Positions 1 through 57,047 of a stretch of DNA of 57,047 nucleotides are shown here, one piece after another. This stretch comes from Gammaproteobacteria bacterium. Lineage in GTDB: Bacteria; Pseudomonadota; Gammaproteobacteria; SZUA-21. The DNA lies in assembly GCA_003233345.1 (NCBI GenBank), contig QILK01000102.1, positions 1 to 57,047 of the forward strand. The letters are read 5' to 3'. The notes below the pieces were generated by a model. It was given only the letters and a program-made list of their open reading frames with translations, was not told where the DNA came from and made no database searches. Each line of letters opens with the position of its first letter. Position 1 is the stretch's first letter. Made by a program: the position numbers and the translations under genes.

Positions 1-1
1 T

Positions 2-808
2 ATTGGTGGCGTATGTCAAGGAGTAGATGTCGTATTTCATCTGGCGTCATTAGTGCACGCAATTAAACAGAAAGGAATAAAAGATGAGGACTACTACCAA
101 CTAAATGTAGAGGGCACTAAAAAAGTAGTAGAAGCCGTAAAAAAATCAACCGTAAAGTCGTTTGTTTATTTTAGTTCAGTCAAGGCAATTGCAGACCCTA
201 AAAAAAAATGTGTTGATGAAAGTTGGCAAGAATATCCTCTGGATGTCTATGGAAAGAGCAAACGTGTAGCGGAAGGCTGTGTGCTCGAGCTAAATGATTC
301 AGGAGTAAATGCATCGATAATAAGATCGGCCTTGGTTTATGGGGAAGGGATGAAAGGAAATTTATATCGCATGATTAATGCGATTGAAAAGAAAAAAATG
401 CCAAATATAAATCAAACTAAGAATAAACGATCAATGATTGGTGTAGAGGACCTTGTTAATTTGGCCATTACTATGGCTGAAAATGTTAAAGCTGGAAAAA
501 ATATTTATTTCGCTACAGATGGTCAAAGGTATTCTACAAAGCGAATTTATAATGTCATTTCAAATGCACTGGAGTTAAGGCCCGGGGTTAAAATTCCTGT
601 GTGGATGATCCGAGTGTTGGGTCTGGTTTTAGGGATACTGGATAAACTTTTACCTTACGCATTACCTGTCAATAAAGACATGGTTAACAAGTTGGTAGGC
701 TCGGCATGTTATGTATCTGACAAGGCGACTAAAGAATTAGGCTGGTATCCAAATTGTACGTTTGAATCGGAAATAAATAATATTATTCAGCACTACAAAA
801 AAGTTTGA
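2..808 (+). CDS. NAD-dependent epimerase/dehydratase (extended SDR), 5'-truncated by the window edge
   Basis: The frame is open from base 2 (IGGVCQGVDVVFHLASLVHA...). It contains the YxxxK motif (YGKSK), FSSVKA and the typical sugar-epimerase C-terminus. Confidence 0.85.
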   Translation: MGGVCQGVDVVFHLASLVHAIKQKGIKDEDYYQLNVEGTKKVVEAVKKSTVKSFVYFSSVKAIADPKKKCVDESWQEYPLDVYGKSKRVAEGCVLELNDSGVNASIIRSALVYGEGMKGNLYRMINAIEKKKMPNINQTKNKRSMIGVEDLVNLAITMAENVKAGKNIYFATDGQRYSTKRIYNVISNALELRPGVKIPVWMIRVLGLVLGILDKLLPYALPVNKDMVNKLVGSACYVSDKATKELGWYPNCTFESEINNIIQHYKKV

Positions 809-933
809 ATGTATGCTCGAAATAGGGTTAGCACTAATATTATGTATACTGTTGGTATTATGGTTGCTGAAAAGAAGTTTGAGATAAAACTGCTAATATC
901 TAAGTGTAATAACTGCGAGTAATTTTTTGTAAT

Positions 934-2856
934 ATGTGTGGGATAGCCGGAATATTAACCAGTGTATTGAGCCAAGTAGAAATATTGGAAACAGTACAAA
1001 ACATGGCCCGTCAGTTAGCGCCTCGAGGCCCGGATGCCGATGGGTACTGGGTAGACGAACACAGCCAGGTAGTTGTAGAGTTGAGCGATTTAGGTGCTCA
1101 ACCGATGCATTCACAATCTAGTCGTTACTGTATAGTATATAATGGAGAGGTTTATAATCATAAATCTCTTAGAAAAGAAATGATCGCTGAGGGTTGTAAG
1201 TTTAGAGGCGAGTCAGACACAGAAGTTATTTTGGAAGCAATCGATTTATGGGGAATCAAAAGAGCTATTAACAAGTTTGTTGGTATGTTTGCGTTTGCAG
1301 TATGGGACAAGCAGAATAGAGAGTTAATATTAGCTCGAGATCGAATGGGTGAAAAACCGTTATATTATGGACAAGTATCGGGGAAATTATTGTTTGCTTC
1401 AGAATTAAAAGCGATTTCGGCCTGTAAGGGCTGGTCGCGGGAGTTGGATCAAAACGCGTTATCATTGTTTCTTCGTCACAATTGCATTCCATCGCCTTAC
1501 TCTATTTATAAAAATATATTCAAAGTGCCACCAGGCGCAACAGTGACAATTCGGTTTGAGAAGCAACAGTTAGCAGTCGAAGAGCCCCGGAAATATTGGT
1601 CTGTTTTAGATAATATTCACCCTGTCAATCATGATATTTCTGCTGATGATGCTATTTCGGAACTGGACGGGCTGATTAGAAATTCTGTTTCTTCGCAGAT
1701 GCTTGCCGATGTACCTTTGGGTGCATTTCTATCGGGAGGAGTTGATTCTTCATGTATTGTTGCCATAATGCAGTCACTATCAAATCGACCCGTGAAAACT
1801 TTTTCGATAGGGTTTAAGGAACAACAGTATAACGAAGCGGAGCACGCAAAAGCGGTCGCTAATTATCTGGGTACGGAGCACACAGAGTTCTATGTATCGT
1901 CGAATGATGCACTGAATGTTATTCCCGAAATGGGTAAAATATATGATGAGCCTTTTTCTGATTCTTCTCAATTGCCTACCTATTTGTTATCCCAACTGAC
2001 ACAAACTAAAGTGACAGTATCACTATCAGGTGATGCGGGTGATGAATTATTTGGCGGCTATGATAGATACTTATGGGGAAATAGAATTTGGAATAGCATA
2101 TCATGGGCGCCATTATTTTTTAGACGACTGACCAGTTCAGGATTGCGTATAGTACCTCCGGGTGCATGGGACAAAGTCTATTCACCGTTTAGTAAGTTGG
2201 TCGCAGAAAAGCGTCGAATTAGAAATTTTGGAGACAAATTGTATAAGCTCGCTTCTGTGTTGTCTCTTAAAAATCCTCGGGAGTTATATACACAGTTTGT
2301 CAGTCACTGGGATGAGTCACATGATATTTTAAAAAAGCAGAATATGGTTAGCGCACATTTGAATGAACAAATTTGGTGTCGGGACGATTTATGTTTTACT
2401 GAAAAAATGATGTATCAAGATATGGTTTGTTATTTGCCAGATGATATCTTAGTCAAGGTTGATCGCGCAGCGATGGCTGTTAGTTTAGAGACCAGGGTGC
2501 CTTTGCTCGATCACCGAATCGTAGAATTTGCACTAAAGCTGCCAATGCATCTAAAGGTCAGAAAAGGTGTGGGGAAATGGTTGTTACGACAAGTATTGTA
2601 TAAATACGTACCTAATACACTGATTGATCGGCCAAAAATGGGGTTTGGCGTGCCTATGGATAGTTGGTTACGCGGGCCACTAAAGGAATGGTGTCTGGAT
2701 ATGCTCGCGAAAGATAAATTAAATCGTGAGCAAATTTTAAATGTTGATATAGTACAGAAACATTTAAATGAACATATGTCAGGTAAACGGAATTGGGCTT
2801 ATTATTTATGGGACTTGTTAATGTTTGAAACTTGGATGGAAAATGAGAAAAACTAA
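934..2856 (+). CDS. asnB: Asparagine synthase (glutamine-hydrolysing)-like amidotransferase of a polysaccharide cluster, with an in-frame deletion in the glutaminase domain
   Basis: N-terminal MCGIAG, RGPD, YNGEVYN, SDTEV, RDRMGEKPLYY, LSGGVDSS, SGDAGDELFGGY, PKMGFGVP. The usual GHRRLSI segment is missing. Confidence 0.9.
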   Translation: MCGIAGILTSVLSQVEILETVQNMARQLAPRGPDADGYWVDEHSQVVVELSDLGAQPMHSQSSRYCIVYNGEVYNHKSLRKEMIAEGCKFRGESDTEVILEAIDLWGIKRAINKFVGMFAFAVWDKQNRELILARDRMGEKPLYYGQVSGKLLFASELKAISACKGWSRELDQNALSLFLRHNCIPSPYSIYKNIFKVPPGATVTIRFEKQQLAVEEPRKYWSVLDNIHPVNHDISADDAISELDGLIRNSVSSQMLADVPLGAFLSGGVDSSCIVAIMQSLSNRPVKTFSIGFKEQQYNEAEHAKAVANYLGTEHTEFYVSSNDALNVIPEMGKIYDEPFSDSSQLPTYLLSQLTQTKVTVSLSGDAGDELFGGYDRYLWGNRIWNSISWAPLFFRRLTSSGLRIVPPGAWDKVYSPFSKLVAEKRRIRNFGDKLYKLASVLSLKNPRELYTQFVSHWDESHDILKKQNMVSAHLNEQIWCRDDLCFTEKMMYQDMVCYLPDDILVKVDRAAMAVSLETRVPLLDHRIVEFALKLPMHLKVRKGVGKWLLRQVLYKYVPNTLIDRPKMGFGVPMDSWLRGPLKEWCLDMLAKDKLNREQILNVDIVQKHLNEHMSGKRNWAYYLWDLLMFETWMENEKN

Positions 2857-2875
2857 AATTTGTCGGATTCGATGA

Positions 2876-3916
2876 GTGGTTATTCTGTTAGTTGCGGCCA
2901 TCGCATTTTTGATATCTTTATTTCTTGCTTATCGTAGCACTCAGGCTACGTCAATTTTTTTTATCCTTGATAATCCCAATCATAGATCGCTACATACAAT
3001 AGCGACACCAAGAGGTGGCGGAATTGCTTTAATAACCGCTGTTGTGTTGGCGTGGAATATTTTTGCATTGACCACACCTACCTTTGATAATTTGTTAGTC
3101 CTAAATGCGTCTGTGTTAACTTTATCCGTGCTGGGCTTGCTCGATGATTTATATAAACTTAAACCGATTATAAGGTTTGCTGTTCACTTATTGGTAGCGG
3201 TTGTTAGTTATTTATTTGGGTGGGGACTGGAATCATTAAAACTACCTGGACTTGAACTTAGTATCCCACCCTCAATTGCAATGATCATTGCAATATTGTT
3301 TATTATCTGGATGCTTAATCTATATAATTTTATGGATGGCATGGATGGTTTTGCAGGTGGTATGACGCTAGTAGGTTTTAGCACTTTTGCGATTCTTGGT
3401 TTTATACAGGGTGAGCAGGTGTTTGCAACATTATCACTAATTATCGCCGCATCTTCATTAGCTTTTCTGTTGTTTAACTTCCCTCCGGCTAAACTGTTTA
3501 TGGGCGACGCAGGTTCAGTCACCTTGGGATTTATGGTATCGATATTCGCATTGTGGGCGGATAATAAGAATATTTTTTCACTGTGGGTCTCAATTTTGAT
3601 TTTTTCACCCTTTATTGTTGATGCGACAGTAACACTTTTTAAAAGGATATATAAAAAGAAGAAAATATGGGAGGCACATCGTAGCCACTATTATCAGCTT
3701 TTAGTGCAAAGTGGCTGGAGTCATAGAAAAACAGTGATATTTGAGTATTACTTAATGTTACTGAGTAGTAGTTTTGCTATTATAGCGGTAGTCTCTAGTA
3801 ACAGAGTTCAATGGTTATTGCTGATAAGCATATTCATTGTCTATATTGTTCTTATAACATTGTATCACCTGAAAAAAAATCCTGAAGAAAATGAAGAGTC
3901 TACAAAGCGTATTTAA
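2876..3916 (+). CDS. Glycosyltransferase family 4 / MraY-like undecaprenyl-phosphate sugar-1-phosphate transferase (WecA/WbpL-like)
   Basis: Multi-TM protein with PNHRSLH, TPRGGG, GLLDD, NLYNFMDGMDG, FMGDAGS and HRSHYYQ motifs. Confidence 0.9.
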   Translation: MVILLVAAIAFLISLFLAYRSTQATSIFFILDNPNHRSLHTIATPRGGGIALITAVVLAWNIFALTTPTFDNLLVLNASVLTLSVLGLLDDLYKLKPIIRFAVHLLVAVVSYLFGWGLESLKLPGLELSIPPSIAMIIAILFIIWMLNLYNFMDGMDGFAGGMTLVGFSTFAILGFIQGEQVFATLSLIIAASSLAFLLFNFPPAKLFMGDAGSVTLGFMVSIFALWADNKNIFSLWVSILIFSPFIVDATVTLFKRIYKKKKIWEAHRSHYYQLLVQSGWSHRKTVIFEYYLMLLSSSFAIIAVVSSNRVQWLLLISIFIVYIVLITLYHLKKNPEENEESTKRI

Positions 3917-5822
3917 TAAATTTAAAAATGGCCTGCTATCGAGCGGTAGTGCTTTTGCTCATGATTTAGTGATGATACCGATCGCTTGGCTATTAGCCTA
4001 CTGGATTAGGTTTAATTTAGGCTATATCCCTGTCGACAATCTTTATCCGGGACTAATTGCGTTAATGCTTGTTGTACCAATTCAAATTCTGGCGTATTGG
4101 CGTTTTGGATTATATCGTGGTATGTGGCGTTTTGCATCTATGGCCGACATGATGCGTATTGGAAAAGCGACACTGCTCGGTTCAGCCTTACTCGTTGTTT
4201 CCCTTTTTATTTTTACACGCATGGAAGGAATTCCGCGTTCGGTACTAATTTTGTACCCAATCATTCTGGTTTTACTATTAGGCGGCCCTCGATTTATATA
4301 CCGTTGGTTTAAGGATCATCGCTTAAAGCCAATCCACGGTAAAAGGGTATTGATCATTGGTGCCGGTAGTGCTGGGGAAATGCTTGCGAGAGATCTTTTA
4401 AAGGAAAAAGTTAATCCATATATGCCTGTCGCTTTTATCGATGACAACCCACGCATCAGTGGTCATGAGATACATGGAGTGCGGGTTGCAGGTGCGACCC
4501 GAAAAATACAGGACGTAGTCAATGAATATGCAATTGAAGTAATTATTTTGGCGATACCCGGCGCCGCTGCAAAACAAATGCGACGTATCGTTAGGCTGTG
4601 TAGTAAGACCGGAGTGCCGTTTAGAACATTACCTCGATTGCAAGACTTTGTAACCGGGCAGTCGACAGTACAAGACCTTAGAGAAGTTTCGATAGATGAC
4701 TTGTTGGGACGCGATCAGGTAGAACTGGATACCGAGGAAATCAATCGTGGAATATTTGGTAAAACGGTTCTGGTTAGTGGTGCCGGTGGTTCCATTGGAT
4801 CAGAGTTGTGCCGGCAAATTAGTAAATATTCGCCAAAAGAGTTGATCCTGATCGATAGTAGTGAATATAACCTGTATCAAATACATCATGAGCTTAGTAA
4901 TTCTGACATGGATATTATCTTGCAAAGACGCTTGGTAGATGTAACCGATCAAGTGGCTGTTGAGTATGTTCTTAAAAAATTTCGGCCTAATATTATTTAT
5001 CATGCAGCGGCCTATAAACATGTCCCAATGTTGGAAGATCAGGCACGTCCTGCCTTAAAAAACAATGTTCTCGGGACTAAAACAATTGCTGAAGCGGCTA
5101 GTAGTTATAAAGTCGATGAGTTTGTATTGGTATCAACCGACAAAGCGGTGAATCCAACCAATATTATGGGTGCAAGTAAACGGGTCAGCGAGCTGATTTG
5201 TCAAAATATTAATAACCGGTCACAAACAAGATATGTAACTGTCCGGTTTGGTAATGTTCTTGATTCTGCTGGTAGTGTGGTGCCATTGTTTCGTGAACAG
5301 ATTAAAAAGGGTGGACCGGTAACCGTTACTGATCCAGAGATTACCCGGTTTTTTATGACGATCCCTGAAGCCTCGCAGTTGATTATGCAGGCAGCCGTAC
5401 TCGGTAACGGTGGGGAAATATTTATCTTGGATATGGGGGAAGCTGTTAAAATTGCAGATCTTGCCAAGCAGATGATTATGCTATCGGGTAAACGGCTGAA
5501 CGAAGATATAGAAATTAAGTTTACCCGTTTGCGCCCCGGTGAAAAAATGCACGAAGAACTTGTGCATGACAGCGAAAAAGTTAGTAAAACCAAGCATCCA
5601 AAAATCACATTGGCAAAATCACGGACTGTTGATTGGGAGTGGTTGGTGAGACTGATAGATGATATCGAGGTTGCTGTCAGTGTTCATGATGAAAATGAGT
5701 TGAACAATATTCTTAAAAAATTGGTGCCTGAGTATGAGCCGCCCAGCTCAACTGACGATAATGTGATTCCATTTGAGTCCTTGCACTCTATCAGTAGCAA
5801 GGACCAATCTAAATCTCATTAA
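3891..5822 (+). CDS. Membrane-bound nucleoside-diphosphate sugar 4,6-dehydratase (WbpM/CapD/PglF family)
   Basis: N-terminal TM helices, GAGSAG, GAGGSIGSELCRQ, HAAAYKHVP, STDKAVNPTNIMGASK, RFGNVLDSAGSVVP, LRPGEK. Confidence 0.93.
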   Translation: MKSLQSVFNKFKNGLLSSGSAFAHDLVMIPIAWLLAYWIRFNLGYIPVDNLYPGLIALMLVVPIQILAYWRFGLYRGMWRFASMADMMRIGKATLLGSALLVVSLFIFTRMEGIPRSVLILYPIILVLLLGGPRFIYRWFKDHRLKPIHGKRVLIIGAGSAGEMLARDLLKEKVNPYMPVAFIDDNPRISGHEIHGVRVAGATRKIQDVVNEYAIEVIILAIPGAAAKQMRRIVRLCSKTGVPFRTLPRLQDFVTGQSTVQDLREVSIDDLLGRDQVELDTEEINRGIFGKTVLVSGAGGSIGSELCRQISKYSPKELILIDSSEYNLYQIHHELSNSDMDIILQRRLVDVTDQVAVEYVLKKFRPNIIYHAAAYKHVPMLEDQARPALKNNVLGTKTIAEAASSYKVDEFVLVSTDKAVNPTNIMGASKRVSELICQNINNRSQTRYVTVRFGNVLDSAGSVVPLFREQIKKGGPVTVTDPEITRFFMTIPEASQLIMQAAVLGNGGEIFILDMGEAVKIADLAKQMIMLSGKRLNEDIEIKFTRLRPGEKMHEELVHDSEKVSKTKHPKITLAKSRTVDWEWLVRLIDDIEVAVSVHDENELNNILKKLVPEYEPPSSTDDNVIPFESLHSISSKDQSKSH

Positions 5823-5987
5823 AAAATCTATTAACACTTTGATTTATATGGCTAAATCATATAAGTAAAAACTTGATTACAGTTTCCCTATAATTTAAGA
5901 ATGGATGGGTAAAAAATACCGGAGTCTGCATTTATGAAATAGGTGGGCGAATGTAAATTTACGCACCTATTTAGAATTGGTTAGAAT

Positions 5988-6063
5988 TGGCTCCCCGGGA
6001 CGGGCTCGAACCGCCGACCCGATGATTAACAGTCATCTGCTCTACCAACTGAGCTACCGGGGA
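5988..6063 (-). tRNA. tRNA-Asn (GTT)
   Basis: Reverse complement TCCCCGGTAGCTCAGTTGGTAGAGCAGATGACTGTTAATCATCGGGTCGGCGGTTCGAGCCCGTCCCGGGGAGCCA folds as a cloverleaf with anticodon GTT and a CCA end. Confidence 0.97.
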
Positions 6064-6208
6064 TAAACTTGGTACTAATAGGCTGCGATATGTTACTGTT
6101 TGTATTGCACTGGGTCAATACCTTTGTGTTTCCTAGCTAAACTGCATACTAATCCTGCAATATCCACGCCTGAACTTCATAACATTAAACTGCAACCAAC
6201 CCAATAGC

Positions 6209-6775
6209 TCAAGTGCTTTGACAGTGTGACAAAAATTGAGGATTTATATCCCGATTGACTTTTATTTGTCCAGCACTATTAACGAGCAGTGACAAGGCAT
6301 TGTTAACGTTCCGGGTGCCACAGAAAATTATCGTCGTGTTACTAAGCAGGGTACTCCCTGTTTTTGTAAAAATAATCTGCAAACGTTGATTGTATGCTTT
6401 GGCACGAATGTAGTGCAAACGATTTTGTACCCGGTGCAATGGTTCGTCACGATCAAACTCCCCATTTTTATTGGTATCGCTAAATACCATCCAGCCCCGG
6501 TGCCAGTCTGCTTGTTTTGAACAAGCAGTGCCAGTGCTTGTTGGGCAAATGATGGAATGGTCTCCAGACTTAACAGATTCACTACGTGCTAACAATATGT
6601 CTGCTGTCAATCGATCCAGTCCGGCAGTGAGTCGCTGTTTTTGCAATGCATCTGTCAGGGAAGGTGTCGCGGCCACGACTATGATGGCGATCAATGTCAG
6701 TGTTATCAGCAGTTCTATAAGCGTGATACCCAAATTATGATTAACGTGTCCGCTATGCTGCAAACGGGTCTTCAT
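6209..6775 (-). CDS. GspH/FimT-family minor (pseudo)pilin
   Basis: Class III signal G|ITLIELL, then LARSESVK, ICPTSTGTAC, DWHRGWMVFSDTNKNG, typical of FimT/FimU. Confidence 0.88.
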   Translation of the reverse strand: MKTRLQHSGHVNHNLGITLIELLITLTLIAIIVVAATPSLTDALQKQRLTAGLDRLTADILLARSESVKSGDHSIICPTSTGTACSKQADWHRGWMVFSDTNKNGEFDRDEPLHRVQNRLHYIRAKAYNQRLQIIFTKTGSTLLSNTTIIFCGTRNVNNALSLLVNSAGQIKVNRDINPQFLSHCQST

Positions 6776-7956
6776 TGATAAAGATTAGCAATGCGCTTTA
6801 TTGATTCTTGAAGGTTTTCCATGCTGGTAGCGTAAGATAAGCGAAGATGTCCACTTAACCCAAAGGCGGTACCGGGAACCAGGGCAACACCAATTTTTGT
6901 TAACAAGTATTCTGCCAGTTCAACATCGTTACTGACCGATTGTGTTTTTTCTATTAATCCAGCGACCGATGGAAAACTGTAAAAGGTGCCATCACTTGGT
7001 AAACAGCTAACACCATCAATGTTGTTTAGTGCTTCAACTACATAATCGTGTCGCGCTTTAAAGGCAGACAACATCGGTTGAATGCAAGACTGATCACCTG
7101 CTAATGCAGCGACGGCCGCTGCCTGGGAGATGGAGGCCGGGTTTGAAGTACTTTGTGATTGTATTTTTTTCATGGCTTTTATCAAGTTATCAGGACCGCC
7201 TGCATATCCAATTCGCCAACCCGTCATAGAGTAAACTTTTGAAACGCCATTTAAAACAACCGTTCGTTCATAGAGATCGGGACAGACAGTCAGAATATTT
7301 TCGAATGGCTGCTCATACCAGGTGATATGCTCATACATATCATCGGTCGCAATGAGAATATTGGGATACTTTTTAAGGACTTCAGCCAGGGCGATAAGTT
7401 CATCTCGCCGATAGGCCACCCCGGATGGGTTTGACGGGCTGTTAATAATAAATAACCGGGTTTTGGCGGTAATTGCCTGTTCCAGTTGCGCGGGTAGAAT
7501 TTTAAAATTTTGTTCTGCACGGGCTTCAACAATCACCGGTTGACCACCGGCTAACAACGCGATATCGGGATAAGACACCCAATAGGGTGCTGGAATAATA
7601 ACCTCGTCACCGTCATTTAACAAAGCCTGGCAAAGGTTAAACATACTTTGCTTGCCACCACACGATACTAGTATCTGGTCTTGAGAATAGCTTAATCCGT
7701 TATCGGTTTTAAACTTGTTGATAATGGCCGTTTTTAACGCTACGGTACCGTCGACCGCAGTATATTTAGTCATCCCGGATTGAATAGCATCAATCGCCGC
7801 TGTTTTAATATGTATTGGGGTATCAAAATCCGGCTCACCGGCGCCGAGTCCGATAACATCTTTACCTTCTGCACGTAATGCTTTTGCGCGAGCGGTTACC
7901 GCAAGCGTCGGGGATGGTTTAACAAGATTAACCCGGTTTGACAGTTTTATTGGCAA
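6772..7956 (-). CDS. aspC: Aspartate aminotransferase (class I PLP-dependent)
   Basis: SPTLAVTARAKAL, GEPDFDTP, NSPSNPSG, DDMYEHI, NGVSKVYSMTGWRIGY (PLP lysine), LRLSYAT. Confidence 0.9.
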   Translation of the reverse strand: MPIKLSNRVNLVKPSPTLAVTARAKALRAEGKDVIGLGAGEPDFDTPIHIKTAAIDAIQSGMTKYTAVDGTVALKTAIINKFKTDNGLSYSQDQILVSCGGKQSMFNLCQALLNDGDEVIIPAPYWVSYPDIALLAGGQPVIVEARAEQNFKILPAQLEQAITAKTRLFIINSPSNPSGVAYRRDELIALAEVLKKYPNILIATDDMYEHITWYEQPFENILTVCPDLYERTVVLNGVSKVYSMTGWRIGYAGGPDNLIKAMKKIQSQSTSNPASISQAAAVAALAGDQSCIQPMLSAFKARHDYVVEALNNIDGVSCLPSDGTFYSFPSVAGLIEKTQSVSNDVELAEYLLTKIGVALVPGTAFGLSGHLRLSYATSMENLQESIKRIANLYQ

Positions 7957-7991
7957 GGTAAAGTTCCCTTAATGAAATAAAACATATTATA

Positions 7992-10034
7992 ATGTCAAGT
8001 GACTCTAAAGCACAAAGACAATTTCTTATGCCGCAACGCAAGTTTAAAATTCAGGCCGACTTCGAGCCTTCTGGCGATCAGCCAACGGCGATCAAGCAGT
8101 TGGTCGAAGGGATCGGTAACGGTCTAGCACACCAAACACTGCTGGGAGTGACCGGCTCCGGAAAGACATTTACCATCGCTCACGTCGTGCAAGCGATACA
8201 ACGTCCGACGATTGTGCTGGCACCGAATAAAACGCTGGCCGCACAGTTATACAGTGAAATGAAAGATTTTTTTCCAAAAAATGCGGTCGAGTATTTTGTC
8301 TCCTATTATGATTATTATCAACCGGAAGCCTATATGGCTGCGTCAGATACCTTTATCGAAAAGGACGCGTCCATCAATTCCCATATCGAGCAAATGCGTC
8401 TTTCGGCGACCAAGGCGTTACTGGAGCGCCAGGACTGTATCATTGTTGCCTCCGTGTCGGCGATTTATGGTCTGGGTGATCCTGAATCCTACCTAAGCAT
8501 GGTGCTACATCTGGTTAAAGGCGATACCATCGAGCAGCGTGAAATTCTGGTCAAATTGGCGGAATTGCAATATACCCGAAATGATTATGAATTAAAGCGT
8601 AGTACTTACCGGGTTCGCGGTGAAGTCATTGATATTTTTCCAGCCGATGCAGATTCTGAGGCGGTTCGGATTGAGTTGTTTGATGATGAAATCGAGTCGT
8701 TGAGTTATTTCGATCCGCTAACCGGGGAGACTCTGCGTAAAACACAACGTCTGACGATCTACCCAAAATCACATTATGTGACCCCACGGCAGAAATTGCT
8801 TGATGCGGTAGAAACGATCAAGGTCGAACTAAAACAGCGACTGGAAATATTGCACAATGAAAACAAACTGGTCGAATATCAACGCTTGCAACAAAGGACG
8901 CAATTTGATATCGAAATGATTCTCGAATTGGGCTATTGCTCGGGGATTGAAAACTATTCCCGGCATTTATCCACCCGCCAGGCAGGCGAGCCGCCGCCAA
9001 CATTGTTCGACTATTTGCCCGACAATGCGTTACTGGTGATTGATGAAAGTCATGTGACCGTCCCCCAATTAGGTGGCATGTATAAAGGTGACCGGTCACG
9101 CAAGGAAAATCTGGTGATGTATGGGTTTCGTTTACCCTCAGCGGTCGATAACCGCCCATTGAAGTTTGAAGAGTTCGAGCAGTTGGCACCGCAGGCCATT
9201 TATGTTTCTGCGACCCCGAGGGAATATGAATTATCGTTATCCGATCAAATCGTTGAGCAGGTCGTTCGCCCCACTGGACTCATTGATCCGGAAATAGAAG
9301 TGCGCCCGGCGGGTATACAAGTTGATGACCTGTTGTCAGAAATCAACATTCGCAGTGAAAAAAAGGAGCGCGTGCTGGTCACTACGCTGACCAAACGCAT
9401 GGCCGAGGATTTAACCGATTATCTCGCCGAGCATGGGGTCCGGGTCAGGTATTTGCACTCTGATATTGATACCGTGGAGCGGGTCGAAATTATCCGTGAT
9501 TTACGCCTCGGTGAATTTGACGTTCTGGTCGGCATTAACCTACTTCGCGAGGGACTGGATATGCCTGAAGTCTCATTGGTGGCGATACTGGATGCCGATA
9601 AAGAAGGCTTTTTAAGATCAGAAGGGTCGTTGATTCAAACCATGGGGCGTGCTGCCAGAAATGTAAATGGCAAAGCCATTTTATATGCAGATAAAATCAC
9701 CGGCTCCATGCAACGAGCGATGGCGGAAACTGAACGCCGGAAGAAAAAGCAAATAGCCTATAATAAAAAACATAACATTACCCCGAAAAGTATCAAGAAA
9801 AAGATTTCCGATATTTTGCAAACCAGTTATCGCCCCAACCTGGGTAATACGCGTCTACACATCGCCGAGGAAATAATCGAATATTCAAGTATGTCAGTGG
9901 CACAGCTGGAAAAGGAAATCAGCCAGTTGGAAGTGCAAATGAACAAGCACGCGCAAGATCTGGAATTCGAGCAGGCAGCCGCTGTACGCGACAAGATTAA
10001 ACATATTCGCGAAGTTAGCTTGGGCATCATTTGA
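7992..10034 (+). CDS. uvrB: Excinuclease ABC subunit B
   Basis: GDQPTAI, Walker [34 protein letters not shown] and a C-terminal UVR coiled coil. An alternative start at 8028 is possible. Confidence 0.98.
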
Positions 10035-10068
10035 ATTCAGAAGAACGTTAACCTCTAATTCTATTGGA

Positions 10069-10163
10069 GCCCCTCAGCCGCCAGTCAGAAGTTTTTTTCA
10101 GGACAGTTACGACCGCAGGTTGTTGGCCTGAAAAAAACTTCTGACTGGCGGCTATAGAGGGGC
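10069..10163. repeat. Palindromic REP/MITE-like element, family A copy 1
   Basis: Perfect 27-bp inverted repeat AGCCGCCAGTCAGAAGTTTTTTTCAGG (10076-10102 / 10127-10153) with outer GCCCCTC...GAGGGGC. Homologous to 18094-18189 and 18260-18359. Confidence 0.9.
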
Positions 10164-10378
10164 GTTATCAAAAAGTATTATGTATCCCAACGCCCAACTG
10201 CGCGGAATTTGAGCTACGATTTAATGATGAATTTACTCTGGACACTAGTGGACGTAGGCCAAAATCCATGTCAGCGTGGACTGTTCAAAGATTACTGACA
10301 AATGATTTTTACAAGAGATAGGATATTTGCGAAAATGTTTGTATATTGGGCGCAAATCTTGTATCTTTCTCGTCCGAC

Positions 10379-10455
10379 AGGCGCGTAGCTCAGTTGGTTA
10401 GAGCATCACCTTGACATGGTGGGGGTCGTTGGTTCGAATCCAATCGCGCCTACCA
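10379..10455 (+). tRNA. tRNA-Val (GAC)
   Basis: AGGCGCGTAGCTCAGTTGGTTAGAGCATCACCTTGACATGGTGGGGGTCGTTGGTTCGAATCCAATCGCGCCTACCA; cloverleaf with anticodon GAC. Confidence 0.97.
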
Positions 10456-10535
10456 ATTGAGAAAATAATTTTTATAATATTATTGAGTTTAAAACAAGTG
10501 GTCTCTCGTACCGACCACCACTGAAAAGGAAAAAC

Positions 10536-12467
10536 ATGCCAAATATTACACTCCCCGACGGAAGTCAAAGACAATACCCCAATGCCATTAGTATTCACGA
10601 CATTGCCGCTGATATCGGCCCTGGGCTTGCCAAGTCCGCACTGGCCGGGTCAGTCAATGGTCAGTTAGTTGATACTAGTTTTGTGGTCGAAAATGATGCT
10701 GATATCGCGATTGTAACCGACAAAGATGAGGCTGGCCTTGAAGTTATTCGTCATTCGACAGCACATTTGCTAGCGCAGGCGGTCAAAGAATTATTTCCCA
10801 AGGCGCAGGTTACCATTGGGCCGGTCATCGAAAATGGGTTTTATTATGATTTTGCGTTTGAACGAACCTTTACGCCGGATGATTTAAAGGCCATCGAAAA
10901 GAAAATGCAAGCATTGGTAAAAAATAATTATCCGCTATCGCGGTCAGAAATGGATCGTCGTGAAGCGGTGGCGTTTTTTCGCAACAAAGGTGAAGAATAT
11001 AAAGCCCAGATTATCGACAGTATTCCTTCAGATGAGCCAATATCCTTGTATCAACAAGGCGAATTTATCGATCTTTGTCGGGGCCCTCACGTCCCGAGTA
11101 CGGGCAAGCTTAAGGCTTTCAAGCTAACCAAGGTAGCCGGTGCTTTTTGGCGTGGGGATGCTAAAAATGAAATGTTGCAACGGATTTACGGAACCGCCTG
11201 GCCAGATAAAAAGGCCCTCAAAGCGTATCTGCATCGTTTAGAAGAAGCCGAGAAACGCGATCACCGTCGCCTGGGTAAGCAACTGGATTTGTTTCATATT
11301 CAGGAAGAAGCGCCAGGTATGATTTTTTGGCATCATAAGGGCTGGGTGATCTATCAACAGATTACTCACTATATGCGTGCTCAGCTGGCTGCACACGGCT
11401 ATCAAGAGGTGAATACGCCGCAAGTGGTGGATCGCAGTCTGTGGGAGAAGTCCGGGCATTGGGATAAATTTCACGATGACATGTTTACCGTGTCTGCTGA
11501 GCATCGCGAGTATGCTGTCAAGCCCATGAATTGCCCTTGTCATATTCAGATCTATAATCAAGGTTTGAAGTCTTACCGAGATTTACCACTGCGGATGGCT
11601 GAGTTTGGGTCGTGTCACCGTAATGAGGCGTCTGGTACCCTGCATGGGTTGATGCGGCTGCGAAGCTTTGTTCAGGACGATGCACATATATTCTGTACCG
11701 AGTCTCAAATTCAACAAGAGGTATCCAATTTTATTGATTTGCTTTATAAGGTGTATAAAGATTTTGGTTTTGACAAGATTCTGATAAAATTATCGACCCG
11801 CCCGGAGCCAGAAAAACGTGTAGGCTCAGACGACATTTGGGACAAGGCCGAAAAGGCATTAGAGGATGCCTTAAATACCAAAGGTTTGGAATGGCAATTG
11901 CAGCCAGGTGAGGGCGCATTCTACGGTCCGAAAATTGAGTTTTCACTTAAGGATTGTCTCGATCGTATCTGGCAATGTGGAACCATGCAGGTAGACTTCT
12001 CAACACCAGGGAAACTGGATGCCCAGTATGTTGCCGAGGATGGTAGTCGGCAGGTACCCGTGATGCTGCACCGGGCGGTGCTGGGTTCGTTAGAACGATT
12101 TATAGGCATATTAATTGAACATTTTGCCGGTGCATTACCGGTTTGGTTGGCCCCCATTCAGGCCAGTGTTTTGAATATTACCGACAAACAGGGTGCATAT
12201 TCAAAAAAAGTTGAAGAAATACTGATTAATAAAGGTTTTAGGGTCGATTTGGACTTGAGAAATGAGAAAATCGGCTTTAAAATTCGCGAACACACTTTAC
12301 AGAAAATTCCGTACCTATTAATCATAGGTGATCGGGAAATGGAAAGTGGTACTGTTGCCGTGCGCAAGCGTGGTGGCGAGGATCTCGGTGCGATGTCTAT
12401 TGATGCGTTTGCTGATATCCTGGCGACTGAAAGCGTGAGCCACGGTTTAAATATTTTGGAGGATTAG
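10536..12467 (+). CDS. thrS: Threonyl-tRNA synthetase
   Basis: TGS domain, [53 protein letters not shown]. Confidence 0.99.
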
Positions 12468-12470
12468 AAT

Positions 12471-13004
12471 ATCGCAACACCTAAGATAAAAGCGCGTCTT
12501 AATACGCAGATTACATCACCTGAAGTAAGGGTAATTGGCACTGATGGAGAGCAGATTGGTGTTTTGACAGTCGATAAAGCCATTGATATTGCCAAAGGTG
12601 AGGGGTTAGACCTGGTAGAGGTCTCGCCCAATGTGCAGCCGCCCGTTTGCCGGATTATGGATTACGGCAAATATAAGTTTGAGGTCAGTAAAAAGGCGCA
12701 ATCGTCCAAAAAGAAACAGAAACAGATCCATATAAAGGAAATAAAATTTCGTCCAACGACGGATATAGGGGATTATGAGGTAAAACTACGCAACCTCATA
12801 CGTTTCCTAACCGACGGGGATAAAACCAAAGTCACTATGCGTTTTCGCGGTCGTGAGATGCGCCATCAGGAACTGGGTCTTCAGTTACTGCAGCGTGTTG
12901 AAAAAGATCTCGAAGAGTATGGCGTTGTTGAACAACGTCCATTGCTCGAAGGACGACAAATGGTTATGGTTTTAGGCCCTATTAAGCAAATAAAAAAGAG
13001 CTAA
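12471..13004 (+). CDS. infC: Translation initiation factor IF-3, non-canonical ATC start
   Basis: GGAGGA Shine-Dalgarno followed by ATC at 12471, in frame with the listed 12564 ORF and adding [23 protein letters not shown]. Contains [22 protein letters not shown] and KEIKFRP. Confidence 0.93.
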
Positions 13005-13067
13005 ATTTTTGGGGCCATAGTGGCTGCAGGAATCGCTCAATTAACTTAAACGAATGCGGAGTTTAAA

Positions 13068-13265
13068 ATGCCAAAAATGAAAACTAATCGAGGCGCTGCC
13101 AAGCGTTTTCGACGCAATGCTGCGGGGAAGTTTAAGCGCGGCCAATCTCATCGACGTCATATCCTGACCAAGAAGAGCGCAAAACGTAAATTACATTTAC
13201 GTTCTGCTGCCTATGTTCATGATTCTGATTCCGCCAGCATTGATAAAATGCTGCCTTATAGATGA
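13068..13265 (+). CDS. rpmI: 50S ribosomal protein L35
   Basis: [14 protein letters not shown]...[11 protein letters not shown]. Confidence 0.98.
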
Positions 13266-13276
13266 GGTAAACAGCT

Positions 13277-13639
13277 ATGCCAAGAACCACTCGGGGCGTG
13301 ACTGCTCATGCCCGTCATAAAAAAGTCCTGAAAAAAGCCAAAGGTTACTACGGTGCCAGACGCAAAGTTTTTCGGGTTGCCAAACAGGCCGTCATTAAAG
13401 CAGGGCAATATGCCTATCGAGACCGCCGTCAACGCAAACGTCAATTCCGGGCACTGTGGATTGTACGCATCAATGCCGCCGCGCGTGACAATGGACTTTC
13501 CTATAGTCAGTTGATTAATGGCTTAAAGAAAGCCAGCATTGAAATTGATCGTAAAGCGCTTGCGGATATTGCCGTGTTTGATAAAACTGCCTTTGCGGTG
13601 ATTGCCGAGCAAGCTAAGGCTAGCCTGGCGGCAGCTTAG
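13277..13639 (+). CDS. rplT: 50S ribosomal protein L20
   Basis: [42 protein letters not shown]. Confidence 0.99.
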
Positions 13640-13644
13640 AATAG

Positions 13645-13736
13645 AGGCGGACACTGATGAGTTAATAACTTAAGTCTAAGATCTCCTGGTCTTTAGGTGC
13701 TTGAGTCTTAAGTTATTAACTCATCAGTGTCCGCCT
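13645..13736. repeat. Palindromic REP/MITE-like element, family B copy (rplT-pheS)
   Basis: Perfect 30-bp inverted repeat AGGCGGACACTGATGAGTTAATAACTTAAG (13645-13674 / 13707-13736) around a 32-nt loop. Confidence 0.92.
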
Positions 13737-13748
13737 TCACTTCACTAA

Positions 13749-14771
<1,023 letters not shown>

Positions 14772-14777
14772 ATAGAT

Positions 14778-17165
14778 ATGAAAATAAGCACAGATTGGTT
14801 GCAAGAATGGGTACAACCGGACGCAAGCACGGATGAGCTTGCCCACCAATTTACCATGGCTGGCCTGGAAGTGGACGCGGTAGAAAAAGCGGCGCCGGAT
14901 TTCAACCATGTTTGTGTGGGACAGATACTATCCGTACATCAACATAATTCGGTAAAAAAATTAAGCGTCTGCCAGGTCGATGTCGGTGATAAAAAGCCAC
15001 TGATTATCGTTTGTGGCGCAGTCAATGTGCGCAGCGTTCTAAAAGTCGCTGTTGCCCGAGTGGGTGCGTCATTACCGGGTGGCAAAGAAATTAAACTGAC
15101 CGGCATTCGCGGGGTCGATTCAGAGGGTATGTTGTGTTCTGAGCAGGATCTGGGCATGGGCGAGGCCAGTGATGGCATCCTCGAGTTATTATCCACGGCG
15201 CCAGTTGCAAAAGATTTACGCGACTACCTGAACCTGGATGAACAGATCATTGAAATTGACCTGACACCCAATCGAGGCGATTGCCTGGGTATGGCTGGAA
15301 TCGCCCGTGAAGTGGGTGTTTATAATAAAGTTCCTGTCAGGGGCCCGAAAACTAAAATTATAAAACCGGTAATCGCCGATACATTAAATATTGATCTCCA
15401 GGCAACGGAAGCTTGCCCGCGTTATTTGGGCCGAATAATAAGAGAGGTCAACGCCAAGGCGGTCACACCCCTATGGATGCAAGAAAGACTACGCCGCTGT
15501 GGTTTTCGATCATTGGGGCCGTTAGTCGATGTAACGAACTATGTCTTGCTGGAATTGGGCCAGCCAATGCATGCATTTGATCTGGCGGTTATTCATGGAA
15601 AAATCAGTGTTAGGTTTGCCAGTAAAAATGAAAAATTAAAATTGCTGGATGAAACCGAGGTGACCTTAAATCCGGATGTGTTATTAATTGCTGACGATAA
15701 AGGGCCATTAGCAATGGCCGGTATTATGGGCGGTGATAAATCGGGTATTTCTGAGTCCACCAGCGATATTTTTTTGGAATGCGCATTTTTCTCGCCCAAG
15801 TTTATTGCCGGTAAAGCGCGACAGTATGGATTACAGACAGAATCATCGTATCGTTTCGAACGCGGTGTCGATCCAGAAATACAGCACCAGGCAATGGAAA
15901 GGGCGACGGAACTGTTGGTTAGTATCACCGGTGGCAAAGTGGCACCGATCGCTGAGGCGGTGGTAAAAGAACATCTGCCAAAGAAATTGGGCATTACTTT
16001 AAGACAAGCGCGCATAGAAAAAATTCTTGGCGTATCACTGACAGCAAAGCAAATCCAGGATAGTTTAAAAAGATTAGGGATGACACTGGCACCGATTAAA
16101 AACAGAAAGGGTGTCTGGCGTGTGCAAGCACCGCTTTATCGATTTGATATTAGTATCGAGGCAGATTTGATCGAAGAGGTTGGCAGAATCTACGGTTATG
16201 ACAATATTCCAGCAAGAAAGCCAATAGTCGGTTTAGCCATTAATCCACAGCCTGAGACAACGATTAAAACCAACCGATTTAAATCACGATTGGTCGATAG
16301 GGGTTACCAGGAGGTGATTACCTATAGTTTTGTATCCCCCGAGATTCAGGCGACCGTTAATCCAGAGGTAGCACCGGTCACACTGGCAAACCCAATGTCA
16401 GCTGAACTATCGGTCATGCGTACCAGTTTATGGGCGGGATTGTTGCAGACCATCAAATATAACCTGAATAGGCAGCAATCGACGATCAAAATTTTTGAAA
16501 CTGGTCTAAGCTTTATATCTCAAGGCACGGATATTTCACAGAAAAATATGATTTCTGGCGCGATCTGCGGAAATCGATGCGATGAGCAATGGATGGCAGT
16601 ACCTGAGGCGGTCGATTTTTTTGATATTAAGGGCGATGTTGAATCACTTATAGCGTTAACGGGTGATAAGCAACAATTTGAATTTGTTAACGCTAAGCAT
16701 CCAGCGCTACATCCAGGGCAATGTGCGCAGATAATTAGGGCTGGACAAGCACTCGGATGGCTTGGTAAACTTCATCCGGAAGTTGCGGCAAAACAACATC
16801 TTAGCGCTGATATCTACTTGTTCGAATTAGCGCTGGAAGATACCGCAGTGGCGCTACCGCCAGCTTTTTCGGCGTTATCAAAATATCCTGCGATCAGACG
16901 TGATATTGCCATTGTTGTCGATGAAAAAGTGACTTCAGGGCAAATATTTAAGGTAATACGCAGCACCATACCGGAACAATTGCAGGATATTAAGTTATTT
17001 GATGTTTATCGAGGCAAAGGAATTGATTCTGGTCGAAAAAGTTTAGCTTTAGGCTTGATTTTACAGGAATCTTCGCGCACTCTTGTAGATCAAGAGGCAG
17101 ATAGGGCCATTGAGTGGGTTATAGTCAGACTAAAGAAAGAGTTAGACGCATCATTGAGAGATTGA
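14778..17165 (+). CDS. pheT: Phenylalanyl-tRNA synthetase beta subunit
   Basis: IVCGA, SEGMLCS, DLTPNRGDCL, DVTNYVLLELGQPMHAFD, YRFERGVD, RRDIAIVV, KSLALGL. Confidence 0.99.
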   Translation: MKISTDWLQEWVQPDASTDELAHQFTMAGLEVDAVEKAAPDFNHVCVGQILSVHQHNSVKKLSVCQVDVGDKKPLIIVCGAVNVRSVLKVAVARVGASLPGGKEIKLTGIRGVDSEGMLCSEQDLGMGEASDGILELLSTAPVAKDLRDYLNLDEQIIEIDLTPNRGDCLGMAGIAREVGVYNKVPVRGPKTKIIKPVIADTLNIDLQATEACPRYLGRIIREVNAKAVTPLWMQERLRRCGFRSLGPLVDVTNYVLLELGQPMHAFDLAVIHGKISVRFASKNEKLKLLDETEVTLNPDVLLIADDKGPLAMAGIMGGDKSGISESTSDIFLECAFFSPKFIAGKARQYGLQTESSYRFERGVDPEIQHQAMERATELLVSITGGKVAPIAEAVVKEHLPKKLGITLRQARIEKILGVSLTAKQIQDSLKRLGMTLAPIKNRKGVWRVQAPLYRFDISIEADLIEEVGRIYGYDNIPARKPIVGLAINPQPETTIKTNRFKSRLVDRGYQEVITYSFVSPEIQATVNPEVAPVTLANPMSAELSVMRTSLWAGLLQTIKYNLNRQQSTIKIFETGLSFISQGTDISQKNMISGAICGNRCDEQWMAVPEAVDFFDIKGDVESLIALTGDKQQFEFVNAKHPALHPGQCAQIIRAGQALGWLGKLHPEVAAKQHLSADIYLFELALEDTAVALPPAFSALSKYPAIRRDIAIVVDEKVTSGQIFKVIRSTIPEQLQDIKLFDVYRGKGIDSGRKSLALGLILQESSRTLVDQEADRAIEWVIVRLKKELDASLRD

Positions 17166-17168
17166 ACT

Positions 17169-17480
17169 ATGGCATTAACAAAAGCAGCGATGGCCGAACG
17201 TTTACACGAAGATCTCGGTTTAAACAAACGAGAAGCAAAAGAACTTGTTGAATTGTTTTTTGAAGAAATTCGTGCAACACTTGAGTCAGGTAATCAGGTG
17301 AAATTGTCAGGGTTCGGCAATTTTAATTTACGCAATAAAAGTGAACGCCCAGGCAGAAATCCCAAAACTGGCGAAGAGATACCAATCACCGCCAGACGGG
17401 TTGTCACCTTTAGTCCTGGCCAAAAACTTAAAGCGAGAGTGGAAGCCTATGCTGGAAGTGGAGAACAGTCTCAGCAATAA
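17169..17480 (+). CDS. ihfA: Integration host factor subunit alpha
   Basis: [37 protein letters not shown]; follows pheT. Confidence 0.97.
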
Positions 17481-17817
17481 CAGAGAATTGCCGTCCATAC
17501 CAGGTAAACGTTATTTTACTATTGGTGAAGTCAGTGATCTTTGTTTTGTCAAACCTCATGTTCTGCGATATTGGGAACAGGAGTTTCCGCAACTGAAGCC
17601 GGTTAAGCGTAAGGGTAACCGAAGGTATTATCAGCGCCAGGACGTGTTGACCATTCGCCAGATTCGTAATCTACTCTACGAGCAGGGGTTTACCATCGGT
17701 GGCGCAAAACTGCGTCTTTCGGGCGAGTCGGCAAAGGATGATTCATCACAAAGCCAGCAAATTATTCGTCAGGTAAAGACAGAACTTGAAGAAGTATTAC
17801 ACATTTTACGTCGTTGA
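17449..17817 (+). CDS. MerR-family transcriptional regulator (conserved ihfA neighbour)
   Basis: ATG at 17449 gives ...[49 protein letters not shown]. The longer 17341 start overlaps ihfA. Confidence 0.92.
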
Positions 17818-17824
17818 AAGAAAG

Positions 17825-17847
17825 CATTGATAAGTTAATAACTTAAG
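17825..17847. repeat. Family B half-arm
   Basis: CATTGATAAGTTAATAACTTAAG matches the left arm of family B; the right arm is degenerate. Confidence 0.7.
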
Positions 17848-17933
17848 CTTTAAAATACTTAAAGAGTTTTAATTCGCTTATTTCCAATTTTTTAAGTTCC
17901 ACCTATACCGCAAATTTTCATAATGACTAAATA

Positions 17934-18010
<77 letters not shown>

Positions 18011-18093
18011 GTAACTCCTGGGTGCATTGTGGACACATGGTTTACATGTTTGTACCAGAGACTTAATTTGGGGCTGTTATCCTTTTTAGCAGC

Positions 18094-18189
18094 GCCCTTT
18101 ACATCCGCGAGCCAGAAGATTTTTTTCAGCGCAGACAACTGGGGTTGTAATGACGCTGAAAAAAATCTTCTGGCTCGCGGATGACGGGC
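18094..18189. repeat. Family A palindrome copy 2
   Basis: Perfect 30-bp inverted repeat CATCCGCGAGCCAGAAGATTTTTTTCAGCG (18102-18131 / 18154-18183). Confidence 0.9.
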
Positions 18190-18259
18190 TACCATTGAAT
18201 TTTAGGAAAAGCCTAAAAATATCTCACAAAAAAGAATAAAAATGTTAAACACACTGGAA

Positions 18260-18359
18260 GCCCCTATACCGCCAGTCAGAAGTTTTTTTTCGCGACATTA
18301 CAACCCCAGTTGTCTGCGCGAAAAAAAATCTTGTGGCTGGCGGTATAAAGAGGGGCGTT
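18260..18359. repeat. Family A palindrome copy 3 (inverted relative to copy 2)
   Basis: Imperfect inverted repeat TATACCGCCAGTCAGAAGTTTTTTTTCGCG. Its loop CATTACAACCCCAGTTGTCTG is the reverse complement of the copy 2 loop, and it ends in GAGGGGCGTT like copy 1. Confidence 0.88.
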
Positions 18360-18660
18360 CTCCCTAAAATCACCAAAATATCAGTTATCACCAACATTAG
18401 ATTATGACAAATTTTTGCGCATTTTTGATTTTTTTTTCTAATAGCCAGTTTTCTGGTAATTTTTTTACAAAATTCAAGCGTTTTTTGACGACTAGGGTCT
18501 TCAAAGCAGTAATTAAAACGTGATAAAATTTACTTTAAGATTCAACTTATTATTACGGGTAGGAAATATAAGTTGTTGCAACATAAATATATTATCCTGA
18601 ATTCATAGGGACTCAGCGTTATTGGGTTTAGGTAAATTAATCAAATTCAAGGTTACTAAA

Positions 18661-19170
18661 ATGTTTAATAAACATACAATAAATATTAGCTTGTTATTAT
18701 TAGCGATGATATACGGAACAAATTCTTTTGCGGCGGGAGCAAGATTAGCATTTATAGATATGAGGAAAGCGATATTAGAATCAGCAACAAAGAAAAAAGC
18801 GGATGAAAGATTAAATAAAGAGTTTGGTAAGCAAGAATCACAGATCAAAGCCGATTCTAAAAAACTCAAAGAGTTAGCCGAAAAAGTAAAAAAATCGGGT
18901 CGTAAAAATATCGACGATTCCACCTTTAAGGCGCAGCAAACATTTGTAAAACTAAGAAGAAAGTTATTACGCGAGAAGCAAAGTTTTACCCGGCGATTAA
19001 AGAAAAGGCAGCTTGAGGAAAAGAAAAAAATCAATAAAAAAGTAATGGGTGCAATCGCGTCGGTTGCTAAAAAGGGTAACTATGATGTAGTCCTGGTCAA
19101 CAAAGGTATTATTTACAAAAGCGCAAGCGCAGATATTACCGATAAAGTAAAGGCTCTCATGGATAAGTGA
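18661..19170 (+). CDS. OmpH/Skp-family periplasmic chaperone, paralog 1
   Basis: Signal peptide (SFA-A), RLAFIDMRKAI, coiled coil, VAKKGNYDVVL, ADITDKV. ATG 18661 preferred over the listed 18622 start. Confidence 0.82.
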   Translation: MFNKHTINISLLLLAMIYGTNSFAAGARLAFIDMRKAILESATKKKADERLNKEFGKQESQIKADSKKLKELAEKVKKSGRKNIDDSTFKAQQTFVKLRRKLLREKQSFTRRLKKRQLEEKKKINKKVMGAIASVAKKGNYDVVLVNKGIIYKSASADITDKVKALMDK

Positions 19171-19236
19171 TGGGTTGGAACCTAAGTTGTCTATCGCAGA
19201 TGCTATTTTAACAAATTCAATTAAGGATCGCTCATT

Positions 19237-19725
19237 ATGTGGTTAAGTAATAAGTTTAAATTTATGTCATTTTTTTTACTGTTTACCTGCAGTGGATTAC
19301 TCTTGGCAGGAGAAACGCGTGTTGCAATAGTTAAACTAGAAAAACTTTTAGTTTCCAGTAAAATCGGAAAAGCAGCAAACCATAAATTAAAAAAAGAGTT
19401 TGGTGGCAGAGAAAAAAAACTTAAAGGAAAAAGAAAAAAACTCGGGGAAATGATGGCCAAAGCTAGAACCAAGAGGTCAGCTAAATATTTGGCTGAGGTC
19501 GAAAAATTTAAAAGTACACTTAAATCTGAGCAGAAAATATTTATCATTGAATATAAAACCCGACGTGCCCAGGAAATGAATAAAATCAAGACTAAAGTAA
19601 AAAAGGTGATTAACTCATTTGGAAAAAAAGAGAAGTATGATCTGATATTGTATACCGGGATTGTCTATAATAATAAGGGTATAGACATCACCGACAAAGT
19701 AAGAGCGGCGTTGGATAAAAATTAG
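19237..19725 (+). CDS. OmpH/Skp-family periplasmic chaperone, paralog 2
   Basis: Signal peptide, RVAIVKLEKLL, FGKKEKYDLIL, IDITDKV. Confidence 0.82.
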   Translation: MWLSNKFKFMSFFLLFTCSGLLLAGETRVAIVKLEKLLVSSKIGKAANHKLKKEFGGREKKLKGKRKKLGEMMAKARTKRSAKYLAEVEKFKSTLKSEQKIFIIEYKTRRAQEMNKIKTKVKKVINSFGKKEKYDLILYTGIVYNNKGIDITDKVRAALDKN

Positions 19726-19746
19726 TAAGTTAGTTGAATAATAAAG

Positions 19747-19768
19747 AAGGGGTTTTCGCCCCTTTTTT
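19747..19768 (+). terminator. Rho-independent terminator after the skp pair (probably bidirectional)
   Basis: AAGGGG-TTTTCG-CCCCTT followed by a T run and preceded by an A-rich run. Confidence 0.75.
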
Positions 19769-19793
19769 GTAACCCCCGGCCGTCAGTTCTGTT

Positions 19794-19985
19794 TTATGCT
19801 GTCTCAGTTAGAGATTCTGATAGCCAAGTAAATATTCCAGCAATGACGCCAACACTGGCACCAAGAATTGCGCCATATGTCCCCATAAATGCAGCACCAA
19901 CAACTGATGCCGAGGCAACAGCGAGCAAAATACCCGCAGGGTAGATAAGTGCTGGGCTTAAGGTTTCAATATTTTTTGTGTTCAT
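19794..19985 (-). CDS. Small hydrophobic membrane protein (63 aa)
   Basis: ATG at 19985 with a GGAGAG RBS. Two Gly/Ala-rich TM segments (MNTKNIETLSPALIYPAGILLAV...). Confidence 0.6.
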   Translation of the reverse strand: MNTKNIETLSPALIYPAGILLAVASASVVGAAFMGTYGAILGASVGVIAGIFTWLSESLTETA

Positions 19986-20147
19986 AATTACTCTCCTGTT
20001 GATCTTGCTAATGAGTCGGCAGTTAGTCACTAAAGGTTCAACTTTACTAAAAATTCCAGTAATAAATGTGCAGGTGTTTGCTATAATGTTTTGAAAATTT
20101 GTGCAATTTCCAATGACACAGGTAACAAAACCAAGTATTTGTTTCAA

Positions 20148-20495
20148 ATGATTGAAATATATAAAAAAATATCAATAAAGTTGAAAAATCAGACCAGTGT
20201 ATTGTGGATAGCTTTTATTATTTTGATGATATCGACGGTAGTCTTAACCTTGATGTCAGCCGATGAAAAACTAGTGCTATTATTTTTTGCGATTACTTTA
20301 CTCACTTTCGGATTGGTTGGTAGTGTACGTTTTTTTTCCGAAACAGACCTCGATGTTAGGAAGGGCGATAGATTATTTTTACGAATAAAAAAACGGTTAA
20401 GACGTGTCATTGCTTGGGTGTTGGCACTTGTTCTAACGGTAGCCATGCTAATGCTGTTTAAACTGATTTACAGCGTAATCAAAATGATGCTATGA
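20148..20495 (+). CDS. Hypothetical multi-pass membrane protein coupled to lpxB
   Basis: Three hydrophobic segments; the stop overlaps the lpxB start (ATGA at 20492-20495). Start uncertain (20091 or 20148). Confidence 0.6.
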   Translation: MIEIYKKISIKLKNQTSVLWIAFIILMISTVVLTLMSADEKLVLLFFAITLLTFGLVGSVRFFSETDLDVRKGDRLFLRIKKRLRRVIAWVLALVLTVAMLMLFKLIYSVIKMML

Positions 20496-21634
20496 AAATC
20501 GCAATCGTAGCTGGAGAGGCATCAGGTGATCAACTCGCTGCAGGATTGATCGCGGAAATCAAAGCGCGTCATCCCAACGCAGTAATCTATGGCATTGCCG
20601 GTGATAAAATGGTGGCAGCCGGGTGTGAACAGCGATTTTTAATGGATGTTCTGTCGGTGATGGGTTTTGTAGAAGTATTGGGGAAACTTCGCGAAATATT
20701 AAAAGTCCGCAAAGCATTCTTTAAGCAACTGATTGCCGATCCACCGGATGTTTTTGTTGGCGTGGATGCGCCAGATTTTAATTTTCCTCTGGAGCGTAAA
20801 CTAAAAGAACGGGGTATTAAAACCATTCATTATGTCAGCCCTTCCGTTTGGGCATGGCGGCAAAAACGGGTAAAGAAAATCGCGCGCTCTATTGATTTAA
20901 TGTTGACATTATTTCCATTTGAAAATGCACTTTATGAAAAATATAATGCACGTGCCCAGTTTGTCGGTCATCCCCTGGCTGATATGATACCGGTAGAAGG
21001 CGACAGGCTAAAAGCCAGAAAGGCGCTTGGGTTAGAAGCTGACAGCCTGATTATTGCGCTGTTGCCGGGAAGTCGAAAGATGGAGGTACAGCGTCTAACC
21101 CGTCCCTTTATGCTGACGGCGCGATTACTGAGGAAGCGTTATCCCCACGCCGTTTTTATTTCACCGTTGGCGAATGCAAAGACAGAAGAAATGTTTCGTG
21201 CAGCAATTGATCTTGTTGCTCCAGAAATAGACGTAAAAATATATCGCAAGCAATCTCAACAGGTATTGACTGCCTGCGATACGGTCTTGTTGGCGTCCGG
21301 AACGGCGGCTCTGGAAGCGATGCTGGTGAACAGGCCAATGGTTGTTTCGTACAAATTTTCAACATTGACAACGTGGATTATAAGCGTCTTTAGGTTAATT
21401 AAAGTCGATCATGTGTCTTTGCCAAATCATTTGGCAGGTAAAAATATTGTAGACGAGGTCCTGCATCAAGCGGCAACACCAGAAAATTTATATGATGCAA
21501 TGATCAAGCTAATGACCGATAAAAAACGGCAACAGGATTTACAGGTAACCTTTACCAAAATTCACAAGCAATTAAAGCAAAATGCGAGTCAGCAAGCTTG
21601 CGCTGCGGTTTTATCGATGATCGGGAAATCGTAA
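20492..21634 (+). CDS. lpxB: Lipid-A-disaccharide synthase
   Basis: IVAGEASGD, VDAPDFN, HYVSPSVWAWR, FVGHPLAD, LLPGSR, ASGTAALE. Confidence 0.98.
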   Translation: MKIAIVAGEASGDQLAAGLIAEIKARHPNAVIYGIAGDKMVAAGCEQRFLMDVLSVMGFVEVLGKLREILKVRKAFFKQLIADPPDVFVGVDAPDFNFPLERKLKERGIKTIHYVSPSVWAWRQKRVKKIARSIDLMLTLFPFENALYEKYNARAQFVGHPLADMIPVEGDRLKARKALGLEADSLIIALLPGSRKMEVQRLTRPFMLTARLLRKRYPHAVFISPLANAKTEEMFRAAIDLVAPEIDVKIYRKQSQQVLTACDTVLLASGTAALEAMLVNRPMVVSYKFSTLTTWIISVFRLIKVDHVSLPNHLAGKNIVDEVLHQAATPENLYDAMIKLMTDKKRQQDLQVTFTKIHKQLKQNASQQACAAVLSMIGKS

Positions 21635-21670
21635 TGATGGCTTTATTTTCAATCTATAAGGACTAAAAAT

Positions 21671-22255
21671 TTGAACCAGGAATTTACACTAATCGCCGGT
21701 GTCGATGAGGCCGGGCGGGGCCCCTTGGCGGGCCCAGTTATTACGGCTGCTGTCATTTTACCTGCTCAGTATCAGTTACCGGGCTTAAACGATTCAAAAA
21801 AACTAACGGAAAAACAACGCATCAAGCTGGAAAAACTGATTAAATCCCAGGCTATATGCTGGATGACAGGGCGATCAGACCCCGATGAAATCGATAAAAT
21901 CAATATCCTATGGGCGACGATGCTGGCAATGAAACGTGCAGTAGAGGGCTTATCAGTTCAGCCTGAACGGGTTCTCGTCGATGGAAACCGTTGTCCTGAG
22001 CTATCCATTGAGGTTGAGGCGATTATTAAAGGGGACGAGACGGAGCCCGTTATTAGCGCTGCGTCAATTATCGCCAAGCAAACGAGAGACCGGGAAATGA
22101 TCGCGCTAGATAAGCAGTATCCTGAGTATGGATTTTCCAGTCATAAGGGTTATCCAACCAAAAAGCATATTGAGGCTCTGCATCGCTACGGGCCAACTTC
22201 AATTCATCGTCGAAGTTATGGCCCTGTACGCAATATTTTAGAAGGGAAAGATTAA
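21671..22255 (+). CDS. rnhB: Ribonuclease HII
   Basis: [44 protein letters not shown]. Confidence 0.98.
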
Positions 22256-22265
22256 GTCGTGGCCA

Positions 22266-22472
22266 TTAAGCGGATTTATTCAATTCATCTCGAAGTATTT
22301 TGATATCGGTAGGCGCATGAATCGCTAGTTTGATCGCGCCATGTTCCCGACACTTGACGGATACACGAATAGGTCCGGAGGCAAATAACTCCTCTACTGT
22401 CATAGATGGATCAATGTTTTCATTAGGATATATGAGTACAGATTGGCCAGATTTTCTTTCTAAGACTAACAT
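22266..22472 (-). CDS. CsrA/RsmA-like protein with an internal insertion
   Basis: AAGGAG RBS then MLVLERKSGQSVLI...IKLAIHAPTDIKILRDEL matches the CsrA fold, with an extra YPNENIDPSMTVEELFASG segment. Confidence 0.75.
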   Translation of the reverse strand: MLVLERKSGQSVLIYPNENIDPSMTVEELFASGPIRVSVKCREHGAIKLAIHAPTDIKILRDELNKSA

Positions 22473-22736
22473 TATGGGACTCCTTTCCATTTAATGAACT
22501 ACCCTGAGCGGTAATTCAACTAGTGGAAAATATAAGTTTACACTTTATAGTTTATAGTTTAATTCCAAGTGAGCCTATGTCTATACAAACCTGTCGGTTT
22601 TTAGGACAAAGTCACAATAAATGTCATAATTATAAAATAAACAAGAACTTGTGTTAAGTTTAGGTAATGATTACTGCTTTGCAACAATAGAACAAGCAGT
22701 ATTTACTAAAATTGCTTCAGAATTTTATAATATATA

Positions 22737-23798
22737 ATGGCTCGATTTAGAGCGATGTCAAGCCGGATTCTAAATCAGAAAAATAGGAAAAAAAGGGTTG
22801 TGTCGAAGAAAAATAATCTTATAGCAAGTTCGGTCGGGTTCGCGGAAAAAAATGGTTGTTTTGGCAAAAATAGAGTGAGTAAAAATTATATTCGCCATCA
22901 TGTTCAAGCAGCAGAGATTAGTGCGTTAGAAAAAATGGTACAAGGGGCAGTCGCCCAACTAATCCGTAACAAACGCGATGATATAAGCCAAGTTCTGAAA
23001 AAAATGCCAAGATTTTATTTTATGTTAACCGGCTTGCATGAAGATCATATTATCGGCGGTATCATGTCGCCAAGTAAAGACAGTGTTGGAATGGATTTTC
23101 CATTTGTTGTTTTTAAGCATTTAATCGTAAAAAATGTTAAACGCTTAAAGGCAATCGCGCCAATAGTGCTCCACGAATTTTATGAAAAATCGGCGCAGTT
23201 GTTGTCGATGGACTGGACAAAGCAGACACTGGAAAATTTGTTAATGACAATAGACGCAGCCCCACGTTCACAATTGGAATCTGACGGTGACGAACTATTT
23301 GAAAACATGATAGACCTTTATAAAAATATCAGTATTAGTTCTTATTGGCAGAGCTTACAAAAGGATTGCAGTGCTAAAGAAAAAGCACTATTCATCACTG
23401 CGCTAATGTCAGCGATTAAAACAGTGGTGATAGAGTCGCCTGATAAAACGCCCTGGGGTTTGCGCATACCCTTACCGAATGGTGAGTTGCAGTGGCCGTA
23501 TATCTCGTTTTTTATTCAATTAGTTGAAACCATGTTGCGAAAAGTAAATTGGAGTGCATCGATTTTCTGGCACGATCAATCGGCACAGCGAAAGCCTTCA
23601 ATGACGGTATTTTTTAGCCCAATGACGGTGCCCGGTATCTCGGCACTAATTGATCCGAGTAAAAATACGGGTGCGATCATTGACATTAAAAAAAAAATGT
23701 CTTCGACCGAAAATCCTGCGCAACAAGCGATTGAAATTGCTAATCGTAGCGAACTAGATTTAATGGATTCTCTATATTGTTGGAGTGGATTCGGATAG
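22737..23798 (+). CDS. TagF/ImpM-like (type VI secretion-associated) protein, orphan
   Basis: GCFGKNRVSKNYIRHH resembles GxFGKLPxxGDFV, and GGIMSPSKDSVGMDFPF resembles GVLMPSxDRVGRxFPL. Start codon uncertain. Confidence 0.65.
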   Translation: MARFRAMSSRILNQKNRKKRVVSKKNNLIASSVGFAEKNGCFGKNRVSKNYIRHHVQAAEISALEKMVQGAVAQLIRNKRDDISQVLKKMPRFYFMLTGLHEDHIIGGIMSPSKDSVGMDFPFVVFKHLIVKNVKRLKAIAPIVLHEFYEKSAQLLSMDWTKQTLENLLMTIDAAPRSQLESDGDELFENMIDLYKNISISSYWQSLQKDCSAKEKALFITALMSAIKTVVIESPDKTPWGLRIPLPNGELQWPYISFFIQLVETMLRKVNWSASIFWHDQSAQRKPSMTVFFSPMTVPGISALIDPSKNTGAIIDIKKKMSSTENPAQQAIEIANRSELDLMDSLYCWSGFG

Positions 23799-23823
23799 CC
23801 ACGTCAGCGTAAAGCCAAGTTTT

Positions 23824-24423
23824 TTATCGCCCCCTGCAGATGATGACCGCATGCGCGGGCTTGCTAATCTGCCGCCATTTTCCGCTTGCCTTCCATTTTG
23901 TTTTGCATTCAGCTGCGAATGAAACAGTAAAGGTCAGGCGCATTTTTCTATCCTCACGCATAAAATCCAGTTTTGATACGCCCTGAGATATCTTTTGTTG
24001 CATATAAGCGTTACAGGATTTTACCGGAGATGTCGATGCACTAAAATGCATGCGACTCACTTTTACGCGAAAGTTATAAGATTGAACCGGCATATTTGAT
24101 TGGCGTCGTCCGGCAATTTCTTTATAAAATATTTTTTGTGGATCGTCCATATGACCACTCAAAAGATTGAATTTACCGAGTCCAATGAAGGCGCGCATTA
24201 ACTCATATTGTTGACTGCAACGGGCGCTAAAATTAACTGGAATATTGATATCGGTTGTCTGTATCCGGCTATATTGGTTGCCGTCATTCGAGACGATAAT
24301 CCTTGGTAACTGAGTTGCTTGTTGGGCACTGATCCGAAAATCAATTTGCTCAATCGGGTTAGCGGCAACAGCAATGTTCATAAATATAAATAGGTTGGCA
24401 ATCAATATAAATATTTTTGTCAT
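23824..24423 (-). CDS. Hypothetical secreted protein
   Basis: Sec-type signal peptide (AVA-A), beta-rich body, four Cys; no family recognised. Confidence 0.7.
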   Translation of the reverse strand: MTKIFILIANLFIFMNIAVAANPIEQIDFRISAQQATQLPRIIVSNDGNQYSRIQTTDINIPVNFSARCSQQYELMRAFIGLGKFNLLSGHMDDPQKIFYKEIAGRRQSNMPVQSYNFRVKVSRMHFSASTSPVKSCNAYMQQKISQGVSKLDFMREDRKMRLTFTVSFAAECKTKWKASGKWRQISKPAHAVIICRGR

Positions 24424-24612
24424 GGTATTTTTCTTTTCAATGTTTATAAAGTTAGTCGTGTTGGGTCACTCAGAGTCTACCCTAGTAGACTATTAAAATC
24501 AGTCAGTGATATCAAGGTTTGTCTAATTAAAAGACTCAAAATCAATATAAGTCATCTCTAATTTATATATTGGCTACTACAATTGTAGGAATCCAGGCTT
24601 GGGATCCCTGGG

Positions 24613-24652
24613 AGCTAAGTTAAGCTAAGTTAAGCTAAGTTAAGCTAAGTTA
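24613..24652. repeat. 10-bp tandem repeat (AGCTAAGTTA)x4
   Basis: Four perfect units in the divergent intergenic region between the 23824-24423 gene and the 24787 gene. Confidence 0.95.
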
Positions 24653-24786
24653 ATAATTTTATCGTGGTAGTCTAAAGTTGCGTTATGCGGCATTTGTTCT
24701 AAAGTAAAGTTTCTAATCAAGTATTCAAGTTATAGAGGATTAGAATATTTTGCGCTAATTTTGACGATGTCGTTAAGGAGTGTTAA

Positions 24787-25848
24787 ATGAACAAAACTGT
24801 AAGATTACTCGTTATTGCAATAGTGACTACTCTGCTAGTCAGTGGTTGTAAGATGTGGCCTTTTAAAAAGAAGTCGTCCGATAAACCGCAAACACAGGCA
24901 GTCAAAAAAGATGCGGGCCATGGACATGATTATCGTACGTTCCATGTCAGTGGAAAAATAAGCTATGGCAAAATTGGTGATTCTTATACGTCTGACTTGG
25001 TCATGTATCTAGCGGGTAACCAGTTTATGGTTATGCAAGAATTAATACAGGATTTCCAATCCAGGAATCCAGACATCAAAACGGTTTACGTAGAAACGAT
25101 TCCCCCAGGTCAAATTCTTAAAGGGCAAATTCTCAAACAAGGAATGATCGATGGTCAGAAGACTAATCAGGTACCCGATTTATTTGCCAGTGTTAATATC
25201 AAGCATTTAAAGAAACTGCGTGGCAAATATATTATGTCCAAGTACATAATATATACGCATAATAAATTGGAGTTAATGGTTGCTGAAGGTAATCCTAAGA
25301 ATATTAAAGGCCCAAAGGATTTAGGGCGAGATGATCTAGTACAGTCACATCCGAATCCGCTGACAGAAGGTATTTTTAAATTTTACGGCATCGCCATGCT
25401 TAAAAAATTAAAAATATATAAAAAAGTCACGGGGGGTAAAAAGTGTAAACAGTGTTGGGCGGTTGAGGGTAAAACCTGGTTTACCAGCAGGCACCATCGG
25501 GAAACTCCACATCGAATTGAAAACGGTAAAGCCGATGTTGGTATCGTCTGGACTACAGAAGTCGTCCACGCCAAGGCCAAAGGCAGAAAAATAGATGGGG
25601 TTGCCATTCCAAGAAAATATAATATGCGTGACCGCGTGGGTTATGCGATTGGACCATTAAACAAGGCAAAAAACAAAAAGAATGCCGTCCGCTTTATCAA
25701 ATATCTGTCAACAAAAGACGCGCAGGGTATTTATGCAAAATACGGTTTTATCAAGGCCAGCAAACGCGATCTTCGTTATCGATGGATTCCAAAACCTAAA
25801 AGGAAAGCACGGAAAAAGTCGAGAAAGGTGAAAAAGGCAAAAAAATAG
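24787..25848 (+). CDS. Extracellular solute-binding lipoprotein (ModA/sulfate-binding-like fold)
   Basis: Lipobox LVSG-C21, LAGNQFMV, AEGNPKNIKGPKDL, ADVGIVWTTE, YAKYGF; very basic C-terminal tail. Confidence 0.75.
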   Translation: MNKTVRLLVIAIVTTLLVSGCKMWPFKKKSSDKPQTQAVKKDAGHGHDYRTFHVSGKISYGKIGDSYTSDLVMYLAGNQFMVMQELIQDFQSRNPDIKTVYVETIPPGQILKGQILKQGMIDGQKTNQVPDLFASVNIKHLKKLRGKYIMSKYIIYTHNKLELMVAEGNPKNIKGPKDLGRDDLVQSHPNPLTEGIFKFYGIAMLKKLKIYKKVTGGKKCKQCWAVEGKTWFTSRHHRETPHRIENGKADVGIVWTTEVVHAKAKGRKIDGVAIPRKYNMRDRVGYAIGPLNKAKNKKNAVRFIKYLSTKDAQGIYAKYGFIKASKRDLRYRWIPKPKRKARKKSRKVKKAKK

Positions 25849-25863
25849 TCGCACGTCGATCAT

Positions 25864-25896
25864 AAGCCTCCGTATTAGCTATGCAGAGGCTTTTTT
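25864..25896 (+). terminator. Rho-independent terminator between convergent genes
   Basis: AAGCCTC...GAGGCTT stem followed by a T run. Confidence 0.7.
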
Positions 25897-25906
25897 CTAT
25901 GGCTAT

Positions 25907-26317
25907 TTAATTAATCGTTGGACTCTGGGTCTCGAATTTTTCCGATAGCAGATTAAATAATTCATTCCATGCTGACCGTACCTCTTCGGTATACTGTTCG
26001 CCTAAGCCATGTTCAAGCGCCCATGAAAACGCATTATAAGAAAGGTCGTGTCCTTTCTCCATCACACCGTAACCAATATGGGCCTCGGACATCAGTATAA
26101 GAATGGGCGTCAATGTATCCGGATCGTCCAGGGAGTTAACCAGCATATTAAAAGAGGCCATGAGTTTTTTAACTTGTTCAACATGGTCAGGATTGAATGA
26201 AAACAAACCCGGATTCAGTTCTGATAAGCGGTCATAAAATAGTTCGCCTGCTGTTTGGGAAATCGGCATGACCTTTTCCCAACTTTCTTTTACTAGATAT
26301 ATCTGTTCAGGTGTCAT
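25907..26317 (-). CDS. Single-domain globin (flavohaemoglobin-like globin domain)
   Basis: MTPEQIYLVKESW, ELFY (B10 Tyr), EQVKKLM (E7 Gln), AHIGYGV (F8 His), AWNELF. Confidence 0.85.
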   Translation of the reverse strand: MTPEQIYLVKESWEKVMPISQTAGELFYDRLSELNPGLFSFNPDHVEQVKKLMASFNMLVNSLDDPDTLTPILILMSEAHIGYGVMEKGHDLSYNAFSWALEHGLGEQYTEEVRSAWNELFNLLSEKFETQSPTIN

Positions 26318-26564
26318 AACGCTCCTCCTGGTAAAATATCACGATATCCAGATCGCTAAATTTAAAATTAGAGTAAAAGCGAATAAGCTTAAGTTTATGT
26401 AAAAATCAAACAGCTATCAATATTGACAGGCAAAATAAAACTAAGAAAAACTAGCTCTAATTGGCAATATCAAATAATAAAAATTTAAATGCTTAATAAG
26501 AAATATGGATGAGGAGTAGTGATTGGCGTATCAGTACAAACTAAGTGACTGATTATAAAAATAT

Positions 26565-26593
26565 AAAAAGAAGCCGTATTAAATAATACGGCT
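26565..26593 (-). terminator. Rho-independent terminator downstream of the 26623-26970 gene
   Basis: 9-bp stem AGCCGTATT/AATACGGCT followed on the minus strand by TCTTTTT. Confidence 0.7.
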
Positions 26594-26622
26594 ATGGAAG
26601 AAAACCTCTATCGCGTTTGCTA

Positions 26623-26970
26623 CTAGTCGATGCGATTGGAAAGTGTAGAAGGGCCAAACTGGGTACGAAACCACTGTCCAATGGCTCGGGAAATCAAACA
26701 GTAACCAAAGACGATAAAACAACTTTCGAGTGTTACCTGCTTTAAAAGTACCGCGTTAACAATGTTGTATTCGCCAAAGCCATTGCTGTTTAGAACCCAT
26801 AACATTGAGGTGTTTGCGACGATAATCGCTATACCAAAAAACATAAAGTGAAACGATTCAAACTGCCGGACTTTCGGTTTGTTAAATAGACCGGCCAATG
26901 CAAAAACGATAAAAAATATCGCGAGCACAAACCACTGGTCTGTGTTTCCGGGTTGGGTTATTGGTAACAT
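26623..26970 (-). CDS. Hypothetical membrane protein (3 TM)
   Basis: 115-aa ORF with three hydrophobic segments and its own terminator. Confidence 0.6.
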   Translation of the reverse strand: MLPITQPGNTDQWFVLAIFFIVFALAGLFNKPKVRQFESFHFMFFGIAIIVANTSMLWVLNSNGFGEYNIVNAVLLKQVTLESCFIVFGYCLISRAIGQWFRTQFGPSTLSNRID

Positions 26971-27342
26971 TGTTGGGCTGCCTCTAGTATAATTATTATT
27001 TAGTTACTATTTTTATTGTTATTTTATGGATTCAGTATTTGTGTGTTTTTACTGTGATCCAGTTACTACTTATTTCTTTTTAATTATGCGAACAAAATAC
27101 AATATGTACGAATAATGTTCAACCATTAATTTATTATTATAATTAAAAAATAGTGTAAGATTTTGCCAGTTTCCCAACAGGTTTTATTTAGTTTGTATTA
27201 AATACAATAATTTCAATTGCTTATAGTAAAGTAAACGGTGTCAGTCTATTGGCAGACTTTATTTGTTATTAGCATTGCGGTGTTAACTGTATCCATTAAA
27301 ATACGTGAACCAGAGCGAATACTAAAATAATAGGGTAATTCT

Positions 27343-30300
27343 ATGACAAGCAGGTTTATTCATTTAAGTGTGCATACTGAATATGCGCTAATCGATAGCC
27401 TGATCCGAATAAAATCCCTGATTAAACATACAAAATCAATGGATATGCCGGCCATTGCAGTGACGGATCATTGTAATTTGTTCGCGATGGTAAAGTTTTA
27501 TCGTCAAGCGATGGCGCAAGGGATTAAACCAATCGTCGGTTCCGATGTATGGATACGCCATGAAAAAGATATCGCGCATCCTTATCGGTTGACTTTGCTG
27601 TGTAAAAATCTGGAAGGTTATCGTAATTTAGCGCAATTATTGACTAAAGCTTACTTGCAAGGTCAACATAATGGCATAGCGATGTTGGAAAAAGACTGGA
27701 TAGAAGAGCACTCAACTGGACTAATAGCGTTATCAGGCGGGATGGAAGGTGATATAGGCCAGGCGCTGGTTAATGATGATCATAAGCGTGCATTGAAATA
27801 TTGTCAGCACTGGCAACGATTATTCCCGGATTCGTTTTATATTGAGTTGGTGCGTGTCGGTAAGCCTGGCGAAGAAACTTACGTGCGGTCGGCCGTCAAG
27901 CTTGCAATAAAGACACACCTGCCCGTTGTCGCCAGCAATCGTGTTTGCTTTATCGCGGCAGAAGATTTTCAGGCACACGAAACCCGGGTATGTATACACG
28001 ATGGCCGTACACTCGGCGATAGTCGCCGACCGAAAAACTATACCCCGGAACAATATCTCAAAAGCGCAGAAGCGATGGCCGTTCTATTTGCAGATATTCC
28101 TCAAGCGCTGGAAAATACGCTGGAGATCGGTAAACGTTGTAGTCTTGATATTACGCTGGGGGAGAGTTGCTTACCAAAATTTCCGGTGCCGAATCAAAGC
28201 ATATCGGAGACCGATTACCTGGCGCAATTGGCGGACGTTGGTTTACATGAAAGATCAAAGCAGTTAGAGACAGCGTTAATCCCTTCCTATTTTGAACGTC
28301 TGAAAATGGAACTTGAGGTGATATCCAATATGGGTTTCCCCGGGTATTTTTTAATCGTATCCGAATTTATAAACTGGGCCAAAGAGAATCGCATTCCCGT
28401 CGGTCCCGGTCGTGGTTCAGGTGCCGGTTCGATTGTTGCGTGGGCACTGGGCATTACCGATCTGGACCCGATAAAATATGAATTGCTTTTTGAACGGTTT
28501 TTAAATCCTGAGCGTGTATCAATGCCGGATTTTGATGTCGATTTTTGTATGGATCGTCGTGACGAAGTGATTGAACACGTTGCTGACACTTATGGTCGAG
28601 ATTCCGTCTCGCAAATTATTACTTATGGCACCATGGCGGCAAAGGCGGTGATACGTGATGTGGGTAGGGTCTTAAGCCACCCTTATGGATTTGTTGATCG
28701 AATCGCAAAGCTAATTCCCTTTGAGATAGGCATGACATTGGATAAGGCGCTTAAGCAGGAACCGGAGTTGGATGCGCTTTATAAAAATGAAGACGAAGTC
28801 CGGGAACTGATCGATCTGGCGAAAATATTGGAAGGCTTGGCCCGAAATGCGGGGAAACATGCCGGTGGTGTGGTTATCGCGCCTTCCAAGCTTACCGATT
28901 TTTGCCCGCTTTATTGTGAACAGGGTTCTGTCAATACCGTTACCCAATTTGACAAGAATGATGTGGAAGCGGTCGGCCTGGTAAAATTTGATTTTCTGGG
29001 CTTGCGCACACTGACGATTATTGACTGGGCGCTGGAAACCATTAATGACAAGCGAGCTAAAAATGGTGAGGATGCCATTCGGATCGACCAGATTCCTACC
29101 GATGATGTCCGTGTTTTTGATTTACTAAAACGCTGCCAGACCACGGCGGTGTTCCAGCTTGAATCACGTGGTATGAAAGACTTAATTAAACGCTTGCAAC
29201 CGGACAGCTTCGAGGAAATTATCGCGCTGGTTGCCTTGTTTCGTCCCGGGCCTTTGCAATCAGGCATGGTGGACGATTTTATTGATCGAAAACACGGTGC
29301 GCTTATTGAGTATCCACACCCGTCGCTGGAGACTATTTTAGAGCCCACCTATGGTGTTATTCTTTATCAAGAGCAAGTCATGCAGATTGCGCAGGTACTG
29401 GCACTGTATACACTGGGCGGTGCCGACTTACTTAGACGGGCAATGGGTAAGAAAAAACCGGAAGAGATGGCGAAGCAAAGATCGGTTTTTATTGCGGGTG
29501 CCAAGCGCAACAACGTGGCAGAAAAATTGTCTTCGTCGATATTTGATTTAATGGAAAAATTTGCCGGATACGGATTTAACAAATCCCACTCCGCCGCTTA
29601 TGCGCTGGTTTCTTATCAAACCGCTTGGTTGAAAACCCATTATCCATCCGCGTTTATGGCGGCGGTTTTATCGTCGGATATGGATAACACTGACAAGGTT
29701 GTCAATCTGATCGAAGAGTGCCGCGACATTAAATTACATGTTATGCCACCTGATGTAAATACATCACGCTATGGCTTTACGGTTAGCGAACAAACCGAAG
29801 ATGTTATTTTGTATGGTTTGGGTGCGATTAAAGGGGTCGGTGAAGCGGCAATTGAAATTATCATTGAAGAAAGAAATCGCCATGGTGCTTACAAGAATCT
29901 AGTCGATTTTTGCCAGCGACTGAACCTGAGAAAGGTTAACCGTCGTGTGATTGAGGCCTTGATACGTGCCGGTGCGATGGATTTGCTAGGTTATAATCGG
30001 GCTTCGCTCATGGGTGCCGTGACCGAATCGTTAAAGGCTGCCGAGCAATTTTTAAAAAATATCAATAGTGGTATGCAGGACTTGTTTGGCGAAACCGATG
30101 CGCCGAATGAGGTTTCTATTGTTGAAAAAAAATTATCTGACTGGGATGATGAAACCCGTTTAAACGGTGAAAAAGAAACGTTGGGTTTGTATTTGACGGG
30201 TCATCCCGTCGAGCGATATGAAAGTGAATTAAAGCATATCGTCAGCGGTCGCCTCGCGTCATTGATAGATTCGGCCACTTTACCGGATGATGGGGCGATT

Positions 30301-30849
30301 TCCGATACACCTGTTTACAATGGCAAAAAGGGTAAAAATGGTGAGCGTCAGGTAATCGCTGCTGGGTTAACAACTGAGATTAGAGTATTTAATACCCGCC
30401 GAGGTCGAATGGCGGTCATTACGTTAGATGATCGAACTGGACGCATTGATATAACACTTTTTAACGAAATCTACGAAATATATCAAAATCAATTGGTTAA
30501 AGATAAAATACTGGTCGTGGAAGGGTCGCTCGGGCCCGATACCTATACCGGTGGCGTACGTATACTTGCTGATCGTTTGTTCACAATAGCGGAAGCGCGC
30601 ACATTTTTTGGTCAACGGCTGGTGATACAATTAAAACAAGATCAACAAAAACAGGAAATATTAAAGTCATTGGCCGCCGCTATGTCGCCCTTTAAACAAG
30701 GCGAATGTCCGGTTTGGGTGCAGTATCAAAATCAGGCCGCAAACGCAAAATTGCCATTGGACGCGGCATGGCAAGTGACACCCTCGGATGAGTTGCTATC
30801 CAGACTAAGAGCTGTCGCCGGGGAAAAAAGTGTTTGGTTGGAATATTAA
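27343..30849 (+). CDS. dnaE: DNA polymerase III alpha subunit
   Basis: PHP domain (HLSVHTEY), GRGSGAGS, FERFLNPERVSMPDFDVDF, KFDFLGL, YGFNKSH, OB fold. Confidence 0.99.
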   Translation: MTSRFIHLSVHTEYALIDSLIRIKSLIKHTKSMDMPAIAVTDHCNLFAMVKFYRQAMAQGIKPIVGSDVWIRHEKDIAHPYRLTLLCKNLEGYRNLAQLLTKAYLQGQHNGIAMLEKDWIEEHSTGLIALSGGMEGDIGQALVNDDHKRALKYCQHWQRLFPDSFYIELVRVGKPGEETYVRSAVKLAIKTHLPVVASNRVCFIAAEDFQAHETRVCIHDGRTLGDSRRPKNYTPEQYLKSAEAMAVLFADIPQALENTLEIGKRCSLDITLGESCLPKFPVPNQSISETDYLAQLADVGLHERSKQLETALIPSYFERLKMELEVISNMGFPGYFLIVSEFINWAKENRIPVGPGRGSGAGSIVAWALGITDLDPIKYELLFERFLNPERVSMPDFDVDFCMDRRDEVIEHVADTYGRDSVSQIITYGTMAAKAVIRDVGRVLSHPYGFVDRIAKLIPFEIGMTLDKALKQEPELDALYKNEDEVRELIDLAKILEGLARNAGKHAGGVVIAPSKLTDFCPLYCEQGSVNTVTQFDKNDVEAVGLVKFDFLGLRTLTIIDWALETINDKRAKNGEDAIRIDQIPTDDVRVFDLLKRCQTTAVFQLESRGMKDLIKRLQPDSFEEIIALVALFRPGPLQSGMVDDFIDRKHGALIEYPHPSLETILEPTYGVILYQEQVMQIAQVLALYTLGGADLLRRAMGKKKPEEMAKQRSVFIAGAKRNNVAEKLSSSIFDLMEKFAGYGFNKSHSAAYALVSYQTAWLKTHYPSAFMAAVLSSDMDNTDKVVNLIEECRDIKLHVMPPDVNTSRYGFTVSEQTEDVILYGLGAIKGVGEAAIEIIIEERNRHGAYKNLVDFCQRLNLRKVNRRVIEALIRAGAMDLLGYNRASLMGAVTESLKAAEQFLKNINSGMQDLFGETDAPNEVSIVEKKLSDWDDETRLNGEKETLGLYLTGHPVERYESELKHIVSGRLASLIDSATLPDDGAISDTPVYNGKKGKNGERQVIAAGLTTEIRVFNTRRGRMAVITLDDRTGRIDITLFNEIYEIYQNQLVKDKILVVEGSLGPDTYTGGVRILADRLFTIAEARTFFGQRLVIQLKQDQQKQEILKSLAAAMSPFKQGECPVWVQYQNQAANAKLPLDAAWQVTPSDELLSRLRAVAGEKSVWLEY

Positions 30850-30925
30850 AAGTAAAATAGTAATCAAATGCGTAAAATACTATAATTAATAATAATTTTT
30901 AATCATCTATCTGGTATGAATATTT

Positions 30926-31882
30926 ATGAACCTTAATTTTCTCGATTTCGAACAACCCATCGCCGAGTTGCAGGCAAAAATTGAAGAATTGCGACTGGTC
31001 GGAAGTGATAATGAAATCAATATCAGCGAGGAAATAGAAAAACTGGAAGTAAAAAGCAAAGCCTTGACGGCATCGATATTCAGCTCATTGACACCCTGGC
31101 AAATTTCTCAATTGGCCAGGCACCCACAGCGTCCCTATACGCTGGATTATATTCAAAATATTTTTACCGATTTTGAAGAGTTGCATGGTGATCGGACCTA
31201 TGGCGATGACAAGGCGATTGTCGGTGGCATCGCGAAGCTGGACAACACACCGGTGATGATTATCGGTCACCAAAAAGGCCGTGATACTAATGAAAAAGTG
31301 CGAAGAAATTTTGGTATGTCGAGGCCAGAAGGATATCGCAAGGCGTTGAGACTAATGAAAATGGCAGAACGCTTTCGCATGCCAGTCCTAACGTTTATTG
31401 ATACACCGGGTGCCTATCCTGGTGTTGGCGCAGAGGAACGCGGACAGAGTGAAGCGATTGCCCGGAATCTTTTTGAACTTTCCTATTTGCGAAGTCCGAT
31501 TATCTGTCTTGTTATTGGTGAAGGCGGATCAGGCGGTGCATTGGCTATCGGCGTCGGCGACCGGGTATTGATGCTGGAATACAGTACCTATTCGGTTATT
31601 TCGCCTGAGGGGTGTGCTTCAATCTTGTGGAAAAGTCCTGATAAAGCATCAGACGCGGCTGAAGCAATGGGTATTACATCGTCGCGACTGATCGAGCTTG
31701 AATTGATCGATCAGGTTATTAAAGAACCGTTAGGCGGTGCCCATCGGGATATCAGTTTTACGTCCAGTGAAATCAAAAACGCGTTGATCGAAAATCTTGA
31801 TACCTTAAAGTATATCGAGATTGATAATTTACTCAAATTACGTTATGAAAGGCTCACGCAGTACGGTGTCTTCAAGGCCTAA
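30926..31882 (+). CDS. accA: Acetyl-CoA carboxylase carboxyltransferase alpha
   Basis: [42 protein letters not shown]. Confidence 0.99.
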
Positions 31883-31886
31883 AAAG

Positions 31887-31975
31887 GGGGAGATGCCGAT
31901 AAGCTAAAACTTAAGACTCAAGTAGATCAAGACCATAAGAGACTAGCCTTAAGTTATTAACTTATCAGTGTCCCC
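31887..31975. repeat. Family B palindrome (accA-tilS), left arm degenerate
   Basis: Right arm CTTAAGTTATTAACTTATCAGTGTCCCC (31948-31975). Inner segments match the other copies in inverted orientation. Confidence 0.85.
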
Positions 31976-31987
31976 ATAGTTGTTGAC

Positions 31988-33322
31988 ATGAAATCATTGT
32001 TTGATCGCCTGCTACCTGAATTTATAAAGCTGAAAAAAAGTTTAACTGCAAATCAATTTGATACTTATACCGTCGCCTATAGCGGCGGATTGGACTCAAG
32101 CGTGTTATTGCATTTAAGCTTACAGATTAGTAAAAAGACCGGTATACGCTTAAAAGCTATTCATATCAATCATGGTTTAAGCCCGTTGTCAGATCAATGG
32201 GCACAACATTGCCAGTGGGTCTGTCAGCAAGAAAATATTTCGCTGCAGGTTATTGGTGTCAATGGGCAATCCAGTGCAGGTGAAAGCCCGGAAGCGGCCG
32301 CACGTCACGCCAGATATTCAGCACTTAAAACAGCGCTGTCCAGCAATGAGTTATTGTTATTCGCACAACATCAGGATGACCAGGCAGAAACATTATTGTT
32401 ACAATTATTACGGGGTGCCGGACCCAAAGGCTTGGCATCAATGGCCGTTATCCGTGATTTTGGCAAAGGAAAATTGTATCGGCCCTTTCTTGATGTCGAG
32501 CAAAAAGTACTAGCAGAATACGCTAAATTGAATAAGTTGCAGTGGGTTGAGGATGACAGTAATCATAATACCAAATTCGATAGAAATTATTTGCGTCATC
32601 AGGTAATACCGCAAATCAAACAACGTTGGCCTTCGATGGCAACAACGCTATCGAGAAGCGCCAGACTTTGTGCCCAGGCGGCTCACCTCGAATCACGCCT
32701 GGGGAAAAAATTGTTGCCAGAAGTGCTCGGGGACACAGCGCATATTATTAATATAGACAGGTTAAGGCAATACGAGACACACGAGCAAACGCTGATTATT
32801 AGACACTGGGTAGCAAAGTCGGGAAGACAGGTGCCCAATGAAAAGCATATTCAACAATTGTTTGGCAAAGTGCTAGATGCACGGACAGATGCAACGCCAG
32901 TATTGACCTGGCAAGCTGGTGAGATCAGACGTCATAAGCGCCACCTATATTTAATGTCACCGATAACACAACCGAGAATTAACCTTCATTATCAATGGAC
33001 CCCAACGAGACCATTGCCATTGCCTTGTATCGGTAAGCAATTAGATTCTAAATATGTATTAGGCGAGGGCTTGGATGCCAAGCACTGTGAGCATGGATTT
33101 GAGGTTCTTTTTAGGTTAAATAGTGAGCAGTGTATTGGTAAAAATGGGTGTCTTCAAAGTCTGAAAAAAATACTACAGAATCTTGATATCCCCCCGTGGG
33201 AGCGGTACCGGTTACCGTTATTAATCAATGCTGGCCATGTGATTGCGGTTGGGGGGTATTGGGTTTCACCTGAGTACCAAGCACAGAAAGATCAATGGGG
33301 ATACAAATTAATATTATCCTGA
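31988..33322 (+). CDS. tilS: tRNA(Ile)-lysidine synthetase
   Basis: AYSGGLDSSVLL, HINHGL, ARHARY, HQDDQAETLLL, RNYLRH. Confidence 0.97.
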   Translation: MKSLFDRLLPEFIKLKKSLTANQFDTYTVAYSGGLDSSVLLHLSLQISKKTGIRLKAIHINHGLSPLSDQWAQHCQWVCQQENISLQVIGVNGQSSAGESPEAAARHARYSALKTALSSNELLLFAQHQDDQAETLLLQLLRGAGPKGLASMAVIRDFGKGKLYRPFLDVEQKVLAEYAKLNKLQWVEDDSNHNTKFDRNYLRHQVIPQIKQRWPSMATTLSRSARLCAQAAHLESRLGKKLLPEVLGDTAHIINIDRLRQYETHEQTLIIRHWVAKSGRQVPNEKHIQQLFGKVLDARTDATPVLTWQAGEIRRHKRHLYLMSPITQPRINLHYQWTPTRPLPLPCIGKQLDSKYVLGEGLDAKHCEHGFEVLFRLNSEQCIGKNGCLQSLKKILQNLDIPPWERYRLPLLINAGHVIAVGGYWVSPEYQAQKDQWGYKLILS

Positions 33323-33455
33323 AATATTAGTATAATATGGTGGTATTGCGTTGATAGTTGGCTTGGCCTTGTTGAGTCCGGTTGGGTAATCTGGTATTTT
33401 ACTTTGCCTATAAGCTACACTTACCTTTTAATCAAACACGCAGGAAAGCAGAAAG

Positions 33456-33548
33456 GGGGACACTGATAACTTAATAACTTAAGGCTAGGGTTTTATGGAT
33501 TTAAGCTATCTAGTCTTAGTCTTAAGTTATTAAGTTATCAGTGTCCCC
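33456..33548. repeat. Family B palindrome (tilS-pyrG)
   Basis: Perfect 28-bp inverted repeat GGGGACACTGATAACTTAATAACTTAAG (33456-33483 / 33521-33548). Confidence 0.92.
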
Positions 33549-33555
33549 TCTATAA

Positions 33556-36038
<2,483 letters not shown>

Positions 36039-36042
36039 GAGC

Positions 36043-36068
36043 GGGGACACGATAAGTTAGTAATCTAA
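36043..36068. repeat. Family B half-arm immediately after the kdsA stop
   Basis: GGGGACACGATAAGTTAGTAATCTAA, a degenerate left arm. Confidence 0.7.
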
Positions 36069-36478
36069 CAGATCTTCACAAAATTCGTCTGATTTTGAGC
36101 CAAATCGGAGATCTGTCGAAAAGCGGTAACTAAGTCTTTCGACAAAAAAATCTGACCAGCGACTGTTTTTAACAACCCAGTAATACTCGTACCAAAATCC
36201 ATTTTTTATTTTTTCTATCGATAATACTAGGAGGCCAAGTTAGTTATGATTGGTAATTTCAAAATATTGGAATATATTTTTGCGTGTCTATTTAAGAACC
36301 CATCTATACACTGTTGTATAAAAAACATCAAAGGTTTTACTAAAAAATACTCGTAAAAAAATTTGCGAAATCCCGTATGTCAGTGATAAAATTGTGTTAC
36401 TTCTGCGGTAATAAAATGACCTAAATAAAAACCGTACTCTACCACTCAGCTATATACTAAGTATATGTATACTAATAT

Positions 36479-39388
36479 ATGTCAAAAAGAAAACTGTACA
36501 CAGTTGCAATCATCACCAGTGCCATAATCATCTTTTTTGTTACTTTTCCTGAACTAAAGATAAAGACAGCAGAAAAACCCGTGCCTTTTCAAAAACTTTT
36601 AAAGGTTGATCAGAAAACCATGGCAATGTGGGTTAGGCGAATGAAAAATTTGTCACGGGGCCCATTTTCCCGAATTCGCTGGTTTTGCAGGGATGGAACG
36701 ATTCTTGAGCCAGGCCCCTATGCTTGCTCAAAACACGGTGGTGGCGTGCAACATGGTGAGTGGACCTTGGAAATAAAATCCATGCGTGCAGAAGGTTACC
36801 TATTGGCAAATATATTAGTCAAGGTTGATCCTGTGAAATTAACAACCACAAACAAGGGTCACCGGGAACTCACGCAGATACTACTGGAAAAATTTCTGAT
36901 TGCAATTGATGACGGTTGGATCTTTCGCCAGGCGCGACACTATCGCGGCAGCTTGCATGACGAGTCTGAGAATAAAGCGGCCAGAAAAATTCTGCTTGAC
37001 TTACTCGACAATACAAACTCAGGTATTCGAAATTATCTGTTGTTGCGCAGTGCCGTACGCTGGTTACCTCACACGACCACTACACCCTTGGTAACCGATA
37101 TTCGGCAAATGTCGACGGAGTTGTTTAAGAACGATCCGTCATTCGAGCCGTTGCGCAATAAACTACACACTTTACCGGATGCCAGAGACGCAAAACGAGT
37201 ACGCGATTATGCAGAAAAATACAGGGTCGCGTTGAATTCAAGCCAGTATTCTGAGTTAGCAGGGAAAATCGATAAGTTATACAAATCGGATGATATTGAT
37301 GAACGATTACCGGGTTTATTCGACCTGCTTGAAAACCACGAGCAGGTGTCAAAACCCCACAAGAAAAAGATACAAAAGAGTAAAAAAGCATTAACTAAAC
37401 GCAAGAATAATGAAAAGCGCTTTATCGCTTACAGCCAGCTACTAGCTTATCTTCGACACTATTTAAAATTGTTTGGCAATTCAACCGAACAGCTATCCGT
37501 ACTGGATCACAGTCTCGCGATTGAGCGTTCGACTTTTGCCACGGGCACAGCACTTTTACAAAAACTCGGATATACAAGTAAACGTAAGCGCTTGCGCTGG
37601 CTGGCAGCATCAAATAACGCACTCTACGGTATTGGGTTGCTAACGCAACGTCAGTACAATGAGGTTGATGAGACAATCGTGCGCTTAAGCAAAGGCAGGG
37701 TTTCCTTCGCTGATTACCGCAAGGAATTACGTTATCTTTCACGGGTACCCGCATGGGCCCATCGACGGATGCGATTTCACTACGCACAGTCGATTAATGT
37801 ACTAACTCGAATAGAACCCAAGGCACAAATATTTATACCGGAGCAGCTGCGGGGTAGTGTGCTGCTGGTCTATACATCCGTTCTGGATAGCCTGGTCAAA
37901 GATGCGGATCGTAGAGCCGGGGTCAGTAATAATTTGTTTGGTACTTCGGTGGGCATGGGGTTAAGAGCACTAAACCCTGGAGTGGCAAGAGGTGTATTAC
38001 GCATACCCGGCAAAAACGAGTCTCCAGAATCATTTAAAGCGGATGGGATCTATCTTTTGCCTGCAACCACTGAAAAATTAAGTCGAGTTGCTGGCATATT
38101 GACGTTAGGCGAAGGCAATGCACTATCACATGTACAGCTTTTGGCGGCCAATCTGGGCATTCCAAATGTTGTTGTTGACAGGAAACTACTATCAAGCTTC
38201 CAGGCCAATGTCGGAAAACGTGTGGTATTGATAGTAAAACCCGACGGGTCGGTGCAACTGGAAGCCGATGGGCCGCAATGGGACACCGTTTTTAAAAAAG
38301 TACGCACTAAAAAAGACTCTGTCATTAAACCAAACTTGCACAAGCTTAACCTGTCTCAGCGTCACTTACTGCGCCTGAAACAGTTACGTGCCAGTGATTC
38401 CGGACGTATCGCTGGCCCTAAAGCCAGTAATTTGGGCGAACTAAAATATCATTTTCCCAATCAGGTAGCCGATGGTATTGTGATTCCATTTGGTGTTTTT
38501 CGTCAGTTACTGAATCAGGAAATGGAAACGGATGGCCCAACCGTTTTCCAATGGATTCAGAAACAACACAAAATGATTCGTGCGATGCCTGAGGGACAGG
38601 CCAGAGCAAAAGCGGAAAAAAGATTTCTGAAAAAATTAAGCAAGTGGATACGATACGCAGACCCAGGTAATCAATTTCGGAAAAAACTTAAGGTAAAATT
38701 GCGTCAAGTATTTGGTAAAAATCGTAGCTATTCTCTGTTTGTCCGCAGCGATACCAATATTGAAGACCTGCCGAACTTTACCGGAGCCGGGTTAAATTTA
38801 ACGGTGCCAAACGTTAAGGGTTTTAATAAAATACTGGATGCCATTTCCCGTGTTTGGGCATCGCCGTTTACCAACCGAGCTTATTCGTGGCGACAAAAAC
38901 ATATGGACAAACCAGAACATGTTTATGTGTCCATACTTTTAATGAGAACCGTGCCTGTCAATAAATCAGGCGTAATGGTGACCATGGACGTACAAACAGG
39001 TGACAAGAACTGGTTGTCGATCGCGACTAATGAAGGTATCGGTGGTGTTGTCTCGGGTCAATCAGCGGAGGAACTACGCGTAAATGTTAATACAGGCAAG
39101 GTTAGACTGATTTCAGAGTCGACATCAACCTTTCGTAACGTGCCCAATGATGGCGGCGGGCTCAAAAAAGTACCCGTGCATGGAAAGAAAAAAATATTGA
39201 CAAAACCGGAGCTGAACCAGTTACTACGCCTAAAGAAAACATTGTCGAAGAAATTTCCGCTGGTAGATGCGCAAGGAAAAGAAGTGCCGGTTGATGTGGA
39301 ATTCGGATTTCATAATGGAAACTTGGCGCTGTTTCAAATACGGCCCTATGTACGTAGTAAACACGCAAAGAAAAAATCAGGAAAATAA
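36479..39388 (+). CDS. Putative exported dikinase-like protein: large N-terminal domain + phospho-His swivel domain + C-terminal PPDK/PEP-synthase-type nucleotide-binding (ATP-grasp) domain
   Basis: N-terminal MSKRK plus a hydrophobic helix; GILTLGEGNALSHVQLLAANLGIP (swivel, His551); GPKASNLGEL, VRSDTNIEDLPNFTGAG, VWASPFT, SGVMVT, DVEFGF...FQIRP. No PEP/pyruvate TIM barrel. Confidence 0.8.
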   Translation: MSKRKLYTVAIITSAIIIFFVTFPELKIKTAEKPVPFQKLLKVDQKTMAMWVRRMKNLSRGPFSRIRWFCRDGTILEPGPYACSKHGGGVQHGEWTLEIKSMRAEGYLLANILVKVDPVKLTTTNKGHRELTQILLEKFLIAIDDGWIFRQARHYRGSLHDESENKAARKILLDLLDNTNSGIRNYLLLRSAVRWLPHTTTTPLVTDIRQMSTELFKNDPSFEPLRNKLHTLPDARDAKRVRDYAEKYRVALNSSQYSELAGKIDKLYKSDDIDERLPGLFDLLENHEQVSKPHKKKIQKSKKALTKRKNNEKRFIAYSQLLAYLRHYLKLFGNSTEQLSVLDHSLAIERSTFATGTALLQKLGYTSKRKRLRWLAASNNALYGIGLLTQRQYNEVDETIVRLSKGRVSFADYRKELRYLSRVPAWAHRRMRFHYAQSINVLTRIEPKAQIFIPEQLRGSVLLVYTSVLDSLVKDADRRAGVSNNLFGTSVGMGLRALNPGVARGVLRIPGKNESPESFKADGIYLLPATTEKLSRVAGILTLGEGNALSHVQLLAANLGIPNVVVDRKLLSSFQANVGKRVVLIVKPDGSVQLEADGPQWDTVFKKVRTKKDSVIKPNLHKLNLSQRHLLRLKQLRASDSGRIAGPKASNLGELKYHFPNQVADGIVIPFGVFRQLLNQEMETDGPTVFQWIQKQHKMIRAMPEGQARAKAEKRFLKKLSKWIRYADPGNQFRKKLKVKLRQVFGKNRSYSLFVRSDTNIEDLPNFTGAGLNLTVPNVKGFNKILDAISRVWASPFTNRAYSWRQKHMDKPEHVYVSILLMRTVPVNKSGVMVTMDVQTGDKNWLSIATNEGIGGVVSGQSAEELRVNVNTGKVRLISESTSTFRNVPNDGGGLKKVPVHGKKKILTKPELNQLLRLKKTLSKKFPLVDAQGKEVPVDVEFGFHNGNLALFQIRPYVRSKHAKKKSGK

Positions 39389-39402
39389 GGGAGATTAAAT
39401 CA

Positions 39403-40662
39403 ATGCGAACTTTGCTTACCGTGATCACGACGGTATTTTTTTCATGTGCAACATGGGCCTATCCTCTGGACGGATATAACTATACCGGCATCAAACGACT
39501 GGAAGGTTACCGCCTTGTGCAGAAAAAAAAGATACGCGGTAATTTTGTACCCCGTGGCAGCCGTATGAAAATGCGAAATGTCAGACTACGCTTACATAAC
39601 AACAATTTTGAGCTGCCAAAGACTGATCCGGTTTTTACAAAAAAAATCGTCGATCTTTTGGGTGAGGATAAAGACAAGTATGGTATTGCCATCCTTGATC
39701 TGAGTCGATTAGACAAGATCGCTTATGCAGAATATAACGCAAACAGGCATATCACCCCTGCGAGTGTCGGCAAGGTCGCTGTGGTGACCGCAATATTCAA
39801 TGAATTAGCAAAACACTATCCAGGCGATACCGGTTCGAGAGAACGTATATTACGAACGGCGACCGTTACTGCTGATCGATTTATCAAACGGGATACTCAT
39901 CAGGTACCGTTTTGGGAGAAGGGCCAGAAAGAGGTGTCCTATCGGGAACTGCGCATTGGCGATAAGGCCAGCTTGTGGACCTTTATGGACTGGATGTTAT
40001 CGGCCAGTTCAAATGCGGCAGCGTCGATGGTTGTTAAAAACGCGATTTTGCTAAATCATTTTGGTAAGCGTTATCCGGTGGATGATAAGCAAACCGCGAT
40101 TTTTTTTAACGAGACACCGAAAAAGTCACTCACACAGATATTTCAGCGTTCAATGACAGAGGGTTTAAAAAAGAGTGGTATAAACACAGCGAAGTTTCGG
40201 CAAGGTAGTTTTTTTACGCGTGGTGGTAAAAATGCTGTACCAGGTTTTGGAAGCAGGGCGACTGCGCGTGAACTTATGCGATATTTATTGTACCTGGAGC
40301 AGGGCAGAATAATCGATGTCTTTAGCAGTCGTGAGATCAAGCGTTTACTGTATATGACTCAGGGCCGCATTCGTTACGCGTCCCATGCCGTACTGGATAA
40401 ATCTGCGCTATATTTCAAATCAGGATCGATCTATCGATGTCATACGGATAAAAAAAAGCCCTGTAAAAAATATCAAGGCAATAAGCTTAATATTTTGAAT
40501 TCAATAGCGATTATAGAAACACCCGCTCGTAAAAGGCCGAAATTATTTTATATGGTTGTGGTGACATCAAATATACTAAACAAGCACTCGCCGACCGAGC
40601 ATCATAATCTGGCACTTAAGGTGCATCGACTAATCCAACAGAGATATCGTGACAACCGATGA
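39403..40662 (+). CDS. Exported serine hydrolase, class A beta-lactamase/PBP-like fold
   Basis: Signal peptide (TWA-Y); SxxK = SVGK (Ser121), SxN = SSN, K(T/S)G = KSG. Confidence 0.82.
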   Translation: MRTLLTVITTVFFSCATWAYPLDGYNYTGIKRLEGYRLVQKKKIRGNFVPRGSRMKMRNVRLRLHNNNFELPKTDPVFTKKIVDLLGEDKDKYGIAILDLSRLDKIAYAEYNANRHITPASVGKVAVVTAIFNELAKHYPGDTGSRERILRTATVTADRFIKRDTHQVPFWEKGQKEVSYRELRIGDKASLWTFMDWMLSASSNAAASMVVKNAILLNHFGKRYPVDDKQTAIFFNETPKKSLTQIFQRSMTEGLKKSGINTAKFRQGSFFTRGGKNAVPGFGSRATARELMRYLLYLEQGRIIDVFSSREIKRLLYMTQGRIRYASHAVLDKSALYFKSGSIYRCHTDKKKPCKKYQGNKLNILNSIAIIETPARKRPKLFYMVVVTSNILNKHSPTEHHNLALKVHRLIQQRYRDNR

Positions 40663-41562
40663 TGAAGAGAACGGCACAATGCGGACATGACGATGGGTAA
40701 TTAGATGGTCCATTTCAACGATTAAACGTCTCAACCAGTTGTCACCCTCTTTGTTATAAGCCAAAGCCACAGCAATATATCGATTGCCGTTACGTTCAAC
40801 GATTGCACTGTCTGCGTGGAAAGTTTTCCAGGTACCAGACTTCCTATAAATTTTTGAGCCTGGCTCGTGTGTATTAAGGCCATTGACAAACTTATGGTCA
40901 AAATCAGACCTGGCCAACGTGGCTTTCATTTTAGATGATAATTTGCGGGAAAGTAAACGTCCCGTTTGCAACATATAGTAGAAACGAGCCACCTGAAAGA
41001 CAGTTGCACCGTGCGACAGGTTATTCAGTGGGTCACGTCTCCAAGCAGCCGCCTTGCCATATTCCTTGCCCACCCACAATCCACCATTGAATGCCGGGTC
41101 GTAAAAGCGGTAAGGTTTGGACCGTAATAACCGGGCCAGATATTCTTTGCCTATGCGATTAAGGATACGGGTAGCGGCTGGATTAGATGAATAGCGAATC
41201 ATTTGTATTATTTCTTTACGCATGGCGCGATTCAGTTTTATCTCACCATTCTCAATCCGTTTAAACACACCAAACAGAATTGCAATTTTGGGTAAGCTTG
41301 CCGCATACATCATATGATTTGCGTTAATGGCTGCGATTCTGGGGTTATCGATTTCGGTGATGTCCACCAGCGCGACGCTTAACTGACCCAGATTAGCCGC
41401 ATGACGAAGCCCCAGTTTGTCGATTGACTTTTCAAGTCCTTGTTGAAGTTTGCTATCATAGCTATTGGCCAGCTTGGGAAAATTGCTTTCAGCAAAAGCT
41501 GTCGTAGTCGCAATAGAGGACACAACGGGAATGATGACAAAATGCAAAATATGTTTAAGCAT
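40630..41562 (-). CDS. Exported serine hydrolase, class A beta-lactamase-like
   Basis: Signal peptide (AFA-E); SLPK, SSN and KSG motifs. Start 41562 or 41583. Confidence 0.85.
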   Translation of the reverse strand: MLKHILHFVIIPVVSSIATTTAFAESNFPKLANSYDSKLQQGLEKSIDKLGLRHAANLGQLSVALVDITEIDNPRIAAINANHMMYAASLPKIAILFGVFKRIENGEIKLNRAMRKEIIQMIRYSSNPAATRILNRIGKEYLARLLRSKPYRFYDPAFNGGLWVGKEYGKAAAWRRDPLNNLSHGATVFQVARFYYMLQTGRLLSRKLSSKMKATLARSDFDHKFVNGLNTHEPGSKIYRKSGTWKTFHADSAIVERNGNRYIAVALAYNKEGDNWLRRLIVEMDHLITHRHVRIVPFSSSSVVTISLLD

Positions 41563-41615
41563 TGAATGTATAAGTATAGACAAAGTTACCGCTTTTAAAC
41601 CAGTCTTAAAAAACT

Positions 41616-42866
41616 ATGTGTAATCGATTATCTGCCGACAACAGCCCTGATTTGTCCAGGGTTTTTTTACGTTCAATATTATTGTTTGCCAATTTTTTCC
41701 TGATCATCATGGCGCTATATCATCTAAAACCGGCCAGTCGATCATTAATTCTGGAATCCCATGGTTCGAGCGCTTTACCTTACATCTGGATTGGCTCAGC
41801 GTTATCTTTATTGATTATCATTTCTATCTATCATCATATTCTAAATCGTTTCGGTCGTCTTCAAGTAGTACTGGGTACCTGTTTGACCTTTTGTATTTTT
41901 TTGATCTTGTTCCGTCTGATGTTAATCAGTACTGGAAAATTTGCACCCGTCGCGTTTTATATCTTTGTCGACATACTGGGTGTCATACTGGTTGAGCAGT
42001 TTTGGAGCCTGGCCAACAGTGTTTATAGTACAGAAGAAGGTAAACGTTGGTATGGTATTGTGGGTACCGGCGGCCTTATTGGTGGTATGGTTGGCGGGGG
42101 TATCGCTGCGATGATTGTCAGTTTCACGCCGCTGCAGACGCCAGATTTATTATTGGTTGCCGTTTTGATTATTGCTGCCACCTTTGCATTGACCATCAAA
42201 ATGGCACGAATGGGCCTATATATTCAGGCAGAAATTCACGCGGCGAAGATTAACAGTCATGGTGGCTGGCAAGCACTGTTTCAAAGTCATTATCTGGTTT
42301 TGATCGCCGGTGCATTATTAATTGCACAATTGGTGTCACCACTTGTCGAATATCAGTTTTTGAGAATGATTGAAGGTCTGTATCCAGATCGCGAGGAACG
42401 AACGGCGGTTCTATCAGTATTTTTCAGTATTCTCAGCGGCGTATCCATTGCTGTCAACCTTGTTCTGACGCCATTGGTATTACGTTACGTCGGTGTGTTG
42501 GCAGGCCTTCTGACACAACCCCTTATATTGGCCACCGCTACCTACGGGTTTTTGAGTTACCCCGGATTGTTATCCGCAGCGACCATGAAAATCAGCGATC
42601 GGGGTTTGTCCTATTCGATAAACCGTGCAGCCAAAGAACTGCTCTATATACCCGTCGATCCGACTATCATATACCAGGCAAAAGCCTGGATAGACATGTT
42701 TGGCTACCGCATATTTAAAGTATTAGGCTCGATGCTGATATTGTTACTGACTCAGTGGTCTAGCCTTGTGAAGGGTTATTTTGGACTAAGCGTTGTAATT
42801 ATTTTCGGATGTATGATTTGGGTGATGATCCTATTGGTTCTGCATAGGGAATATAAAAAATTATAA
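41616..42866 (+). CDS. Npt1/Npt2 (TLC, ATP/ADP translocase-like) nucleotide transporter, stand-alone
   Basis: About 11-12 TM; YHLKPASRSL, EQFWSLANS, EGKRWYG, LSYSINRAAKELLYIP, KAWIDMF. Confidence 0.8.
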   Translation: MCNRLSADNSPDLSRVFLRSILLFANFFLIIMALYHLKPASRSLILESHGSSALPYIWIGSALSLLIIISIYHHILNRFGRLQVVLGTCLTFCIFLILFRLMLISTGKFAPVAFYIFVDILGVILVEQFWSLANSVYSTEEGKRWYGIVGTGGLIGGMVGGGIAAMIVSFTPLQTPDLLLVAVLIIAATFALTIKMARMGLYIQAEIHAAKINSHGGWQALFQSHYLVLIAGALLIAQLVSPLVEYQFLRMIEGLYPDREERTAVLSVFFSILSGVSIAVNLVLTPLVLRYVGVLAGLLTQPLILATATYGFLSYPGLLSAATMKISDRGLSYSINRAAKELLYIPVDPTIIYQAKAWIDMFGYRIFKVLGSMLILLLTQWSSLVKGYFGLSVVIIFGCMIWVMILLVLHREYKKL

Positions 42867-43102
42867 TACGATTGAAAAAGATGAGTCGTTAGAGGTCCCT
42901 GCGAACCGATTATAAGGAAAAAGACAAGGTTAGCTTAGGACTAAGAGACCATGGGGAAAATAGTAAAAGAGGGAGGTGTGATTTGTATGGCGGAGCACCT
43001 GTTACCTTTAACAGAAAAAACAGCGGTAATCCCGATTGGGTTGCTTTAAAAAGTAAATTTTCCGGCTGGCTGGCATAGGTCTCATTGGGGGACACTGCAA
43101 GC

Positions 43103-43732
43103 CTATTTTTTTGGTATTTTAGTATTGCTTTCGATTTGTAAGATTTTATTTCTTAGGTTAACTGCACCGACACAAGCAGCGCCTTTGGGGTCAGATGTGC
43201 AAACTTTCTTAAGTGTCGACAGTGCTAAATCTGTGTTTTGTTTAACCCCAATACCTTGATAGATATTTAGCGCATTCATAGTACATGCCCAAGGATCATT
43301 CCGTTCGCATGCTGTTTTAAATGTACGGGCTGCGCAGGTTTGCTTTGCTTTATCTTTTCCTGCGTATTTCATAATTCCAGCAGCGCGGTTGGTACAACCT
43401 GATGTAACGCCCAGTTTGCAAGAACGCTGATAAAGCGCTTCTGAAACCACATTGTCTAATTTATTTTCCTGGACAGCTCTTGCTAACGCGTAACAGGCAT
43501 TGCCATCATCTTTTTTACACTTATTAATGCACCACTTCATATCTGCTTTACATTTTTCTGGCCCATAACTTAATTTAGTCTCGTGCTTGGGGGTAATATC
43601 CGCAGGACATTGTTGATATGGAAATAGCCATCCCGGTTTTTTCCTAAGTTCTGCCAGTGAAGTTTCTTTCTCACTTGCTCCAATTGCTGGCACAAATATA
43701 ATAGCGAGTATTAAAATCAGTAATTTATTCAT
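43103..43732 (-). CDS. Secreted cysteine-rich Sel1-like/Hcp-type repeat protein
   Basis: Signal peptide MNKLLILILAIIFVPAIGA; 12 Cys including C-x7-C pairs (CKKDDGNAC, CKLGVTSGC, CERNDPWAC); GIGVKQN. Confidence 0.75.
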   Translation of the reverse strand: MNKLLILILAIIFVPAIGASEKETSLAELRKKPGWLFPYQQCPADITPKHETKLSYGPEKCKADMKWCINKCKKDDGNACYALARAVQENKLDNVVSEALYQRSCKLGVTSGCTNRAAGIMKYAGKDKAKQTCAARTFKTACERNDPWACTMNALNIYQGIGVKQNTDLALSTLKKVCTSDPKGAACVGAVNLRNKILQIESNTKIPKK

Positions 43733-44017
43733 AGCTTTGCCGTACAAATTTAATTGTTGAAAATATATCATATTTTAGAATAGCGAGGACGCCAAGACAA
43801 CCAGCAAATTAAAGCGCATAAATAACTTGGTTAAAAGTTATAATAGGCTCATCATTAATATGAATAATTCGAGATCGATACACTTGTCCAGAAACCCTTG
43901 TAATAGACGTTTTGGAACTGGATTTTCCGAGAGAAGAGATAGATACTATATTAAAAGAAGTAGCAAAGGGTTTACTTCCGCTATCGTAAACGGCGAGTCA
44001 AGAGCATTCGCTGCTAA

Positions 44018-45322
<1,305 letters not shown>

Positions 45323-45456
45323 TGTCTCCCTTTATTTCTTAATGAGTTTGAGTAATAATTATTAGTCGTGGGACTAAATAGCTATATGACGATCGATATA
45401 TAAATATCTATACTTTACTTAAACATTAGATCTTGTTGGGAGATCAACCAGTTATT

Positions 45457-45756
45457 ATGATACGCTTACTTGTCGCATTGCTAATTGTTGTTTTTGCCGT
45501 ACTGCAATATCAGTTCTGGGCGGGGCGTGGTGGCCTGATTGATTTTGCCAGTCTACAAACTCAGCTGGATAGTCAGTCGGTGTTAAACAAAAAGTTGAAA
45601 GAACGTAATCGGGTACTGAAAGCAGAGGTGTTTGATTTAAAGCGTGGGTACGAGGCGATAGAAGAGCGTGGTCGAGCCGATTTTGGATTGATTATGAAAG
45701 GCGAAACCTTTTATCAAATCGTTGAATCACAAAACAAAAATGCAAAACAAAAATAA
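45457..45756 (+). CDS. ftsB: Cell division protein FtsB
   Basis: TM, LQYQFWAGRGG, RNRVLKAEVFDLK, AIEERGRADFGLIMKGETFYQ; sits between eno and ispD. Confidence 0.92.
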   Translation: MIRLLVALLIVVFAVLQYQFWAGRGGLIDFASLQTQLDSQSVLNKKLKERNRVLKAEVFDLKRGYEAIEERGRADFGLIMKGETFYQIVESQNKNAKQK

Positions 45757-45789
45757 AGGAAAGCGGGGGCGCTAACCTGTTTATATTGA

Positions 45790-45823
45790 GGGAGACACTA
45801 AGTTACTAATTTATCTGTCTCCC
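45790..45823. repeat. Short family B-related hairpin
   Basis: GGGAGACACTAAGTTACTAATTTATCTGTCTCCC; further fragments CAGTGTCC at 45838 and TTAGTGTCTCCC at 45319. Confidence 0.55.
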
Positions 45824-45864
45824 GCCTGTGACCCCACCAGTGTCCACCAAGAGCAAATGCAAGT

Positions 45865-46566
45865 ATGTCCGATACTCCACCCAATAAAGTCTGGGCCATC
45901 ATACCCGCCGCCGGCAAAGGCCATCTACCCAAGCAGTATGCCACGCTAGCCGGGGTTTCCGTTATAGAACATTCGCTCAGGCGATTCGATCAGCATGCCG
46001 CAATCGATGCCATCATTGTTGTCACCAGCAAAGATGATCGTCACTGGCAAACGCTTTCACTTGAATATTCAAAACCGGTGTATACCGTTGTTGGTGGATC
46101 AGAACGTTGCCATTCAGTCTATAATGCCTTGCAGTTTCTTGACGACTACGCAAAACCAGAGGATTGGGTGCTGGTGCATGATGCGGCCCGGCCTTGCTTA
46201 ACCGCAGATGATTTGCAAAAATTGTTCTTGCAGCTAAAAAACGATCCTGTCGGCGGTATTCTTGCCGCACCGGTGACCGATACGATTAAACGGGTTGACC
46301 ATACAGGTTGTTACCTGGGGACGGAAGATCGGGCTTGCTTGTGGCGAGCGTTAACGCCGCAAGTTTTTAGATACCGGGTCTTGTTAGCAGCGCTAACCCA
46401 TATTATTAAAAATGGTGACCTGGTGACCGATGACGCGGAAGCGGTAGAAAAATCAGGTTATGTCCCAAAAATAGTCGCTGGCCGTAGTGATAACATCAAA
46501 GTGACTACCGCAGAAGACTTGTTATTGGCCGAACAGTTTCTTAAAAACAGTGTTTCACTGGAGTAA
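45865..46566 (+). CDS. ispD: 2-C-methyl-D-erythritol 4-phosphate cytidylyltransferase with an in-frame deletion in the nucleotide-binding loop
   Basis: IPAAG...[26 protein letters not shown]-type TPQVF, TDDA, NIKVT. Confidence 0.95.
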
Positions 46567-46568
46567 TC

Positions 46569-47063
46569 ATGCGCATAGGTCATGGTTTCGATGTACATGC
46601 GTTTCAAGAAGGAAACGGATTTATTTTAGGCGGTGTGCGTATTCCTTTTGAATACAGCCTGGCGGCACATTCCGATGGCGATGTGTTGATTCATGCCTTA
46701 TGCGATGCTTTGTTAGGGGCAGCCGGTGAGGGCGATATTGGCCAACATTTTCCGGATACCGATGATCAATACGAAAATATTAATAGTCGTATTCTGCTAA
46801 GACGGGTATGGGTGCTATTGCAGAACCTTGATCTTGGAATAGAAAATATCGATATCACTATTATCGCACAAGCACCAAAGTTCGCCGACTTTATGCCGGA
46901 GATGCAGGAAAATTTATGCCGTGATTTAGACATAGAAAAAGGCCAGCTAAACATCAAAGCAACTACCACAGAGCACCTTGGGTTTATCGGTCGAGAAGAA
47001 GGTATCGCCGTACAGGCGGTATGTTTATTGCAGTTTATTAGGGAGGACAATATTAAGGAGTAG
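46569..47063 (+). CDS. ispF: MECDP synthase
   Basis: [33 protein letters not shown]. Confidence 0.98.
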
Positions 47064-47064
47064 A

Positions 47065-47103
47065 GGAGAACATTGATAAGCGATTAACTTATCAGTGGTT
47101 CCT
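47065..47103. repeat. Short family B-related hairpin (ispF-mcp)
   Basis: GGAGAACATTGATAAGCGATTAACTTATCAGTGGTTCCT. Confidence 0.65.
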
Positions 47104-47116
47104 GAAGGAGAACTGT

Positions 47117-48295
47117 ATGGCATTACGATATATACCTGTCGGCGTAAAACTGGTTTCAATATCAATAGTAGCTTGTACCGTCATATTAGCGTTTGGTCTA
47201 TACGCTATGTTTAGCGGTGATGTAAAAAATGGCGTGGATTATCTTATAGCCGCTTGTGTCGCTAGTGCTGTTTTGCTCGCGTATACCGGGTATATATATC
47301 AAGTCATTGTCGGACCAATTAAAAATTTAAAATTTGTCGTTGATGAAATTTGTAAGTCCTCCGATTTTGGTAAACGAATAACGGTTCGTAGCAACGATGA
47401 AATCGGTCAGACCTGTTTTACACTTAATAAATTGCTTGGTGAGTTGGGCAATATGGTAGAACAATTTTCGTCAGTGACCACCAATATTTCCGAGTCAATT
47501 ACCAGTTTTTCCGGCAATAATGACAAGGCAATAAATGATATGCAGAAGCATCTCACTGAAACCGAGCAGGTTGCGACGGCGATGACAGAAATGACCTCGA
47601 CAGTTCAGGAGGTGGCAAAAAATGCAGCAGAAGCATCCACCGCCGCAAAAGAAGCCGACAAGCAGGCCGAACATGGAAATAAAGTGGTGGCCGAAGTGAT
47701 TGATGCCATAAAAATACTGGCAGGTGAAGTGCAAAAAACGGCGAATGATATTAATACGGTGGCCAGCGAAACCGATAATATTGGCTCCGTGCTAGATGTT
47801 ATTCGCGGTATCGCCGAACAGACTAATTTACTGGCACTCAATGCCGCGATCGAAGCGGCTCGAGCAGGCGAGCAAGGCCGCGGGTTTGCCGTGGTTGCCG
47901 ACGAAGTACGGACACTTGCGAGCCGCACGCAGCAATCGACACAAGAAATTCAGGATATGATAGAGCGTTTGCAGTCAGGTGTAAAAAATGCGGTGGTGGC
48001 GATGGACCGTGGTCGTACGCAGGCGACAGACAGTGTGCAAAAAGCTGAGATTGCCGGTGAGTCATTGATCAAGATCAATAATGCCGTGGCAACGATTAAT
48101 GATATGAACCTGCAAATTGCCAGTGCTTCTGAAGAGCAAAGTGCCGTTGCTGAAGAAATTAGTAAAAGTGTCTCTTCGATTCAGGAAATTTCCGAAATTA
48201 ATGCAGAAGGCTCCAGTCGAGTGACTGAAACCAGTCTTGAGCTTCGCGGTCTTTCCGGTGGATTGCAGGATCTGATCGGGAAATATAAACATTAA
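47117..48295 (+). CDS. Methyl-accepting chemotaxis protein with no periplasmic sensor domain
   Basis: TM1, a loop of about 8 aa, TM2, HAMP (NDEIGQ), and the signalling hairpin [34 protein letters not shown]. Confidence 0.93.
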
Positions 48296-48299
48296 GAGT

Positions 48300-48447
48300 A
48301 ACACTGATAAGTTTTAATTACATAAACCTTCAGGTTATTAACGTATCAGATGAAGCCTTTTATTGCACTAGGTGTCAACACTATTAACATAAATACAATC
48401 AACATTCAGGTGAATTTCCACTAATTTGCTAACTGATCAGTGTCCCC
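48300..48447. repeat. Degenerate family B copy plus right half-arm at the island junction
   Basis: ACACTGATAAGTTTTAATTAC...GTTATTAACGTATCAG (48300-48350) and CTAACTGATCAGTGTCCCC (48429-48447). Confidence 0.7.
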
Positions 48448-48457
48448 AAAGATCTAT

Positions 48458-49447
48458 TTAAATAAGGTTATGCTTACGATCATACTTTATTAAAGTATTT
48501 TTGACATTTATTAGTAGCTGTGATATTTCTTGCTCATTGGGAAACCTGTCACCAAAAACCATGTCTTTAAAAGAATCACTGTGTATCGCTTTTATTAAAA
48601 TTGGAACGATATTGTCAAGCTTACGAAATAAAGGCGCATGACTTAAAGGCTTTTCAAGCCAGTTTTTATCCATCTTTCCAGGAATATTTTTCTCTGATCC
48701 AACTACTGCATGGATTAATTCAATAATATCTTGTGAATCCAAATAATTTTTATAAATATCAAAACGCAGTATAAGCGCAATATCATATATGTGCCTAATT
48801 TTATTAGTCAGCACTAGCTCATAAGAAGCGTTGTAACTATGTTTAATCAAACCCATTAATTTTTCAACAAGTGTTCTTTCCACATCTAATACAGAGACCA
48901 AAAACGGATGCAAACTATATTCTTCAATGAGTTTTTCTTGGTTTTTATCAAGTAAATATTCGCCAATGTATGAATTAATAGTTTGTTTTGAATAAGGCGT
49001 TGGTAGCGTAAAAGAATTGACCTCTATTAATATTGTATCCTTAATATCACCATAGTTATTACTGCTTGTTACTTTGGGATAGTCATAAACTGTTTTACGA
49101 AAAACTGATCCTTTTGACTCTAGTTTATGATTTTTATGATAGGTTAAACCTAATGTAACAGTTTTTTCCGTTTTTTTTAAAAGTTTTTTGATCTGATTAC
49201 CGGATTGTTCAATATTTAACACTGCCAAATCGACGTCCTCAGAAAAGCGATTTATTATTTTATGCGCTTTAGACAGAGAGGTTCCGCCCTTAAATACAAT
49301 TTCGTTAGAGATGTCAGATTCGGACAATTGTTTTAATGCCCTGGTAACCCAATAGTCTTTTTCGATATAGACGGCAGGAAGATTTAAATCACTAGCCGTT
49401 TCCCTCAGCAAGGGTTTAAATACATCTATATACTCGTGTAAAATCAT
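48458..49447 (-). CDS. AbiEii-family nucleotidyltransferase toxin (type IV TA)
   Basis: IEKDYWV, VFKGGTSLSK, RFSEDVDL, ERTLVEK, RHIYD. Start 49447 (ATGA overlap with the antitoxin stop) or 49459. Confidence 0.92.
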   Translation of the reverse strand: MILHEYIDVFKPLLRETASDLNLPAVYIEKDYWVTRALKQLSESDISNEIVFKGGTSLSKAHKIINRFSEDVDLAVLNIEQSGNQIKKLLKKTEKTVTLGLTYHKNHKLESKGSVFRKTVYDYPKVTSSNNYGDIKDTILIEVNSFTLPTPYSKQTINSYIGEYLLDKNQEKLIEEYSLHPFLVSVLDVERTLVEKLMGLIKHSYNASYELVLTNKIRHIYDIALILRFDIYKNYLDSQDIIELIHAVVGSEKNIPGKMDKNWLEKPLSHAPLFRKLDNIVPILIKAIHSDSFKDMVFGDRFPNEQEISQLLINVKNTLIKYDRKHNLI

Positions 49448-50172
49448 ACTATATTCCATTTATATTTTTCGCGCCAATCAGCATCACCGATTGCAAGTTT
49501 AAAGGTAGTCAATGGGTTTAATGATTTTTTTAATAGTGACAATATATCTATCTCAATCTTCGACAAGATTAGTCCCAAGACTGCTATTGTTGCTGGATTA
49601 TAGTAGGATGCCGCAATTTTTTGTATTTTAGAGATATCGGATTTACCTAACATATCTATTTCTAACACGATTTGGCTAAGCACCTGCTCACCTGTAGTAT
49701 CGGGGATTTTTTGAAAGTTACGAAGTACATCAAGGTATTGCAGCAATATTACATTTGCTTTATTAATAGGTGCGCGAGATCTTACAAATCTTATCTGAAA
49801 ATCACCAAAATCAAGTTTTGGACGTATGCGTTCCATTGCAATGGTAGTTACCATAGGTACTTGTGTTGTTAATCCTAATTCATTATATAGGCGTGCACCA
49901 GTAATATAGCCAATCTGTTTTGTACCGCGATATATAATCGATTGTAATATCTCATCACTCGATGGATTTAATGTCGGCTGTGTTATGCCCTTTTCTGGTA
50001 TATAGTACTGGCCTTTTGAAAATCGCTTTAGTTTGTTTTCTTTAACCAAACGACTGAGCGTGCGCGAAACCGCCTTTGGTGAGGCTTTCGCAGACACCAG
50101 ATCAAGATACCCAAACAATTTGCCAGGTGCGAGCTGTGCTATTTCGGCTATGACTTTTTTGGCGATACTCAT
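49444..50172 (-). CDS. AbiEi-family (DUF6088-like) wHTH antitoxin
   Basis: N-terminal wHTH (AVSRTLSRLVKE...RFSKGQYYIP), GYITGARLYNELGLTTQVP. ATG at 50172 has a GAGG RBS. Confidence 0.85.
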   Translation of the reverse strand: MSIAKKVIAEIAQLAPGKLFGYLDLVSAKASPKAVSRTLSRLVKENKLKRFSKGQYYIPEKGITQPTLNPSSDEILQSIIYRGTKQIGYITGARLYNELGLTTQVPMVTTIAMERIRPKLDFGDFQIRFVRSRAPINKANVILLQYLDVLRNFQKIPDTTGEQVLSQIVLEIDMLGKSDISKIQKIAASYYNPATIAVLGLILSKIEIDILSLLKKSLNPLTTFKLAIGDADWREKYKWNIV

Positions 50173-50211
50173 TGTGTTACCTCTTTTATATAGGCCAAAG
50201 TATAATACATA

Positions 50212-50240
50212 TATTAAAATACAACCAGTATATTTTAATA
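50212..50240. promoter_or_regulatory. Inverted repeat upstream of abiEi, candidate autoregulatory operator
   Basis: TATTAAAATA-N9-TATTTTAATA located 40-68 bp upstream of the antitoxin start. The region is AT-rich, so a chance match is possible. Confidence 0.45.
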
Positions 50241-50559
50241 AAAACAAGACATAAAATGCTTAACATAATGTATTATATACATTAAATTAAATACGTACAA
50301 TATATGTTTAATTAGTATGCCGATGGTAGAAACGCGGGTTTCAGGTGGTCTCTGTCGGAGAGTGATAAAGTATCATACTGAGAATGGCGATTATTAGGCC
50401 TAATTACCTCTATGTTTTTACGTTGGGATAGGCTGCGGAACTGCTGTCATCCTAAAGCTGACTTTTAAGCTATAATTTTGAGGATCTGGTTCATCGACTC
50501 AAAGCGGACATTTAGATTTTTCTAACTTATGTTAGCTATAAATTAAAGGAGTAAATATT

Positions 50560-51549
50560 ATGGGGTGGAAAGGAGCGGTTCGCTCAATTGGGGCAGCGGT
50601 TCGCGCTACGGAAAGAGATGCAAAGCGACGCCAACGCGAACTTGACAAACAACAAAAGCAATATGAAAAAATGCAAGCATTGGAACAAGCTGCATACGCA
50701 GTAGAAGTATACGAGAATGATATTGAAGTAATTCAATCCATTCATAAAGAATGCAGTAATCCAATCGACTGGGAAATAGTTGCTAAGTCACAAGAGCCCA
50801 AAAAGCCAAGCAACTTAAAGAACAATGAAAAAGTAGCAAGATCAAAAATGGATAATTACAAGCCTGGCTTTATTGATAAAATTTTTAAGAGAGAAGAAAA
50901 GAAGAGAATCTCACATAGTGAAAATACTGTAAGCGCAATTGAAGAGGATAAAGCCGAGTATAAAAAAAATATACGTAGCTGGGAAAAAAATATTAGTGAC
51001 TGGAAAGAAAGTGTTTTGCTTGCTCAACTTCTTCTTAATGGCGATGAAGATGCTAAAATAAGAGCAATTGAAGAACTGGATCCGTTCTCTGAAATTTCAA
51101 ACTTGGGCTCTAATTTAACAATATCTGTTAACGAAAGTAGTTTAATTGAAGCAACAATTCATATTCATGGAAATGATATTGTTCCAAGCGAAGTTAAAAG
51201 CCTGCTGAAAAGTGGCAAGCTATCTGTAAAAAATATGCCAAATGGAAAGTTTAACGAAATTTATCAAGACTATGTATGTAGTTGTGTATTAAGAGTCGCA
51301 AATGAACTGTTTTCTGCAATTCCAGATAATATGGTTATTGTAACTGCTGTCGATGAATTATTAAGTACTAAAACTGGCCACTTAGAAAAATCCCCAATAT
51401 TATCTGTTTGTGTGTCACGTAGTACATTAGAATCATTTAATATGAACAATATTGACCCATCTGATTCAATGAGTAATTTTATTCATAATATGTCGTTTAA
51501 AAAAACAAAAGGTTTTGAACCCGTGGAATTAGCAAGGCCACCATCATAG
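50560..51549 (+). CDS. Hypothetical coiled-coil protein resembling the non-catalytic part of DUF4236/Mrr-associated proteins
   Basis: AAGGAG RBS; charged N-terminal coiled coil; C-terminal YQDYVCSCVLRVANELF...TGH...ILSV...IDPSD. Confidence 0.6.
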   Translation: MGWKGAVRSIGAAVRATERDAKRRQRELDKQQKQYEKMQALEQAAYAVEVYENDIEVIQSIHKECSNPIDWEIVAKSQEPKKPSNLKNNEKVARSKMDNYKPGFIDKIFKREEKKRISHSENTVSAIEEDKAEYKKNIRSWEKNISDWKESVLLAQLLLNGDEDAKIRAIEELDPFSEISNLGSNLTISVNESSLIEATIHIHGNDIVPSEVKSLLKSGKLSVKNMPNGKFNEIYQDYVCSCVLRVANELFSAIPDNMVIVTAVDELLSTKTGHLEKSPILSVCVSRSTLESFNMNNIDPSDSMSNFIHNMSFKKTKGFEPVELARPPS

Positions 51550-51848
51550 GCTTGATAATGATCTAAATAAAAACAGCTTACTATAAAATTAACGTGGATA
51601 AATACAGTGTTGCTTCACTGCTTTATTTTACCGATTATTAAAAATGCCAAATGTCTGTATATAAACACTGCTGTTACTCCACGTTTACGTGCATGATAGT
51701 CTTAGACACACACAAAAAACATTCAAATTTATGACCCATTTTTGTCTAGAGCATTCACTTTGGACCGTGGAATGATGTTTAGTTTTGCATTTCGATTTCC
51801 AAGTCGATAAGCTTTATTGATGTTCAATTACAAATAGTGGCGCCATCG

Positions 51849-52122
51849 ATGACCCAATCGCGTAGCGAAGCGATCAACCTCGATTTCACTCCTTACTATC
51901 ATTGTATTAGTCGATGTGTACGCAGGCGTTTTTATGTGGCCAGGATCACTGCACTGGTCAGTCCTTTGCGCACCGAAGACAATGGATTGTGGATTTGATC
52001 AAGGAGTTGTCAGATTTCGTATTATTTTTCATGTGGACCGTGAAAGATGCTTAAAGCTGTCGGGTCATGAAGTAATCGAACGTTGGTTTCTTTTCCATAA
52101 AGGCGTCCATTTCCATCGATAG
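51849..52122 (+). pseudogene. REP-associated tyrosine (HUH/Y1, RAYT-type) transposase remnant
   Basis: Three frames join to MTQSRSEAINLDFTPYYHCISRCVRR / AFLCGQDHCTGQSFAHRRQWIVDLIKELSD / FHVDRERCLKLSGHEVIERW. The HUH segment (about AYAVMSNHxH) is deleted and the C-terminus is absent. Confidence 0.85.
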
Positions 52123-52195
52123 TATACGAAGGCTGTTTGTCAGATGTGTACTATTATTGGCTTGCATTGCTAATTATGAACATCAAGTAAGTCTT

Positions 52196-52684
52196 TTAGT
52201 CCCCTTTAAATATTTTTGGAAAATGTTTAAATAAAGCTTCAATAAAAGTAGCGTCCGCTGTTTCTTTAGTTATTTTGAAGTTTCCAATGCGACCATTGAA
52301 TGCTGTGGTGGCAGCGACAATTATCATTGATAGTGCAATTCCAGTAGCAAGAATTTCTCCTACCATTAGGTTTTTATCCTGATAATTATCCAAAGCTTCT
52401 GACAGTGAGGGTGCGAATGCAGAATCTTTAGAAAATCCCATTAGTAGCTCTTTGGCAAGTGGTGCTGATTCAGACTTCGATAAGTGTTTAGCGCGTTCAG
52501 TAGCCGACATTTTAAGAACACTTTCGAACGGCGCTCGGTCTTTGAATTCATCAGGGATACCAGCGAGCATTTGTTCCGGTGTGGTCTCCATACCTTCAAA
52601 TAACTGAGTGGAATAAAATTCAAGTATCCGAATTGACTTCGCATCGCTTAGGTTATTAATTCTATCAGGTAGATTGTCTAACAT
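52196..52684 (-). CDS. Hypothetical protein with a C-terminal hydrophobic helix, co-transcribed with the CHAT protease
   Basis: GGAGG RBS; ATG 22 nt after the CHAT stop; hydrophobic MVGEILATGIALSMIIVAATTAF near the C-terminus. Confidence 0.75.
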   Translation of the reverse strand: MLDNLPDRINNLSDAKSIRILEFYSTQLFEGMETTPEQMLAGIPDEFKDRAPFESVLKMSATERAKHLSKSESAPLAKELLMGFSKDSAFAPSLSEALDNYQDKNLMVGEILATGIALSMIIVAATTAFNGRIGNFKITKETADATFIEALFKHFPKIFKGD

Positions 52685-52706
52685 GACTACTTCCTCCATT
52701 TTATTT

Positions 52707-55094
52707 TCAGCGCCAATCACCAGCTAAGCTGAAGGGTGCCCAATTGTAAACTAATTTATTATCAAAAGCTTTGCTGTTATCCAGCTGACTCAAAATGACG
52801 TTTCGCCATGCTTGTGCTCGGCTTAGACCGTTCACAAGCCATTCCTCGTAAAAGCGAATACAGAAATCTGCAGAGCTTTCAACAGGAATATTCCAGTGAG
52901 TGGAGAGTACACTGCTAGCGCCTGCAATTAGCAAACTCCACTCAAGCCCCAGCGCGTCGCCACCTATGCCTTCTTCAGAAAGCCCCGACACACAGGCTTG
53001 CAGGGATACGTGCGAGTGATCCAGATTTAACTGGCTATCACGCTCGATAATACATTTCGGTGACAGCAGTCCACACTGTTGTGCGTCTTGCGGTAAATGT
53101 CCATCCTTGCTAATAACTAGCCCTGCTCCCCGAAATGGTTCGATAGCTTCTTCCGGTTTAGGGAAATAACCATGGGTCGCGAAATGGATTACTGCATGAG
53201 TGAGGTCCTGCGACAATAACGCTTTCAAATCTGCTTTCTCGTCATCGAGCCTATATCCTGGTATTGGCCCACTGTCGAGCCAATCTGGCGCTCGCCCCAA
53301 TTCACTAACCTTGTCGTGATCATTTTCAGCCTCACTCGCTAGCGGAACCTTCATAGAGACGTAATGCGTCGGGTGTGAGACAGGTTGCTGTGCGAAGTAG
53401 TGTAGCAGTGACGCTGAATGGGTTCGTGATAATGAAACTAGCTTAACGAGGGGGGCGCCATGAAAATCCACATAGTGTAATGGCACTAAATGTAGTAGTC
53501 CATCGGGTGAATAGCATACGTGATCGCCCTCTCGCAGTGCACCATCGCTTACTAGTTCCTCCAGCCAATTGACGAGTGGACTCAATTGTTGTGCTACATC
53601 GTTGGGCGAAGCAAAGAAGCCCCGAGTCTTCTTACCCCAATTAGAGGGGTCGATATCATTTCTGAGTTCTTCAATGAGTCTGCTACCAATGGGTAGACGG
53701 GCCGAGTATAATTCACCTTTTTTTGTTACGCAGACTCCGTAACTAACATCTTCATCCATCAGAAATGTAATATAGTGACTATTAAGCTTTGTCATAAGCT
53801 TAGGTAACCAGTTCGCGATTATCTTTGGCGCATTTAACAAACCTTCTCGATGTGCCTCAATTGCAAGTAAATCAGTCAGTGCCCGGCCTTTCGCTTCCTC
53901 GATCACGGACAATAGCTCAGCACTATCGCCGCGATCAATTAAACGAGGGCACAACTCAACATAAAGATGGGGATATTGTTTAGCGATACCAGCGCGTTTT
54001 AACGGGTCTTGAATTAATTCTCGACTCTTGCTTATTAAGGGCCTGATGGTTTGTAAGATATCGAGCGATGCGTCGTATCGTTCCATGCGTTTATAACATA
54101 TATGGAGCGGCCATAATGTATCGGCGGCTGTATTCTCTAGACCGGTATCAATAGCTTCCTGTCGCGTAGCCTCAAGTGATTCTCTTACTTGGTCGAGATT
54201 GGTAGGATCGTAACCGCGCTGGGGGTCAGCAAGCACAGCCGATGCTTTCTGAATAGCAACATTGAGACTAAATTGATTTCCCGAGCCACCTGCCATATTC
54301 TCCATGAATGCACCTAGTGTCTGATACATGTTGCTATCTTTTGCGATAGAATCACTCTTGGATAGGACTTCAGATTGTTCATCGACCTGCGCCCCTAACG
54401 TTTTAAATATATTGGTAAACTCGGGTGATAGCGAAGATAAACCCTGGAGTGCCGACTTAAGTGTTTGCTGTCGCTGATCTGCCGCCTGTTCTTCGACACT
54501 GCGTTCATCCTTGCGTTCTGTAGCTGAAACTAAGCGAGATTGTATGCGCTGCTCAAGAAAAGAGAACGAGGGATGATTTGCGTTGCCCGCAGCAGCCTCA
54601 GCATTTAATTTCTCATTCGCCTCCTCTAAACGACCTTGCGTTATTAACGCTTCAATTAGCGCAATCCGCAAGTCCACTAAGTGATGCTCTGCGCCTTCGT
54701 GCGCATTTAACCACGTGATGTTATTTTCCAGCACAGTGACTTGTTCTTTGTGATTATCCATCCGATCATAGGCACGGTGGGCATCCATAGCAAACTGCCC
54801 GACTCCGAATACAAACGTATTAGCCGTACCTGGACCATATTGTTTGTAACAGTGTTTACAAAAACTAATTCCTACAGTGGCTAGCATAGCAGCAGTCTTT
54901 GGGTTACCACCCACTGAATGATCCTGGGATACTGATCGAAGTGCGTACACGCGCGAATCCAATGCTGAGCCCTGAGCGAGCGAAGCCGACACAGATTGAG
55001 AACTAGAATGCGGCAAACTAGATATTAATGTTGCCAATTGCGTTGACTCTGCATCTAATGCGGCACTCAACCATTCGTCATTATTAATGTCCAT
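52707..55094 (-). CDS. TPR-like helical + CHAT (caspase-like) domain protease
   Basis: AAGGAGG RBS; IEEAKGRALTDLL, SPDGLLHLVP, IHFATHG (His641), SLQAC (Cys701), GASSVLSTHW, WAPFSLAG. Confidence 0.92.
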   Translation of the reverse strand: MDINNDEWLSAALDAESTQLATLISSLPHSSSQSVSASLAQGSALDSRVYALRSVSQDHSVGGNPKTAAMLATVGISFCKHCYKQYGPGTANTFVFGVGQFAMDAHRAYDRMDNHKEQVTVLENNITWLNAHEGAEHHLVDLRIALIEALITQGRLEEANEKLNAEAAAGNANHPSFSFLEQRIQSRLVSATERKDERSVEEQAADQRQQTLKSALQGLSSLSPEFTNIFKTLGAQVDEQSEVLSKSDSIAKDSNMYQTLGAFMENMAGGSGNQFSLNVAIQKASAVLADPQRGYDPTNLDQVRESLEATRQEAIDTGLENTAADTLWPLHICYKRMERYDASLDILQTIRPLISKSRELIQDPLKRAGIAKQYPHLYVELCPRLIDRGDSAELLSVIEEAKGRALTDLLAIEAHREGLLNAPKIIANWLPKLMTKLNSHYITFLMDEDVSYGVCVTKKGELYSARLPIGSRLIEELRNDIDPSNWGKKTRGFFASPNDVAQQLSPLVNWLEELVSDGALREGDHVCYSPDGLLHLVPLHYVDFHGAPLVKLVSLSRTHSASLLHYFAQQPVSHPTHYVSMKVPLASEAENDHDKVSELGRAPDWLDSGPIPGYRLDDEKADLKALLSQDLTHAVIHFATHGYFPKPEEAIEPFRGAGLVISKDGHLPQDAQQCGLLSPKCIIERDSQLNLDHSHVSLQACVSGLSEEGIGGDALGLEWSLLIAGASSVLSTHWNIPVESSADFCIRFYEEWLVNGLSRAQAWRNVILSQLDNSKAFDNKLVYNWAPFSLAGDWR

Positions 55095-55926
55095 CCAGTT
55101 ACACCTCCTTTAATTTAAAAGACCATCACCTTCGATACAATATTTTGCATTAAGAATTGAATGCATGCGGCAATTTAAGTAAGTGCGCTATAGAGACAGA
55201 AAGTCTAGACTGCGACTTATTAGCAAAAACGAGGGGTACTGGAAATGATGAAATTACATGCGATAGCGCTATCCCACGATTATTTTTATTCCAGAATGCT
55301 TTAGGTAGAATGTTAAACCCCGGTGGGGGTGAGAAGTTTTTTTTAGGGATATATCGAATCATGGCGCATGCTTTTTCCTTTTAACATGGATGACTTCCTT
55401 GTAATTATGACTACCAACCGGTTAATAGACTTTGTAGATTATATACCTTCTTTACTATTTATCACTATTTTAATTTTATAACGTAGCCGTTTTTTCTTTC
55501 ACGTTAACTTGTACTTATCAAGACCAATACTAGCGATGCCTATTAACATTAAAACCATCAGGGAACTTGGTGTTTATATTCGCCAATTGGGGAAATCTGT
55601 AGGATTTAAAAGGACCAGAAAGGTAAGAGCTAAAAATGGCTGGGAGTAGGAGCCTTCTTATAAACTCAAAACTAAACTGGTCCAGTGAATGGCAAAAACA
55701 AAAAAGCACCTGTACTTCAAGTACTAGAAGACTCTTCCTTCAAGCGAAACGCCATTAAACTCAACGACCGCTATAAGGATGTCCTCTACTTTCTTTCCAT
55801 TAAAGACCCGAATTTAGAATAGCAAGAATAGAATCCTGACTAAGCATTATAAAAAAATCACAAAAAATGAGCGCCAGTCCTTCGCATCAGAAATAGAATA
55901 AGCGCTCACTTTACTAACACATTATT

Positions 55927-56382
55927 TTAGTTCATAAATCTAGCTTTTGAAAAATCTAATTTATAGCTGAAGCCAACTTCCCCTTTATGATTCCCTGCTG
56001 AAACGCTGTAAGTATGCCTTCTAACTAGTGCTCTGAAATTTCCCCGCTCGTATACTCTAGTACTAACAATATTTTTATTAATTGAATAAAATGGCCACAC
56101 AATTACGTCTTTATCATGCCCATTGAAATTAGAAATATTTGAGCGCTTACTAATATTTAGCATCATAAACTTCTTTTTCATAGAACCATCTTTTTTGTCT
56201 TTATAAGTGCTTATTTTAATCAATAAATTAAAATTATTATTTCTAGGATTACTAAATTTATACACACCGTCTTTAGCTATGTTTGCGCTCTGATAATCTC
56301 TTAAGTTATAGCCGCTACTTACACAGGCAGCCAGTCCCGTAATTATTATTAACCCTGTCAAACTTAATAATACTTTTTTCAT
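55927..56382 (-). CDS. Hypothetical lipoprotein
   Basis: GGAGA RBS; MKKVLLSLTGLIIITGLAA-C lipobox; Asn/Lys-rich, low-GC body. Confidence 0.7.
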   Translation of the reverse strand: MKKVLLSLTGLIIITGLAACVSSGYNLRDYQSANIAKDGVYKFSNPRNNNFNLLIKISTYKDKKDGSMKKKFMMLNISKRSNISNFNGHDKDVIVWPFYSINKNIVSTRVYERGNFRALVRRHTYSVSAGNHKGEVGFSYKLDFSKARFMN

Positions 56383-56714
56383 TTTTTCTCCCATATTTAT
56401 CAATGGTCAATTTCAGTGTATTATCCAAACCAAGAACTAGAAAATCTCCGTCGTACCTACAACTTAAGCATTATATAGAAATAACAATCCCACCGAATAA
56501 TACATTCCCTTCTGCAAGACACCGTGCCCAAGTATAAATAGAATATCCCCAATTGTCGCTCATTAATGATAGTATCTAACATATATACGGATGCCTTTGA
56601 TCATGCGATGCCATAAAATGGATTCGATTAGTGTCGCTTCAACTTACCTGCCTGATTCCCATGCTCCTGCGTGGGAACCATTATGCACAGGGAAACTTAA
56701 AATGGATTTATTTT

Positions 56715-57047
56715 ACCGCCTGGCGTGATGGTACTACGCATGTTTTCTTCGAGCCTTTGGACTTTATCGCCCGGCTTGCAGCCCTGGTGCCAAAACCCAG
56801 AGTGAACCTGACCCGGTTCCAGGGTGTTTTTGCTCCCAACAGCAAACATCGCGCGTTGGTGACACCCGCCAAGCGGGGAAAAAAGTTAAAGAAGCTGATG
56901 AACCACAAGACCAACCGCCAACAGAACGCAGGGCATCAATGAGCTTTAAGTGCAGTGCCTTAAACGAGTCTTTAATATCGACATCGAGACATGTGGAAAA
57001 TGTGGCGGTCCAGTCAAGGTCATCGCCTGCATCGAAGACCCGGTGGT
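56715..57047 (+). mobile_element. IS91/ISCR-family rolling-circle transposase remnant (5'-truncated, frameshifted, runs off the window)
   Basis: WRDGTTHVFFEPLDFIARLAALVPKPRVNLTRFQGVFAPN, then frameshifted PTERRASM and LKRVFNIDIETCGKCGGPVKVIACIEDPV. Confidence 0.92.

Follow-up and report, generated by a model that had tools for sequence, protein, structure and literature searches.

The window analysed here is a stretch of 57,047 nucleotides in which kdsA, ending at position 36038, and eno, starting at 44033, are separated by a gap of 7,994 bp holding five open reading frames, which we call A to E. Gene A (36479-39388, + strand, 969 aa) is followed after 14 bp by gene B (39403-40662, +, 419 aa). 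Gene C (40630-41583, -, 317 aa when counted from a TTG; its start is probably the ATG at 41562) is convergent with B, the two 3' ends overlapping by 33 bp, and divergent from gene D (41616-42866, +, 416 aa), while gene E also lies on the minus strand (ORF 43103-43771, probable start 43732). The coordinates agree with an earlier note on this DNA, whose end coordinate is the probable start of E and which had described a five-gene gap of about 8 kb with A and B co-oriented, B and C convergent, and C and D divergent; the four N-terminal export signals that it assigned to A, B, C, and E are likewise visible in the window sequence and recur across homologues. These genes have thousands of homologues, so chance does not account for the gene content.

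The first 24 residues of A (36479..36550, +) are read as a signal peptide or signal anchor, in which an 18-residue hydrophobic core comes after MSKRK. No clear AxA cleavage site is present in the window copy, which may therefore persist as a membrane anchor. A hydrophobic signal core is found in 90 of the 93 A homologues with a complete N-terminus, and the homologues listed begin with positive charges and have AxA-type sites some 20 residues ahead of the conserved mature N-terminus; inspected by eye, these N-termini are classic Sec signals. A is thus predicted to be exported by a Sec signal, with its body on the extracytoplasmic side, as the earlier note had proposed. All named lineages among 80 listed loci are Gram-negative, so that a periplasm is present in each. 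Full-length A homologues (~940 aa counted from just before the N-terminal motif) contain 0-5 cysteines, mostly 2-3, and C70 and C83 are invariant in a 24-sequence alignment.

Behind the signal, A appears to be an intact His-swivel/ATP-grasp dikinase, that is, a water-dikinase-type phosphotransferase, with an all-alpha domain at residues ~45-480, a phosphohistidine swivel domain at ~484-600, and an ATP-grasp domain at ~640-966 (AF2 model of the whole protein, pLDDT 81). The ATP-grasp domain (38396..39376, +) matches Pfam PPDK_N over residues 644-966 (2.7e-32) with its invariant columns, aligns at residue level with PEP synthases, keeps its nucleotide and Mg motifs intact (VRSDTN.EDLP, FTGAGLN.T, SGVMVT.D, D.EF, and FQ.RP), and in Foldseek matches the rifampin phosphotransferase (RPH) structure 5hv1 at 1e-13, with a TM score of 0.84-0.86 on the target. 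The Pfam match of the swivel domain to the PEP-utilizers mobile domain (residues 526-566) reaches 19.5 bits, just below the 23.1 cut-off, and the A profile aligns to PEP synthase 8a8e over both the His and ATP domains, the stretch around His551 falling on the catalytic His region. His551 (codon 38129..38131, +; motif GEGNALSHVQLLA) is the predicted phosphocarrier, the invariant histidine of the swivel domain, and had already been picked out in the earlier note as a candidate for autophosphorylation; all 24 aligned sequences keep both S550 and H551. The same L-S-H context surrounds the catalytic histidine of potato GWD1 (L990/H992; PMC13553574).

The all-alpha domain (36611..37918, +), presumed to bind the acceptor, holds the invariant C70 and C83 and the motif GPF.RIRWFC.DG...C..HGGG.QHGEW. 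Its longer form, RGPF.RIRWFC.DG...AC..HGGG.QHGEW, is the signature given in the earlier note; no other stretch of the A family is as well conserved, and the locus-finding tool selected it as its search pattern. The domain is modelled by AF2 with a pLDDT of 80, finds no fold match among PDB structures (best E 0.38), and has no sequence match in Pfam, NCBIfam, or PDB. Of 720 clusters at 50% identity, the 150 with the best scores all have it N-terminal, in proteins no longer than ~1,050 aa, and it appears to be restricted to the A family.

A reading of A as a PEP synthase was rejected, the GWD-like order of all-alpha, His, and ATP-binding domains giving the best fit. The order in A is that of the central, His, and ATP domains forming the catalytic core of StGWD1, within the GWD1/PWD enzymes of plants and algae: an all-alpha region of ~440 residues that runs straight into the His domain, with the ATP-binding domain C-terminal and, in both, nearest to RPH and PPDK. 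By analogy the expected reaction would be ATP + acceptor + H2O -> AMP + acceptor-P + Pi, and GWD, too, partners hydrolases on an insoluble polymer. For the acceptor domains the likeness is one of order, as the GWD central-domain structures 9HA9 and 9QVI are not among the Foldseek results; moreover, A lacks the CBM45/CBM20 starch-binding modules, has a Sec signal where GWD works inside plastids, and probably has an acceptor other than alpha-glucan. RPH, PEP synthase, and PPDK share with A the ATP-grasp domain and the swivelling phosphohistidine domain, but in a permuted order with the ATP domain first; they are cytoplasmic, whereas A is predicted to be exported, and A has neither the PEP/pyruvate TIM barrel nor the rifampin-binding domain and scores far under all NCBIfam equivalog cut-offs.

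B and C are both predicted to be intact exported SxxK acyl-serine enzymes, in agreement with the two such enzymes claimed earlier for the window. B matches Pfam Beta-lactamase2 at 28.6 bits (cut-off 22), as do 17 of 17 B homologues, and C matches the same family at 67.6 bits, above the cut-off. Invariant in B are S121-x-x-K124, S202-S-N204, K339-S-G341, and the pair C346/C354, and in C S96-x-x-K99, S132-x-N134, and K248-S-G250. The signal of B ends in ATWA, with conserved cleavage before YPLDG, and that of C in TAFA ahead of ESN; signal peptides recur across both families. By profile comparison (hhalign, probability 97%, E 2.4e-11), B and C are distant paralogues. With PBP-A (Tll2115), one of the class A beta-lactamase-like low-molecular-weight DD-peptidases, the two share the Beta-lactamase2 fold, the SxxK/SxN/KSG motifs, and export, but similarity in sequence is very low: PBP-A (2j7v) is the best solved relative of C, at a weak E of 0.003, and B finds no match to it. 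B further differs from PBP-A-type enzymes in that its N-terminus is extended by ~80 residues, it has insertions within the chain, and it carries a conserved, predicted disulfide pair; it also has weak Peptidase_S13 matches. Both proteins lie far below the cut-off for class A beta-lactamases (17 bits against 200). One subtype of the cassette has a PG_binding_1 domain fused to B (E 1e-11 to 3e-15); a custom HMM finds the fusion in 12 loci, an indication that the envelope substrate is peptidoglycan.

D, which the earlier note had placed in the Npt/TLC family, scores 71.4 bits against Pfam TLC (cut-off 21) and belongs to this TLC/NTT (ATP:ADP antiporter) family of inner-membrane carriers. In a hydropathy scan it shows 11 transmembrane segments and a likely twelfth in residues 306-360, giving the ~12 segments of Rickettsia Tlc1, Chlamydia Npt1, and plastid NTT1. 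Among solved structures, the D family profile finds the ADP/ATP carriers 9j3n (3.8e-18) and 9j3j (3.3e-12), and D homologues carry automatic names such as Npt1/Npt2 or AAA ATP:ADP antiporter. Compared with the canonical NTP/NDP exchangers, D is ~80 residues shorter and reaches only 54.7 bits against the NCBIfam cut-off of 387 (TIGR00769), comes from free-living bacteria, and shows an additional, weak MFS_1 match. To our knowledge, TLC is the sole transporter family that moves ATP across bacterial membranes. Characterised TLC carriers import ATP against ADP (+ Pi), whereas the flow proposed for D is outward, to feed a periplasmic enzyme and not to take up ATP from a host.

The genes A to D make up a single conserved cassette, which occurs in hundreds of free-living bacteria; our literature search found no paper on this cassette. 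Relatives of A are encoded in 343 species genomes, of sulfur-cycling Gammaproteobacteria, Methylococcales, Desulfobacterales, Nitrospirota, and others, and by tblastn the exact gene order of the window, here termed canonical, is present in 32 of 55 loci. Desulfonema ishimotonii and two unrelated metagenome contigs show this order as well. Partners were counted with profile HMMs in the 52 loci with sufficient flank: 48 have a TLC-family gene (47 by profile HMM and one truncated by the locus edge; the other four have none within 10 kb), and 50 have B- or C-type genes, so that co-occurrence extends well beyond this genome, its rarity having been named earlier as grounds for discarding the system. 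Where the D orthologue is absent, another TLC paralogue stands in the locus, in five cases a long NTT-HEAT-type fusion of 730-890 aa (Pfam-confirmed in the loci L042 and L063), and replacement of D by a transporter of another family was never seen in the loci compared. The pairwise-identity matrices of the four proteins correlate with r = 0.85-0.94; the genes co-evolve and are inherited together, while the flanks of the cassette are unrelated across phyla. Among these loci we found no fifth conserved gene. The five-gene system of the earlier note accordingly shrinks to four: gene E (43103..43732, -), for an Hcp-like, cysteine-rich Sel1-like-repeat protein with a predicted export signal (AIGA ahead of SEKE), has homologues in none of 83 related loci and is a local neighbour outside the cassette. 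E has no Pfam match at E <= 1, and its matches among PDB sequences are Helicobacter HcpC (1ouv, 1.3e-13) and HcpB (1klx, 1.5e-4).

The best explanation of these observations is that A-B-C-D make up one extracytoplasmic module. How it might work is a matter of inference as regards ATP export, the acceptor of A, and the role of B and C. In the reading that we favour, whose chances we judge to be about evenly balanced, D feeds ATP to the periplasmic dikinase A, which acts on peptidoglycan alongside B and C. Through D, ATP or some other nucleotide would pass from the cytoplasm to the periplasm; A would transfer the beta-phosphate of ATP to His551, releasing AMP and Pi, and its His domain would then swing to the all-alpha domain, where the acceptor would be phosphorylated. 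This acceptor would most likely be a part of peptidoglycan, either a sugar hydroxyl, on the analogy of GWD, or a group of the stem peptide, and B and C, being DD-peptidase-like, might cleave the peptide moiety of that polymer or transfer it. Phosphorylation could mark or open the wall for B and C, or shield it from other enzymes. Several points count against this scheme. The dikinase would yield AMP and Pi, and not the ADP against which characterised TLC carriers exchange ATP; ATP in the periplasm is expected to leak through porins; and we know of no ATP-derived phosphorylated peptidoglycan in Gram-negative bacteria, nor of any wall phosphorylation of the proposed kind. The low NCBIfam score and shortness of D, the four loci lacking a TLC gene within 10 kb, and the weak match of C to PBP-A also tell against it. 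As the acceptor domain of A has no recognisable relative, its substrate is deduced from the partner proteins only.

Some of the same observations might be read differently. D could instead move a substrate or product of the pathway, as in the import of phosphorylated muropeptides or the salvage of AMP or adenosine, with the phosphoryl donor of A coming from elsewhere. We consider this unlikely, though the divergence and shortness of D, its score below the NTP/NDP cut-off, and its MFS_1 match are in its favour, a dikinase releasing AMP and Pi would require salvage, and the roles of NTTs in free-living bacteria are, as Major et al. 2017 stress, still unknown (PMC5381601). Against it, D keeps the signature stretches of its family in alignment with the solved ADP/ATP carriers and is substituted always by TLC paralogues, and an exported ATP-grasp enzyme requires extracytoplasmic nucleotide, which no other member of the cassette could provide. 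The operation might also run in reverse: with an external high-energy phosphate compound as donor, A would use AMP and Pi to form periplasmic ATP, which D would import for scavenging or energy harvest. The known TLC carriers are indeed importers, some organisms run the PPDK and PEP synthase reactions in either direction, and the host lineages come from sediments and sulfidic habitats. This seems very improbable to us, because A lacks the PEP/pyruvate-binding TIM-barrel domain, no plausible external donor is known, and B, C, and the PG-binding fusion would be left without a role.

If A phosphorylated a drug, in the manner of rifampin phosphotransferase, while B and C acted as beta-lactamase-type hydrolases, the cassette would inactivate periplasmic antibiotics or xenobiotics. 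We think this improbable: rifampin phosphotransferases are the nearest solved structures to the ATP domain of A, and B and C have the predicted fold and motifs of class A beta-lactamases, but the partial match of A to NCBIfam RIF_Ptrans_rph (83 bits against a cut-off of 999) is confined to the shared ATP domain, the acceptor domain is unlike the rifampin-binding domain and the domains follow another order, B and C fall short of the class A cut-off, the PG_binding_1 fusion indicates the wall and not a soluble drug, and the cassette is co-evolving in environmental anaerobes and sulfur oxidisers. Nor do we give much weight to A as a protein phosphotransferase like PTS enzyme I, passing phosphate to a partner such as B or C and so switching wall enzymes. 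The close spacing of A and B (14 bp in the window; a median of about -2 bp in the 32 canonical loci, start-codon choice being approximate), the PEP-utilizers swivel domain common to A and enzyme I, and a helical domain large enough to serve for docking speak for it, but known ATP-grasp members all phosphorylate small molecules or glycans and not proteins, and, beyond their catalytic motifs, B and C show no sign of a conserved His, Ser, or Thr that could accept phosphate. That the genes are mere neighbours, or that the hydrophobic stretch of A is not an export signal and A is cytoplasmic, is scarcely credible, even with the missing AxA site of the window copy, given the textbook signals of the listed homologues and a cassette kept across phyla amid unrelated flanks by co-evolving proteins; the comparative data contradict it.

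Our preferred reading of a nucleotide-fed wall module has a parallel in logic in the O-acetylation of peptidoglycan by PatA/PatB/Ape1 of Gram-negative bacteria, where a donor group crosses the inner membrane via a membrane protein, the wall is modified by a transferase in the periplasm, and hydrolases of the same compartment process the altered polymer. The proteins of the two systems come from unrelated families, and the donor there is an acetyl group as against ATP. The periplasm is usually said to lack ATP, and the A-B-C-D cassette suggests that ATP-driven chemistry may nevertheless take place at the cell wall.

The 7,994 bp between the end of kdsA (36038) and the start of eno (44033) hold five open reading frames: A (36479-39388, + strand, 969 aa), encoding a putative exported dikinase; B (39403-40662, + strand, 419 aa) and C (40630-41583, - strand, 317 aa), encoding putative exported SxxK enzymes; D (41616-42866, + strand, 416 aa), encoding a TLC-family carrier; and E (43103-43771, - strand), a cysteine-rich Hcp-like gene with a probable start at 43732, the end coordinate used in the earlier note on this region. 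A and B are spaced by 14 bp, C and D are divergent, and B and C are convergent with 3' ends that overlap by 33 bp (40630-40662). Open reading frames, strands, gaps and overlaps were checked in the window, and every structural detail of the earlier description holds. The earlier note, written from the sequence alone, had further proposed that all five genes form an ATP-fuelled periplasmic pathway, an interpretation that the comparative data support in part: the co-occurrence of A, B, C and D and the location of the dikinase stand, and the membership of E does not.

The order A>, B>, <C, D>, which we call the canonical cassette, was found with unrelated flanks in context look-ups around three distant homologues of A, one from the cultured bacterium Desulfonema ishimotonii and two from metagenome contigs. 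The D. ishimotonii protein is 45-46% identical to A of the window, and since this organism is in culture and carries the canonical cassette, the ideas developed here are directly testable. When genomes were scanned at one per species, 343 of them proved to encode a relative of A. Among the 80 loci listed, the named lineages are all Gram-negative and comprise Gammaproteobacteria (Ectothiorhodospiraceae, Methylococcales, Sedimenticolaceae, Thioalkalivibrio, Halothiobacillaceae, Thiohalobacterales and Granulosicoccaceae), Desulfobacterales, Syntrophobacterales and Nitrospirae, together with single bins of Spirochaetales and Hyphomicrobiales. The exact arrangement of the window recurs by tblastn in 32 of the 55 loci that extend 4.6 kb or more downstream. 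Profile HMMs applied to 52 loci with sufficient downstream flank place a TLC-family gene in 47 (in one more, L083, it is cut off at the locus edge) and B- or C-type genes in 50, a nearby TLC gene being absent in 4 of the 52; the association of the four families, on which the earlier proposal depended, thus extends well beyond this genome. Across 35 loci the pairwise-identity matrices of A, B, C and D correlate with r = 0.85-0.94, which indicates that the four genes have been inherited as a unit, and clustering of all ORFs in the related loci found no fifth widely conserved gene.

Where the orthologue of D is absent, another TLC paralogue occupies its place; substitution within a single family points to a need of the system for the TLC function as such. 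In five loci a long TLC-family ORF of 730-890 aa adjoins A (L042:15425-17668, L063:15809-18001, L055:7270-9465, L084:1242-3500 and L045:5223-7898); the two checked with Pfam, L042 and L063, combine TLC with HEAT repeats, weakly so in L063. Such NTT-HEAT fusions are widespread and of unknown function (Major et al. 2017, PMC5381601), and their occurrence beside the exported dikinase may be a clue to what they do. The antisense overlap of B and C is a conserved feature, since the stop-codon positions are exact: the convergent 3' ends overlap in 25 of the 32 canonical loci, by a median of 49 bp, which may reflect transcriptional coupling or a mutual limitation of the two genes. At its other end, C is annotated from the TTG at 41583; translation from the ATG at 41562 instead would give a signal peptide of usual length (MLKHILHF...TAFA|ES) and, judged against the homologues of C, is the better fit, in which case the C-D divergent spacer is 53 bp.

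E finds no Pfam match at E <= 1, the Sel1 model included, and phmmer aligns it to HcpC (1ouv, 1.3e-13 over two stretches) and HcpB (1klx, 1.5e-4), so that its assignment to the Hcp/Sel1 type in the earlier note was right; the protein is Hcp-like, with SLR repeats carrying paired cysteines, and exported (43103-43732, - strand). Its inclusion in the system does not survive comparison, since tblastn found no homologue in 83 related loci and the ORF clustering added no fifth gene, and we reject it as a cassette component. Hcp proteins of Helicobacter reportedly bind penicillin and derivatives of muramic acid, and in this genome it may be more than chance that E lies beside a wall-related cassette, though E is not conserved in other loci. 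Between them, the cassette and E split the kdsA-eno pair.

The export of A is a family property. Export calls for A, B and C were made with a hydrophobicity heuristic and by judging sequences by eye, and by these means a hydrophobic signal core was seen in 90 of the 93 A homologues with a complete N-terminus, as befits the extracytoplasmic dikinase of the earlier proposal. Positive n-regions and AxA-type sites are present in the 60 homologues listed, a twin-arginine motif is as a rule absent, and in a 24-sequence alignment a classic Sec signal, such as MKRLWVTGIIGLILVALVPGSVAAATPD, precedes the start of the conserved mature part by about 20 residues. The window protein differs from most homologues in that its N-terminus (36479-36550) consists of MSKRK followed by an 18-residue hydrophobic core with no good AxA-type cleavage site. 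This long core and the missing site mark it as a possible inner-membrane-anchored variant, and it may stay anchored with its body still facing outward, the homologues being otherwise predicted to be soluble periplasmic proteins.

An AF2 model of A (pLDDT 81) resolves an all-alpha domain (45-480) that includes a small hairpin with two cysteines, a His domain (484-600) and an ATP-grasp domain (640-960). The last matches Pfam PPDK_N (PF01326, residues 644-966, 2.7e-32, 112.8 bits against a cut-off of 27) and, in Foldseek, rifampin phosphotransferase (5hv1, 1e-13), PEP synthase (2ols) and HpeI, with a TM of 0.84-0.86 on the target against RPH and PEPS ATP domains; a Foldseek search with the whole model gave matches confined to this domain. 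The swivel domain matches PEP-utilizers (PF00391, residues 526-566) at 19.5 bits, slightly below the cut-off of 23.1, the same family is recorded for several homologues, and positions 475-555 of the A-family profile align to the His domain of PEP synthase 8a8e, the profile as a whole aligning its ATP and His domains to PEP synthase in permuted order. By these ATP-grasp and phosphohistidine domains A is assigned to the PEP-utilising/water-dikinase superfamily. In the 24-sequence alignment the ATP-domain motifs VRSDTN.EDLP, SGVMVT.D, D.EF and Q.RP are invariant, as are S550 and H551, and because the nucleotide/Mg motifs and the S550-H551 pair are all kept, A looks like an active dikinase. C70 and C83 are also invariant in this alignment; full-length homologues (~940 aa) contain 0-5 cysteines, mostly 2-3.

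Within the superfamily A fits none of the named enzymes, scoring far below every NCBIfam equivalog cut-off. It is not a PEP synthase or PPDK proper: Pfam and the AF2 model show no PEP/pyruvate-binding TIM barrel, the protein ending with the ATP-grasp domain, and the NCBIfam PEP synthase models reach at most 101 bits against cut-offs of 598-976. Nor is it a rifampin phosphotransferase, for which NF041857 gives 83 bits against a cut-off of 999, in the ATP domain only; that enzyme has the order ATP, rifampin-binding, His, whereas A has the order all-alpha, His, ATP, and the N-terminal domain of A has no Foldseek match to 5hv1. Modelled separately (AF2 pLDDT 80), the all-alpha domain found no fold match in the PDB by Foldseek (best E 0.38) and no Pfam or NCBIfam match, and its profile found nothing among PDB sequences, the best hit (E 0.09) being an unrelated protein. 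Among the best 150 of 720 clusters at 50% identity it is always N-terminal (start residues 1-78), in proteins of up to about 1,050 aa. The closest likeness in architecture is to GWD. A, as modelled, and StGWD1 share the order of an all-alpha or central domain, a His domain and a C-terminal ATP-binding domain, which in StGWD1 span 483-926 (20 helices), 931-1050 and 1069-1387 (PMC13553574), and the L-S-H context of the catalytic histidine is common to A and potato glucan, water dikinase. Unlike GWD, A has no CBM45 or CBM20 (no CBM by Pfam at E <= 0.01), its mature protein beginning about 20 residues ahead of the all-alpha domain. GWD entries are absent from the Foldseek matches of the N-terminal domain, for which the PDB library extends to April 2026; publication of the StGWD1 central-domain structures, 9HA9 (open form) and 9QVI (closed form), dates from August 2026. 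The dikinase call of the earlier note is thus upheld by the ATP-grasp and His domains and refined, by domain order, from a generic to a GWD-like enzyme.

D matches Pfam TLC (PF03219) at 71.4 bits against a cut-off of 21, with a weak match to MFS_1 as well, and shows by hydropathy 11 TM segments and a likely twelfth in residues 306-360. The D-family profile matches the solved ADP/ATP carriers 9j3n (3.8e-18) and 9j3j (3.3e-12), and homologues of D are automatically named Npt1/Npt2 or ATP:ADP antiporters. Against the model for canonical NTP/NDP exchangers, TIGR00769, it scores only 54.7 bits for a cut-off of 387.2, and canonical TLC/NTT carriers are some 80 residues longer. We therefore classify D as a divergent TLC subfamily and a putative nucleotide carrier. 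Numerous NTT homologues from free-living Gamma- and Deltaproteobacteria, their roles unknown, had been recorded in a 2017 survey of the family (PMC5381601).

B and C each match Pfam Beta-lactamase2 above its cut-off, and their SxxK-family motifs line up with one another (S121..K124, S202-S-N204 and K339-S-G341 in B; S96..K99, S132-x-N134 and K248-S-G250 in C), all of them invariant, so both are apparently active SxxK enzymes. An hhalign comparison (probability 97%, E 2.4e-11) identifies them as distant paralogues. The best solved relative of C is PBP-A (Tll2115) of Thermosynechococcus (E 0.003), and 4 of 17 B members have weak Peptidase_S13 matches. Neither is a true class A beta-lactamase by NCBI's criteria: the model bla_class_A gives C 17.2 bits, far below its cut-off of 200, with 8 of 19 C homologues matching at all, and gives no match to B. 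Signal peptides run throughout both families, that of B with predicted cleavage directly before an invariant YPLDG.

The best clue to the substrate of the cassette comes from a second subtype, in which B carries a C-terminal PG_binding_1 domain. This fusion is present in 12 related loci (L013, L022, L040, L043, L047, L048, L053, L064, L069, L073, L074 and L078); Pfam recovers it above cut-off in the seven checked (E 1e-11 to 3e-15), and the remaining copies were found with an HMM built from the Pfam-confirmed segments. At least 7 of the 12 loci carry a divergent TLC paralogue with about 25% identity to D, and in L047, L069 and L078 C lies upstream of A. The fusion places the system at peptidoglycan, one of the envelope substrates suggested in the earlier note.

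We infer the functional steps of the cassette from sequence, structure prediction and gene context. D would pass ATP into the periplasm, A would move the beta-phosphate of ATP by way of His551 to an acceptor in its helical domain with release of AMP and Pi, and B and C would process the peptide portion of that wall polymer. The example of starch suggests that phosphorylation might open or mark an insoluble polymer for the hydrolases; alternatively it might keep other enzymes from acting, in the manner of O-acetylation at C6 of MurNAc. That D supplies ATP, A phosphorylates, and B and C process the same wall polymer is in our judgement an even bet. It is rather doubtful that peptidoglycan itself is the phosphorylated acceptor, and equally tentative is the fuller reading in which a TLC carrier of free-living bacteria exports ATP and a GWD-like periplasmic dikinase phosphorylates peptidoglycan, so gating or re-energising two dedicated PBP-like enzymes; the site in that reading, taken together as either a sugar C6-OH or the activation of a stem-peptide carboxylate, is just as speculative. 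We know of no ATP-derived wall phosphate in Gram-negative bacteria.

Besides the lack of any known wall phosphate of this kind and the 4 of 52 loci with no TLC gene nearby, the picture of an ATP-supplied dikinase faces two further difficulties, namely that a dikinase yields AMP and Pi and known TLC carriers exchange ADP, and that ATP in the periplasm should leak through porins. D might instead move the substrate or the product of the pathway and not ATP, which we think fairly unlikely; the divergence of D from the canonical exchangers would fit this reading, and its profile matches to solved ADP/ATP carriers speak against it. The resemblance of the ATP domain of A to rifampin phosphotransferase and the beta-lactamase-type folds of B and C would suit a periplasmic module for drug inactivation, which we regard as improbable: it is weakened by the PG_binding_1 fusion of B, by an acceptor domain in A that is not RPH-like and by B and C scores far under the beta-lactamase cut-off. 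A defence-system reading is unsupported, as PADLOC matched none of the five proteins of the region.

A could also work as a protein phosphotransferase with B or C as its target, which we hold to be quite improbable, and the flow could run in reverse, with ATP made outside and then imported, which seems far-fetched. A cytoplasmic location of A is rejected on the signal peptides seen across the family, and the reading in which A is cytoplasmic or the genes are adjacent by chance, contradicted by the comparative data, is left with next to no probability.

To our knowledge, the textbook view is of a periplasm without ATP, in consequence of which known periplasmic modifications all use lipid-linked or otherwise pre-activated donors, and TLC is the only known family of ATP carriers. 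Here, an exported ATP-grasp dikinase and a TLC-family member share one widespread cassette. Each protein belongs to a known superfamily, the cassette as a system has no described counterpart, and literature searches within the library covered found no papers on it, on periplasmic dikinases, on an exported PPDK-family enzyme or on ATP export by a TLC carrier. If the ATP-supplied reading is true, certain bacteria purposely power chemistry in the periplasm with ATP, in an energy-coupled wall modification outside the cytoplasm; the starch-type logic of phosphorylating and then hydrolysing would reach bacterial envelopes, and a covalent modification new to the Gram-negative wall, a modification of peptidoglycan, may emerge together with new classes of PBP-like enzymes. 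It would also give a first function to the NTT/TLC carriers of free-living bacteria, a question left open by the 2017 survey (PMC5381601).

The kdsA-A spacer (36039-36478) is 440 bp long and AT-rich (GC 0.39 in the 1-kb bin 36001-37000) and contains several weak sigma-70-like matches, in a number not above chance. Scanned for promoters and terminators, the stretch 35.9-44.1 kb yielded no more sites than shuffled sequence did, so that these scans do not define the operon boundaries. Rfam and tRNA scans of the window found three tRNAs only, all outside the cassette region. GC content is 0.39-0.46 across that region and resembles the 0.42-0.47 of the flanks, giving no sign of a recent or foreign island; it is markedly lower (0.35-0.37, against 0.42-0.47 elsewhere) at 48001-52000, 18001-20000 and 1-1000. 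The window, which is a complete contig of 57,047 bp found in both NCBI and JGI, comes from a poorly sampled gammaproteobacterium: the TilS encoded in it is only 39-44% identical to its closest named relatives, which are gammaproteobacterial (Methylococcaceae, a Legionellaceae MAG and Nitrosococcus wardiae), and one metagenome fragment matches it at 95% identity.

Follow-up and report, generated by a model that had tools for sequence, protein, structure and literature searches.

The window analyzed here, a stretch of 57,047 nt from a gammaproteobacterium, encodes a TPR-CHAT caspase-like protease that is directly followed by a 162-aa partner protein. A partner homologue lies directly 3' of this CHAT family in 21 out of 21 contexts with readable upstream DNA, the window included, and three natural kinds of fusion were found in addition. 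The preliminary description of this DNA had made its proposal depend on exactly this linkage, and the proposal survived the test. What that description states on the sequence itself proved correct throughout, while its interpretation finds partial support. We are confident that the partner represents an undescribed family with a novel predicted fold. The reading we favor, with a confidence that falls slightly short of even, is that both genes form a self-contained module of a TPR-CHAT protease and a dedicated, latent membrane-damaging substrate that would be switched on by cleavage.

The protease gene and its parts are located as follows.

52707-55094, minus strand: TPR-CHAT caspase-like protease gene, 795 aa plus stop (open reading frame, Pfam CHAT, orthologues, fold)
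53784-55094, minus strand: N-terminal all-helical TPR-like region, aa 1-437, the presumed sensor or regulatory arm (AlphaFold2, Foldseek)
52716-53537, minus strand: CHAT protease domain, aa 520-793 (Pfam PF12770)
53172-53174, minus strand: codon of the predicted catalytic His641 (column invariant in orthologue alignments)
52992-52994, minus strand: codon of the predicted catalytic Cys701 (column invariant in orthologue alignments)

The 795-aa protein matches the CHAT profile PF12770 over aa 520-793 with 94.4 bits (E 1.1e-26), the curated Pfam cut-off being 24 bits. The intact dyad reported before was retrieved, with His641 located within FATHGYF and Cys701 within SLQACVSG, and both residues are invariant across 11-12 CHAT orthologues of 20-53% identity. 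Profile and conserved dyad place the protein among the CHAT/caspase-fold peptidases (clan CD), with predicted activity. Full-length orthologues from 10 loci have a size between 803 and 829 aa. Upon inspection of its sequence, the CHAT protein does not obviously start with a signal peptide or contain an N-terminal hydrophobic stretch.

The preliminary description also mentioned about 450 aa of helical repeats, and AlphaFold2 indeed predicts about 22 helices over aa 1-437. The pLDDT of this arm is mostly 75-94, with a weak part at aa 181-270, and the model of the whole CHAT protein is only moderately confident (pLDDT 77.6). The best whole-protein fold match in Foldseek is the Craspase TPR-CHAT protein Csx29 (8d9f_A, E 5.6e-11), and other Csx29/TPR-CHAT chains (8eey_B, 7y84_C) are matched as well, the alignments with these chains covering 808-863 columns. 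Further fold matches include DdvA (8rot_A, E 5e-10) and separase (E 7e-8 to 3e-5), and the TPR proteins LGN and OGT are found at E ~1e-3. The predicted structure thus supports a Csx29-like TPR-CHAT architecture, and the name ‘TPR-CHAT’ can be maintained at the fold level. We should note that the label ‘TPR-like’ is fold-based and not sequence-based, since none of the Pfam TPR models gave a significant match to the window CHAT protein. A search of PDB chains by sequence returned no matches to this protein.

The second gene of the pair is organized as follows.

52685-52706, minus strand: 22-nt intergenic spacer with GGAGG at 52697-52693 (sequence)
52196-52684, minus strand: partner gene, 162 aa plus stop (family search, AlphaFold2)
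52385-52684, minus strand: N-terminal acidic helical domain, aa 1-100, a proposed autoinhibitory prodomain (AlphaFold2, pI)
52373-52384, minus strand: linker motif Y101-Q-D103-K, a candidate cleavage region (conservation, pLDDT dip)
52298-52369, minus strand: hydrophobic segment, aa 106-129, LMVGEILATGIALSMIIVAATTAF, rich in small residues (Kyte-Doolittle, conservation)
52265-52300, minus strand: predicted beta-hairpin, aa 129-140, with an alternating beta-amphipathic pattern (AlphaFold2, beta moment)
52202-52252, minus strand: predicted amphipathic tail helices in a net-basic C-terminal tail, aa 145-161 (AlphaFold2, helical moment)

The coordinates given earlier for a 162-aa gene with its own GGAGG could be verified: the ATG at 52684 is located 22 nt past the CHAT stop and 8 nt downstream of the GGAGG. 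The N-termini of homologues match the Met at 52684 and not a GTG further upstream. The two genes are separated by 4-35 nt in orthologous loci or overlap. No terminator-like site was found between the CHAT and partner genes, and promoter and terminator scans around the pair performed no better than on shuffled sequence.

AlphaFold2 models the partner with a pLDDT of 92.6 and a pTM of 0.88. The acidic helical body noticed before corresponds to helices spanning aa 2-100, with a pI of 4.7 for aa 1-105 (5.1 for the whole protein). It is followed by the block 101-110, which has the lowest pLDDT (80) of the model apart from the C-terminal end. The hydrophobic segment (aa 106-129) is modeled as a 12-residue helix (114-125), next to two strands (129-133 and 136-140; beta hydrophobic moment 0.4-0.54) and two tail helices (145-152 and 155-159; helical hydrophobic moment 0.5-0.73 over aa 145-161). 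The C-terminal hydrophobic helix and amphipathic tail of the preliminary description are thus both present, while the role of constitutive membrane anchor is improbable for a helix of 12 residues within a confident domain. Judged solely from the pTM and the helix length, the hydrophobic helix would be buried.

The partner family comprises 116 clusters at 50% identity. Its strongest polar conservation is the linker motif with consensus [YFW]-[RK]-D-[DE], where position 101 is aromatic in 64 out of 69 sequences, position 102 is R/K in 45, position 103 is D in 53, and position 104 is D/E in 46. The hydrophobic helix has the consensus ILAxGxAxSMxxxAATT, in which G115 (63/69), S119 (52/69), and T126 (55/69) are conserved, and K140 in the hairpin is conserved in 55 out of 68 sequences. 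The earlier statement that the partner matches no nameable effector stands, with no family model in Pfam, NCBIfam, PADLOC, or PHROG, and no relevant model matched when 69 members were compared to Pfam at E-values up to 5. Foldseek gave no match of the partner fold in the PDB (best E 1.4, TM <0.25), and no viral fold match was found for the partner model. Homologues on plasmids and phages were likewise absent (tblastn with the partner). Equal offsets in a match of P0021 had suggested that the partner domain might be related to the HetF N-terminus, but this was rejected as none of the 69 members matches the HetF model.

The partner domain also occurs in natural fusions. A read-through protein joins CHAT and partner in this order (P0086), whereas the partner precedes CHAT in P0021 and P0109. 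Fusions to EAD domains combine the partner with EAD11 (P0029, P0069) or EAD1 (P0035), and in P0104 a trypsin fragment is joined to only the C-terminal half of the partner domain. In derived relatives, the partner domain is followed by EAD1/EAD11 or by a second CHAT domain and then a lipase-like alpha/beta hydrolase.

The 21 contexts span different degrees of divergence. In loci L001-L011, the CHAT gene is located immediately upstream on the same strand in 10 out of 10 informative loci. It is also found upstream in L012-L019 and one JGI contig, where the partners are 24-29% identical, and in the loci with fused forms (L020, L021/L022, L023), where the upstream product ends in ...SL(A/S/G)GDWR. 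CHAT and partner are the only genes common to the loci, and no conserved third gene accompanies them. The pairwise identities of both proteins correlate (r 0.94, 55 locus pairs). Sequenced hosts of the pair belong to the Gammaproteobacteria, Bacteroidota, and Cyanobacteria. The metagenome pattern scan was built on a closer subset of nine partner sequences, the full alignment being too diverse.

In the mechanism that we propose, the TPR-like arm of the cytoplasmic 795-aa protein would be the trigger-binding or autoinhibitory part; that it senses a trigger is a supposition. The 162-aa partner would be a soluble latent effector and the dedicated substrate of the CHAT protease. Its acidic N-terminal domain (aa 1-100) may wrap and mask a C-terminal module of ~6.4 kDa that combines the small-residue-rich hydrophobic helix, the amphipathic beta-hairpin, and the amphipathic tail in a net-basic stretch. 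Such a prodomain role is suggested because of the precedent of EACC1 discussed below. Once activated, the protease would cut the conserved and presumably exposed [YFW]-[RK]-D-[DE] linker (Y101-Q-D103-K), and the freed module would insert into the inner membrane, oligomerize, permeabilize it, and halt the cell, with abortive infection as the most plausible outcome of the activation of the pair. The linker thereby forms a directly testable prediction of the cleavage site. Known CHAT proteases cleave after varied residues, as is evident from the Craspase and gasdermin literature. In the derived relatives, the partner domain may serve this CHAT family as its receiving end with extra outputs attached behind it, and these outputs (EAD1/EAD11, or a second CHAT domain plus lipase-like hydrolase) point to protease cascades.

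The closest parallel is the EACC1-caspase system, described as the two-gene ‘System 4’ (Kaur et al., 2020; PMC7159879). The small EACC1 protein contains a single hydrophobic helix with small residues, is sometimes fused to EAD1/EAD2, and was first read as a constitutive membrane anchor or sensor (PMC7159879). It is cleaved by its caspase-like neighbor at a site predicted to be Asp49 on an AlphaFold3 model; EACC1 cleaved in this way disrupts liposomes, and its C-terminal fragment of 7.1 kDa proved toxic in cells (Evans et al., 2025; bioRxiv 10.1101/2025.11.14.688446). The general logic of a small protease-gated effector, on which the earlier proposal was based, has thus a tested precedent in EACC1 (bioRxiv 10.1101/2025.11.14.688446). 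Both systems are two-gene units of a small non-enzymatic protein and a caspase-fold protease. Like EACC1, the partner has a single conserved small-residue hydrophobic helix with beta-strands nearby and is occasionally fused to EAD1 (P0035), and the proposed N-terminal masking of a toxic C-terminal fragment of ~6-7 kDa with a predicted Asp cleavage site is shared as well. There are also clear differences. The gene order is reversed, with the partner gene 3' in all 21 contexts and the EACC1 gene 5' of the caspase gene. The CHAT domain follows a constant TPR-like arm at the C-terminus, whereas the caspase of EACC1 systems is N-terminal before variable sensors. In addition, the partner is larger (162 aa versus ~115 aa) and its N-terminal domain is predicted to be all-alpha instead of being part of a beta-sheet.

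Pfam includes an EACC1 model. Provided that it is part of the library used, the Pfam scan yielded no EACC1 profile match among the 69 partner members; EAD1 and EAD11, which stem from the same Pfam batch as EACC1, were detected in the partner fusions. The best reading is that the pair parallels the EACC1-caspase system yet is not a detectable member of it. The EACC2-caspase systems (Kaur et al., 2021; PMC8195603), which we compared by description only, have a ‘constant’ alpha+beta domain right before the caspase, as do P0021 and P0109, but EACC2 proteins carry variable C-terminal sensors and have TRADD-N/ECF sigma links, neither of which is seen here.

Craspase (Csx29/Csx30, type III-E CRISPR) has the same combination of a TPR arm with a CHAT domain and cleaves a dedicated neighbor, as is presumed here. 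Unlike Craspase, the pair has no conserved Cas7-11/gRAMP beside it: no Cas7-11/gRAMP, CRISPR array, or Csx30/Csx31/RpoE is present among the neighbors in 20 loci, no CRISPR-like spaced direct repeats occur in the window, and no fold match was obtained between the partner and Csx30-containing PDB entries. The pair cannot be classified as a type III-E Craspase, and RNA-guided activation is excluded here. DdvA, a CHAT-containing transmembrane anti-sigma factor of Myxococcus, is another bacterial TPR-CHAT protein and is tied to the control of defence loci (PMC11506125), but it spans the membrane itself and acts together with an ECF sigma factor, whereas no sigma gene is linked to the pair.

Bacterial gasdermins with their caspase-like proteases also comprise a protease-gated membrane effector beside the protease, from which an autoinhibitory segment is cut off, as we propose for the partner. 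The inhibitory peptide of bacterial gasdermins is C-terminal. The partner differs in being ~100 aa shorter and mostly helical, and its inhibitory part would be N-terminal. Pfam includes a gasdermin model and the PDB includes bacterial gasdermin structures. The 69 scanned members gave no Pfam match of any kind and hence none to the gasdermin profile, and the PDB search (best E 1.4, TM <0.25) gave no gasdermin fold for the partner either. More generally, the searches revealed no resemblance of the partner, in sequence or fold, to any pore-former, nor to EACC1, gasdermin, or Csx30.

In bacterial immunity, death effectors gated by a protease have lately turned out to be a dominant logic, parallel to caspase/gasdermin signaling in animals, and the pair would contribute a further effector family with a new fold. 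As a minimal, two-gene relative of the Craspase protease that is free of CRISPR, it is a tractable system to study the gating of a CHAT protease by its TPR arm. The natural fusions of the partner domain hint at multi-step protease cascades in bacteria. A broader reading, which we consider rather doubtful, is that the partner defines a ‘constant component’ domain that has no name so far and adopts a new fold, being a third, independent solution for protease-gated membrane killing beside gasdermin and EACC1, the dedicated receiver for a standalone, CRISPR-free, Craspase-like TPR-CHAT clade, and the single recognition module on which a bacterial caspase cascade is built. If true, the receiver domain in L023 and L021 would wire the protease to a second CHAT domain and a lipase-like hydrolase.

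Alternatively, the partner may be a securin-like inhibitor or chaperone that binds as a pseudosubstrate along the helical arm, keeping the CHAT active site blocked. After its removal or degradation upon a trigger, the freed protease would itself be the effector and cleave host or phage proteins in a toxin-antitoxin-like manner. We consider this unlikely. In its whole-protein fold, the protease is similar to separase, which securin keeps in check, and separase-securin likewise combines a helical-repeat arm and a caspase-fold protease with a small acidic partner, here also strictly co-inherited. A cis fusion to CHAT (P0021, P0109, P0086) would suit a prodomain, and one caspase-like protease defends without a dedicated effector (Evans et al., bioRxiv 10.1101/2025.11.14.688446). 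However, separase-securin is eukaryotic, has no sequence relationship to the pair, and serves as a model for this alternative only. Its inhibitory securin is largely disordered, whereas the partner is confidently folded, and inhibition leaves the conserved, TM-grade hydrophobic helix, the beta-hairpin, and the amphipathic tail unexplained, as well as the EAD adaptor fusions and the trypsin fragment on the C-terminal half.

A somewhat weaker candidate is a partner that sits tail-anchored in the inner membrane, where it would recruit the protease or report membrane perturbation to it. The segment aa 106-129 does score as a transmembrane segment (Kyte-Doolittle 19-mer maximum 2.17), and its conserved small-residue pattern is like that of EACC1 (PMC7159879). 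However, the helix counts just 12 residues inside one confident domain (pTM 0.88), the partner has no signal peptide, and its charge is -3 before the hydrophobic helix and +2 after it (aa 130-162 are net +2), which opposes an N-in/C-out orientation. An N-in single-pass anchor is disfavored because of these charges and the short helix, and a constitutive membrane anchor is an improbable role for the hydrophobic segment. EACC1 itself is a monomer, which was purified to perform in vitro assays, and it needs to be cleaved before it forms membrane pores (Evans et al., bioRxiv 10.1101/2025.11.14.688446).

Least probable is a partner that acts outside defence, as an adaptor or a regulatory substrate whose cleavage would release or recruit another factor, like Csx30 or the developmental proteolysis of the HetF type, and would control a stress or differentiation response without killing: the housekeeping flanks and stable location in Bacteroidota loci, the absence of homologues on plasmids and phages, the recruitment of other proteins implied by the EAD fusions, and the stress-response roles raised for EACC1-DnaK fusions (Evans et al., bioRxiv 10.1101/2025.11.14.688446) would fit, but the pair lacks any conserved neighbor such as a sigma factor, a transcription factor, or another third gene, no cargo is attached to the 162-aa standalone form, EAD domains by definition mark conflict systems (PMC7159879, PMC8195603), and both the window and L023 have an island context.

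The island with AbiE and IS remnants that had been put forward as defence context was retrieved in the window. Genes at 48458-50175 are predicted to encode AbiEii (PDLC02292, E 1.5e-82; also by Pfam, E 3.8e-30) and AbiEi (PDLC02226, E 1.6e-43) according to PADLOC; they qualify as AbiE by these matches and are located outside the protease-partner pair. PADLOC-DB v2 gave no matches for the pair itself and none of relevance for 11 CHAT orthologues. A Y2/IS91 transposase fragment is present at 56631-56942, while the IS-remnant-like open reading frames at 51837-52122 have no Pfam matches. The defence-island argument fails to generalize, because the neighbors of the Bacteroidota pairs have housekeeping functions (nitrate reductase, PEMT, efflux); together with the occurrence of the pair on ~45 contigs, these flanks are consistent with a stable, non-island location in that phylum. 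In the window, the GC content of the flanks is 0.35-0.37, compared to ~0.44 in core genes, and the pair of L023 adjoins DruA and IS66.

The CHAT protease and its small partner are encoded by two intact, closely spaced open reading frames on the minus strand (window 52196-55094), with the protease gene upstream:

52707-55094, minus strand: protease of 795 aa with a Pfam CHAT match
52196-52684, minus strand: partner of 162 aa, starting at an ATG downstream of the protease stop codon

The 22-nt gap between both genes contains, as noted in the preliminary description, a GGAGG ribosome-binding site, located 8 nt before the partner ATG. The N-termini of homologues match this methionine and not the overlapping GTG upstream. 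The suspected linkage to CHAT genes is strict: each partner homologue with readable upstream DNA immediately follows, in the same orientation, a CHAT gene belonging to this family, with a gap of 4-35 nt or with overlapping genes. This organization was found in Halomonas jincaotanensis (L001), in nine metagenome contigs (a tenth being too short to tell) and in seven contexts of a distant clade with a partner identity of 24-29%, including Ilyomonas limi. One CHAT orthologue falls in a cluster of 90% identity or more with a Xenococcaceae cyanobacterium protein. An all-against-all ORF comparison of seven sources (the window and the partner-carrying loci L001, L002, L006, L008, L009, and L011) revealed only the CHAT and partner genes in common, and the pairwise identities of both proteins correlate (r 0.94, 55 non-independent locus pairs). 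Both genes thus form a compact, co-inherited two-gene module that is spread over several phyla.

The CHAT domain of the protease spans aa 520-793 (94.4 bits against a cut-off of 24, E 1.1e-26). The catalytic dyad was correctly located at His641 (in FATHGYF) and Cys701 (in SLQACVSG), and both residues are invariant in 11-12 orthologues, each 20-53% identical to the window protease. No Pfam TPR model gave a significant match to the protease sequence, nor did any PDB chain by sequence. An AlphaFold2 model based on an alignment of 11 sequences (pLDDT 77.6, pTM 0.68) has about 22 helices at aa 1-437, followed by a small three-stranded element and the alpha/beta CHAT fold. Whole-chain Foldseek comparison with the PDB ranks the Craspase TPR-CHAT protein Csx29 first (8d9f_A, E 5.6e-11; also 8eey_B and 7y84_C), before the CHAT-containing anti-sigma factor DdvA (8rot_A, E 5e-10), separases (E 7e-8 to 3e-5) and plain TPR proteins (about E 1e-3). 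Because of these matches, the designation TPR-CHAT is supported at the level of the predicted fold. Csx29 is the nearest fold, but the protease is not a type III-E component, since no third conserved gene adjoins the pair and the window contains no CRISPR-like spaced repeats.

When 1.84 billion cluster representatives were scanned in full with HMMER, 116 relatives of the partner emerged at E up to 1e-3, nearly all 155-175 aa long. None of the 69 aligned family members matched a relevant Pfam or NCBIfam model, even at E up to 5; the window partner has no match in PADLOC or PHROGs, and no copy was found by tblastn in plasmids and phages. Its acidic body (pI 5.1 for the whole protein, 4.7 for aa 1-105), single hydrophobic segment (aa 106-129, of transmembrane grade, Kyte-Doolittle 19-mer maximum 2.17) and amphipathic tail are as originally described; the tail lies in a net-basic C-terminal stretch. 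AlphaFold2, run on the 69-sequence family alignment, predicts a single domain with very high confidence (pLDDT 92.6, pTM 0.88). The model is helical throughout aa 2-100, dips in confidence in the following loop (pLDDT 80 for aa 101-110), folds the hydrophobic stretch into a short helix (aa 114-125) and ends with a beta-hairpin (aa 129-140) and two short terminal helices. A Foldseek search of the PDB and of predicted viral structures found nothing alike (best PDB match E 1.4, TM below 0.25). The hydrophobic core motif (ILAxGxAxSMxxxAATT) apart, the family alignment places the strongest conservation in a polar motif with an aromatic residue at 101 (64/69), R/K at 102 (45/69), D at 103 (53/69) and D/E at 104 (46/69). 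The loop carrying this motif is predicted to be exposed.

Natural fusions give further insight into the partner domain. In P0086, a stop-loss read-through joins CHAT to the partner via seven residues. In P0021 (357 aa) and P0109 (837 aa), the partner domain precedes a second CHAT domain, and both genes lie directly 3' of a TPR-CHAT gene of the same family. P0029 and P0069 combine the partner domain with EAD11, and P0035 with EAD1 (the product of its preceding gene ends with SLGGDWR); EADs are adaptor domains that define the conflict systems of Kaur, Burroughs, Iyer, and Aravind (PMC7159879, PMC8195603). In a single metagenomic sequence, P0104 (233 aa), part of a trypsin-like peptidase is joined to just half of the partner domain, the C-terminal one, which here starts with the A77-R78 helix and includes the hydrophobic helix and the hairpin. 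The fusion hints at a C-terminal half that can work autonomously, also with proteases of another class; it looks like a separable unit. To judge by these fusions, the partner domain seems to serve the CHAT clade as its constant ‘receiver’, with extra outputs attached after it.

The protein directly upstream of P0021 (partner domain plus short CHAT) on L021 (608-5326) and L022 is a 1206-aa CHAT protein with a weak TPR_19 match and two CHAT stretches. L023 (1-4065, JGI Ga0683370_0007538) encodes a TPR-CHAT C-terminus ending with SLSGDWR, P0109 (partner domain, about 450 aa and the second CHAT) and a 477-aa LCAT/PGAP1-like alpha/beta hydrolase, followed by IS66, DruA, and a resolvase. This arrangement resembles a cascade of proteases with a lipase-like effector at its end.

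The nearest tested precedent is the EACC1-caspase pair. EACC1, a small protein, has one conserved hydrophobic helix bearing a small-residue patch; its gene adjoins that of a caspase-domain protein, and EACC1 itself is sometimes fused to EAD1 or EAD2 (Kaur et al., PMC7159879). It is cleaved by its caspase-like neighbor, with a putative cut site at Asp49 placed by an AlphaFold3 complex model; only the 7.1-kDa C-terminal fragment is toxic in cells, only EACC1 cut by its protease permeabilizes liposomes, and an autoinhibitory role has been proposed for the N-terminal part (Evans et al., bioRxiv 10.1101/2025.11.14.688446). In another fold, the partner repeats this layout: its N-terminal domain is followed by a loop with a conserved Asp and by 59 C-terminal residues (6.4 kDa) that comprise a hydrophobic helix rich in small residues, two beta-strands, and an amphipathic helix. 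By analogy with this layout, we propose that a trigger would activate the TPR-CHAT protease, which would cut the partner in or near Y101-Q-D103-K, and that the freed C-terminal module would attack the membrane. The pair would thus work like gasdermin-protease and EACC1-caspase pairs, possibly in defence. No profile or fold match makes the partner a detectable member of the EACC1 or gasdermin families. The gene order is opposite to that of EACC1-caspase, and the CHAT domain is C-terminal, behind a constant TPR-like arm, in contrast to the EACC1 protease. Ten protease-associated effector families have been surveyed (Evans et al., bioRxiv 10.1101/2025.11.14.688446); the partner has no match in profile libraries or fold search, though the libraries may not represent all ten. 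Apart from a possible identity with the EACC2 domain (Kaur et al., 2021), we regard the partner as representing a new family and fold, of effector or receiver type, that follows the established logic of protease-gated effectors. The module is compact, multi-phylum and CRISPR-free, with a concrete predicted cleavage site.

The protease might instead be the effector itself and the partner its securin-like inhibitor, in line with the separase-like fold and a caspase reported to defend without an effector (Evans et al., bioRxiv 10.1101/2025.11.14.688446). We consider this unlikely, as it leaves the conserved transmembrane-grade helix, the EAD fusions and the half-domain fusion unexplained. Somewhat less probable is a partner that sits in the membrane constitutively, as an anchor or a sensor, which is how EACC1 was first interpreted. 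The standing anchor envisaged in the preliminary description is disfavored by the 12-residue helix within one confidently placed domain and by flanking charges (-3 before, +2 after) that oppose an N-in topology. Both features argue for a hydrophobic segment masked within a soluble latent form, as the cleavage model would have it.

The surroundings of the pair contain:

48458-50175: AbiEii and AbiEi (PADLOC E 1.5e-82 and 1.6e-43)
56631-56942, plus strand: ORF at the end of the contig, encoding the C-terminal part of a Y2 (IS91-type) transposase (E 1e-6)

The previously described island holds for AbiE and this transposase fragment, whereas the short plus-strand ORFs at 51837-52122, transposase remnants by eye, have no Pfam match. 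The flanks are low in GC (0.35-0.37) and lie downstream of the core genes eno, ispD, and ispF and an MCP gene. The GC content of the pair (0.41-0.47, window 52001-55000) exceeds that of the adjoining island DNA (0.35-0.37; 48-52 kb and 55-57 kb), which suggests that the pair and its island neighbors were acquired separately. Between AbiEi and the partner gene, a 329-aa ORF (50560-51549, plus strand) matches phrog_38135, a phage family of unknown function (E 1.4e-41, aa 97-323), with nothing significant in Pfam, NCBIfam, or PADLOC; it is possibly left over from a prophage or one more cargo gene of the island. The Halomonas jincaotanensis locus (L001, 3349-13203) is another variable-island setting, where the pair is preceded by fragments of IS3-family transposases and a DUF1232 protein and followed by an ORF of 468 aa whose P-loop (GKWGTGKST) is KAP-NTPase-like (KAP assigned by eye only). 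In the Bacteroidota-like loci L013-L015 and L018, whose partner type occurs on about 45 contigs, the neighbors are constant across samples (PEMT-like methyltransferase, DUF1003, cytochrome c, and NarG-like molybdopterin oxidoreductase), which suggests a fixed place on the chromosome and not a mobile island. This stable location and the housekeeping flanks would fit a pathway outside defence in which the partner serves as a regulatory substrate or adaptor, the least probable of the three alternatives; a regulator gene is linked to the pair in no compared locus.
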